From Raillietiella orientalis (taxonomy: Eukaryota): a DNA stretch of 64,000 bases. This document shows positions 1-64,000 of this stretch, piece by piece; the stretch's first letter is position 1, and the number at the start of each line of letters is the position of its first letter. The position numbers and the translations under genes are program-made. Below the pieces are notes generated by a model. The model saw nothing but the letters and a program-made list of their open reading frames with translations. It did no database searches and was not told the origin of the DNA. The DNA is taken from positions 3,162,001-3,226,000 of the forward strand of contig JAYWIR010000020.1 in assembly GCA_036172245.1 (NCBI GenBank), given 5' to 3'.

Positions 1-1216
1 TGCAGCTTCGACCGTCCGTCCGGGAGGAGTCCCGGATCAGATGAGTCAGATCTCCGATAAGTTTTAGAGAACATAAAGTGCGAGATGGAAGCGCCAGGGA
101 GGAGCCAGGGTTTAGAAGGCTTCGATGTGGCGCCATCTGGTCGAGAGCAGCTGGGAGTTTGGAAATTTCGAGAGTCAGCAAGCAACGCCTCCACAGGCAT
201 TCCGGGAAATTCTTTTACACGGGCAGAGATGGTTCGGAAAAACAACCGAGTGTTTGCATAAAGCATCCTGAATTTTTGAAACCGAGGTCCGGGGTAAGCG
301 ATAAGAAAGAGATGCTGCGAATCTGAACCTTCTTTCCGATAACATTCTTCGTTCCGAGCAGTTTGCAGCAATGCACCGGATAAGTCCATTCATCAGAGCC
401 TCTGAACAAAGAGAGACCAACACGAAAAGCACCACAACGCCACCTCCATTCGCAGTCTTGAGGACAAAGAAGAGTCTGAATGAGCTTTAGGAAGACCGTC
501 GACGGTGCTCTGTGATCGGTAGAGATCAGCATAAGCCGGCTGAGCTGCGTTCTCACGGCGATTCCGCGACCCTTAGTCGAAATCGACAGCACGAACGAAC
601 CGCTGAAGGGATGAAACGTCTTCCAAATGGTCAACAAAGTCACAGAAAACAAAGCCCAACGAAGCCTCACAAATTCGTTAGAGTACATTGTGGTGGTTCT
701 GTTGGTTCCCAGATTTAAAAAAAAATTAAAAATAAAGGAGCAAAAAATAAATAAATAGATAAATTGCCCCTTCGAGAGAACCTGTTCTTATTTTCAAGAC
801 GTTCTAGAAATTTTAGAAAAAATTACGAAGATATCTCTGAGTCCCTTTTGGACGCACACAGGCACGTGTGTATCTGGATGAAGACTCTGAGAAATGAGAA
901 AATGCAAGCCATGCTAGGGACTCGCCAGATACTTCCGCATTATCTTGAATATACGTACGACCCCCGAAATGCAGCTATCTGTGAGCACCAAAGGATAATT
1001 CATCAGGATCTTTGATACTATTATGATTTTCACGAAACTCCTCCAATGACGGAGAAAGCGCAACCTATCGTTGGCCTATACTACGTGACGCCCATTCTTT
1101 CAGAACCGAAGAATTTGCAACCAAAGAGGACAAAGACTAACGCTAATTCGCGACTCTCTGTGTTTTTATTCCTCATTGTGATGGAGCGTGTTTAACCTTC
1201 TGGACTCTTTTTTCAG

Positions 1217-4200
1217 ATCTAGTTGGCCTCCCTGACTATGAAGAAGGAAACATATCTCCTTGGGGATTGGTGTTGATGAAGGACTCTTCTCTTCTGATTG
1301 ATTCCAATCAGACTTCTCAACTGGACCAGAGATACGTGACCAGTAAAGTGATGTACTCCATTTCACACCAGGTATTAAAGTGTTTTGTGATCCGGAATTG
1401 TGGAAAATGGGGGATCAGAAGTAGAATGAGAAATTCCATACCCTTTCCTGGACAAGGAGGCATAGTACTCATTTTCGAATCTGTTTAACGTTGTTGGATG
1501 AGATCATGGATGATGATGACTTCTATCAACGTTTATAAGATAAACCTAATTTTTGTATACAAAGCTTGCATAAGATCGTTGCAAGGTGCCAGACAGTGAA
1601 AGTGCCACTCTTGACGGATCGCTCAAGAGCCATCCACGGAAATGTGCTTTCACTTGATATCTGACGCTGTGAATGGGACTTTATTGATCTCAGAGTGAAT
1701 CCTGTAAGGCCGGTTGCAAATTGCTTAGGCCATTCGGGATTGACAGCTATGAGAAAAGTCCAGAGCTTTTCGTAGTTTAGGAAAAACAGAAAATTTTTAG
1801 GAAGTGCAGAAGGTGCAAAAGGCCTCCGCTAGTGACCTAGGGAAAGAAAAAAATCACGAGGCAAGAGAACTTCTTAAAGATCAACAAGGGAATTTAAAGC
1901 TGAATTTAAGTCACGCAACGTCGAATACTACCTGTCCACTAAGTTCAAACCAAAATCGAAAAAGGGAAACGGCAAAAAAAAAAGAGAAGTGTTCTATTAT
2001 GACCCGTGCAAATACGCAAATTTCACTTCTCATTGCGAATTGGGGCTGAATGACGTCACATTTTAGCCCAATCGAGTAAGATGTAATTAGGCTGCTCAGA
2101 TAAGTACAGCATGCCATCCATGTCTGCCCATTACGTGAACGCAGTGATTCAAGATTCAGCGCTTCCCTGGAAGATCATCCACCAATAGCAACGCTGAGTT
2201 GCCACGGTGGTCGCTGCCAGTGGGTGGGTGCTGCTTTGGAAGATCAGACCAGAGGAATACCTCTGGTCTGGTCTGATCTTCCAGAAGCCTCTGATTGTAT
2301 CTGTCTGTTCCTCTGGTTTGTTTATCTTGCCAAGACTAATCACTGGTAGCATCCGCGATCCGCCGAAGTTCACCGTAGGAAAAGACTGCAAATACCTCCT
2401 GAATGCAGAAGGAAGCAAGATCAAACATTGTGTCCATTTCCTCTGGAGAGAGCGAGCACACACCCGAAAATGCCACGCGAGAGTGACGCATGAAACTTTG
2501 CAAACATGGGCAGAAGTTTCATGCGTGTGCTGGATCGAATTCCTGAACACTCCACTAAGGTAACAAAGATGTCTGCGATGACATAACATTACATAACCTT
2601 CTCGTGATAACTGCTCGCTCCATCGTTCGGAAGCTGCAAATTCTCAAGGGGAAGCCGAGAAGGATGAACGTGACAAGAGATGCTGGAGCATAAGCACAAG
2701 GGATGACGAAGCAAGCCGAAAACCGAAAGCCTGAAAAATGGTCCGATACGGACAGCAAACCAAAACTACGAGATGAAGCGACGAACCGATAAAGAAATGA
2801 CTCACAGCATATGGAAGAGAGGCTCTTAAGAAATGAAAAAAAAAAAAAAGGAATGAAGAGGGAAGCAACTGGCCACTAATCAAGAAGCAGGAGCAGACAG
2901 TCTTAATAGCATTCATAACACACGGTGTCAACATCATGAACACACGATGTTTACACGAAGAATTAAAGAAACCCCCATTCAGGATACATCTCCTGGGATG
3001 CATGCATCGGCTAGCAGGAACGTTATCAGAAATCAACAAAAGCACTCAAGAGGTGGTTCTCAGAAGTCCGAGAGGACGGTGAAGTCACATCCTGGATCCA
3101 AGAAACACCAAATGGCAGACCGGTCACCAAAGTCAAGAAAACGAAGCTTATGAAGATGTCCAAGAGTGTCTTGTTTGGCTGACCAGAAAAAAGCGGCGCA
3201 GTCTTGCTGATGCTCTGCAAAACAGCCAAAAAGGCGAACATCCTCAGATTGCGGCGAAGTCCTTGGGCATACGTAATATTTTCTTCTACTCATCAGCAGT
3301 TCACTCCCAGTTCCCACCGTGTCTGATTCAGATGTTTAGAACTTTGCATATACATGAGGTCTCATGGAAGCAAAAGGAAGAAAGCCTTGAATGACCCCTC
3401 GTTCTTTTGGCCACTTCAATCTCAAGTCCAGAGGATTGGATTGCATTTGAGTTTACCTGTTTAAAGGAGGTTCTCGATGAACATCTTCCATGCCCGTGAC
3501 ATCAGACTTTACATCTAGAAGCAACTGGTCAATCAACAAGCTTAGCATTTTCCCGTTCATTGAGAAAAAAAGAGAGAATGATCTGTCGATTCGTTAGAAA
3601 AAAAAAAAAAAACAAATCTCGCCAAGTGTAGAATGCGGAATGAGATGGAACGCCTACGATGCATTTCAATTGGTTTCCTATTAGACACTGTTGAGGAACG
3701 TTTCCTTCTACGCCTTATCCTTCTGTGACAATGAAACCTTCAGCTGATTTGCTCTCAGAATGTTACGAAAGTAAACAGCAAATCTCAGCACACTGGCAAA
3801 CCAGAAGAAAAATAAAAGAGAGTGATGGCTGTCATGTGGAGAGAGGACGAAATATGAAAGGGCAATAGGTGAAAGAAGTGTACGTGCTATAGGTGAAGAA
3901 TGAAAGTGTAGAGAAGGGAGCGAAACTTCCCTCTCTTCTTCCCTCTTCCCCTACCTTCTACATGGATTTGTTTGCAAAGCAGAGGGTCAGTCAAAGAGCA
4001 GCGAGCAGGAAGTGTTGCTGTCAATCTGAATCCACTGGAGGCTGGCTCCCTCATTCCGTAATGGGAATTTCAGGATACTTCCGAGAGTATAGTGGCTGCT
4101 TATCGCCTGATCGTGCGATAAGCAAAGAACAAGTCTGAGTAGCTGCCTCGAGATGAAACGACGGAAGTCGCTGAGCACCCGGAGTGCTCAAGATGAATTG

Positions 4201-7200
4201 CTTCGTCGCTGATTATACATCGAAGTCCAGGTCAGGAGACCCAGATAGATCGCAATGCCATCAGCACCTTCATCATCAAAGTACAGGAAAAAAAAGAAGA
4301 AAAGACGGTCCTTTAGGAAAATTACAAATGAAACAACACACCATCCACACGAAGGAACGAAAATTTTACCCTGGCTGGGGAGCGCAAGGGATGCTTTTCT
4401 TTTGTTGGAGAGGTTGGTTGCGGCTGCTCTGGCAGTGCGCTCGGAAGGCGGTGGGCCAGTGAAGGAAGAGGAGGACAGGAAGAGGTTCCAAGAAGGGAAA
4501 GAAGGAGCTGCAATGTCGTTTAAAATTGAAAGAGTGCCTTCGTCGTGGGCCAAACTCTTTAGAATGCACTGGAACGTTTCCGCTCCGCAGGCAACGATGA
4601 CGAGGGGCACTCGAACGGCGAGAGGATCATGAAGCGTGAATGCAAATAAGCAGACCTGTGTAAGGTCAAGAATGAGGTCAAGACAAGAACAGTCGAATGA
4701 GAGAAGAGACGATCGAGCAGAAGTTGGACAGACGGCGAGGAGGAGCAGTGCTGGATCTCCCTCCAAATCCCTCACAAACTACAGAAGACTCTTCGACATT
4801 CAAGAAAGTCTTCCCAAGAGGAAATTCAGGACCCGAGTCGAAAATCCGTCTTAATAAACGGGCAGAGAGTGCCAACACGCCGAATCGAGCGAATAATGCT
4901 GTTGAATGAACACCTTCACCGTACTGCAACGTTGGATGGAGACGCCAGGAATCGCTGTGTCGCTGTGGTCCGTGATCCAGCGTTTCGGAAAAATCCTCTC
5001 AGTCATTGTAGCCGACTGTCCCCATTGTCTGTAGCTTGAAGCACAGCGAAGCGCTCAAGAAGTTTTGACTGTACTGATTGACAAGCCCCATTTATTATCA
5101 ATGACAAAGCTGTTCAAGGGCGCTCTGAAAGTCCGCTACGAAGAAAGCGCTCAGGTCTTCGTCCGCCGCTGGGATGGTACATTCTTCTTTTGCCTACTCC
5201 CCTTTCTATTTTGCGCTGCAAAAAATCAGGGATCCTGAAGACGAAACCTATCCAAAGCTCGCCTTTCGTTTTCAGTGGTTCGGAAATGTGGTTTCTATGA
5301 AGAGCTGGAGCAGCGAGTGGCTCAACGAAGGAATAGCTATTTTGATGCAGCATTTAGCAATGGAAAAAATCAGACCTCAGTGGATGCCCACGAGCGGCTT
5401 CTTTATCAACACGCTCTTTCCTGCGTTAGACGAAGACGCTCTGTTCGTAGGAAACTCTTTGAAAGATGGTGACGCGAGGAGTTCCTTCAACGAATCATAC
5501 CGAATATCTCGCCAAAAGGTGAGTGAGGTGAAAATGAGGTGACACCGCACCATCCCTTCCATGTTTTTTCCAGGGAGCAAACCTGCTGATGATGCTAAGA
5601 AGCCTCGTCGGAGACATCACCTTTGGCAGGGGGCTGAACAAGTTCTTGAAGAAATTCGAGTTTCAGACCGCGAGCGTAGACGCCTTCTGGGAGTGCATGC
5701 AAGAAGCCCATTCCGCCGTGAATGGCAGCATTGACATCAAGGTAACCGCTTTGCCGCAGACCAACAGCTCGCACTCGGCGTACGCCAGTCCCTGGCTTGT
5801 GGCGAAATGGCACGCGAACGCATCCTGCTAGGACGAGATGGGCACAGCGCATGGGGACGCACCAGGAAGAGATATGCTCGCTCGTGAGCACTGGGGCTAC
5901 GTCATTTCGCGAACCGGAACTACGCAAGCACCAAGAAGGCGCGCGCGAAGACGTGGCCGCTGGCCACGTTGATGAACTCCTTAGGGGCAAGGCAAGGAGT
6001 GATTCGATTCACCCTCTGCCTCTGAGTGATGTTTCCGTTCGTGCTCAATCAGGGTTCCCAGCGCTGCTTAACACTAATTTCAAACCGATTAGCTCTGCAA
6101 CTAACCAACAGAGCCATCGTCGACGGCTGGTACTCTCCGGTTGCTGGCATCACGTTGCAGAGTGAAATCGCGCAACTCCTCATCAACAGCTTTGGTGTAG
6201 AAGGTGAAGTAGATCGTGAGCAGATCCGCTTGATCTCATCTGCACGCACGTCCTGCTCTCGCACCTCCTCCTGGGTGCGCTTTTCCTCGTTCCACTGAAT
6301 TTCCATGCAAGAGGAACTACTGCCTTGAACTCTTACTGTCTTGGTAGGGAGCCTCGAACCTCTTCGCCCTGGTTGTCTCCGAAGGGAACCTCTTCTTCCC
6401 GATTCTCTCCCGAGGGACCCCAAAATGTGGGGTCGCTCCTTGTTTTACTCCTCCGAAGAGAACCCTCAAGGCATGCTTCCCAGTTTCTCTGAAGGGCGCT
6501 CCTCTTACACCCTGGAAAGGTGAAAGGAGCCGGCTGAAACCCGGAAGGGGGTATCAGCCAGCTCCATGGTACGCGATAAAGGGTCCACCCGAAGGAGGCG
6601 GAGACGCATAAATCCTCGCAATCGAGGAACCTCGAAAGGCTCCTCGATTCCTGGAAGGACTCCGGAGAGTCGACTTCCGATCTTGGCCACTCAACGGAAG
6701 CATCCGGTTTCCAGCTTCCACGAGTGTCGCCGCACCCGAAGTCTATCGTCCAACCAGTGTCATCTTGCGGGGGGCACTTGGAACCCCCCCAACACGCACC
6801 CATTTCTCTGGCTGTCGATCGTCCACGTGGGGATTGGAACCCGTAACGCTTGGCACCACGAGCCACACGGGCGCCATACGGGCGCCAACGGGAGCCTCAG
6901 CCAACAGTTGACTCGCTTTCATCCGCGATCCTCGGCTGCCAGTGGTCGTGCGCTCTTGCCGGGAAGCTTCAGTGCGGCAGCGATGTGCCCGAAGGCGTCG
7001 TTCACGGAGCTGCCCGTGGCCTTGCTCGAAGTGCCGAAACAGCGACTCTCTGCAGAGATGCCGTGGCTCTCTTCCTCCCGTTTCGGCTTATTACCTGCTT
7101 TCGTGCCAGCCTTCGTGGCTTTGTCCACCTTCTTTACGGTGTCACCACTTACCAGATTCGCGAGCCGACATGCCCTTCTTCATCGGAACTAGGTGAACGC

Positions 7201-10200
7201 GGCGCAGTTGACGGCGGTGTCTAGCAACACCTTCCCACCCGCTTCAAGGTTGCACCAACACCTTCAAGGTTGCACCCGCTTCAAGGTTGTTTCTCCAACG
7301 ACCTCTCCTCCTCTTGACCAAGAAGGTGGACCTGTTACCATGCTTTTGTTCTTGGACTTAGAAAATGATGAACACCTGGGTGTTGCAAAGAGGATTCCCG
7401 GTTTTATACGTCGAAATCGACAGCATCCGAGGGAGAATCTCTTTCGAGCAGCAACCCTTTTTATTCTACCTGGAGCACGATGAAGTCAGCACGGACATCT
7501 ACAACCCCTTAGGATTCATCTGGCATCTTCCGGTGTCTTGCACGACAGATCTGAACGAGAACTTCATCTTCCTGCTAACAACTCCGTCAGGTGAGTTCTT
7601 TCGTGTTCGTCCCCACTCCCTGAAACGGGAAGATCCGGAGGAAGGTTTCATTTTCCAGAACTCAGCCACCGCCCTCTCCAAACAGTGCTCAGTCAAGGGA
7701 AGAGCCAAGCTCGCTTTTCTTTTGCTTGAGTCTAAAAAAAAAAAAAAAAAAGATTCCCGAATCCGTACTCACTGAGCACGAGAGGCTGGAAAGCATGGCT
7801 TCTCCATTCGCCTTCTTGAGGAATACCCCGTCTGGTTGAAGGGGATTCCTCAATTCCTACCTCTTCCCCGAGTTCGTCTGTTCCCCTCGTTTTCGATCTT
7901 TACTCGTTCTCTCTGTGAGCAGCTGCTCTCAACCCTAGAGTGGATGGGTGGCGCTCTCGATCCAGAGGAGAGTGGGAAGAATTGCTAGAAAAAAAGAAAG
8001 AATGAATGGATGAATGGGTGAATGACCTTTTTTGAATTCAGAAAAGAAGAAGCTGAAGTTCGGGACCAAGTGGGTGAGATGCAACGGCACCCACTTTTAC
8101 CGCGTTTCCTACAATCGGAAAAACTGGAAAGCTCTGGAGGATGCGATAAGCAGCCAGGAAGAACGCATCGGCAACGTGGATCTCGCGAGGATGATGGACG
8201 ACTCCTTCGCCCTGACACTGTAAGCTGCCTCCACCGCCGCCGCGCGCTGACGCTAAGATACTGAAATTCAGACCCAACAAAGCGGAGCTGAGGCAGGTGC
8301 TCGGCCTGTTGCACCTACTGCCCACCAACGTCACCGACTCGGACTGGATCGTGTGGAAGGAAGCCCTCCGCATCTTCTACGTCATCAACCGAAGGCTCTA
8401 CCTGACGGAGCCCACCAGATTCAAGTGGAAGGAATACTGGAGGCGCACCATCGAGCCTCTGTACTTGGCCCTGGGGTGGAAAGACGAGGGATCCGACCTG
8501 ATCAGGTTTGCGGATTGGTCAGGCCTGGTCTTCCGCCATCGGGGAACAGCCCGCGCTCTTTGGATGGGGCGCCTCCTCTTCTTTCCTCTTGGTTTTCCTC
8601 CCCATTTTCCGAATGAGGAAGTCCGCAGCGGATTCTCCCATGGGCTTGCCTCTCCCTCTCTCTCTCTTATCGGGGCTGTCGGGAGTGAAGATTGCAGTGG
8701 GACCCCGCCGGGGCGCCTGTCCTAATTTTGGCCATTTGCTTCGCACTGTGCCGGGAGAGGGCATCGCTGCCGAGCGGAGGCAGTCCACTTCCTGGTGGAG
8801 GTCCTCACCGCTTGGCTGCTCAGCAGGGATGGGTGCAAGAGGCTGGTTGCTTTCCTCGGGTTCAGGATTTCGCGAGGGGCCGCATTCAGTGAAGGGGGGG
8901 CGAAGGAGTTACTCACTGCCTTCTCCCAGTCTCGGGTCTGGATTCGGGAAGATGGGAAGGGAATTCCTTTTTTTGCTGGTACGCGGGGGAAAGCGGAAAG
9001 CGTTGCGGCTATGGAACAAGACGGAGCCAGCGACTACAAAAGCTCTGGGAGTTCTCGTCTTTGCTTCTCATCTTTCCGAGACTCTCTTATGAGCCAGAGA
9101 AGATCCTTTCAAGTCCGAGTGATTGAATCCACGAAGGCTGAATGAAGTGCAGTCAGGGACGAAGTGCAGAAGGAGATTCCACTCTCTTGGAAGCCATCCC
9201 ACAGAGCTAACATTGCATGAGGTTCGAGGAAAAACAGGGAGGTGTCCCTATTTCTACTATTTTGAGATCTCCCGTGGATTCTACCCCCTCACCTCCACCT
9301 CCTCTTCTGGATTCTGTTAGAAACGACCAGATGCAGCATGCTCCAATCGCAGCATTCCCGTGAACTGGAAGTTGAAATGGGGAAACTAGGACATGGAGCA
9401 GAATTTCCTTGGGAAGAGGAGGAGGAATCAGATTCGCTAGTGTCTCCGAAGAGAGTTCAGCGATGGAGGAAAATAGATGTGGCATTCCGTACCCGTTCTT
9501 GCAGAAGGCTGGAACGAACGCACGTATCAGACGTGGACGGGAGCGCTGCCATGGTGACGTGACTTCCTACTGTCCTGTTTCCGTGAAAACCCCCAGATGA
9601 AAACCATGGCCTTCTTGAGGGACCGCAGTCCGTCCTAAGCAGAGCCATAACTTCTCTCTGCGCTGGCGATGAGATCGGAAGACCTCATCGCCAGCGTCTC
9701 TCCTTGCTCCGTCCGCCATATTTTCACTTCGTTGCTTGCTCTCAGCTACCTCATCTCTTCCTCCTGCACCCAAGCCTAGGAGAGAGAGAAGTCCAGGGAT
9801 GTTCCTTTTCTCTCCGTCCTCAAGCTGTTTGTGCTTTTCCCCTCTGGAGGACGCACCACCCCAGAAGACTCCCTACGGAAAGCTTTCGCCACCTGTCGCT
9901 GAAAAGCTGGAGGCTTCCTGAGATTCAGGGAACAGTCTCCACTCTTCCCTCTCAAGAAGTGTCCGTGAGGCGGATGTCCGAGGAAGAAAACGGCTCCGTT
10001 TTGCAGGTTGTAACGGAGTGCGTTCGCTCCCGATCGATGGTTCTTCGCCACTGAAACTCTGGACTCCCGTGAAAGGGGAAACGGAGCTCATGCCCAGACA
10101 CGCAGGCAGGCGAGGGAGGATGGAGGTCGCTTACGGGTTCCGCTTCCTCGGAGGGAATCCCTCTTTCCTTGCTGCGCCCAATCGGGAAACGAATCCCTAT

Positions 10201-13200
10201 TTCCGAAATTCATTCCAGGCAGCTGAGAGCCGAGGTCATCGATGTCGCCACCTACCTGAACGTGAAGTCTGCGGTCGTGAAGTCCTTGGAGTATTTTTCC
10301 AACTGGAAGGAGAAGAACCAGTCCATCCCCTCCAACTTCAGGAGCGCCGTATACAAAACCGGGATCAAGTGGGGTGGAAGACAGGAATTCTTCCACTGCT
10401 GGAGAGCATACAAGAACGCCTCCGTTGCCTCGGAGAGTAGCAGCTTAGCAGCAGCTCTTGCGGCGACTAGGGACCCAGATCTCATTCAGAAGTGAGTTCC
10501 TTCCCCCTTTTCTTCATCGGTGGTTCACCGACGCGAGGAGCTCCGCTCTCCTCTACCCCCCCGGAGCTTCCGCCCACTCTTCGAGGTAGCGAGCAAATGT
10601 TCCTGAGGGTGCCTCTTATACCGACCCGCTCACTCACCCTTTTTTTGCTGACGAGAGCGTCAGAGAGCTCCAGCCAGGAATAACCCGCCGTCCGCTTGAC
10701 CTCGGGTCATGGGAAGGGGGGGCTCCACTCACTATTTCCGCTCCGCATTCGTCGCTCCGGGAGGCGAAGACCACCCCGGACCTACGGAAAACTCTGGGCT
10801 TTCCTCCTCCCCCTCCATGCATGCTGTCCGTCTCGGGTCGACCTTGGACCACACCGGCTCTGCTTGTTCCGCCGCTCCCGCGAGAGTATTAGGCAAAAGG
10901 AGACGCAGCGCCTCGGTCCGGAAAGAGGATCCCTCTGGGGATCCGCTGCTCCCCCCTCCGAGTAAGGAAAACCCAGGGCTCTGGAGCTCGGATTTTGGAG
11001 GACATTTGAGTCTCTCTCCAGGGTCGTCGACCGCGGCACCGGCGATGCTTGCCGCATGAACGGTGAGGTCATCAGGGTTAAGGGTCGCGGTCGCCGTGGC
11101 TTAGATTGAGGAGATGCTCCTCAGGGAGCTGCGGATCGGAATAGCCTTTTCTTCTACCTCCACCCCCCTTCCCCACGGAACGGACTCTTTCCCAACTCGA
11201 GGAGGCAGATCTCGGGAGGACTGAGGATTCGGACTCTGACCCGGTCGGGCAACGACTGGAAAAAGTGGGAGTGCCGTCTACCGCGATGCCGGATGGGTGT
11301 TTGGAGGTGAAAGAAGGGGCGAAGTGGGGGTGGGAATTGATTCACCCCTTCCGAGAACGCGCGCGCGCAGGTGATATTTCCGAGCAGGTTCTCACCCCCT
11401 CACCATCTTCGCCACCCTCGGGAGTGGAAGACTGGGACACTCTCTTCAGAATGAAGGGGAAGACGACTTCTGCCTCCTGACGAGTTGGCTGCGGTGCTGA
11501 GACCCTCCAGAGATAGCCCAAGGAGCCTACTCGTTCCTATTCGCGACCAAAATCTGATACCTCGGTGGCGATCCTGCAATCCCCGCTGCTCTCTCGATTT
11601 CCGCGGAGGACCTACGCATCAGCTGCGGTCGACATGGTGGAGGCAGCAGCGAATCATCGAATTCCTCCCCCCCCTTCTCCCCTACACGCCACACCACCGG
11701 GAAAGGAGTCAGAATGGGCTCCTCGTTTCCTCAGAAACGGCAGGCAGCGCAGCCCATCCCAGCAATTCCTTCGTGCGAGAGTTTCGCTCTTGAAAGAGAT
11801 GGAAAAAAAACAGATAGTTCCTCGTCGAAATGGGGAGGGTGGTCCTAGTGGTCCTGCTGCCAGGAATCAGGAGGATGCTCACCTCATTCTCTTCTGGACT
11901 TCATCCCTGACCCCTTTCCGTGACCGCACGGCTGTTGCAGACAGGAAGCCGAACGCGACGCGCCTCGCATCCCCTGACGCTTCGCTTTCCGCGCACGCGC
12001 CGGATCGCCCCACCCGCGTCCTGTTGACACGACGGCGGCTTTGCCGGCACTTGGTGGTGGTGGCGCCTGGTTCGTAGAAGGGGAGCGCTGCGCGCCTCGG
12101 GTGCCCCAACTACCTACAGCGTAAGGTCCAGGAAACCCTCAGAGACCGCGCGCGCGCGCAGGCGTCCGCGCCATTCCCAGAGGGCTGGGACGAACGCCAG
12201 AAACGTATGTCTTTTCCCTAACGTTCGTCAACCCCGGCTGGAATGAGAGACCCATCACACCCCCCCTCGCCTGCGTTCGAGGAAGTTCGTGAAACGCCCG
12301 TCGTTCCAGCCTCCTCGAGTGGATATTCAACGAGGATCGCCTGAAGAAAGGGGACACGATACGCATCCTGAGGCATTTATCTCGAAATTCCGTCGGGAGG
12401 TTCATCGTGTGGAGGTTCGTGCGCCTGAACTGGGATAACTTTTCGAGAAAGTTCAGCTTCTATTCTTCGTCACTTGAGGAACTCATCGAAAGCGTCTTAG
12501 AGCCTATAAACACGAGGCTGGAGCTGGACGAGGTCAGTAGAATTTGGGACCAGAGGAGGGGAGGGGGTTGCACTTCGCGAACCGGCCTTCCGCCCTTCCC
12601 ATGTTCCTCCTTTCGGGAGCAAACGCAAGAAAGGTCATGGTCTCTACACGAGGACCGAATCCGCCGAGTATTCGGATTTTTCCTCGCGTTCAGTGCGGAG
12701 CGCCTGCAAGGTCAAAATCTTTCGGAGGGTGGTCCGACTGCTCGCATCCAGAAGGTTCGAAAAATATTCATTTGGGGACGATAGGACGAAGGGATACTCA
12801 CTGCACCATCTGCGGAGGCAATCGAGAGCTTTTCCGGCGACCTCCCGCGATATAAGGTTCTTTCGGCAACGTTTTCTGGATCATTCCAGCTCATCGACGC
12901 ATTTCGTGGCATCTTTGTTCACTCTGGAGGAACATCCCTGGGAGTTCAGTTCGCTGGTCAATCGTCAGGCTGGTGATCTCGAGCTAGCGTTCCTCCGTCT
13001 TCCCAATTCTCGAGCGTTGCATCTTGCGCACGCTTCAAGTGTGCTTGAAACACTTCCTTCTCTCCTTTCCTCCTTTCGGTGCTCGGATTGACTCGACGTG
13101 CTTCCTAAGCTGACCTCTCCGTCCCATCTCACGCTACCGCGGTTCCCAAAGTCTACTCGGCTTAACTCGCGAAGAGTGCAGCAGGAAGCACGCACTCACC

Positions 13201-14681
13201 CCAGAAATGCGTCACTAAGCGCCGGCTGCCGGACCAAACTTCAGCTTCAACTTCTTGGCGCGAGGCTGGACATAGCAGTCAAAACATTTTCTTCTCCCGC
13301 AAATGCATTCGAACCGTCCGAGGTGCGTCCCAGCGCTTGTTGGCTGGTGGTGCTGATTCTTCAACACCATCCGACAAGATGCTGGCGATCTTCGTTTCGG
13401 AAGGTACGCAAATCTTTCTGACGAGAGGATCATTCTAGTGTGTCGCTGTGGATTAGGAGAACGATGAGAAGGATATCACAGTGGCCTTCCTTGCAAATAA
13501 CTCTTGTGCAGTTTGAGGAAACTTCTCTTCTTGAAAAGTTCGGTGCCCCTCAGAGAACTTCCTACGAGTACCGGATAGAAAAAGTCGACTCTTTATAGTT
13601 TTGAAAATTCGTGCTGATTTCTCGGCATCTCTTCCGTGAGAAACAAGGAATGTTTTTTCATCTTTTCCTTTGCCAAGGCCAGTATCGACCTCACAAGGAT
13701 ATTGCAATCATTGGTCGAAGGATGATGGAGTCCTGATACATCATCACTTGGACCTGCTGCCTTCTCCGCACTTCCGGCTTTTCTTTTTTCTTCGGTTCTC
13801 TTTTCTCTCTTTCTCTCTTTCCTTTATCTTTTTTTTTTATTATCTGGAACCGATTCTTCACTCCATAAGGGCGTCACCAGTCTTCCTCTGCCACGCACCG
13901 GAGTTGTGCGTGGAGGAGGTCACATTCGCAATTCCCGGCTGCTAGTCGGGAGTATCTTCCCGTGCACATCCGAAGTCTGAGCCGTCTCTGCGCCATCTTG
14001 AGACTCGAAACCCACGGCGCATTCAACTCTTGCTGAGGTGTCCGAATTTCCGAACCGGGCGCCGCACACGGAGACTGCAGCAAAATCAGGACCAGGGCTC
14101 ACCGTTGCCACAGGCACAGAGCCATCCCAGACACTAAGATGAGATCCTGGAGACATCGCACACCTCCATGTTTATGCGCGTGTCTCTTGCGCGGTGGTCG
14201 GGCCATCACCTCAAATCGTTTGCTTTACTTTTTCCCTTCCTTTTGGCCACTTCGCTGGACAACTCTTGATCTTTCTTCCCCTGCCCGAGAGGGACAGCAT
14301 CCTTCCGCTGCGATGGACTGCGATACTTCCGCTAACCAAAGAAGGCCGTCTCGTGAATGCGGAAGTGCGCTTGAGAAAACGGCCGCAGAGGAAAAAAGCA
14401 CGTCGAACAGGGCACGGGGAAGAGAAAGGGGGGGGGGGGGCACGCATCTATGCCTAACCATTGCACAAGCGCGAACCATGATGTCCCGAAATGTAAGGAA
14501 GTGAAACACATGGAACATCCTGCTCCATATCGAAAAGTGATTTTGTTGTTCATTTTTTCCTTCCAAGGCTATGGTTTTCTTTTCCGGGAAAGTTCAAGGC
14601 ACGGGTTTATACCGCTTCAAGCAAGCCGTCGAATTCATTGAGGAGAAACTCGACTGGTTGAAAAGATTCAGACAAGACCTG
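1217..14681 (+). CDS. M1 family aminopeptidase N-like protein, 5'-partial, catalytic motifs degenerate
   Basis: Phase-consistent GT-AG exons: 1217-1371, 5276-5518, 5574-5741, 7362-7590, 8042-8219, 8272-8505, 10219-10491, 12310-12532, 14568-14681 (TGA), about 604 aa in window. Recognisable M1 segments: DLVGLPDYEEGNISPWGLV, SISHQ|WFGNVVSMKSWSSEWLNEG, KGANLLMMLR, MMNTWVLQRGFPVL, FYRVSY, ERAP1-C-like helical region (VWRFVRLNWD; FKQAVEFIEEKLDWL). N-terminal exons were not found in 1-1216 and are presumably upstream of the window. Confidence 0.9.
6340..6890 (-). mobile_element. SINE-like family copy in aminopeptidase intron
   Basis: Shares with the 41.7-42.5 kb copy: cttcccagtttctctgaagggcgctcc, ttcctggaaggactccggagagtcgacttcc, gtccaaccagtgtcatcttgc and a degenerate B box (gggattggaaccc). 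Confidence 0.75.
7225..7289. repeat. Short imperfect tandem repeat
   Basis: CTTCAAGGTTG occurs three times (7242, 7262, 7279), shortly before the 7362 exon. Confidence 0.8.
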
Positions 14682-14935
14682 AACTCTTGGCTCATCGACC
14701 AGTTGGGCCCCAGCCATTTTGACACGGACTGAGACTAAAGTTCGAGTGCTCGTGAAGTTCGGGACCCAGTTGCTGACTAAACAGAGTTGCCACCGACGGA
14801 GCACTGGATCGGGAAGGTTCCCAGTGAGGGAAGCTGAAGTGAAACTTACCTGCAGTTGCCCCTCAGATACTATATGTGACCATCACGTTGTTCTGTTGCA
14901 GCATCTTGCTGATTTGTAATGGTTACAGTGGCCAT

Positions 14936-14941
14936 AATAAA
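14936..14941 (+). promoter_or_regulatory. Probable polyadenylation signal of the aminopeptidase-like gene
   Basis: AATAAA about 255 nt downstream of the stop at 14681, followed by T-rich sequence. Confidence 0.5.
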
Positions 14942-17900
14942 ACGAAAATTCTTTTTATAATCCAAGGTTCAAAGGAGATTCAAATGTGTTCTTTCCAAAA
15001 ACACGTGCCAAGGAGGGTGCGCTTCAGCGGCCCTTTGCAACACAGCGACGTCCGAAAGGCCCATCCCATGTAGCTGCTCGTGTCTGGTACTTCTTTCTAT
15101 CAAATGCATGTATTTAAATTGTATATCGAGTTCTTCATTCCGGTATGGGAGGGGTTTTTTCAAGTTTTCGTCTCCACATATTCGCGTGATCTCTTTCTTG
15201 ACTTCTAAAACGTGTAGGTGTCCAGCCTCTCGTGATTCTTGAGGACTTGTCTGGAAGACGGCGACGAAATCATGCAGTTCGTGGCTTTCCGGATGGCGCG
15301 ACCGTCCTAAAGCAGGAATGGGGGAGTCGAGGAGGAGAACGGCGCTGTGTGAGTGGCCCTCGGGAATTTTTCGAAACCGGAATCAACGTTCTCACCCAGG
15401 AAGGTCGCTGATATAAGGAGCCACCTCTGCTGGAATCAAAAATTTTAAAAACGTTGCTTTTATAGAATGTTGCTGATTGTATCGAGAGGGGCAGTGGAAA
15501 TAGAAAATAATTAATTTTGGGTAATGAAATAAAAGAAATCAAATTTTCTTCTGCATGCTCCATAGAAGCGTTCATCATGGTATCCCGATCACATACCACC
15601 TCTTTAAATTTTTCACCAAGAAAACTGGAACCTGTGAGGCGTCGTACGAAAGTTTCTCCCCGGATATAGTGAATAGGCGAATTCCATGTCCTTTTTTTTT
15701 TGAAGTTGCTCAGGGCCCACCCACCACTTGCCAAAAATTCCCCATTACATCCCGACCGAATTTCCTTGGTCTTTCATTTTAAGATTTCATTTGTGATGCT
15801 GTTTTTTTTCCCGAGTCTCGCTGTTGCAGAAGCCACAGGTGCAAAGCTGGTCCCATTTCAGGAAAATTCGAGATCGACTCATCCTGTTTTTAGGTGTTTT
15901 GGAACATCACAGCATGGGGCGACGTAACCTTCTCTTCAGTTCTCTTCATCTTTCGCGATTTTCGAGATTGTGGGTTTATCCACGTTACGTTTCAAATACA
16001 ACACTTTTACCTTCGTTCCCTTTTCGCTTTCACATAAAACATCTAACCTTTTATTTGAGCAGATGGCCGATTGCTCTTATTTTTCGCCATCTCTAACACG
16101 GTTGAAAAAAGTTTCTTTAGTCGAATGACGGGAAACTTGAAATGTTGACTGCTTCAAGGGTTGCTTTAGTCAAAAGTGTCTTTTATCATAGGTGACCACA
16201 TCGAATGTGCACTGTACATCATGCACTTAAAAAAGCGTACACTGAGACAATATCCGTGTAGCCAGAAGACTTTCATCGTGAACGGGCAACGAGCAACTTC
16301 CGGTCGTACAAAAAAGGCTGCCACGGCTGGGTATGCGTGTTTGGAGACACCAACTGGCACGCTGAAACACGGGTGCCACTTCAGTCTGCTTGCTTTCACT
16401 GTTTCAAATACAGAGTTTTCTTTTCTTTTTTTCTAATCGTACACAGTGTCCCGCTCAAGCGTGAGACATCACTAATGAGGAGAAAGAAAATTTACGTGGT
16501 GAGAACCGGCGGATCTTTGGGAGTTAAAAGCTTTCCTTCGTGAGAGTGGAGGTTTGTTTCATCTTCCGTGAGTCTGCCTTTGGCTACGAAGAGCATGTGG
16601 TGTGACGAGGCCTCTTTGCCACGGAGTATTCGAAAGCATTGCTGGAGAAGCTTGAAAGAGGGCACCGTGGTTCGGAACACACTCTCGAACCGGCACAGCA
16701 GCCGGTGAAGAAACCTCGGATTGGAAATCGCCTATGCGGGCAAAGCCCCAGGGCCAACCTGTGCTGATGGTGCATGGTGCGCGCACGACAAGTGGTCAGC
16801 TAGCTAGCCGATTGCCAAACATCACCAGCCGCGCGCACTTACAGGGAGATCTTTCGTTCAGAGAGCCTCTTAACCGCTGCAAGGTCTGCGGTCCGACCAG
16901 GGTCGATTCTCGACAGAGCTGCTCTGTCCCGCAGAACTGCACCCGAAAGAACTGCAGAGATGATGACGACGGCTCGAGGCATTCTGTATTTGAGAAGAGC
17001 GAGAGTTTCGCTTTTCCCTCTTCCTTCCTGGCACCAGATGAGACCACTTGGATCCCAAGTACAGCTATCCCAGTATGCATCTTCGTCGGAGGACTGGGTC
17101 AAGAAATGGATCTTGCTGAGAATTCACTTCGAGTCAATCCAATTTAAGGTGCTGTCCCGTGATCAAATTCGAGAGAATGGAGCTCCGGTGGTTTCTCAAG
17201 TTCAACTTGCCCCTTGTAAAGTTTGCTGGTGCAGTCACAGAGTCCGTGCAGACCATGGACGCACGGCAACTTCTGCAACTCACCGAGGAATGGGACGAGT
17301 AGCCTTTTGCGGAGCACAGAGCCTACTCGAAGTTTCTGAACAGCTCTCGAGGCCCGATGTCTGCCCTCATAGGTGCCACTGGAGAGTGGGTGAACATCGA
17401 TCCCACCTGGAAAAGGAAACAGGCACTGGTGAGACTTCATCAATTGAAGATTCTGCCTAGAAGCAGAGAAATTTGGGAAGAACTAGACCTGGTGATACTT
17501 CACCATATCCCTGTTCCAAGGAAAACTTTTATTTGGATACACACCAGAGGCCATGGTTGAAAATGGAACATTGCGAACAGTTGGCCACCAGTGGCAATCG
17601 TCACCAAGCGCGACTGTTTCGATATTGTACAGAAATGAAAGTTCAGCTATAGGACGCGGGAGCTTTGAAAACAGCTGCCACACCAAGCATGGCTGTTGAT
17701 GACCAAAGCCGACATAAAGGAAGAAATCTTGAAGGAATGTCGAGATGATGATGCCTTAGATGCATCTTCAAGCCGGCATAGATGTCCGCGTGCAAACGTG
17801 CAAGAGGTTGGAGATGCACTTTGGAGGAGTGACCTTCCTCCGGACACCAGGATGATGACCCCCTATTGTTCTATCACAAAGGGGTCCTGAATGGCTCCAG

Positions 17901-19099
17901 ACTCCGATACTGGACCGCAGTACATCCAAGATGGACTCTGCAAGACGTGTGGAGACGAAGAAACGCAGCTCCACGTGTTCACCTGCTCTATGCTTCGACC
18001 GGATTGGCAGGTGGTGAAGGCGGTGACCGACCTGCAGAAGGCAAAAAGATGGAGGTTCTGACAGATTTATTTCAGGATCTACAGGGGTACGGAAACGTAA
18101 TCCTGTAGATCCCGATGGTTCGAACCAAACTTGTCCCCTTCTTCACAGCAATTGTGATAAGAAGGGCAAAGAAGCAAAATATGAGAAGACCACCGGCATT
18201 AGAAGTCTTGAAAGGACTCGCGCAGAAAGTGACAGGGATCACGTCCAGGCGGGGACCCTTCCGCAGTTCCTGATTTGCGAAAAGGTCCCCACCTGGATGT
18301 ATCGCTACATCCTGAGGAAAATTGGCGACTACGTCCAAGCAAAAGGAACCATCCTCCACCCACCCTGAATCCAAACTTCAATAGATGCACAAGTGTGAAA
18401 GGGAAAGTGAAGGGAAATGAACAGTGCAAAAACAGTGAAGTTATTGGTGAAGAAATCATTGAAAGAAACAAAAAGACTTAAAGCTGTTTGCTTAAAGTTA
18501 CTTTAATAAATTCAACACTTTGCGTGTCAGATTTGGGGAAAATTGCAGTCACAGGTGGAGATCCGTACGTAGCATTCCTGACGGTCTCGTTTCGTCTGCT
18601 CCGCGCTCTGCATTGAAAAGGAAGTTGAATAGGCAAGCCAAGTGGTCTACCATCGTACCCTCCATCAAGAGCACCATTGTGTTCCAGTGCTTAACCATGG
18701 ATTCGGTAAAGACTGTGGTAACCGAATGCTCAGGTTCCAACAGAAATCTCCGTCTTGACTGTCGTCAATTCAAGAGAATCTTATCTGAGTTGTAGGTAGA
18801 AGGAATGCCTTCTGCAAAACTCTCATTGGCTTACCCGCAAAGAGGGGATGTAGGGCGTTCCTGGGAACTCAAAGAGGAGATTCTTCTGGCGGAGGGAGCG
18901 GAGCACCCGCAGGAAGAACCCACTCCGAAGAAAAGCAGAAGAGGAGTTCCCGTTCCGAGGACAGCACTGACCTTTTCTGACTCTTCCGCAATTCTGGTGC
19001 TTGTTCCGAGACCAAAGACGTGCGGGCTCCCGGCAGAGCTTGCTACCTGACAGCTTGGAGGAGACATCGCTACCAGCGAAATTCCATTGGGAGCTTTGC

Positions 19100-22000
19100 C
19101 GGCGCCGACTCGAAGCTGCGGCTCGCCTTCTGCACCCCGATCGTACAGCTCGAGGAAAGTGGCAGGCTTCAGGCGCTCTTCTCGCCTGTTACTGAGACGA
19201 GAGTGGCTGAGCAGAGGTGCCAAGGTGACGCCCTCCGGGTGCCGCTCAGCATGCACCGGAAATGCGGTCTCAAGAAGCTGTTGTGCAAGCGCAGAGCGGT
19301 AAGGGGAGAAAAGGGGAGAACTTTCTGCGCTGGCTGCTTCCACCTCTCGTTCGGCTAACTAATGTCCGCCGATGTGATCAATGTCACTACCATCTGTTGT
19401 GGACCATGGGGAAGCTCTCGCTCATTTTCAGCCCGTTGGCGGGGATTTCTGGAGATCTCCAACGCGCCGCCCTATTGATCTAGCCCAGAAGATAAATTCC
19501 CTCTCACAGAACAGAACCCAATATCGGGCAGTCGAATTCAATACCGTCCCGGCTGCGCGTCTGCTTTTTCGTATTCCTTAAGCTGAAGTTCAAATGATTT
19601 CTCCCGTGGTGTGCGCCTGCGCGTCTCATCCTTCGGAGATGCGCCAGCAGCTAAGGGCTGCTCTCGTTGCTGCCGCGCTTCCTCTGCAAGGACTTGGCTT
19701 CCCGCCGAGGCAACTCGCCTCCCACCTGGAAGCCCGTCCGTGGATCTCCCGCCGCCCTCTGAACTTCCAAGCCTAACGGCAAGAGGCGGTCGCGTTCTAG
19801 GTTGCTTTCCGAGGAATGCGCCCTGTGCAACTTCGTCCCCTATGTCTCCCCCTCAGTCACATTCTGGAAGCGGTGATGCAGGACTCGACGAAGTGGTCCT
19901 CCCTGACCGCCACACGCTCTCTTCCTCATCCACCCTTTGGGAAAGGTACTGCAGGACTCTGCTACTCCGGCCACCACACCTTTTGCCGCATTGCTGCCTG
20001 CCCTATGGGTAAGCGACGACAGCAGCTGCCTTCTTGCGAGGTGGGAGATCTCCTGCGCCGATGCAGGAATGACGAAACTCCTAGGCGGCTGAACGACGAG
20101 CGAGCTGGTGGGCGCTTCCTCCTCTCGTTCACGAGCGATGGGTCCAAACTTTCGAGTGAGCCCCCTCCTCCCTCCTTCTGCAAACCCGTGTTTCCTCCTG
20201 TGTGCTCGAACACTTCCGTGTTCCCCTCAAGATGGAGGCGGGTTGCCTTTCTTCTGCTTCTCCTGCACTGGGGACTCCCTTGAAGTCGGCGACTGAACCC
20301 TCGTTTGCAAGGGGAATTGCATCCCCGAGTCCGCCGCATCTGATCTCGACTGCAGTGCCCTCCACGAACGCTGGATTTCTTTCAGTGAACGAAGCGTGTT
20401 CGGTGTGCCGGTGCGCCGCGGAATACGACAGGGCGACAGCTTGAACCCCTTGCTCTTCAGCACCTACTTCGAGCTGGTGCTGAGGGCGTACAGGGAGACT
20501 CTAGCTCGCCTGCTGCGCATGTGCCCAGATACACCGATCGTGGCGTCGTACGCGGCTGCTGCTCCCCATGTCCACCCCGGCGTCGGCGGTCGAGCTGCTG
20601 CGTCGCGGGACAGGACTGGAGGTTAACAGAGCGAAGTCGTGCATAGTAGCAGTTGGTTCGGCGTGGGAAGGGCGGCAAGAATGTTTCCGCTTGGGGATCC
20701 CCACGGTGCGGTACTTCAAGTACCTCGGTGTGCCGTTGGGGGAGTATTCTCCGGCAGAGGTGTGTCTTCTGCTGCTGCCTCCAAAACGCTGAGAAGGCGA
20801 TCGGCCCGTTCCTGGATGGCAAGTTTTTCTTGCCGGAACGGACCACGGTGTAAAACACGTTCGTGGCCCCCCTTTTTCGCCCCTTGATTTCTGTTTATCC
20901 TCCACCAAGAGGAATTAAGAAGCGGACGAAGGACCTTCTGAGAATCGCCCTGTGGGGCACAGGGAGACCCCGAGTCCGGCTTGTGGACTTGTGCGCTCCG
21001 CGTCGCGACAGAGGCCTCGGCCTCCTGACGCTGCAATGGCTGGAGCTGCAGCTCCAGTTCAGAACTTTAGCCCTAGTGGCGAAGCTATGGAGCACCTGCT
21101 GGTGCGAACCTGCGCGACATTTAGTCCAGCGAGCCAGCGGCTGTGCGGAATTGTCTACCTTCCAGGCGCGCCGCCAACGTCGGCACCTTTTCCGTTGCGG
21201 ACTGGAGCTCCGGCGTGTGGCCAAGCTGACCAGGATGAACAACTGGATCTTCTGCCAACCCACGAATGGTACTGCCTGGTTGCAGGAAAGCCTTCGCACG
21301 TGGGCCCAGAACAAGAAAGCGTGCCCGGAGTTGCAGCAGCGACTGCTGCAATCCTTTTACAACAGCCGCTCCCTGCAGGACGTGATCGTGCAGCGCGCCT
21401 CGCATGCGTGGGCCGAGGAGACTTCCCTAGCCGCAGCTCTGCCCTACCTCAGGGAGCAATTGGGCAGTAGCCAGCCGGCGAAATGGGAAGTCCGATGTAG
21501 AATCTCTGCAAAAGAGAGAGAACAAGATGGTTGGACCACGGGCCAGCTAGCTGACGCCGCGACCCGAAGTGCCCCACAGAAGGGACTGTTCCTCTGGGGC
21601 GAGCTACTGAGCATCCCTCTGGAAGAACTCTAGTGGCCCCCAGTGCTGAGGAATACCCGGGCACTCCCCCTGAAGTGGCAGCAGTCGGCGTTTCTGGTGT
21701 TGCACTGGGGACTCCCCAGCAACTCCCGCCGATCTCACCGGACGAGGGAGGCAGTGGATCCGAATTGTGTCAGGTGCGGGGCACGAGAATCCCTCCCGCA
21801 CCTGCTTCTTGACTATGTTGCTCTCCGGCTCTTGTAGTTGCGTTTTGCAACGGCTCTAGGAGCACCTTCGAACGCTCCCTGAGACGTGATGAAGCGCCTC
21901 TTTGTGCGCGACACTCTTTCGCGTGCCGCAGCCCTAGCAGCCCTTTGCTGCCTAAGTGGGATTGTGGCGGCTTGGAGCAATGCCACTGGTGGACAGCACG

Positions 22001-22351
22001 ATAGGGACGCCATCTGCTTCGACCTGGGCTTCCTGAGGACAGCAGCCAGATGGCTCCATCTGGGACGCATGCAGATGGAACTTGCCAGCATCCTGGAAAG
22101 GATGTAGAGGACGAAATGGAACCTGCAGTGGAACCTGATCCCTTCACCTTTCTCCCCCGGCTTTTGTAAATAGTGCCTTCTTTTTTTTTTTTTTTTGTTT
22201 ATCCCTTCCCCCTCTGCTGCAGAGTGGAACCTCGCCGGCCTGAGTGCCAGTCACTCGACAAGTTCCGAACTTTGTTTCGGATGTTGTAGGGCCTATAGCC
22301 CTACACATATAAGTTTATTGTAGAAATAAATGCCCCGGCGCACCCGGGTGT
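19100..22351 (+). mobile_element. Degenerate non-LTR retrotransposon (L1/Tx1-like LINE): ORF2 remnant plus 3' UTR
   Basis: Frameshifted motifs in order: APE-like VGGDFW (~19435), RT RRGIRQGDSLNPLLF (~20415), VASYA (the DD is missing), GLEVNRAKS, FKYLGVPL, LWG...LCAPRRDRGLGL, C-terminal CVRCGARESLPHLL zinc-knuckle (~21765), then a T-rich 3' UTR, AATAAA and a terminal hairpin. The 5' boundary is approximate. Confidence 0.85.
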
Positions 22352-24009
22352 GAACGACGAACGCTGGAGGAGGAGGAGGCCTCCGGCGCTCCTACAACAG
22401 GATGACGCTGCCCGTGACATGCTGCGCGGCGGACTCGGCGCGGTGACGATGTCGCGTCCGGGGCTCCCTCACGGCCCGCCGCGTCTCCGAGAAGGAAGGG
22501 CAGCGAAGGGAGGCCGCCCGCACAACAGCCGCCTGCCCGGGGACGGCTGCAAGGTGACCTCACCTAGAAGGGAGAGGAACTCAAGGCGGAAATCGGGAAG
22601 TATTCAGTGCCACTTCTAGGGAAAAGGAAAGGCCGAAACCGGTGGCCTCTGTTTTCACCCTTCCTTTTTATTTACTTAGTCACAGTCCCCTCTCTCGCTC
22701 TCTGGATTCTTCCCGCTGTCTGCGAAGGAACGAGAAAGCCCTTGCCCTACGTTGTTGTTTTTTTATTTTTTATCATCCCCGCCCATCCGTTCCGGACTAC
22801 TGGAGGAGCGACTGACTCGTGTGTCGATGCACCCTCGCTTTGAGCTTGTTATTTTATTTCATTCTTGGGGGGTATGTGGGGGTGGGAAGGAGGAAACTTG
22901 AGGATAGTTCCCAATAGCGACTTTGTCCATCCTTCGAATAAACATCCCAACGTAAAAAAATCTCTAACGATTTCCGGATGCTGCCGGGACAATCCCGCAT
23001 CACCCTCGTGCACGGGGATGCATTTCACAGATTTCTGTGCTGAAGAGATCAGAGCAAAGCGAACATGCCTTCTTCTTCGTGCCATTGCCTCCGCTTTCTC
23101 GCAGCACGTCACAAGGTGACCGTGGAAACGGCTCATTAGCCGTCTGAACCGTGGAGCTGCTTGCCTTTAGCTCCCACAAGCTCCATTTGAGTTTCCTCAT
23201 GAAGTTCCGTTTCTTCTTTCGTGCATTCGCGTTCTTCCGTCCCTGGCCTGATTTGGTCGGCCAGTGGTCGCTTCTTGTTCCACTCTCACTCCGTTTCGCT
23301 CCTAAAAACGTACCCCGTCCCCCCCCCTCTCAACAACAACAACAAATATGGCGCACGGAAATGGAAACTCGGATGTCCCACGTAGGGCGGGCCGGCGGCG
23401 CTTCCTCCTCGAAGATGCTCGAAGAAGAATGCTGCTTGAGGCGCCATCCTGTCCCTCTTAGACATCACTCTGGACACTTCTCTGTTCTATCTTCCCTCCC
23501 CCTTACTCCTTTGGAGAAGGCAGTGGTGGCACCCCTGATGCAGACGAAGAGCCTTTCCCCGTAGAGGTGGCGAGCGCAGGGTCGTGGAAGCCAGCCAGGG
23601 TGTGTTTTGGACGGTCAACCGCGTGCCTTGGAATGCTCCGCGGAGTGCAGGTCACCTGGCAGGGGCGAAAGGCATCCTCCCGCGGGGCGGCCTCTGGCGG
23701 TGCTCTCGCGGTGCCAGTTTTTAAGGAGGACGGCGGTGGCGGCGCCCCCCCCCCCCCCCCGTCCCGCGCGGCGAGCGGCAGAACCGCGCTAGGCTCAAAG
23801 CAAGACGCGCGCCGCGGCGGCGACTCCGAGAGGCGCGCCTGTCGCTCATGGGAGCGAAGGCCAGGCACGTGCTCCCGCCGAATCCCGAGTCCGACGAGTC
23901 ATCCATTGCTTCCCGGCACGGTCGAACGAGGTCGCGTCTCTCCCCGACCCGACAGCTGCAGCCGCAAAAGCGCATCTTTGGCGACGTGATCGGGGAAGCC
24001 CTTGTTTAC

Positions 24010-26769
24010 TCAGGGGCTGGAGGGAGGGACGCAGGGCACGCGGGTCACGCTGACGGCGTCGCGACCGGCGCCCCAGGAGCAGAACTCGAAGTGGTCAAAG
24101 CCGACGCAGGCGGCGCCTAGCCGCCCTTGGGAGTCCGAAGCCACCAGGGCACCGTGCACGGAAGGGTAGACCTTGGAGATGCGCGCGAGGGCTCTGTGGG
24201 CAGCCTCGGAGGCGTTGGCTCCGTGCCTCATCTCCTCCACAGCGACGAAGCTGAGGATACGGTTGCCCTGGAGACGCACCGGCGCTGCCTCTCCCGGAGC
24301 GTTACCTGGGAACGAAGCGCATGAGGACGTCCCCGTCCCCCGTAGCAGCGGCCGCTCCGATGTCCTGGTCCACATATGCCCCCGATCCGGGGATGGGGGA
24401 GTCTCCGACCCTCCTGGAGCGCGGGAGAGGGAGCAGGATGAGCCCCGGATACCTCGCGAGCACCCTCCCAATAGGGCGCGTCTCTCTCCCGGGAAACCAT
24501 GGGGACCTCTTCCCGAGTGAGGAAACTCTGGAGTTCTCTCCCCAACACGGGGAGGGCAAGAGGTCGTCCCTCAGGGGGGTCCCTACTCACCCGGGGATCT
24601 TGAACCTTGCCCCGTTGGTGGACGTGCCTACGGCGATTCGGCCCCCTGAGTCCATGGCGATCATGCCGATGGTGTCCTGGATCTCCCCTCCCAGCGGGAC
24701 GTAGCTGAAGCGCGAGCTGTAGGGTCCGCAGTGGGTGCGAGGATCGGGCGTCACTTCCTGGAAGAGGGTGGGTGGCGGACCGTTCCCTGGGCAGGCGGTG
24801 AATGGCGGTGGCTCCTGCACCTTCCAGAAATTGGGCTGGCAGCCGCGTCCCTTCCAGTCCTCCCACTCCTGGAGGGAATCGTTCGACGAGATGTTCTCCT
24901 CGGAGAAGCCCATCCGCGCGGCGAACCGCGCCGCCTTCTCTCCGACGAGCAGCGAGTGCTCGGTGTGCTCCAGGACCATCCTGGCCACCCGGATTGCGCT
25001 CCTCACTCGGATCAGTCCCCCGACGGCGCCCACGTCGTGCGTCCTTCTGGAAGGGAGCAGGGAGCTGGGGAGAGAGTGACCTAGCGAGGTTGCCGTAAGG
25101 ACAGCAATCGGTAGAGACAAGAGGAGAATCCTTGCAACCGCGTCCTGCCCACAGCTCTAGGGACGGCAGACTGCGGAAGCTTCCTCTGGAGAAGACGGAT
25201 GGGGGCCCCACCGCAGTGGTCACCGCTGGACGAGCAACAAGGAGGCTCTCAACACTTTCTAGGATTATCGGGTTCTCACGACGCGACGTAAGGGCTCCTT
25301 TGCCCTTGCGTCTCTTTTTATCTTCGAGACTCTTTCCAGCAAGGCAGTTTCTAGAACCTCCCGCAGATGCAGCAAGAGCGCGGCTAGCGGCTCGAGAGGG
25401 CACGACTTGAAGGCAAATGCAGTTTTCAGATGCTCCGCTAGATGACAGCGGCGTCTTCTTTCCACGGGGTTCGCCGCGTGCAGGGCGAGCAGTCGAGCGC
25501 GGAGCGCGTTCCCGCTCTTGGAAAACGGAAGCTTGACGAGAGATCCGGATGACTTCACGAGTGCGAGCATCGCTGGTTTCGAGCGTAAAGAACAGGGGGA
25601 GCAGGGAGGCTGTCGCGAGTTCGCCCTGGCGGCAAAGACTGCCCCTGGTTACGCGAGGGGGGAGGATTCTGAACGGCGTCGTCAAGGAAGAAGGAAGCAT
25701 CTGCACGTTCGCGTGCGCCTTACCCGTTACGGGTCCGTTCGACGGAAGCGCACGATGCACCAAGACGCGACCCTTCCTCCCCGGAGATGGCGTCACAATC
25801 AGGCTACCGGAGATCCCCCCGGAGCCATCCGTCCGCGCGGAGTAGCGCTCGCGATGGTTCCACAGGGCCGCGGCGGAGAGCTCCTGGCGGATGCGCTCCC
25901 GACCCGTCCGCTTCGAGCCAGGGAGAACCCCTCTGTGTGTGGCAGGCGAAGATGCTGGACCACGGCTCGTCCAGACGGTGCCGATGAGCAGCGTGGCGAG
26001 CAGAGGAAGGAGACGCGTCCACTCCCGGCGGACGGAGCCCAGTGGTCCTTCCGGACTACGACGTCAGCGGTCTCCAGGAAACGGGGAGCGACGACGACCC
26101 GTGCACAGGGGATCCGCTGAACGCGCCCTCAACGGCCAAAGGGGAGAGATGTGGATCCGAGAGAGGCGTGGGGGGAGGCGGCACGGGTTACGGGCCGCGC
26201 GGCGAGTAGTCGAGGGGTGCGCACGAGGGATTCGGACAGACGGGCAACCGCGCTTCGCGCCCTTCGGCGACGCGGTGGTTGCCCCGAGCGTCCTTCCGAA
26301 CGCCGGGAATACTGCCGGACTGCCGCTCCTAAGGATCGGGCGCCTTGGTCCGCTGCCTTTCGTCCAGCTCAGGGTCCGGATCGGCCGGAGGCGCGACCCA
26401 TCCGGCGCTTGGCAGTAGGAAAGCGCCTTTCGGGGAGCTTCCCTCCTGAGGAGGGGGAAAAGCAGCGCTGACTCACCCGTCCATGATCATGGCGTCCAGG
26501 GCGCTATCCCCCTCCTCGTCGGGACTGCCTCCCGGCCCCACGGTGCCTCCGCACCGGGCCCTCTCGCAGGCGGACAGCCCCTCCTCCACCGCGTCCAGCG
26601 ATGATCCTCCTCCTTCCAGAACCTCTTTGGCCGCTGTGGTGGCGACCTCGAACCGCCAGGTGTTGACCACGAAGGGATTGCTCTCCTCAGAAGGAAACGG
26701 AGAGAGACCGACCGCCGCCGCCGCGACTAGAATTCGGAGTGGAAGTTGCAGGCAAGGCATTCGGGACAT
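24010..26769 (-). CDS. AGA: N(4)-(beta-N-acetylglucosaminyl)-L-asparaginase (glycosylasparaginase, Ntn hydrolase), complete
   Basis: complement(join(24010-24250, 24306-24413, 24591-24757, 24821-25046, 26477-26769)) gives 344 aa with all GT-AG introns in consistent phase. Signal-peptide-like N terminus, [49 protein letters not shown] nucleophile, [40 protein letters not shown]. Confidence 0.95.
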
Positions 26770-28659
26770 GCAGGGCTGATCACCCTGGAGACGGCAGGCG
26801 GAGCACGGAGAGCCTCGGGGGGTCGGAGAGGGGTCTTTCCGTTGATCCTGGAAAGAGGGGGAGGCGCACCGGGAGAGCCGGCCGCAACCAAGAAAAGGGG
26901 CGCAGACCCCCCTCCCATCCCTCCCGCTTCCGGCTCGGGGCCGCTCTGGCCTATGACGAGATCGTCACCTAATCCCTATAGACGAGGACCCCGAAGATCC
27001 CCCTCAGGCTTGGTCGGGAGTCCCTGAATGTCCCTCCCCTCCTGTGAGGAGGGGGTGCGAGGGCGGGGGATCCCCATGCGCCGGAGGGCGGTACAGGAAA
27101 TCCCCTCCCAGGTACAGGAAATGCCCCCCTTCCTTCCCTGTACCTGAGAGAAAGGAACGCGTCGAGGATGGCAAGGAGGGGTGACAGGGCGCCACCCCAA
27201 AGGGGGTTGAAGTTCGCAGAGGAGCTCTACTCGTCGCTGGCACTGAGCGCCACGCAGCGGCGGTGGTGACGAAGGGCGGGAGGGAACGCCGCCGCACCCA
27301 CCCCGTCGTCATGGCTGCGGCCCTCTCGCAGGCCCTCGGTGCCCGACATGGCAACGGGCCAATGCTCCTTGAAGGACCCGAGGGCGCGCACGTTCTGAAG
27401 GAACGGCAAGGGAAGGGGAGGAACCCGGAGCACCCCAGAGCGAGGAGGGGAACGTCGTTCCAGGGAGACGATGCGGTTTCCTCCTCCCGCGTCACCTCCG
27501 GAAGCGCCGGGAAGTTTGAAGGGGAGGAGGGTGGATGACCTTTAGATGCCTCGTCGAAGAGGAGGAGGACCAGGGGGTAGGGCGGATCCCCCTCCAGGAA
27601 AAGAGAAACAGGCTGCCACTCCCCCTTTCTACTCCTAGGAAAAGCAGATGCTGGAGATGCCCCTCCCTCGCCCGCGCGCCGTTTTCTTGGCCCGCGGATC
27701 GCGTGAAACCGCCCAGGAGGCACCTCCCTCCCCTTCCCAGCCCTTATTCTCGCCCTCCTGCTCCCCTCTTCTCCTACCTCCTCCGCCCCCGCGCCTCCGC
27801 TCACCTGGAAACACCGCGAAAGGGGTCCGGGGAGGATGCGAAGCTGCAGCAGCTTCCCGCCAACCGCGAAGCGACTCCACTGCCACGCCGCGCGCGCTCC
27901 TTCGCTTCCGCCAGTTTCCACGGGAACCGCCTCCGGCTTCGGGTTGGCAGCTGGGCCTTCTCGATGGCTTCGCCTCGGTGGAGCCGCTTCCACGTAAGAG
28001 ACATCGGGAACGGATACTCTTGTGAGATAGGAGGATGGGGGGGGGGGGATGCAGCGTGGAGGAGGATGCAATCGATCGAAGGGGAGGGTGAGGAGGAGGT
28101 GGCGCCCCTTTCTCGCCGCCTCGCACAAGGGAAGAAGGACCCTTCGCTCAAGGAAGGCAAAACGGAAAGGGTGCTCAAGTGCAAGTGCTGCCTCTGGAGG
28201 CACCGACGACAGCGGCGGCCGCAATGGCGGCAGCAACAGCCGTAGGAAAGAATGGGACAAGCAAGCAGCGGCGAAAGCGGCCGGAGTAACAGCAGCGCTA
28301 GCGGCGATGGTCGTAATGAGCGGTGTAGGCTGACTAGTAACAGTAGTCGTAGGTGGCAGTGATAGTGACCAGTGGTGCAGTCGTCACGACCGTGGAGGTG
28401 GCAGCACCGGCAGCATCGGTGATGACGGCAGTTGAGGTGGCGCCAGCTGCGACGGCGGCAGGGATGCCGTTGCCTCCAACAGCACCAGGAGGGGCCAGCG
28501 TCCTCGAGCGCGTGGCCAGGCAGCAGACACCCCTCCTTGAGGGGGGAGGGGGACAAGAACTCCCTGGAGCGGTGAGGAGGGCTGTTTCGCAAGTGCGCTC
28601 CGGGAAGCACCCCCCGTACGTCCAGCCCAGACTATCCCAGCCTGAAAGGGTTGCGTGCC

Positions 28660-28665
28660 TTTATT
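28660..28665 (-). promoter_or_regulatory. Probable polyadenylation signal of APMAP-like gene
   Basis: TTTATT on + (AATAAA on -) about 100 nt downstream of the predicted TAG at 28768. Confidence 0.55.
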
Positions 28666-28767
28666 GAGCATATTAGCAGCCATCCATCCGGCAGCCAGAC
28701 GGGGAGGGGGGGGGGGGGCGTTACCTCGGCGCCGACGGATGGAGGAACACGTCTGGAACAGCCGACC

Positions 28768-31700
28768 CTACTCGAGGCTTCCGTTCTCCCGGTTCGCGGC
28801 TGCTGCGGAACCTCCGGCCGCCAGCAGCACCTTCCCGTGTCCTTGCAATATGACTTCCGGTACGGCATTGGTTTCGCGTTCAGCCTCCGGCACTGGGATG
28901 GTGTCTAACGTGGCGCTGCTATCCGGGGGCTTGTTCACTGCACACGGAGGAAGAGAGCCCGCTGCCCCGGCGGGAGTCGTCCAGCCCTCCCACCTGGATT
29001 CTCGACCTTCCAGATGAAATCGTTCTTCGGCGAACCCAGGTACAGGTAGTGCCCGACTTCTATGACCTCGCTGAAATCCATCGCACCCTGGTCAGTATTG
29101 TGGTAGCTCCTGATGATCTTCCCATGCACGTTAAATTCGAGGGCGAGGCCGTAGTTCCTGAGGAACCCCGTTCCATCCATGATGCGTAGGTCCAGCGGCT
29201 TGAAGTCGAAATCTGAGGACGTCGCTTGCAGGGTGAAACCGCCCGGAAAATTCACCTTCTATGGTCTTGCGGGATTTGGAGCTCCTGAGAGCGTACTGGA
29301 GCAGCAGCTTGCCCTTCTCCAGGAGGTAGTCGGCCACGTACAGGAAGCGCAGGACGAGACGTCGCAGGAAGGGCAGCTTCCCCAGCAGGTTCTCGAAGTT
29401 CCGGCTCGTCGGCAGGCAGACGATGCCGACCAGTAGGGTGTTGCGGGTGGAGAGCTTGATGTTGTCCGGCAGACCGGGCAGGTTTTTGATGATGACCTTC
29501 GCGTTGGAGGACTTGACTCCCTTCACGTCGAACCTACGAGGTCATAGTGGGAGGCGGAAAGAACCGATGACGTGGACGGGGGGATCTCCCTTCCCTTCTC
29601 CCCTTCTTCTTGTTCTTCGGAAAAGTGGGAGGAAGCAGAGGATGGAGGTGGTCCGATGAACGAGCGACTTCCTCCTCCTCCTCCTCACCAGAAGCAGCCC
29701 GTATCCCCTCTGCACCGCCTTCCTCGTTCCCGTGATCTCCGCGTATGATTCGCGCGCCTGGCGGACCTCGTTTAGAGATCTCCGCACGTCAGGAGTGTCC
29801 ACATCTCCGGTTTTCCTCGATTTCCGGTAAGGACCGGGAAGCGCCACGAAAGAGTGGCAGAAACAGAGCCCGTCGGAGCCACTCGCTGTAGAAGGGCAGC
29901 CCTTCGCTCTCCCTTCGCTTCTAACATTTACCGCTCGAACCTCGACCGGGCATCACAGGAAGCTCCGGCCTCCGACGAGCCGGGTTGCTCCCGGATGGAG
30001 GATGCCAGCCTCCGCAGAACGTCCTGGTTGCTTGGAAACGGAATGTCGCTCACATCGGACTTTTCGAGAATCCGCCCTCGATCAACAAGGAGGAAGACGG
30101 AAAACGCAGCGACGGCGGGCCAAGAGAAGAGCGAAGATGCATCGAGATGACGGGATGGTGAGGCTGCTGCGCGTGAGCAGCTGCCCTCGCACGGTCCCCC
30201 TGGACTGGCAGCTGACTGCGGGCGGCATTTCTTCCGCGAGGCCGACTGCTATGAAAGAAGCAGCGTCGTCGAGAGGGAGGTGACCTCCTCCATCGATCGC
30301 GCCAAGCGAAGTTCGCGGGCCGCAGAACCCTCTGTGAACTGCGACAACCCCCTCGTTAGGAGGCCTGGCTTCCGGGCTTCCGATGGAGCGGCGACGTTTC
30401 GGTCTGCAACCAGGAACATCCAGTCTCACTGAGGACGGGCTCGACTATTCCAGAAACATTGCGAAACCGCTACGATGCCAACAGCACGTGCCACGGTGAA
30501 GAGAAAAAAGAATCTTTTTTTCCACTCTCTCTCCCTCTCTTCGGAATCGAAGTTCCAGAGAACACAAGAATCATCCAGCAGCAAGACTGATTCTTGCGCG
30601 GGTAGAATCAGTACGCGTTGGCGGCCACGTGGCTGCGGCTGCCGCGCGTTGCAGAATCGAATCCTCGCGTGGACGAGCAACGCCGACATAAAAAAGGGGG
30701 GAGGGCATCGTGGGTCTGGAAGCCTCCCCGCAGGATGATGCTGGTTGACCCATTCGGCTGCGGCACTGGTGGAATCCGGATGTCCCTCTGGACTGACTCC
30801 CGGGATTGGAAGTTGACCCTCCGGGATCTTTCCAGGAATCAAGGAACCCTTCAGAGTTCCACCCTTTGGTTTGCAAAAATGGAGCCATCCCTAACTCTTC
30901 CCCTTCTTGAGGATCTCTCCATCACGTTTCATGGGACAGGCTTGTACTCCTTTCCGGGGCTCGCCTCTCCAGAGTGTCAAGAAGCGCGCTGCACCCCTTC
31001 AGGGAGAGTCTCTTAGAGAGACTTGAGAGCGTCCCTTCGGGGTTCTCTTCAGAGGGACGGATCCTTTCCGGATTTCTTCCAGAAAGGAAATGAGAAGCGG
31101 CCTTTACAAACCGGTGTTGCCTCCGGAGAGAACAAGGAAGAGGTCCACTTCGGGGTTCCCTTTGAAGACCAGGCCTAGTGGTTCCCTTCGGCGTTTCCTG
31201 ACAAGCATGAGAGGAACTTCCTCCAGAACCTTCCTGGATTCATGGGGTGGTCCCTCTGAAGTTTCCCTCTAACTTGAAGAGCTACTACACGCACCCTCAT
31301 GTGACGTGGAACAGGGCTGAAGAGCTCCGTGAGCCTTCAGGCGATTCGGTGGTTCCTGAGCACTTAGCGGACCAGAGATGCGAAGGACGCCGTCAACCGG
31401 AGTCCCGCAGACTCCTCAATGCCAGAAGCAGCTCGGCAGTCGAGAGTCCCTTCGAGAAAACCGGAGAAGGTACCCACCGGTTGGTGAGGAGAATCCCGGA
31501 TCTGTGCGCGGTCCTTTCCTCCCGTTGCTGAGAATATCTTCCGCCTTCTATGTGCGGATCCCGTCTCCCACTGCCTGGACGGCCGGCAGCCGCGATCGAG
31601 AACTCGCCGGCGAAGAAGCTCTCCAAGTCCCCGAAACCTCCTTCGGGGTGGACCCCGCGCTCTCCTCTCCGGCGGCCCAGGAAGAAGGCGGATCGCAGGT

Positions 31701-34700
31701 CTCTGCAAGGAGCTCGCTGGAAAGCGAGCGCGAATCGCCACCACCGGTGGCGGGTCGATCGCGCCGCGCCACCGGCACGCAGGCTCTACCGCTCGACGGA
31801 CCCCTCGATCGATTTCCGCAGCAGGGAGCCCTCTGCACGCGGATTCGCGTCGAGATGGACCCACCCGGGAAGACGAAAGGATGCCCGTTGGTATCCGACA
31901 GAGGATCAACACACATCGCGGAGATCGCAAAAGATAAATTTTACGTTCAGTTGCCTGGGATTTACGGGAGGCAGCATCCTCCTGAAGAACATACAGCAGC
32001 GCGTCGGCTGCTACAAGACATGCTCCTGCAGCGAAACCCGGAAGATGCGATCTTCACCTTCGCGAGCTCGCGGTGCGCGAAGCGATCGGCGGGATCGACG
32101 CGGGCGCCCTCCTGGCGGTTTCCGGCACGAGGGGAGAGATTTTCTGGGACGGGAAGCACCTCGTCGAACCGCTTGCCAGCCTCCCATCTCGTCGCACTGG
32201 GACACGTCTCCAGGGACGCTCTTCGTGACATGTGCCCTGCCGATCTGGGATCCCCGACGATGGCCCAGGACAGCGATACTCAATCTACGGCCCTCCAAGG
32301 TCGTATATGGAAGCTCGGTATCGAGTATCGATCGAGATTGGTATCGAGGTTTCTCCAAAAAGCTACAAGATCGTGCTGAATTCTTTGGTTGCCGCCTTAT
32401 CCGAGGAATTTAAAAGAAGATTTCAGGATTTAAGAAATGGTAAAGATTGTTTTGTTGCTAGCAGAAAAAATCCCTGGCACTTAAAAGCAGCTCCCATCAC
32501 ACAATGAGCTGCATTTGTTGAAATGATGACTCGGTGCTATTTGACGAATCTATCGGATTCCAGAATGATTCGAATCCAGAAGCCACTCTTGAACAAATGA
32601 AAGAGGGAAAAGAGTACTCGGAATTTTGGAACTGAGTGCTTGACAGATGCAAGACTGCACAGAAACACGCTCTTGTGATCCTCACGTTGTTTAGATCAAC
32701 TTGTCTTTGAGAATCGTCTTATCCAAAAATGAAATATGCAAAGAACAACACATACAGGAATCAGCTTACTGATTCTCACCTTGATGATGTATTACGTTCG
32801 ATAGAGGAGATGACCGTGCCTGCGGAGATTCGAGGAGCTGCCATGACAGGAAGCAGTGCACAGCAAAGGGTTTGCTGTATTCTGTTCCCGTTGTTCTCTT
32901 TCTCAAAGTTTTTCTCGCATTCCGACACTTTATGTAAAGGATCATTTTAGGTCACATTACCAGGAGGAAATAAATGGTTTTTTTCTCTCTTTTTTTCTTA
33001 TTTCAGAAACCATCTATCAATCTGATTTATCTAAAATAGTCAAAAAGTTCTCAACATCGAATATTAGACTAATTTTTAAATGAACGCTTGGTTTCGTTTA
33101 GATTTTGAGTTTTATTTTTTTTTTACACGATTATATTATAATATATAACGTACTCTACACAGCCCCCATAATGTCGCAAATGTATGTGACCCGAAAAGAA
33201 GAAAGGTTGAGTATCACTGGCCCAGGAGGAGGCGCTGAGGAAGGTGGGTCGCCTGCTGAAGAGTGAGCTGCACGTCCTTCGAATACTTCGGGGGAAGGCA
33301 GGAGTTCGCTCTCGATGCCCCGATTGAAAATGGCAGCAGTGACTTCCCTGCTGGACCACCACGGGGAGGAGTACGGCTGCGATTTACCTTCACTCGACGG
33401 ATTCATTCGGACGGCGCCGCATGGAATCGCTCAAGTGGAGCCGGGAAGACGGAATCTACCTCCACGACAGAACCTACGTTCTTATTATCCGTTCTGACGT
33501 ACATATTTGTGTAAAGATGAAGATACATCATTCATGATCTTCCAGGATTTCGAGCCAGACCGGTTTTGGTTCATAAATTCTGACCCGGTCGCCGCGGCGC
33601 GACCGGGTCAAATTAGGAGCGGCGCTCGAACGACTGCGTAAGACGTTGCGATTCCGATCCTGATAGGAACAAAGGGAAAGCAAGGAGGGAAAGGGAAAAA
33701 CGATTGCCACGGACCCTTTCCCTCCGTTGGCTACAGGGGTCCCCTCCGGCGAGAGTTTGTCCCGCCGCCACGACTCTCAGAGTCTCCGACGCCCTCTTTG
33801 ACAGAGGCCATCGCCTCTGTCCTCGGTCCCAGCTGCGGACTGGTTCGAGGGCGCACGATCTCCGCCGAATAGTTCGATCAAAGGAACTCCCCGTCCAGGA
33901 TACGGCTGGAAGGACTCTCGTCATCTCTCGGCGGAAACGCCAGTGCAGAGGAAACTCCTTCCCCGGAGAGGAAATGCTCGGCGGGGGTGGTAGGAGAGGC
34001 GTCGGACCGCTGGAGAGCTCGAAGAATTTAGGGGAAAGACCACAGGAATGGCGTCCGCTTTCGCCCACTCCCAACTCGAAAAGCTGTTTCCCCGGACCGC
34101 GCCCTTCAAGAGCTCAGACAGGCGACCGTGGACGCTCGCGACTTCCGGAAACCGACCCAGTGCGTCCTCAGGTCGAGAGAGATACCGAGGCGCACTCTCA
34201 TGGAGCTGATTCCGCAAGAGCGCTTCCTCATTGTGGCTCCCCGATACCGGACCAGAGAAGCACACAAGGAGGCGCTCACCTGGCCACTCCGCCTAATGGC
34301 GCAGTTGAACAAAAAAAAATTCGCCTCTTCCTGCAGCGCCCTCTCCCTCAGCACGGTCCGCCTCCAGGATCGAGTCCTCCAGAGCTGCACTCACAGATGT
34401 GCTGCGCCCCTCTCCGGGACTCGCACGCGCGCAAGCCGCGCGAGAGAGAGCTGCGCGCCCTTCTCCTCCGGACGACCGAACGCGCACGCCGACACCCTCA
34501 CTTGTGCCTTCCTCCCTTGGAACGCAACTCCCGGGGAACCCAGGCGTCTTTACGAGAGACGAGGACACGTTCCTCGAAGCGTCCTCTTCGACTAAGGGAC
34601 TAGGCCGTCGTGCTCACCTCCAGATGCGCCTTGCGAAGGTCTCTGCCAAGAACAGGTACTTTCTGTCCTTCGACAACTGGACGCCGTTGGCGAAATGCAG

Positions 34701-37700
34701 GTTCTTCGCGAGGACGAAATTCCTTTTCGTCTGTATGTTGTACGCCAGGAGTCTGCAAGGTTGGCGCTTAGCTGGGGACCTGTTTTCCTGGAAACGGATT
34801 ACCTCCCACTCGGGTGACCCAGTAACTCGGTCATCATGGAGTCCAGGTTGCCGGTGGTGCTCGAATCTGTCCAGTATATCACGTTTTTGTAGATGTCCAG
34901 AGAGTTGGGAAGCTGTACTTTCTTGTCTTCGATGACCTTGTTTATGCCGATTATGGACTGCGGGGTCTGCCTTCCTGCTCATCACGAGAGGGTGTCCCGC
35001 TGGAAAACGCCTGCCTACTCACGTTTGCTGATGTCCACTTGGTAGATTCCCATGTAGGCATCCGCTACAATGAGCTTTTGGTTATTGTAGATCCTCATGC
35101 CGAGGGGACGACCCGGGTGACCTGACACAGATGGAGATTTGCACAGATTGAACAGCAGTAAGAGCGATGGAGTTCATCTTCCCGCAACGCGTCCTGCCCT
35201 TCGAGGGTGCGTTGCCTACCTGGGCTCGCCGGACTGGGAAACTAACCGGAAGATTCTCGAGGTTTCCCACCCGGCACTCTGGAGACTCTGCAAGGATCGC
35301 TCCAAAGGGGGGCAAACTGAGCTCGGAGCGATCCCTCCCTCCCATTCCTTGCAAACCACGTCCATCCGTGTTTCCGTTGCACACTTGAACCCTTGAATTG
35401 CGGAAACGCTCATCCTTACGACCGCCGGTCACGTGGTCCATTCCCTCCACTCGAATCCAAGCTAGTTTCCCAGGGAAGGAGCTACCATCCCACCACTCAG
35501 AGTACAAGACGCGTTGCTAAGTGGCAGCAAGCTGCGGTTTGCTTTCCCAAAACCCCACCCTGATCCTTGGATCTCACGCCCTTTTCGATGTAACGTTCTC
35601 TCCTTTGAGCAGAACCTTTCTCACTGGATCGGTCCCCTGCTCTTGCCGACCAATGCAGGTGGAGGAAGAGGAGAAGAGAGACACTCACTGTAAAGGGGGC
35701 ATTCAGACGAGGCGTGCAGCCTGCACTCCGAAGCACGGAGCGCCTGGGGCAGCACCTGGGGCACCTCGAATTTTTTGCACTCCTGGATCGAGCTGCCGGA
35801 AAACGCGTTCCTTGATTCGGAACTCCATTCCGGTGAGAAATGCCGCCTTCAGCGTCCCTGAAACCCCTCCAGAACTGGAATCTCTGAACGGCACTTCTGA
35901 GATGAGGCTTGCGGGTGTTCTTACTTGTTTCACACCGATCCGAGTCTCCGTGCCCCAGCTTAGAAGCGCCATCTTCTGTCCTCCGCAGAGACCTCTATTG
36001 CTCTCGGCATTACGGGTGAGTGCTGTGGTAGGTCGCATCCTCCAGCATCTCTGCTAGTATCCTGGCAACCTTTTTCCTTTACAAATCTCATGGCAGTACT
36101 GAAGTGTCTGACTGGTGTGGGTGGGATCCTCCACAATTTCTACACCATCTGTGCGTCCTGGCGCGTTCCCATGCACCATCCCCTTCCGTCACTGGGTCGC
36201 CTTCGTGATCTTGGTCGCATTGATCCGTTTTCAAAATTAGAAAACTTTCAAACATCTGTTTCCAGTAAAGTGGGTCCCAGGAGATCGAACGGGAGCCAAT
36301 GATGCGGGAATGGCCAGGAGTCGTTTGATATCTCCCTCTTTTGATGCTATCAACTCGATCTCGCATTGGCACGCAGGTACACATGGATTGGATGCACTTC
36401 ATTGGAGGCATCTTCTGAAGTAAGCAAACTGACCATGCCAGATTGATGGCACGGTCGATTGACTCGCTCGAGAGATCAGCTATCCTGGCATCTGATCGAT
36501 TTCTCTTCTTCCTGCTTCCAAAACGCGGATCAACGTAGGTATCCCAAGGTATCATCTTGTCCTTCAGAGACCACTCGTGCCTTTGTCCGAACAGCCCCAC
36601 TCGCCTTGCATTCGCCAAATCATCCCTCCGAAACCTTTCTGATAACCCTTCTGTATTTGCCCCCGCTTCGATTTTCAGGTCCCCTGAGTATTTTTTCAAA
36701 TTCTCCATCCCTGAGCGGAACATCGGAGGTTCAGCGGCATGATTGACACTCGCTTCCAAACGGGTGGCTGTCGGTCGTGCTTCAACAAGGCGGCCCCTGG
36801 GCTAGAGCACGGGATGGGTTCTGCAGCGCGCTTCACCTCCATCAACTAGCAAACCTGCAAACTGACCCGTTGGCCTGCTTTTCTCCGTCCACCACCGAAT
36901 GCGCGGGAGCAAGATTCATGCATTCTGCATCACCCTTTGGACGGACAGCAGCTTCAAACAAAAAGAAACTGCCCTTGGGCAGGCGAACGAAAGATGGAGG
37001 TCTGGCCGCTGCGCTGCTCACTGTTACTTTCTTCTATGCGTCAAACTGTGGCAGTTCTTGCCGTCATCTTACGGATATCAAGATTTCGACTCTTCTCCCG
37101 GAGGGATTTCTTGCCCAGCTGTCTTTAGGACAGTGCAGTCCGCTAGTTCCCGACTTCATCGCTCCACTCCTCAGCAGGGTTTCCAGCGCGATTTTCAAGT
37201 CTCCAGAAGGGTTGAAATGAACGAAGGAGGAGAAACGAACCCGAGATGGAGTCCCCCCCCCCCCCTTCCACACGCACACACCACCACAGTTTTCTCGCCC
37301 GCCCGAAGCGCAGCGCAGGGTCACCAAGGAGTGACTATCCCTTCCTCCTCACCAATCCGTTGCATTTGACAGTGGCATCCCTTATTTTCTTCAGCAAATT
37401 TTCCCAAGGAATAATGGTCGTAAAGTGTGATGTTGCCGGGGTCTAATTTACTTACATCTGAAGTTCTCGACGTGCAATCGTGTTCGAACACTGGTTTGTT
37501 TCATTCATAATCCTGACTTTGAAATCCCATCTTCGTCCCGCCATTGTGAAAGCTTGTCGCAGGGAGATCACCGAGACGAGCAGGAGGTATCAACTGGCGA
37601 GATACCTGCGTGACCTCATTGAGTAGCCAAGTCTAAAGGTGTTCTTCCATTTTTGTTTTTAGCATTCGAACCAGCCCTTTTTTCAAAGGGGGGATTCTAC

Positions 37701-39916
37701 CTTTTTCAGGTGTCCATTATAGGCACCATGCTGTAGGGGAATGCTGCCATTTCTATCTTTAGCCTCAATGAGTTAGCACCTTGAGCGATAAGATCTTGCA
37801 CTCTGTCCAGACCGTGACCACGAACCAGGTGGCCAAATCCACTTAGGGAGTCACTTAGCTCGTTTTGCGGGAGGAAACGCCTCAAACAGGTAAAAAGCAA
37901 AAAAACAGCGAATCACGTCTGAATTCAAAGAGTGTACAGAAGAACCCCCTAAGAAACTCCGAGAGCATGAGTGAAGTTCGAGTCCGCGGTTTGCAATGGC
38001 AGTCCTCCAGGATTCGCTCACGGCTCGAGTCCACTGTTCATCGTTGCCACATCGAAACGAGGTAGTCGGAAGAGACCCCGATACGGTTTGACCGCACCCT
38101 CGGGAACCGTGCTGACGTACTGGCACTTTGAAACAGCAGGTTGTAACTTTCAAAGAGCTTCCACAGGAACTGCATTCGAAGATCTCTAAAAGCTCAAGCA
38201 CTGAAGTTTCGTCTCGATTTTATTGATTCTGTCTGTTGGCTGCAAGGACCAATCCATCGTGATAAGCGGATGCGGGCGCCACGAAGAAGCAGGCAAAACT
38301 TTCGGATCATTCTGTTGGCAGTAGCAGGCATATCTGCTCTTGAGCAGCTTTCCAGGAAGCCATTGCAGCATGAGATTGAAATTCAGGTCTTTGGTTAGAA
38401 ATCTCTTGACAAAGTGTTGAATGACCACGTGAGTCGATTGCACTTCATCTACAAGCAGACAGAATTTGTTTTCTGATATGTTCATAATGGGTCCAGTCCA
38501 CGGGTCCATCCAAAAGCATCTCTTATCAACTGACTCACATGTGCATTAACAGCACAGAAGAAAACCTTCTTAAGAGACTTCTTCCTGAAGACTTCAAACT
38601 CTGAAGGTCTCTCTGGATGTTCGGCCCCTCCACGGAGTTTTCGCACATCGTGGCCTTGAATCAGCGCGTCCCCTCCCCTCCCCTCCCCACCATTTCCTGG
38701 CCCCTGCTGCACCTCCGCTCCCACCTGGAGAGACCGAGCACCTTGGAATAACCTTGCGATCCACTGTCGTTCTCCTCCGATGCGCATCTTGGAATCTTCT
38801 GCCGAGGTTTGCGAGCGTGTCGTTCTCTCCTTCCACGGAGCGCCGGTCCATTCAACGCCTTGCATCTGTCGGCGAGACATCGCTTGCGTTCGTGGCTTCT
38901 CCCCTCGTCCTTCCACCCATTATCTCCATGCTTCCATGTCCTGCACTCAGTGATCTGAGAACTCGGCTGTTTTTGCGGTGGATGCGTCTTCCGCTCCACG
39001 CCGCCTTCGCCGCTGCAGCCACTCGCCGTTTGACCTTCCTACCATGCGTGCCCCTTTGCCTCCCTCCTCGAGTATTCGCCGAATAATGGGCGAGCCTCCT
39101 ATTACTCCAGTTTATTGCGCTGCACCCTTGCATTCGCGGTCCCGAGATCTGTAACCGCGACCCCGTTGCTCCTGGCTCAGCTCGAGCGTACCGCCATGAT
39201 CCCGCCTCAAGGATGAGCCTCCTGGAAGCATGGTTGGCAGAAGCCGCTTCGGCACTCGCGGCGCCAACCGAGGCTGCACCCCTCGCGTCCATAGCAGCGA
39301 TCGCGTTTACGAAATTATGCGGCGACGCCACTTTTGCTGCCTCTTCCTCCGGATGCTGCCCATCTTTTCGGAGGCTCTCAGATGGAAGATGGACAGGGAC
39401 AGAGGACCAGGAATGATGGTAGCGTTAGCCCCCTCGAGCCCGCACGCTCCCCATTCCCGCAGATCCGCCCATCTTACCAGATTTGGTTTTGGCCACTGCG
39501 ATGGATTCGACTGTCAAGTTAGAGAGGTGGATCTTGAGAATTTGGCCGTCGCTGGTCCCGGTATATAGAATGTTTTTGCTGTAGGCGAAAGATTCCGGAC
39601 CATGGATGGCTCCCGCGAACATCTGTTCTCCATTATTTAGGAAATCGTTTTCCTGTAAAACGCCTCTAAACAAAGGTGGCGCCTCGACACTGGAGATCAC
39701 AGAAACGGGAAAAGTTCGGGGATGGTCGCAGAGGAGCGCCTCCCCCCCCCCCCCCGCATCCGCCCGGTTGCGGGGAAGTTCAGACAACCTGTATCGAGGA
39801 AATTTGATCTCCGGAATCAGCCATGGAAGCAGCGACAGCAGTGCGGAGAACGTGAAGGTCGCTTGGAGGAAAGAGTTGTCCACGAATGTCTGGTTCCTAA
39901 AATCGAACGGATGCAC
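28768..39916 (-). CDS. APMAP: Adipocyte plasma membrane-associated protein / hemomucin-like (strictosidine synthase-like beta-propeller), 5'-partial
   Basis: Phase-consistent exons on the minus strand: 39789-39916, 39478-39689, 35023-35121, 34803-34974, 34618-34752, 29256-29533, 28994-29212, 28768-28937 (TAG), about 470 aa. Motifs: hydrophobic N-terminal anchor, GPES, LYTGTSDG, GRPLG, VADAYMG, IYWTDSS, LHFANGVQLS, NLPGLPDNI, SEV...LYLGSP. The last exon (after a 56 nt intron) is less certain than the rest. The first exon/ATG was not identified. Confidence 0.88.
30610..31330 (+). mobile_element. SINE-like family copy in APMAP intron
   Basis: ccgggattggaagttgaccctccgggatctttccaggaatc and ctaacttgaagagctactacacgcaccctc align to 45559-45600 and 46005-46031. 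Degenerate head (gaatcgaatcc) at ~30653. Confidence 0.75.
31900..34590 (+). mobile_element. Highly decayed LINE ORF2 remnant interrupted by the hAT element
   Basis: APE-like LQD....RNPEDAIFTF (~32010-32060), RT-like PQEWRPLS (~34040) and DARDFRK (~34130), in the expected order. Only weak motif resemblance. Confidence 0.4.
32271..33219 (+). mobile_element. Non-autonomous hAT (SPIN/Buster/Charlie-like) deletion derivative, 949 bp, inside APMAP intron
   Basis: TIRs CAGCGATACTCAATCT (32271-32286) and AGGTTGAGTATCACTG (33204-33219), 14/16 complementary. Perfect 8 bp TSD GCCCAGGA (32263-32270 and 33220-33227). Internal remnant of the hAT C-terminal dimerisation domain: LSEEFKRRFQD...EFW...LTLFRSTCL*ESSYPKMKYAKNNTYRNQLTDSHLDDVLR. 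Confidence 0.92.
36088..38500 (-). mobile_element. Decayed Ty3/Gypsy-like pol remnant in APMAP intron
   Basis: ORF 36088-36759 has RNase H-to-integrase-like traces: KIEAGANTEGL (xDASxxGL-like), IADLSS (ADALSR-like), GHSRI...LYWKQM...CDQ (integrase zinc-binding region). The extent upstream of 36759 is a guess. Confidence 0.4.
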
Positions 39917-41697
39917 CTGGACCAGTCAGCATCTCGGAGCAGAAAACGCAGGAAGAAGAAGAAAGAGGGAAGAAAGGAGCGTCTTTTTTTTCTTTTTTTC
40001 CTTTCCTCGGGATGCGAGGGTGATGCCGGACGACACCGACGCGCAAGAGTGAGCATTGATCTTAATCCGCCGCCGCGAACTGAGGTTCGGGAGGTTGCTT
40101 CGAAAAAGGAAAAGATGCAACAGCAAAGCCGGAAGCATGGGTCGGTGGAAGCGCACGCAGGCGCGCGCGCTCCTAGGAGGATGCATTCTCGGATCCAGTA
40201 GCGCCCCATCCCTCGTTTGGGCCCTGTAGCCAGCAATCTTGGTGGCGGTGGAGCTGTCGTCCACTCGCGGAAGGAGGTTCGTGGCACCCGAGGTTTCCGA
40301 GAGTTTTGCCCACCCGGGTGCAAAGCGGATCTGGTGAGCACCTTCGCTAGCAAGCTTCTTTGGGTGCTAGCCATCCAGTCCACCTTTCCGCATGAAAAGA
40401 AGGGAAGGAATTTTAGATGATGGTATGCAGCCTGGCCAACGGCCTCTTTCGCGATCGAAATTTCCAAGACAGAGGTCATGTGCCTCTCAGGTGCACTTCT
40501 GCCTTGTCGTTTCCTTCGCCATGGGCAGATGGCTCGCCGGACTGGCGTCGCTGCGGTCTCCAGATGTGCGATCGCGTAGACACGAGACACGCACGAGTAA
40601 CGTTTTGGCACACCTAAATCGAGAACCGTGCTTGCGCGCACCGAGGTCTTTGACATAAAGATGCCAGGGAGAACACCTTCCCAAGCTCCGATCAGTTTCC
40701 GGTGGTTGCTTGGCTACCCTGATCAGGAATCTCATCTGTTTGGATATCATCTTGAAACTTTTACTCCTCCTTCGTCTCTCCTAAAGATGGCGCAAACTCT
40801 TGGCTTCCGCGCCACCTTTCTTCGCAGCAGCCCGCTGATTTCAAGATGCAGGGGGCTGCATTTTCTCTCCAGACACTTGTCTGCGCACCTCTGCGTCCTC
40901 GTGAGCATGGCGCCGTGGTGTCCACGTCCTCCTACGCCCTTTGCTCAGGCACATCTGCTTCGTGGACCAGTCGTCTCGCATTTGCTAGCTGTCGAGTCGA
41001 CGCCATATTCAGATTTCTTGCGATCATCCTTAGTCTCGGCACCTACCAGCGCCCCCTGGTGTTGGTCGCCTCCTCCATCTGACAGGCGATTGAAACGCTG
41101 GAAATCTTCGAGACGCTGTCTCGCGGCGACCACTGCGTGCGTAACCGCGGCGGAAGCGAACACGGACATCATTCCGACTGTTGGCACGTAGAACACTGTC
41201 GGAAGGGCGATATGGAGGAAAAGGCCATCTGCTTCTCCTCCACAACCCCTCAGCCTCCCTCTTTTCCTAAACCCTTCCCGTGATTTTCCGAAAATTTCCC
41301 AGGTCGGGTGGTGTGACCTGCGCGACGTTTCCAGGAAGCATCCCTAGAAAATTGCGTGCTCGAGCATGTGCAGCTCGTCGCCACCTCTCTTCTGATGCGC
41401 TGCCTCTGCTTCGCAATTTGCGGTTCATTCGGCTCCTGGACATCCCTTTCTCGGATCGCGCAGCGCCGAAGACCCGACAGCGATCGCGCCCTCTCCATAG
41501 GGGTCTGTTCTCCAGAAGCGAAGTGGGGAGCAACCAGTGCTCGCCGCGCGCTCCTTCTGACTCACTTCTCACGAAGCCGTCGATGCACGCACAAACGAGA
41601 GCGACGTCCACTGTGGTCACCTTCTCTGCACCCAGGAGCACTTGATCTGGTTTCAACTTTGAACTTTCCGTTTGTCTTGATCGCTAATTGACTGACC

Positions 41698-42459
41698 ATT
41701 TTTTCTTGTTGGACGTCTCACGAAGCTCCTTGTTGCTGCCCACGCCACCCGAGGGTGAGCGTCAACTTTTCGAGTTAAGAGGTCACTCCAGGAGGGGACT
41801 GCCTTATGAATCCAGGAAGGGCTCCGGAGGAAGGAGTCCGTTCCCTCTCACGCCTAAGGAGGGAACTCCAAAGGGGACCTCTCCCTTGTTCTCTCCGGAG
41901 GGACTCCCTGTTCGCAGGGGTCTCTTCTCATTTTCTCCTCCCAAGGATTTCCTCCGGACAGGATCCGCTCCTGGGATTTCTTCTCCGAAAGGACCTTCCG
42001 GAAAGGATCTGCTCCTTTTTTCCCCCTCTGAGGAGAATCCTGGAGGGACGCTTCCCAATTTCTCTGAAGGGCGCTCCCCGAAGGTAGCAGAGCGCCTCTT
42101 TCACTGGAGAGGCAGCATCAATCCACCAGCTCCATGGTAAGAGATGGAGGGGTTCCCTTCCGAGGAAGGGATGGGGGGTGGAGGGTGCGGCTTCTTTTTC
42201 ATAACCGGAAGGGAACTGGACACCTTGATTCAGTTTCCTGGAAGGACCCCGGAGGGTCGACTTCCATTGTCCCGACCACTCATCGGGGTCATCGGTTTGA
42301 ACCCCACCGATGCCATCCGAATAGAGTCCAACCAGCGTCATCTTGCAGGAGGAACTCGAACCTCCGACGCACCCCTCGTTCTCGGCATCGATCCTTCCCT
42401 GGGCGGGATTCGAACCCGAGACGCTCGGTGCCACTCGCGGTGACCGTGGCTACAGGGCC
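41698..42459 (-). mobile_element. tRNA-headed SINE-like element, most complete copy (~760 bp)
   Basis: On the minus strand it begins GGCCCTGTAGCCACGG (A-box-like)...GGGTTCGAATCCC (perfect B box, + 42406-42416) and ends in an A-rich tail (CAACAAGAAAAAA). The body is homologous to 6.3-6.9, 30.6-31.3 and 45.45-46.07 kb. Confidence 0.75.
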
Positions 42460-43429
42460 TTGCGTTCCTCTGGGATCCGAACCGTGACCGTGATTGCGCG
42501 AGAGATGCCGACTCTTCGGCATCGAGAGATGCTGCGGAAGGTGTCGCGAGCTGCAGCTGAGACGAGAACAGTCTTCCTCGTCTGTTTTCTTCATCAGCCC
42601 GGAAAACGAGGGAGGAGAAGGGTGATTCCTGGACGAAGATGCCAAGTGGGCGAGCCTTTCGAGGGCACCGAGGAGCAAGTGGGGAAAGCCAGACCCGCCC
42701 AAAATCAGAGCACGGCAGAAGAGGGAAATAGAAAGACGAAAAAGGGAAGACGTACGGCCATACGGTCGTTGCCCGGATGGAACTGGAAGGCGGGAGGGGC
42801 AGGGGTGGGTGGGAGAGGACGGAAGAAACGCACGCCCTCGATAAACAGAGGCTCACCGTGTTGCGGGTTCATGGAGAGCACGCAGACGAGCCTCCGGGCG
42901 ATTCCACGTTGGCGCGTCGCAACGTCGGATCGCCCGGCGGCGCACTCGCACGCCCGGGACTTCCGCTCCGGGCAGAATGAAGGAATTGGGCGCGCTCGCT
43001 TCGCGCACGCGGCGTCCGGCGGCCAGGAGTCCCACCGCGACAGCGTGAGCGCTGAGAAGCAGAGCGGGAAAAAAGAAAGAAAGAAAAAAAAAAATTTATT
43101 GCAGGCAGTGGCGACGGCATCCGGTCGCGAAGGAAGAGGGGACGCGGACTGAAGGAGGGGACGCTGCAACGCCGGGCAACTCCCCCCCCCCCCCCTTCCT
43201 CTCAGGAAACTTACAATTTCACGTGGTCCATTCCGTTCCTCCTCGCTCTTGCGGATCGGGATGCTCTGGCGGCTGGGGTGATCAATGGCAAGTCACGGGG
43301 AAACCGCCCTTCTTACCTAGCTGGCTGACAGGAAGCAGTTGAGCACCTGGGCGTCCACAAGATGTGGGGGCGGCAAGTGAGCGCTCGGCAGAAAGTCAAC
43401 ACGCGAATTACGGCCCCCTAACGACATCC

Positions 43430-43900
43430 AGACGTTCGAGATGCGCGCTCCCCATTTGTCTTTGCCTCAGCTGCACAGAAACAGAAGAGCGGCGGGAGGA
43501 CTCCATCACCTTGCTGCTCACCACCTCTCGGGTGTCCTTGTGAGGGAGATTCTGCTCTTGCGTACCCGGATTCCAGACCACTTCCTGAATGTGTGCCACG
43601 GGGGCGGCCGAGCCCTTGGAATTCCCGACGCGGCGCCGGGGGATGCAGCAGCGCCGCAGCTCCGTTCCCGCACTCGGTGGCTAATGAAAGATGAAAGCAA
43701 CAGCAGGAATGGGGAGTTTGAGGGCGCTCTAGGAGTCGGCGCAGAGCACGCCTCGACGTCCAGGGCCCGTAGTACCCCCAACACGACTGCCTGATGCTGC
43801 GGAGGGAGCTCGGCCATCGGAGCCACGAGATTCTCCGAGGCACGGAAGGGGTTCTTCTCTCCCGCCCTGCATGCACTTCCTCTTCCCTTCCCTCCCTAGA
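43430..43900 (-). mobile_element. Possible decayed LINE RT fragment
   Basis: LRSIRQSC (RGIRQGC-like) followed in another frame by TFRKWSGIRVRKSRI (FxxxSGLxVNxxKS-like). Confidence 0.3.
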
Positions 43901-44530
43901 GCGCACGCGCGCTGCTCAAACTGGCAGTCGTGTTCCTCCCCGCCTCAGGAATTCACTCCCAGGGCAACGATCGCGCAGAGCCCGTGGATGTGGAAAGACT
44001 CCAGCAGTCCTGCAATCGTCGGCGGGGGCAGGGAAGTCGAGGGGAGTGAATTCGTTAAAAGCTCCCTTTCCCCGCCCTTCCTCGAGAATGAGAGGGGAAG
44101 AGGATAGTGCAGGAGGCAGGGTGAGTCTTCTGGAGCGTGTGGCACTTTCCCTGGTCTGCTGCGCTGGACATCGCTGCCTGCCGAGCACTCCATGCACGCG
44201 GCCGCCTTCGTTCTCCCCTGAATCTCCCATTCGCTCGGGGGCCAGGCAGGTGCGCTTGCCCTTCCTAACTTCGGCGCTGCCACGCAGCACGAAGACACGG
44301 CCGATGCGACAAGGCTGGGGTCTCCTGCGGCGGCCAGCAAAGCACCAAACCCTTGTTCAGGGGTCGGGCTGGAGAGAGCTGCGTTGAGGCCGAGAACGTT
44401 TTCCCGTGGAGGCCGGAGTGGATGAGGGAAAAGCCACCCGCAAGCTCGGAAGAAGTTGCCTGTTTGTAATGGATGCCGTGTTCGACGTGGAGACTCCCGT
44501 TCGAACATCCTAGCCGCTGCCCGCGCTGGC

Positions 44531-44648
44531 ATCCTTGTGGCCAAGGTCTCCGCGCATGTTGCCAGGCGTTGCGGTTTCGAATCCCCGACGTCGAGAATGG
44601 AGTGCGTGCCGTGGATTGACCTTTAGACTTCGGGTGATGCACTGGTTG
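44531..44648 (+). mobile_element. SINE-like head fragment abutting the LINE 3' end
   Basis: ccttgtggccaaggtctccgcg...gcgttgcggtttcgaatccc aligns to the head of the 42459 copy. It continues to tagacttcgggtg...cactggttga and is then cut by the LINE terminus at 44649. Confidence 0.65.
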
Positions 44649-45450
44649 ACACCCGGTTGCGCCGGGGCGTTTATTTATAGAAAGTAAACAGACACGCCTA
44701 TGGCAGGACGTTTAATCCTTCCACGTTACTTATAGCTACGAAAAGGAACCTGCCGGAATCTGGCACGCAGGCCAGCGGGGTTCGTCTCAGCAACACAGGA
44801 AGGGGAGACAAATGAAAAGAAAAGCATAAAGCAAAAAACATGCAGTCAAAAAAATAGGAGGGGTTCGGGAAGGAATCACTATGTGTTAGAGGGTTTTCTC
44901 TGCATCCTTGTAAGGATGTCGGCAAGTTCCTGTTTCAAGACTCCCAGATGGAACCATCTTGACGCTATCCTCATGAAGAGGACAGCAAAATAGATGGCGT
45001 TCCTGTTGTTCTGGCCTCCTCCGGCGTTGCTGTTCCATGCACTCATGGTCTCGACGCGTAGGCCGCGTAGTGCTGCTAGGGATGCGGCCTGAGGGAGTCT
45101 CTCAGGAGGAGGTGCTTTAAAACGTCTCTAGCGTTGCCGCCGGGAATTTAAGGGTCGCAGAGAAGCATCCCCAAAAGGACCGGAGGGCTATACAATCCAC
45201 TGGGAGGTGCGGGAGGGATTCCCGCTCCCTGCACCTGGCACAGTTCGGGTTCACTCCTCCCCCCATGTCCAATGATGCCGGCGGGCGTTGCACGGGAGGC
45301 CCCAGTGCAGCAGCATCAGGGCCGACTCCTGCCACTTTAAGGGAAAGGTACGAACATTTCTGAGCACCGGGGGACGCTGCAGATTCTCCTCTGAAATAAC
45401 TAGAAGCACATCCTAGCGCAAAAGTCCATGAAGTCGAGCAATTGGAGTCA
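44649..45450 (-). mobile_element. 3' fragment of a second copy of the same LINE family
   Basis: Minus-strand NPNCARCRERESLPHLPVDC matches DPNCVRCGARESLPHLL at ~21760. The 3' UTR shares the GAACC.CG.CxGGCCTG.GTGCCAG...GTTCC block and a 26/28 nt terminal motif with 22324-22351. It may continue beyond 46070. Confidence 0.8.
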
Positions 45451-46072
45451 CAGAGTTGTGGGCTTCGAGGTCCCCCAGCAAGATAACTCTGGCTGGCCTG
45501 TAGGCTTCGAGTAGTGCACTGGTGGAAGCTGGAAACCGGAGGTCCCTGTTGAATGGCCTCCGGGATTGGAATTTGACCCTCCGAGGTCCTTCCAGGAATC
45601 GAGGTGTCGGTTACCTTCCAATGGTGAAAATGGAGCCGTCCATCTCGTACCATGCAGCTGGAGGATTGATGCTGACTCCCCAGAGTGCAAGAAACGCGCT
45701 GCCCCTTTCGGGGAGATTCAGAGAAATTGGGAAACGTCCTTTCAGAGTTTACCTCAGAGGAGGAAACAAGAAGCAGATCCTTTCCGGAGGATTCTTCCGG
45801 AGAGGAGATTCCAGAAGTGATTCTTTCCGGAGGAAACCCTCGGGAGAAGTGAATCAGGAGAGAGCCCCGCAAACAGGGAGCCTTTTGCAGAGACCAATGA
45901 AGAGATTCCTTTCGGGGTTCTCTCTTCAGGCGTGAGAAGGAACGGACTCCTTCCTCCGGAGCCCTTTCTGGATTCATAAGGCAGTCCCCTCCAGGAGTGA
46001 TCCCCTAACTCGAAGAGTTGACACGCACCCTCGGGTGGCGTGGGCAGCACCAAAGAGATTTGGGAGCTGTCA
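45450..46072 (+). mobile_element. 5'-truncated SINE-like family copy
   Basis: Inverted homologue of ~41710-42360; both translate in antisense to LPTPPEG..QLFEL..HS.RGLPYESRKGSGGRSPF. Lacks the tRNA-like head. Confidence 0.8.
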
Positions 46073-49000
46073 GGCGAGTGACGGTTCTTTGACGGTGCTC
46101 AGCGAGCCTTCAATCCAAGGAAACTCAGCTGGCAGCTCAAATCGCACCTGAGTGGCTATTCAACACAGCCTGGAATCTCCCCGATCAGCAGCTCTCCCGA
46201 GTGCTCAGTTCTCTCTCATCGGGGAGGCCTGCTCATGGTTCAAATGTCCAGCAAACGTGAGTTCTCCGAACTGGGGACTCTCAGCACTCCAGTTCTTCGA
46301 TTGAATGGACTGCTGTTACGGATCTTCAAGCCCTTGAAGGTCCTGCCTTGCAGTTCAAGTGATGGACTTGTAAGAATCAAGGGAGTTCCCCCACCACCAC
46401 ATCACCCTCGCTCCTCGAAATCCGACTGTCCTCAATGCAGGGGAGGTTCGGGAACCGGCTGCCGCTCTCGGCTGACCAAGCCGTTTCGATTCCAGCAAAT
46501 GCCCGTAGCGTCGAGAATCGGCGCCTGGAGCAGAGAAATGAAGGATCTTGTGAGGTTCCCTCGTGGTCGCTTCCACGGTTTGTTTTCGATTCCACGCAGG
46601 AACCCCAGACGTTTCCAGAAGGATCATCTCAAGTCACGGGATGCAGTCCTGGTGGAGACGCGAGAGGGTCTTGAGACGCAACATACGTAATAAGAGGGAG
46701 GGGGGGCTGATGCCGACTGATGGCGTCTCACGAAAGACGAGGATGCGGTGATTGCGGCTGAGTTCTGCAAGGGGCACCAAAGGGACTCACAAAATCGTTC
46801 CCATTGTCGCCTTCCAATCAGACGCACAATTCTCCTCCTCTCAAAAATGATGATAGCGTTTTACGGTCGTGCGACTGCGACTCTCCAAGAGGGAAAGAAA
46901 TTGCACGTTTGCTTGCGAGAATTTCCGCATCTTCTCGGTGAGTGGATCTTTGCGATCATGTGGTGTCGCTCAGTGTGGTCGGATCAACCGCAGGCTATGG
47001 AGCACGGTTCTGAGCATCCGTATCCGACGGAAATCCAGCTTTGAAAATGCAGCTTTGCAGCCTCTTGGAGTCTCCGTGAAGGAGGCCACCTGCACGACCA
47101 AAGGGGTGTTGGAGCGCGCGTGCGTGTGCGTTTCGAGGCTTTGGGCCCATATTGTACCCTTCTCCATTTTCGCCGCCATTGAGGCGGAGGAAGGCCACGC
47201 TGGAGAATTGCGAAGACCTCGTTGTCGCTCCAGAGGCGGGGGCTGTCTGAAGGAACGGCTTCTTCATCAACAAAACGATTCCCTTAATTTGGCACAGTCG
47301 TATCCGCTCATCCATCCGCCTGCAAAGGAGGTCCCCGAGGAAAGAACTCAGGGTGAGTGATGCATCGAGAAAGTTGACCTGGGTTTCTCTTCATTGAAGA
47401 GGGAAAGGAAACCAAAGAACGGTCCAGTTTCATTCGGGACCTAGACGAAAAAAAGAAGCTTGTAAAAGAATTAAAGCTCAAAAATTCTTCCCACCTTTTC
47501 CTTAAACGGCGCATCTGGCCTTGTTCCCGAACTTGCCGGAAGCTATCCTGAACTGAAGTGCCGCGATGCAGCAGCCGTTGAGATGAAAAATGGGGCTTCT
47601 GTTTCAAAGATGGCATATTTATGTTCTCACTTCCCGATACTCCGCTTCTGGGTTAATGAAAACGAATGTGTGTAAAGTAATTGCATCTGGTTTTCCCGAA
47701 ATGTGCTTCTAGAGCGCTCGTCAAATCGTTCGTGAATATCTGGGAAGTGTCTTTAGGCTGAAGAGTTGCCGCTGTTCCTAAGGTTGCCTAGAAAAAAACA
47801 ATTGCTGTAATTTTTGGCATCATTTTGCAAACAAAATTGAATGAAATCGAAGCCTGTTTTCCAGGATATTCTAAAATATTTATAATTAGCTTTGTTGAGA
47901 AACCTCCAGCCTTCACAGAAATCGACTAAGAATCGAAATCCGCATGAGGTTCTTCCTTTCAAGGGATACTGGATCCTGCAGCTGAGGTTCCTCATGGGAG
48001 ATTTATTGTTCTTTTTCCAAAAACTTTCTCATGTGTTTCCGAGATGTGCATAGCAGCACTTCTCAGTTGGTGGCTCGATATCCTCAGCATTGCCACTATC
48101 ACTTTCATCTACTGAATCCTCAGGAGATTTTGAATGAGCGTTTCTACAAGCACTGTTAACATCGCAATGCTCGAACATCCTCGTTGAAACTAACAGAATC
48201 AGCAAAAATCTTCAAAACAATCTTCTAAAAATCTTCTAATCTTTTAAATAACTTTTGAAGATGATCTATTAGGTAACCTCATCCTTGATTAACCCTTTTA
48301 TTTCTTCATTTTTCGGTTAGCCTTGCATTCCCTCCTTTCTTTAATGGCTGAAGATTGTGGTTTAATTTTGGTTTGTTCCAGGTTCCCTTTTGAAGAGGCA
48401 GAGTCCAGATCATCAAGTGTCCCTGTGCCATGCTCCCTCCAGAAAACATTACATCCTGGGCAATGCAGCATGTTCCAAGATCACTAACTGTTACTGTATT
48501 TTCTAAGCTTCTTATAATTTCATGGACGGTAAAACCAATGTTAAGAGGATAAGATGTCAGAAACATCGAGCTCGCAAAGACGTCTTTGCAGTTTATAGAA
48601 TCAGCGTGACTTTCTTTTTCTGAAGTTACAAGCAGCTCAAGCATTTTGCACACTTATATGAAGGTGAGCTCCTCTTGTGACTGGAATCTTCGTCCAGGAA
48701 TACAGTAACAGTGTTGCCAGAATAAGTATTATGAAAGAATGTTACTCTGCAAAGGATAAGCATGTTACAAGTGGAGGTGAGTTTCCTTGCAACACCTTTT
48801 CAAGCTTTTAGAAGATGTAATCCGTGATGCCATTTTTTTTTTCCTGTTCTGTACCGCCTTTCAAAAGATTTCTGCTTTTGCCAATTACAAGCTGTCGGCA
48901 AAAATAAGGAAGTAACTTGGAAAAGGAAAAAAGTCCCGTCCTGTAGTTTCCAGCTCACAACTTAACATCCACAAATACAGAAGAAAATCGCAAACCAGAA

Positions 49001-49183
49001 GTTTCTCTCAGCTCAATGACGCTTAACTGGCACGAAACCAAAGCTTTGATTCATCTCCAGTATCTTTCTTGATAATCGAGCACTGGCTTCCTTTCTGAGT
49101 CATCCTGTGCCCACGTTCACGCCCCCCATCTCAAAAAGATGGAATCGGCATCTTCTAGTGTAGAGAACATACCTGTCCTCCTT

Positions 49184-49219
49184 CTACCTTTTGGCACCTC
49201 TTTGAGTGCCAAAAGGTAG
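49184..49219. repeat. Perfect 14 bp inverted repeat (hairpin)
   Basis: CTACCTTTTGGCAC-ctctttga-GTGCCAAAAGGTAG. Confidence 0.85.
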
Positions 49220-49849
49220 TAGTAGAAAGGTGGAGCTAGAAAATAGAGGTAGAAACGTGTTGTCCCCACGGTAGCTTCTCATTTTCTCCATCATCCTAGA
49301 CATGATCGTGAGATCCTCGTCATGGTTGAGGAAGATGATCATCAAATATCTCCTTCATGAATCGGTTCCAGATATTTATTGAAAAACAGAGAGCTCAGAT
49401 AGCATCCTTGCTTAAATGTATGAAGAATATTCAGGGTCGTGCCTCTTCGGGACCTGAGCATAGAGATGTTTGTCTTGCCATACAGGTCACCTGTTATTGC
49501 AAGAAAGTACCGATTTGGGGTTCCTCCAGAGTGAGGCGCATCAGAGTGACTATTCCGAAAGCTCTTGCAAGATCCATAAAGAGCAAGGGGATATCTCGAG
49601 ATTTCCTCTCATGTTGTCACGGACAACACGTTTCTTCAGTACTTTGTTGTAGAGAAAGGAGACTTTCTACGAATGCAGATGATATGGCTATCCAGTGCCC
49701 ACTATTAAAACCTTCTTGATGAGCATTTCGCATAGAATTTATTTGTCGTCGCCAATGGTCTTGGGTCGCAATTTGTTGATTCATTCATGATGACATGAAA
49801 ATTTTGGGTGATGGTTCTTGAAAGCTTCTATCTCGGGAGTTCTTTCTTG

Positions 49850-49910
49850 GAGGCAGATGCTAAATATCGATGCCAGTAGTTTTGCTCTCGGATCAGTCCT
49901 CTCCCATTCT
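49850..49910 (+). mobile_element. Ty3/Gypsy RNase H motif remnant
   Basis: Translates LNIDASSFALGSVLSH, matching the xTDASxxAxGAVLSQ consensus. The flanks are not clearly alignable. Confidence 0.4.
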
Positions 49911-50857
49911 TCACATACCATTCCATCGCCTCCCTAAGAACTTCGCCATTCTTAGGGCAGTTTATATTTCTTCTAGGGTAAAGGCGGGTTAGGTTGCATC
50001 CTACCTTCCAAAATTTACAGTCTCGTTGATAAATTATTTGGAACCTTTCACATTTTGTTCATGGCAAACTTCTTTTTATGGTGTTTTCAAAGTTGGTACA
50101 TTTTTTGCTATCTAGAGTAGAGTTTCTTGAGACAGCTTGGGAAGCTCCAGAGCAATTTTGCATTTTAAGAAACATTAAATTTCAAACGCCCAAGGACGAT
50201 AGAATTCGGCACGCTCATTTTTCTGTAATTGATTCATTTTGTCCAAATATGTGTGTTTCTTCGCTGCAGCAAATGCTAATTCCATTTGCTTATCAATCAG
50301 AAATTCTTGGGAATGTTTACAGTGTGAGGCATTTGTTTTTTTCTTTTTCGTGAAGAATGTAATTCCTTTGGATGCTGTGCTACTGCTATTTTCATCTGAA
50401 CGAAAGAGAACGACCAACTACAGGTCGTTAGATAAGTGCGGGCCTTTTGAATTTGGACGGCACTATATGTACACTAACTTTTCGCTATTTATGGTAATCA
50501 CGAAAAGTACTTTGGTGATTATGGACAGGCGAGCGACCGGAAATCCGTCCGGGGAAGATTTTGAACTTCAATGGGCTGAGTTTTTTCCACAGTGCGTCTG
50601 TTCTTGTGAAGAAGGAAGTGGAATTCGATCTGGAATACGGTGTTACTAATCCTAACGAGTTTTGCGATTTCAGTTGGTAAAATTCAAGTGTACGTAATAT
50701 ACATGGCAGTGTGTCTTATTAAGATGTTGTGTCATTATTAAAATAGCAAGTTATTAAAGTTAAGAAAGAACTTGTCGATGAAATTAATTATAAATTAATT
50801 GGAATAACTGGTCAAACTGTTATTACATTGATATAAAGGAAATATTTGAATTTAGTC

Positions 50858-52975
50858 ATGTGTGAGAAGGATAGCCGCGAATCATTGAGTGCAATTCGTG
50901 AAGAAGAGAAAGAATGAGAAGCTTAATTCATTCTTATGATCTCTCCAACTTGCCAGCATGGTCACAAGGATATGTTTTACTTTGTGATGCCATGCGGAGA
51001 GGTTGCCAAACTACTTTTCATAAGTGGTTGCAAAGTGAACAGCAAATATACTAGACCTTCCTATACTCTTCACTTTGCTGCTGGGAATGGTGACATAGAG
51101 ATTGTGGAGATGCTTTTAGATAGAGGTGCTGGTATTGATGCTACTGATCAGTATGGTAGAACTCCACTTCACATAGCAGTTCAAGGTGTGAAAAGGCGAG
51201 TTGTTGGATTAGCTTTACATCATAGGGAGGTTATTTGCACCAGAAACAGCCCCAATGTAACTCCTTTTTGCCTTGGTACGAAAGATAGAAGTTATCGAAC
51301 TGCTTTTAAGTAGAGAGATGGCATAACTTCTCTTCATATGCTGGCAGTGGGAGGGTATTTAGAAATTGTGGAGTGTCTTTTAAAACATGGAGCTAGTGTC
51401 AATTCTACATGTACCCATCTCTCTGGGAAGCCACTGCACCTTACTGTTGTAGGAGGACATGATGAAGTGGTTAAGCTACTTTTAGAGTGTGGAGCTAACA
51501 TTGATGCTCAAGATAACCATGGTAAAACTGCCCTATGCGTTGCTGTTAAAGAAGGATGTTCAGTAATTGTTGAACGTGTTTTAAAGCATTGCCCGGATGT
51601 GAATTACAAAAGTAATAAAAGCACTCTTAATGCTGCAGTGCAAGGCAATAGAAATCAGTATAGTAGGATTGTTGAAACTCTGCTTCAGTATGATTTTACT
51701 GTCGATTCAGAAGATGTAAATAATTGTGAATTTCTGCATGCTGCTGTTGAGAAAGGATCTTCGAAAATTCTCGGAGACCTCTTAAAGTATGGTACTGATG
51801 CTAGCATGCCTGACAACTCAAGGTAGGGTTATAAGCCTTTACGTGTTGCAGCCAAATACAAAAAGGAAGAGGTAGCCAAATTGTTGATAAGCTATGGAGC
51901 TGATGTAAATGCTAAAAGCAAAAATGGTTTAATGCCAATGTTTTTTGCTGTTCGGAGTGCTGATTTGGAAATTACCAAGCTACTTTTAACTAATAAGGCT
52001 AATGTAAAAGATAATCCTGAGCTACTGTGTACTGCTGCTGAGCAGGGATTCAGAGAAATTGTTGAAGCTCTTTTACAACATGGTGCTGACATTAATGGTA
52101 GTGATGAACGTGAAAGAATGGCATTGCATTTTACCAGTTCAGATGACCAATTTTTAACAGCAAGGGAGAAATTGCCAAATTGCCTTTGAGTAGAGGAGCT
52201 AATGTAAATGCTAGAACTAACAAGGGTATAATGCCACTTCATGATGCTGCTGGAAATGGTCAACTAGAAGTCGTTAAGGTCTTCTTGAAATTTGGTGCCA
52301 GCATGGATTCTAAAGATGAATATGGAGAACAGCACTTCACATTGCTTCTAAAACAGGACATGTAGAAGTTGTCGAAACTCATCTAGAATTGGTCCTGATA
52401 TTAACATGACTAGTAAAAATAATTATACACCACTTGATTTTGTTATGTATGATGTAGAATTTCAACATCCATTCTACACTGATAATTCCAGTGATTACCC
52501 TTGTTATCGTAATACCTTTCTATGAAGTAATTTATGAAATTCTTGCACGCCACATACTTAAGATGCAAACTGCAAATTTATATGTAAATGAAAGAAATAT
52601 AATGTTGCTTGATAGTTACTATGCATCCGAAATAAGCCATTTTGAGAGTGTGTGTAAGGAAGAAATAAAAATGATGAAGAGTGAAAAGACTGGTAATTCT
52701 AACGCCTCATTCTATGACATCTTGACAAAAAATATAAATCAACCAGCAATCCTCTTGGGAAATGAAGATATAGTACAAGCCTTAAAATCGGACGATTATA
52801 AAACAAAATTCCCAATATACGCCAGTATGATAACTAATCGTTTTAGGAAGGGGGAAAGGAGGAAGGAATTGCTTAAGCAAAGCAATGAAAATTGCCACAT
52901 CTTTTCTGTTATCGCATGACTGTACTGAAAAGGTACTTTGTTATCTAAGCAACGAAGATTGAAGAATTTTAATAG
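50858..52975 (+). pseudogene. Intronless ankyrin-repeat protein pseudogene with C-terminal PRANC/F-box-like domain
   Basis: Serial ankyrin repeats (LHFAAGNGDIEIVEMLLDRGA, GRTPLHIA, KPLHL..GGHDEVVKLLLECGANID, LHDAAGNGQLEVVKVFL) spread across ORFs 50936, 51338, 51881 and 52180, broken by stops and frameshifts. C terminus SFYDILTK...FPIYASMITNRFRKGERRKELL, then in a shifted frame HDCTEKVLCYLSNED. Putative ATG at 50858. Confidence 0.85.
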
Positions 52976-53449
52976 ATTCTCATCAGTGTATTAATGCTAG
53001 TAGGCTTGATGGTAATATTGACAATGTGGCAATCACTTCAACTATGTCCAATACATCAATCATGCTTAGGTTGATAGAGTAGCAAGGCAAGTTATAGGTA
53101 ATGATTGCTTCATAATTTCATGTTATTTCAAGGAAGTCATTTCATTTCTAAAACTGTACTTGGCATTTCTGATTTTTTCAATAGATTATTTGTTGTTTAT
53201 TTCAAAAAGGGGTAAATGGTAATCTACTGTTCCATTGTCGTAGAGGAATTTGAACATTGGAAAAAAATGAACGTTAGGACGAAGCACCATGCATAACGGA
53301 CGTATAATTGGGTGTTGCGCAGCTGTGGTACATTCCGACATTTTTTTTCCCTTTGAACTAAGCATTCTGTACGTTTTGGGCAGTCCTATTTCCATTTTGC
53401 TTTAGGAGAAATCGTAAGCAGTAACACCATTGAGTGTTGTGAGTCGCAT

Positions 53450-54980
53450 TCTGGGCTTCGGTGCATCGTAACCGACACGGTTTTCGAAATTCCTTATGAC
53501 ATTGGCACCGAGGTGTTTCTCCCTCGCATTACCATCCACCCATACACTCTGTCGTCATCCAAACGTTGCTAGCAGTTTTTGCCGCACCATATCTTATCAA
53601 GCTCGGTATACAGACAGTCCTGAATGCCCATAGATGTTGGATGTCTCACCTGAGCTCAGCAGACGAAGAGGTGACCAAAAGTGATTTGACGAGTTACCGG
53701 AATTGCATACTGCAGAAGAGAAGCTCACGGAAATCCATGCCCCAAAACGCGAAGGATAGTTCGCCGTGGATGTGATACCGAAATGTGCAGTGTATAATTG
53801 ATTGCCCTATATTCAGTTCTTTACAAAGACAAAAACATTCATGGATGTCCATGCGGACGCTCACGAGGACTCGGAAACGGAGACTCGTGATTTTAATGCT
53901 ACAGCCCAAAGACTTGCTGAGGCTATGCGGGTAGCACATTCTCGTATGCATGTGTGATTGGGTGTTCAAGTGAATGTGAAGTAACTTGTTTTGGAAATGC
54001 GGAAAAGCTGCCCGATCGGAGGAATTTGGAATTCTGTCGCGACGTGTTCTCTTCCAATTCAATTCTGACGCATTCTCTTGATTCCAAGGAGCACATTCTA
54101 GCATCACAGGTTGCCTGTTTATCCACATCTGTAAATTTCGGATGAAATTCCTGCAGGTGGATCATGATCCTAGAATCGGAGGCTTGTTGGTTGGTGAGTG
54201 GCATGAAGAACACAAGGTACTTGCGCAAAATTGAAAAATCGGGCCCCAAAAGCTGTACAGAACAGATTGATCTTTCCATCTAGTTGGTTAGTAAGCAAGA
54301 GTTTGTAGGCCGAGCTGTGTTGACGCATTTTTCCACATGTCGAGCAGTGCTGTCTCTCAGAAAGGCATCTCTTTTTTTTTCTCACTTCGCACCGTATAGG
54401 ATTGGATCTGCACCCAATGCACCCACTTTTGGTCGCGATCCTCGTGCACATTTGCTCACCTTCACCAAGAGTCCCCTTGTTTCAGTCCCTGGTTTCAAGT
54501 CACCAGATGAATGCAAGTTCGGCCTTTCACCCCGCCATAATCCCAAGCAGGGTGCAACATTTCAAGAGACCTCAGACCACTCTGAACTGGAGGACCTCGG
54601 AGATGCCCTTTGCAGCCACGGAATGTTCCGCGTGGTTGAATGCAGCGGCAATCTATCGAGATTCGTAGTTTAGGCGATTGCTTGTATGTGTCCTTTTGCA
54701 CGTTTGCTTTCAGTTTTTGATTTCATAGCCTGCCTCCTTACTACTCAGAATGTCATAACCAATGGCCGGGAGTGCACTTTCTTCGCCTATCAAATGAACA
54801 AAACGTGGCCTCCTGTTTCAAGCATCTCACCGACAATAGTAAACGCCATAACATGTGGACGCTGTACCCTGATCTCCTCTTCAATGACGTGAAGGAGCTG
54901 TCGGAAGGAGGAGTCAATTTGGAAAGCCTCGTGCAGATGTGTCTGATGCAGCCAATGGAACGTGTCGGGGTCCACCTTTC
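53450..54980 (-). mobile_element. Possible decayed LTR-retrotransposon gag-protease remnant
   Basis: Minus-strand order: CSTCGK..H (zinc-knuckle-like), WINRQPVML (protease-start-like), LYTELDKI (pre-RT ELDRL-like). All weak. Confidence 0.3.
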
Positions 54981-57900
54981 CCCTTTATGAGCACCCTAAG
55001 GAAAGCTATGCGCACCTCACCGACGACTCGGTCAGACGCTTTTGCACGTTGGACAGATTTCCGCTTGCAATGTCGAAACGATTCCTCATGTGCAGAAGGC
55101 CCGAGTCGTCCGATTGAGACAAGATTTACAAGATAAAGTCCCCATTTCGATGTGAGGACACGCTTCTCAATTACTTCCTAAAGCACGCTGAGAGCAACAT
55201 TTCAGGCAAGGAGGGGCTGAAGCAACAACCCTTTGTACGCTATGAAAGCTGTGAAATCTGAGTGTGGGGTTTTATTTTGGAAAAGAAAAATTCCGGTCTT
55301 ATTGAAATATGCGTTTAGTAAAGGAAATTTTCGCATATACGAATTTGTTGATGGGGATCGCGGGATCCGAAAGCTACAGATGGACGTTATTAGGAAATGA
55401 TGATGAGAACGCAGAAGACAATTCTTATGATATTTGCGTTATAGGTGAAGACTCATCGAGAAAGCGATCGGCATAAGGAACTGTGGCAGAGTGCCAGCCT
55501 GGACTTATCGGTACATCTTGAAAAGGATCGAAGATGACCCAGGCTCAATCAATGCCCAGCCCACCCTAATGCAGAACCCCAGTATTGTGACTCCTATTTA
55601 GTGACCTTTAAAGAAAACATAAGTGACAGTGAAATGCAAATTGAATGAATGAGTATGCAGTGTGAATGTAAAAGAACAATAAATTTACCCCACCCCCTGT
55701 AGGATTGGGAAAATCGAAAACGCTCGAGTTGATCTCACTTCCGAAAAACAGTCCGGAAGTTTGGAAGGGAGCGTCGATGAACCCAGAAATGGTCCTCCGT
55801 TTAAAGGAGACAATGGAAATGTAGAAGAGTCAACTATGAATTGATAAGTGGGTGCCCTCCCCCTTTCGTTTTCCTAAGTCCGAAAGCAGAGCTTAAATCC
55901 AGCGATGGTTTTGTCGATTATCTTCAGGCAAGAAAAACGCAGATTCTTCTGTTGACCGTTTTCGTGATGCTGACCGGCTTTTTCTTCGGTTTCTATGCAT
56001 GTCGGGGTAGCTGCCGCACTGGAACAGTATGTGATTTTTGCGTGATTTCGAGTTTGCGTTGGCAAGCAATTGATGATCAGTGCGAATTTTTTGTTTTCTA
56101 AAAAAACAGCGTCATGATAACATCTAGACACAATTTTTATGTCGTTTGTTCGGAGGATTAAGGAAATCAGCGTGAAGATTACACGTACCGATATGCCGTG
56201 AATGCTTTTCATCCTTTTCTTTGATTTTGGAAGCATAGGACAGATTTTCCATCAAGAGACTGCTGTAATGTCCACATGGGAGCATCTCACTGTCCTCCAG
56301 TTGGTCTCACAAAGTTAGCCCACCCCAAACCTTCCACGTGTTCGAATTGCACAACTCGAGGATTGGATTCGTTTCCTGCAGAAGCAGCATCCACACCAAC
56401 TGCGTCCGCTTTTTTTCTTGCGTACGCAACGTTTTGATAGATTATATTTGCTCGTTGCTTCTCCACGCTCATGGATTCGGCTGAGGCAGACTGCTCAAAG
56501 TTAGAAGTGTAATGTGAGTTCAGCTAATCGGCGATGGAGAAAACGCAACCTTTCTCATCGTAAAACGTTCTGAAAGAATAAAAATCGCGTTCCTTTTCAC
56601 AATGTTTACATGAATTCGTTCTCTTAATCGTCGCGTTTTCAACTGTTCCATAAAAAATAAGTAATGTTCTGCACGTCATGGTATTTCACTCATCGTTTTA
56701 AAGAAAGCAAAAACAAAACCGAGGCGATGCCGAAGCTTTTTGTGAGACTACCCAAACTGACTCAGAGAACCTTTAGGAAGCTTAAGGAAGTGTGCATTCA
56801 AAGGACATTTCCAGTTGAATTCAAGGTGTTACTGTGGAGATCCCCGTGGTAGAAGGTGTCTGCTTCGTATCGGAAGTAACGGCAATGTGAGCAGCCAACG
56901 AAGAAGCAGAGCTCTTGTTAGAACATGTCTTGATCAATTTTCATTTCCTAGGAAAATTCCACAAGGAAAGCACACGCTCTTTTCGGCAACTTTCCACACA
57001 TCGCAATAGTCTTCAATGTCCTTCCAGTGCAAGGAATAGCAGCACCCAAAAGAGTAATTAATCGCTCCTATAGTATCTCTCAAAGTCATTTGTTCCAGGA
57101 TTTAATTATAGTTTCTGATTTCATGTTGTGTGTGAAAAATCCAATGGCAGCACTCATACCGACTTTTCCGGTTATGGACAAAGTCTCAGTGTGACCTTTC
57201 ATTTTGAAACAAGTTTTGAAGTCCATGGCCCTTGGTTCTCCAAGGGCCATCCCCAAAGATTGGCAAAGAGTATCCTCAAGGATATCACGAACTTTACAAC
57301 TTTCCAGAATGCTCGTTTTTCTTTTGTTTTTCCACCTCTGAGTCTATTTAAAGGTTTAAGGAAGCCTTTGCTACATGGCAAAATCACGTCCTCTCGTGGC
57401 TTCCCTCTTGTACGAAGGGCACCATTCGCTATGACTGAGAATCCGAGGTCCTCGAAAGTTTCATCAGCACACTCACTTCATTCCTTGTAATCATTGCCTT
57501 TCTGCAGACCCATGTTCTGACTAGCTTCATGAGCTTCAGGTGGCAAGCTTTTATTCATACTATTCTTTTTCATTTTTTTGTTTTATTTTTGCATATTCAT
57601 TTTTTTTTTTCATAATAACAGAGAAAGTGAGGGATATCTGAATGAAAAACGAATGAAACTCCCGTTTAATTCAATCACTTGAGCAGAGACTTCGTCGTTG
57701 TCCGTCGGAAGCGATGAAGGAATTTTTCACTGGCCTCCTTTCCCACTTGCTTTATCACTAATAATTCGTGGTAACGCCCCTAATTTGAAAGCGGAAGCAG
57801 CTAGCAGCGAAGCGAGTCCTGCAGGAATTTTGTGGGGTTTGCGCACATTTGCGACTGGATCAGCCCAGTTCCGTTTGCCATCACCTCCTTTGAAATTGCA

Positions 57901-60900
57901 TATGCTTTTAGATGTAATTGGTCTGCACTTTTTAAGAAGAAAAGTCACAGCAACAGTTATGATTTCTGGTGAAGGAAAGTTCAGATTAGGTGTCAAGTTC
58001 AGAGGTGACGAGAAGGTTTCTATCCCTTCGGAAGCCCTCCCAAGGAGAAATTCACGCTCACCGAGATTTGCTTTCGAAAGCAGAAAAACATTCTCGAATT
58101 TAAAAGGACCGGATGGCTGAATAGCTTACTGAAAGGAAGGGTTGCGAAGTGATGTTATGTAAAGTTCAACTGGAATGAAGGATTCGTTCCTGGATGAATG
58201 CGTTCATAATGATAATCTGAAGGTGGAACAAAAGGAAGATGAATTGAAGTTGTTGTATCAATAACGAAGCCATTCTATACTTCATAGCGGGTCCCTTGGA
58301 TGTCTTGCAGAATGGTCCAGATTCAACAAAAAAGGGAAATGACGCCTATTTGGCAAGAAGCTCCGTTCCACTGGTGATTCCGAACCAGGGAATGAGCACT
58401 CTACTAAAAAACAAAAAATAGGGAAAACATGGGGGTTGGATGCATAGAATAGCACATGCTTTGATGGAAAGCTGGAAAATTTTAAAGGAACACGAAAGAA
58501 TGCGCACCTTAAGGAAGTCAGCGCTGGTGTTTATGTGGTAAAAGATTCATTTTATTGAATGAAGGGGATGGTAGTCACATCTATGATGAATCTTCTTAAT
58601 AGATTGTTTTCCAACCAAATTTCGTTTCCGACATCAGACCGTGACTATCTCTTAAAGAAAAGATATTTCGTAAGATGTTCAAAAGATGGCTATTGACCAA
58701 CAATTTTCGTGGTTCTCAGATTGGAAACATTTTCAACGCTTGCGTCAGAAGCTCGGCAAAAGAATGTAGGAAGAGAGCAGATTACTCAAACTTTGCTAAT
58801 ATGGTCCGTATGTTTCGGAACGGATTCTAACTTGTCTCTTGTGGAAGAAAAAACCGTAGTTAAATAGACACCATAAATTGGAAGGGGAAAACGAATGTTG
58901 CCATCCACGTCAAAAGGCACAGTTCTTTCGTTTGCTGCTTGCTGTTGCATTATAAAGTGCGAACAAGAAATAGAGGATTACGTGCTTGAAACAGTGAAAA
59001 AGATGCACCGTTACAGTACAAGTGTTGTTTTTATTCTTCAGGCTGCGGCCTCTGTATTGGCATTGGTCGCAAATACATGAAAGGCTTTGTGTTAACGGAA
59101 CAGAGGGAAACAAACTTGTGCCCCAAGTGCTGAATCCGAACCAATGATCAGATGAATCGATTAGGGTGTCGGGAAGCCGAAGAAGATGGTAGAGATCTAT
59201 TCTTTGAGCCCCTCACTATAGTTATTGGTTTGTTGATCTCCGCGCAAACAAATTATGATCTCACGCAAGAAAGAGTCCATCTGTCTTTAATCGGAAACGC
59301 ATGGAAACAAGCAATGAAAGCCTCTTACCTGGGATCCACTGCATTCGACTTCATGTCATCTTCTGAGAAAGTAGTGAAGCAGTGCAAATTGGAGATCCAG
59401 AAAATCGAATGTGATGATGTGATCGCTTCAATTAAGGTTCTCTTGCACAACAGACTTTGTCTGGGAGCATAAAACTTTTCTTTTCTTTACATAAGCAGTG
59501 TTAACTCGAAGCACGACATCCACGAACTATCAGTGATTGTCCTTTCCATTACAGAAAATGACTAGAAGTACTGGGACGGATACCTGTGCATCCTCCGAAC
59601 GGGTACCATCTCTCAGGTTCAATACACCAGACGAGCCAGAAAAAGGAGCCCGTTCTTCGCTCCACGTTACTTCCTTCGGACATTGCAGAATTCACTGCCG
59701 CTTTCAACTCATGAAGCCTGAAGAAAGCTGCAACGACGTCACCCGGTTTCCGTAGTGAATGTCGAACCCAGTGCATTTCGATGTATTAGACTCATCCTTT
59801 CCATCAACTTTGGAAGCAACCCGAAGGTGTGGAAAACAGGATAGTTTCGACTTGTGCCTTGGGGTGCTTTCGGGAAAGCAAGCTGGCATGATGACTGCTC
59901 GAAGCAACGGGACATCTCCCATGCACGACGGGGCTTCTCCCTCAGGACTGTGCGTCGCCTTGTTGGGACTTTTAAATGGCGCACCACACACCAGCATCAG
60001 CAGTCATGTTGGGAATATGCATTCTTGTTTCCTTCTTCTTCGTTAGGTAAGTACTGTTTGGTTGAGAGATTTTTCATTTGGACTCTTTTATTATGGTCCT
60101 TGTAGATCTTTATAGAACCATCTTTGTAGATGGTGGAAAAAAGTCACTATGTAACTTGACTGGTAGCTCCTTCGAACGAAAATTTCCGAGAAAAATCTGT
60201 CTTCTCCGCTCCACTTGCAAACCAATGGAAACGGTGAAATCAAAGAAGAGAAGCAATCAAACATTCGGAATAGCATCGCAAAACACAGTGAGTCCTGCGA
60301 ATCGATGGAGATTCAAGAACGCAGGTTCCAGAAGCCAGGAAATTTCAGTTTTGAAGAATTAGTAGGCATGTGACCATACTTAGCCCAACACATGTCATTG
60401 TGATGTCACGGTGAGCAGAAACTGCTCATCTCCCCATGATGAGAATGAAATCTTGATGTGAAAAGGAAAATTGTAGTGACGGACGATGCAATTCACCATC
60501 CTATTCTGCCGGGCGATTTACGCAGTCCCCCAACCGGCTTACAACTGTTCTGAAACTTCCAAGCAAAATTTCAAAAAATGCGTGCCAATGTATTCAGCTC
60601 GGACGGCCATTCAAACAGGAGATTCTTCGCCTCCTAGGCAGCACCAGTACGGTTGCTCTATTCGGCACTTCCTGGTTACCGGGGAACGTCATCAATCTAA
60701 TCAGCGATCCTTTTTGGCTACCGCAGTGTTGTTTCGTGGTCAGCTGCTGTCCTTTCTTCTGATAGGTCATGAAATTTAATTAAAAGCAACATTACAGTGT
60801 GAATGGAATGGAAGGGAACAAAGCTGGTGCCGAGCACCGTTGCAGAAATGGGCGAAGTCGGGTGCTTCGCCCATTAAGAATAACCTGGATGCCTTGGTAG

Positions 60901-62138
60901 AGCGGGAGACAAGAACAACTCCGCTTCAGTGACACGAATGGACATAATCCCAAGACAACAAATCAAATAGGGAAACAACAGCTGATCCCCGGTTGGAAAA
61001 AGTGCAGTCCTGGTCATTTCATAATCGTCATCGACGCCTGTCCCGTAGAAAAATGGACCTGGAAGTTCGGTCAAAGACACGTACATTAAAATAGGCACAC
61101 AATGCTTCCAGAACTATTTCAACCGACAAGTGTTTAAGAAGATGAGGTATGTTTGTCATCGGTGTTGGGCAATCCCCTCCTGAGGCTCACAAGAGCGACT
61201 AACTGGAAACTCGTTATGCTGTAAGGTTACCAATTGCGACGGTTATGATCAGAGAAAGAAGAGTTGACTTGCATCTTCGGAATAACTAGAATCAAATAGA
61301 TAACAGAAACTCCGCCAATGGAGAGTACGCCGTCACCCTTTCTCCTTCGTGAACATATAACCGTGGCGAAAGCTGCTACGAAAGGGTTGCCTTCCTTAGG
61401 GTGGTGACACAGAAAATGTGCGCTACCGTTTCGGGAACGTGCGTGAGTGTGATGCACGGACGGGGATCTGGATGGATGGAACCAAAAGTTTGACGTGTAG
61501 GTGTGAGCACGGCAACGTCAAAACGGCTAAAGTAGCGCAGGGAAGAGCAGAGAAACTCCGCTTAGAGGAAGAACGAATTCTCCCCTCCGAGAATCCAAAA
61601 AAGAAAACGAAATAGCCGAAGGAGTACGAACTCATTTGTGTACGAACGAGTACAGGCAGTATGTAGGGGAAGGATAGAAAAAAGAAAGCAACGAGGAAGG
61701 CTGTCGGAAAACAGGATGGGAAGATGTTTCCATGGCATTAAGATGTGGAAAAGGCATCTTGCTTATCTTTTCTGATTCAAACCTGATCATTTCTGATAGA
61801 AGAAACGGGAATGCCCGGAACAGCGATCAGCACTACCCAGGAAACGTCCAGAGGATACGAATTCCTTTCCATATTAGGGATTTCAGAATGAAACGCGAAA
61901 TTCGGCACTGAGAAGTCTTGAGTTAGAAGAAATGCATGTGCGTATCCTAAATGCCTGTTTTAGAAGAACGCAAGAGGAGTGATTGCGTTGTAACTTCTAT
62001 TAAGTTGAAATCGAGACTCTTACCCGATTCTATCAAACTCCATGTGCAAGCAAGCTGACGAGCAGGAGCCCTCAATTGCACTTTCTCCTCGTCACAGACT
62101 ATCGCATGAATGCACAAATTCCTTATTCTATATGACAG

Positions 62139-62446
62139 ATAAAGAGGACGGTACAGCTCTTCCATATTACAGTTATATCGCTTGTGATTCTACATTAAAT
62201 CCATTAAAAAAATTCTTTCAACTACCCGGTGGACTACAAGATGCTTTCTTTTTTGTTCCAAAGGACCATGACCTTGAATTCCTAGTTGAACGACATCCGG
62301 TTGATATCTTCAGAGAAAAAGACCAGAGAAAGGGAAATTCAATCAGGGACGGTTGGCAAGATATTCCATACCAAGAAATTCATAATGAGACGGTCTTCAC
62401 GACAACGGACTTGGAAAGTTACTTTGAAATCCAAGCTGTTTGCTAA
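62139..62446 (+). CDS. Candidate terminal exon of an unidentified gene
   Basis: Acceptor ttctatatgacag| then about 102 open codons of ordinary composition (DKEDGTALPYYSYIACD...ESYFEIQAVC*). No family recognised. Confidence 0.3.
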
Positions 62447-64000
62447 AAGAAGGGTGACGATGGAACGGATGAAAACCGAATTTCGATGATTTCATGAGAA
62501 TTCTAGATGATTTCAGTATATTTGGCTGCAAAAAAAAAACACACACATACGCACGCACACTCGTAATACAAGAGTGTAGCACCCACAGTACCGAATTTTT
62601 GTCATTCTCTCTTTGCGTTCTCTAGCTGCTGACTTTTTGGAATGCCTGCCTTGCGGCTCCCTTCCGGCATGGTCTCACTGACCCTGGGCTGACCAGCTAG
62701 AAGGAGAGCGCAGAGCCCTCATGCTAAATTCTCTTCCCACGCGGAGGCTGTCTCGAGAAAGCGAGCACCCAACTCGCTGATCCTGCTCCCCCGTTCCCGT
62801 CTGAAGACCTCCGCCGTTTCGTTCCGCTAGCAGGGGAAACACGCACAGGACCTCTGTGTGTGCCTCATGAGTCGGCTTTCAGCATGCGTTTTGGGGTTAT
62901 GGGCACACCACTGAGCCACTGCATGACCGCAGCAACTTTCTCCTGTTCACCCAGTGTCCCTGATCCTCAGAGACCGGGGATGCAGGCTGGCTCGCCTCAT
63001 ATCCGTACAGGAGAGGTCTGTCAACCCACTCCGTGCTGTTTTCCGTACAAGCGCCGATACTGTCTTCAGGAGGCATCAGGATGGGAAAGGGAGGCTCTTG
63101 GGAGCAGATGGACAAGCAGTGCCATCTGGTTCCCTCCAATGGCGACGCTTTTTTGGTTACTTTGGAACCGCTATGGAATCTTCTCGTCCTTTCTGTCTTG
63201 AACCGGTCTTCTTGGTTGCGGTTGCTATCACGGTGGCCTCCCTTCGCTTTGGACACGTCTCGAGCACATGCAGGCCTTGGCGGTGGCGCGGACTCAACAC
63301 ACGGTGAGAAAATCGAGCAGAACATTGACTCCAACAAAGAAATGGTACCAACCGATGTGGATGTGGTTGGGGTTTCTCGCAAAAAATTCCATAAACTCAT
63401 GCGGATGGGACAAGATGATGGACAGGAGATGGAGAGATGGAGGTGGCAAAGATGGGGAAGATCGCAAAGAACCTTGTCGATTTGCTCTATGCAATCTCTC
63501 CGTTCATCCCCGCAAACGCTCACTTTGGGGGGATGTCCAGCTCGTGTGGCACGCCATCGTTCTTGAAATCCCAGTACCCCATGGGCCGACAACGAATGCA
63601 CGAACCGATGCTCTGATTCTTCCTGGAGAGGAAAGCTCGTGGTTGAAACGTTTTTCTTCTTCGCGTTTGCTGACCCGGAACGCTGCCGGAGTGCTTTCGA
63701 ATGGACAGCACGAGTCGAACATCATGATGCCATTCCCTTTTCTGAGGAAGAGTTCGGGTCGCGATGCCGCCTTGGTGTCTCTCCAGGATCTTCCCTGCGT
63801 CTCCTTCTTGATCAGATGATGCAAAGTTGAAAGCGCTAGCTGCAAAGAGTTAGAATGTGAGACGACACCTGACCCCATCCACTCTGGAACCGACGGCTAG
63901 ATCGATCTCCTACCTGCTTCCCACCGGCTGCTCAGGTAAAAAGAGACGAAGGCGTGCGGCACGAAATAAATTGGAAAATCCTGATCCTCAGAGTGATGTG

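Follow-up and report, generated by a model that had tools for sequence, protein, structure and literature searches.

A decayed ankyrin–PRANC gene of Wolbachia/phage WO type within a duplicated MRPS30 cassette of an arthropod chromosome

The 64,000-nucleotide stretch of DNA analysed here, the window, belongs to a 3.45-Mb contig and contains an intronless ankyrin–PRANC pseudogene at 50858–53082, which is accompanied by a row of further features (Table 1). Its reading frame is not intact: the ATG at 50858 leads into only 19 open codons, three stops lie at 51311, 51824 and 52960, and relative to the copy on contig C6 (contigs of the assembly are designated with a C) there are about seven net frame changes, near 50890, 51000, 52150, 52325, 52390, 52455 and 52905. 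A preliminary description of this DNA had spoken of several stops and frameshifts, which these counts bear out, and its limits for the block, 50680–53190, agree with those of the foreign part within about 100–150 bases. The window copy makes no functional protein and died early.

Table 1 Features in and around the ankyrin–PRANC pseudogene (window coordinates)
Position	Strand	Feature	Evidence
49261..50113	-	Remnant of a decayed, presumed retroelement (reverse-transcriptase-like)	73–78% DNA identity to C14, C29, C80
50158..50690	+	Host DNA forming the 5' flank of the cassette	Common to copies
50738..50857	+	Non-coding DNA, about 110 bases, similar to the spacer that precedes gwv_1092	Alignment and shuffles
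50858..52450	+	Interrupted (stops, frame changes) ankyrin-repeat part and non-ankyrin leader in common with gwv_1092	Pfam
52458..53082	+	C-terminal linker, PRANC, F-box-like end	PRANC 18.8 bits at 52698–52889
53496..55245	+	Passenger MRPS30 (PDCD9 family) pseudogene, four introns	PF07147 match
55300..56068	+	Remnant of the gene that comes next at the C14 locus, with an acidic N-terminus and a hydrophobic stretch	78–87% DNA identity to C14
56100..60730		Decayed stretch travelling with several copies; origin unexplained	Genome matches

What kind of protein did this gene once encode? The Pfam cut-offs for Ank are passed by four of the seven stop-free pieces scanned (Ank_2 E values between 2e-6 and 7e-29), and the C-terminal tail quoted in the preliminary description is present, split over two frames as FPIYASMITNRFRKGERRKELL and HDCTEKVLCYLSNED, so that the claimed ankyrin array with a PRANC-type tail stands. 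PRANC (PF09372) reaches 18.8 bits (E 0.002) on the cut piece 52458–52916 and falls short of the cut-off of 25.8, the domain being interrupted by a frame change, while the unbroken C6 paralogue (26.8 bits) and Wolbachia P0005 (33.5 bits) pass; other family members score slightly below. The F-box-like end of the window copy lies in a different frame and then meets the stop at 52960, and F-box scores on the tail of one paralogue are weak (E 0.06–0.09). A search of solved structures by sequence returned no relative.

The closest counterpart among phages is found in phage WO. Window DNA matches three of 50,697 phage records, all of them phage WO, and the gene concerned is gwv_1092, with 70.6% DNA identity along the gene and 45% protein identity over 399 residues; the leader and tandem ankyrin repeats of the window copy are colinear with it. 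In WOVitA1 (KX522565, AOA49510.1), where it is part of the eukaryotic association module, it is named 'ankyrin repeat with PRANC domain protein'; it has the same order of leader, ankyrin array and PRANC tail and is 48% identical to the unbroken C6 paralogue over 623 residues. Unlike gwv_1092, the window copy resides in a host chromosome, is broken and has a smaller number of ankyrin repeats. Its phage neighbours were not found there: Hsp20, gwv_1089 and gwv_1156 have zero matches in the stretches examined, and the matches to gwv_1093 are interpreted as ankyrin cross-matches. Judged by these alignments, only the gwv_1092-type gene of the phage locus appears to be represented in the host stretches. 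The architecture had been described as typical of Wolbachia and poxviruses; a Wolbachia/phage WO source is supported and a poxvirus source is not, phage WO being the sole viral match in the phage records searched.

A Rickettsiales genome carries an orthologue with 70–72% DNA identity in the three longest pieces, which cover most of the gene, and with 57% identity between the two tails. There the orthologue adjoins Hsp20, and two nearby frames, with a Pfam match to neither, are presumably cytoplasmic-incompatibility factors. A query with the family tail returned 24 proteins, the top named match being from Wolbachia group A (47%, E 2e-61). Upstream of the gene, the alignment score with the phage spacer was reached by 3–5 of 300 shuffles for the window and by 0–1 of 300 for C14, and was not significant for C6 and C34; this spacer-like stretch may sit inside a putative 5'-UTR intron (GT 50677, AG 50854). 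Bacterial DNA 3' of the gene was considered and rejected, the alignments being mostly no better than shuffles (best 11 of 300). As a separate observation, Wolbachia-like remnants lie on C6 (~36–46 kb), 12–22 kb from the intact C6 copy; over 1.8 kb they match the Rickettsiales genome with 72% DNA identity, and they include a frame of the ExoD family (E 5e-30).

The composition of the block stands out within the window. Between 50927 and 52980 the GC content is 0.373 with 25 CpG and a CpG o/e of ~0.36, as against 0.518 and 0.89 for the whole window, and the bins 51001–52000 and 52001–53000 have the lowest CpG o/e of all 64 1-kb bins, a clear drop over the pseudogene. The preliminary description was correct in calling the block AT-rich and CpG-poor, but the addition 'unlike host genes' applies inside the window only. 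Three native gene stretches elsewhere in the assembly are level with or below the pseudogene (0.37/0.37) in GC/CpG o/e: an F-box exon (0.32/0.14), Pus10 (0.37/0.36) and a gene on C78 (0.33/0.39), probably a consequence of gene-body methylation. With native values of GC 0.32–0.37 and o/e 0.14–0.39, composition was rejected as a sign of foreign origin: low GC and low CpG are no marker of foreign DNA in this genome. The corresponding values are 0.34/0.48 for gwv_1092 and 0.39/0.69 for the unbroken C6 copy. GC-rich exons lie at 24200–27000 (GC 0.65, in contrast to the AT-rich native genes elsewhere) and at 39400–39900 of the window; we read them tentatively as glycosylasparaginase and a strictosidine-synthase-like gene.

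The family has been amplified, and this after the presumed transfer: the genome-wide count gives 33 matches to the tail in the 210-Mb assembly, and the AT-rich copies form one clade with flanks in common. These AT-rich copies occupy 17 places, 15 with the tail and two with the 5' part only, and have flanks in common with the window over 49261–56068, in whole or in part. Among ten host copies aligned, only C6 is free of stops and frame changes; together with its near-twin C65 it makes up the only AT-rich pair still unbroken. A distant second group on C43, C73 and C54 comprises 12 open frames of 585–1028 residues with a GC3 of 0.41–0.85; the tail of a GC-rich paralogue returned no matches as a query. 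The near-identical pairs C6/C65, C29/C80 and C5/C104 are located on small contigs, and some of them may be unmerged haplotypes. Shortened forms of the cassette occur as well: C18 and C104 carry the 5' part of the gene, and C35 has the flank block alone, four times. On C29 the cassette is framed by a pair of inverted 500-base repeats (78% alike, 18.6 kb apart, at ~2771.8 and 2790.2 kb); these may be retroelement pieces placed there by chance or may have had a role in moving the block.

The flanks reveal what travelled along. Region 50160–50900 has 21 genome matches including the window itself, the others at 67–81%, and the 5' flank block has no match in the phage locus. The upstream remnant is taken to be a retroelement from motifs recognised by eye; Pfam found nothing in any of the nine frames of 49201–50201. 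Downstream, the MRPS30 pseudogene of the window has 6 stops and 9 frameshifting indels compared with the intact gene on C14, and introns of 47, 47, 49 and 53 bases. The C14 gene itself was considered as an error-ridden pseudogene, which was rejected: what had looked like frameshifts are four GT-AG introns (47, 47, 53 and 53 bases), via which it splices to 531 residues. All ten other copies examined are broken, with 4–8 stops and 6–18 frameshifts each; introns 1 and 2 are retained at 47 bases in every one of them, and seven extend to introns 3 and 4. Genome searches, which may miss short exons, found no further intact MRPS30 candidate, and an ESM Atlas search for MRPS30 gave no result. A PDCD9-family match on C78, which we take by its motifs to be MRPL37, was dismissed as the parent, having no DNA match to the cassette.

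With the C14 gene intact, all others broken and the introns kept, C14 is therefore likely to be the landing site and founder locus, where the ANK–PRANC gene lies upstream of the sole intact MRPS30 found, and it was by DNA duplication and not by retroposition that the cassette spread. The founder ANK–PRANC is itself broken by six frame changes. At 804.9–807.4 kb of C14 a 2.5-kb AT-rich insert (GC 0.29) separates the 5' block from the gene, in the founder only among the copies examined. No Pfam family was found for the C14 frames of the neighbouring gene whose remnant follows MRPS30 in the window. The last decayed stretch of Table 1 has 17 genome matches (C17, C29, C104, C5, C80 and others; 69–92% for those other than itself) and was not found within the 30 kb of C14 examined; C17 as a second intact source was rejected, its stretch being decayed and without a long frame. 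A mobile element with its own transposase was likewise discarded after zero Pfam matches in 58 stop-free frames of 47000–50700 and 55000–62500. Elsewhere, 20968–22053 of the window and a piece just past its end form an inverted 1.1-kb pair (99.3% identical, 46 kb apart), presumably retroelement-like and labelled by eye.

These observations bear on the retro-copied insertion that had initially been offered as an alternative. If the gene were a processed retrocopy from a host ankyrin gene with introns, the intronless coding part and the dead retroelement upstream would fit. However, no intron-bearing parent was found, the long paralogues examined are all single open frames, the closest sequences are bacterial or scattered, and the introns retained in the adjacent MRPS30 copy contradict such a route for the duplication step, which leaves this origin scarcely credible.

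The same flanks allow us to gauge whether the window represents a separate foreign insertion or even a contaminant chimera. Its abrupt fall in GC and CpG would suit either, and the outer junction is spanned by none of eight read contigs (8 of 18 listed), a figure from a low-cover run with 15 of 30 bins covered, so that holes are uninformative. The right flank is moreover a mosaic, 98–100% identical to the C104/C5 copies over 53100–53850 and equally so to a different C104 copy over 54100–55350; it points to recent exchange or an assembly switch, and the change of partner near 54100 could also stem from assembly error. Against this, both flanks are 70–85% identical to the other copies and trace to C14, about ten breaks are not expected in a live symbiont gene, and two read contigs, from a run that may derive from the source sample itself, agree with window-specific sequence with zero differences and cross the frame changes near 52150 and 52390. 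We regard an independent insertion or a chimera as very improbable. Of the decayed foreign insertion first proposed, the Wolbachia-type character, the decay and the position in a host chromosome stand; the separate insertion at this site does not, since flanks on both sides are common to the copies and lead back to C14.

Who are the nearest relatives? A tail profile search yielded 2,482 representatives, and quick unrooted trees were calculated with 66 and 40 of 184 rows over ~170 columns, excluding the truncated C54 tail. The six AT-rich tails group in one clade (SH-aLRT 98–99) among short-branched Wolbachia-type rows and scattered arthropod copies; its sister is not a Wolbachia sequence but two Lasius ant genes (97–98). 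Nine distant paralogues fall into a separate clade (96–98), and one more stands apart. The named relatives come from a scatter of arthropods: ants, bees, a weevil, a firefly, a lacewing, wasps and Artemia (10 of 20 looked up with a species name). Artemia franciscana protein P0075, 'PRANC domain-containing', belongs to the family as a crustacean case. The sole chalcid sequence, from Trichomalopsis, is distant (E 2e-8) and on a long branch. As to the host itself, the 14 cuticle-protein matches and one chemosensory protein in the assembly mark an arthropod, and one that may not be an insect, none occurring among the best 120 of 677 matches to a host gene; no odorant-receptor match was obtained, though the control for that search gave none either. 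The best trees place the AT-rich clade amid Wolbachia-type rows; on this unrooted quick tree of ~170 columns the AU test (p = 0.325) does not reject a grouping of the 15 host rows tested into a single clade, and two captures are therefore likely but not demonstrated.

Because the nearest named relatives are Lasius genes, the exact donor is unsampled. The gene might accordingly have come from another arthropod or from an unsampled symbiont or virus and not directly from Wolbachia: the sister group consists of the Lasius genes plus two further proteins, and prokaryote genomes searched with the window's own tail gave no match. The Lasius genes are, however, short-branched, as for recent copies from a common bacterial donor; other Wolbachia-like DNA is present in the host on C6, and the upstream spacer is like that of the phage in two of four copies tested. 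We consider an indirect source unlikely. A deeper alternative is that the gene family is old in the host, that the AT-rich copies arose from the GC-richer C43/C73 paralogues, and that phage WO acquired it from an arthropod of this kind. These paralogues have the same leader and tail, and 12 have long open frames; the single host clade is compatible with the AU result, and PMC5062602, which describes gwv_1092, argues that PRANC came into phage WO from eukaryotes, which is also why the deep direction of transfer is open. Yet the AT-rich tails are 49–57% identical to the bacterial tail and only ~24–39% to the GC-richer paralogues, the two host groups are apart in the best trees on supported branches, and close relatives are scattered over arthropods in an order unlike host kinship. 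An ancient host family as the source of the AT-rich copies has, in our judgement, only a slim chance of being correct.

Did the gene matter to its host? A codon model was applied to six ANK–PRANC copies and their six MRPS30 passengers with break codons masked. Omega is 0.63 for ANK–PRANC versus 1.12 for passenger MRPS30, and with omega fixed at 1 the former loses about 22 log units and the latter less than one. Recombination among the copies blurs and weakens the branch estimates, which are 0.41–0.46 for C6, 0.39–0.42 for C29 and 0.47–0.49 for C14 (upper limits 0.55–0.81), 0.68–0.85 for the window copy with intervals that include 1, 0.33–0.42 for native MRPS30 and 0.73–1.15 for the passengers. 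From the C6, C29 and C14 values it follows that the gene was constrained in several lineages and useful for a time; constraint there is as strong as that of native MRPS30, while the passengers are without any. Two of the constrained lineages have since been broken, and the window copy shows early, neutral decay. The dead MRPS30 passengers represent a neutral control inside the same cassette.

Taken together, we favour, with a probability of roughly 0.8, that a gwv_1092-type gene of Wolbachia or phage WO was captured, landed by MRPS30 on C14, was kept for a while, was duplicated with its neighbour and decayed. A single ANK–PRANC gene of this type would have passed from Wolbachia or its phage into the host germ line, the transfer, its direction and its donor being deduced, and would have settled just upstream of MRPS30, where its position is observed on C14. 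Purifying selection, as dN/dS suggests, would have held it for a time. By analogy with its family, the ankyrin array may have bound a target that the PRANC/F-box-like tail passed on to a Skp1–cullin ubiquitin ligase; such a former adaptor role is what we infer from the PRANC/F-box link made in PMC5062602 and PMC6161386. A DNA block of 5–11 kb would then have been duplicated many times, as common flanks and retained introns indicate; the extra MRPS30 copies probably died at once and the ANK–PRANC copies one after another. Ongoing sequence exchange among the copies may finally have produced the mosaic right flank in the window. A more tentative proposal, which we would not yet put forward as probable, is that a non-insect arthropod acquired one and the same phage WO gene on two or three occasions, an earlier acquisition leading to the intact C43/C73 family (GC3 0.41–0.85) and a later one to birth-and-death in the MRPS30 cassette. 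If true, the host would have repeatedly kept a symbiont ubiquitin-ligase adaptor, and dead MRPS30 would offer a built-in neutral clock for each copy.

How does this compare with known systems? Nuwts are multi-gene nuclear Wolbachia transfers. As here, symbiont DNA decays in an arthropod chromosome, and DNA of that kind is found on C6; the present case differs in that only one gene would have come across, and that it was selected for a time. PMC13320244 names nuwts and counts 245 ANK transfers across 45 ant species, leaving open the adaptive value of Wolbachia ANK genes in ant genomes. PMC6161386 describes an old ANK/PRANC transfer in chalcids, the Chalcidoidea lineage-specific CLANKs, and recent ones that were amplified in Pseudomyrmex, Ceratina, Microplitis and Bemisia. 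The present gene does not qualify as a CLANK, with the chalcid Trichomalopsis sequence distant and the host-gene matches as given above. The literature searched contains no report of PRANC genes in a non-insect arthropod, though supplementary species tables may hold cases. The window copy by itself is ordinary, a dead member of a kind of transfer already described from wasps, ants, bees and whitefly; its added value is a rare clean history that shows where the gene probably landed and how it spread, with a neutral control carried in one and the same cassette. Three constrained sister copies next to unconstrained passengers bear on the adaptive question raised in PMC13320244. As in the insect Wolbachia-derived ANK/PRANC genes of these two sources, transfer was followed by host amplification, with species-specific clusters beside Wolbachia sequences; expression is reported there, while the present genes are known from DNA alone, and here founder site and neutral passenger can be traced.
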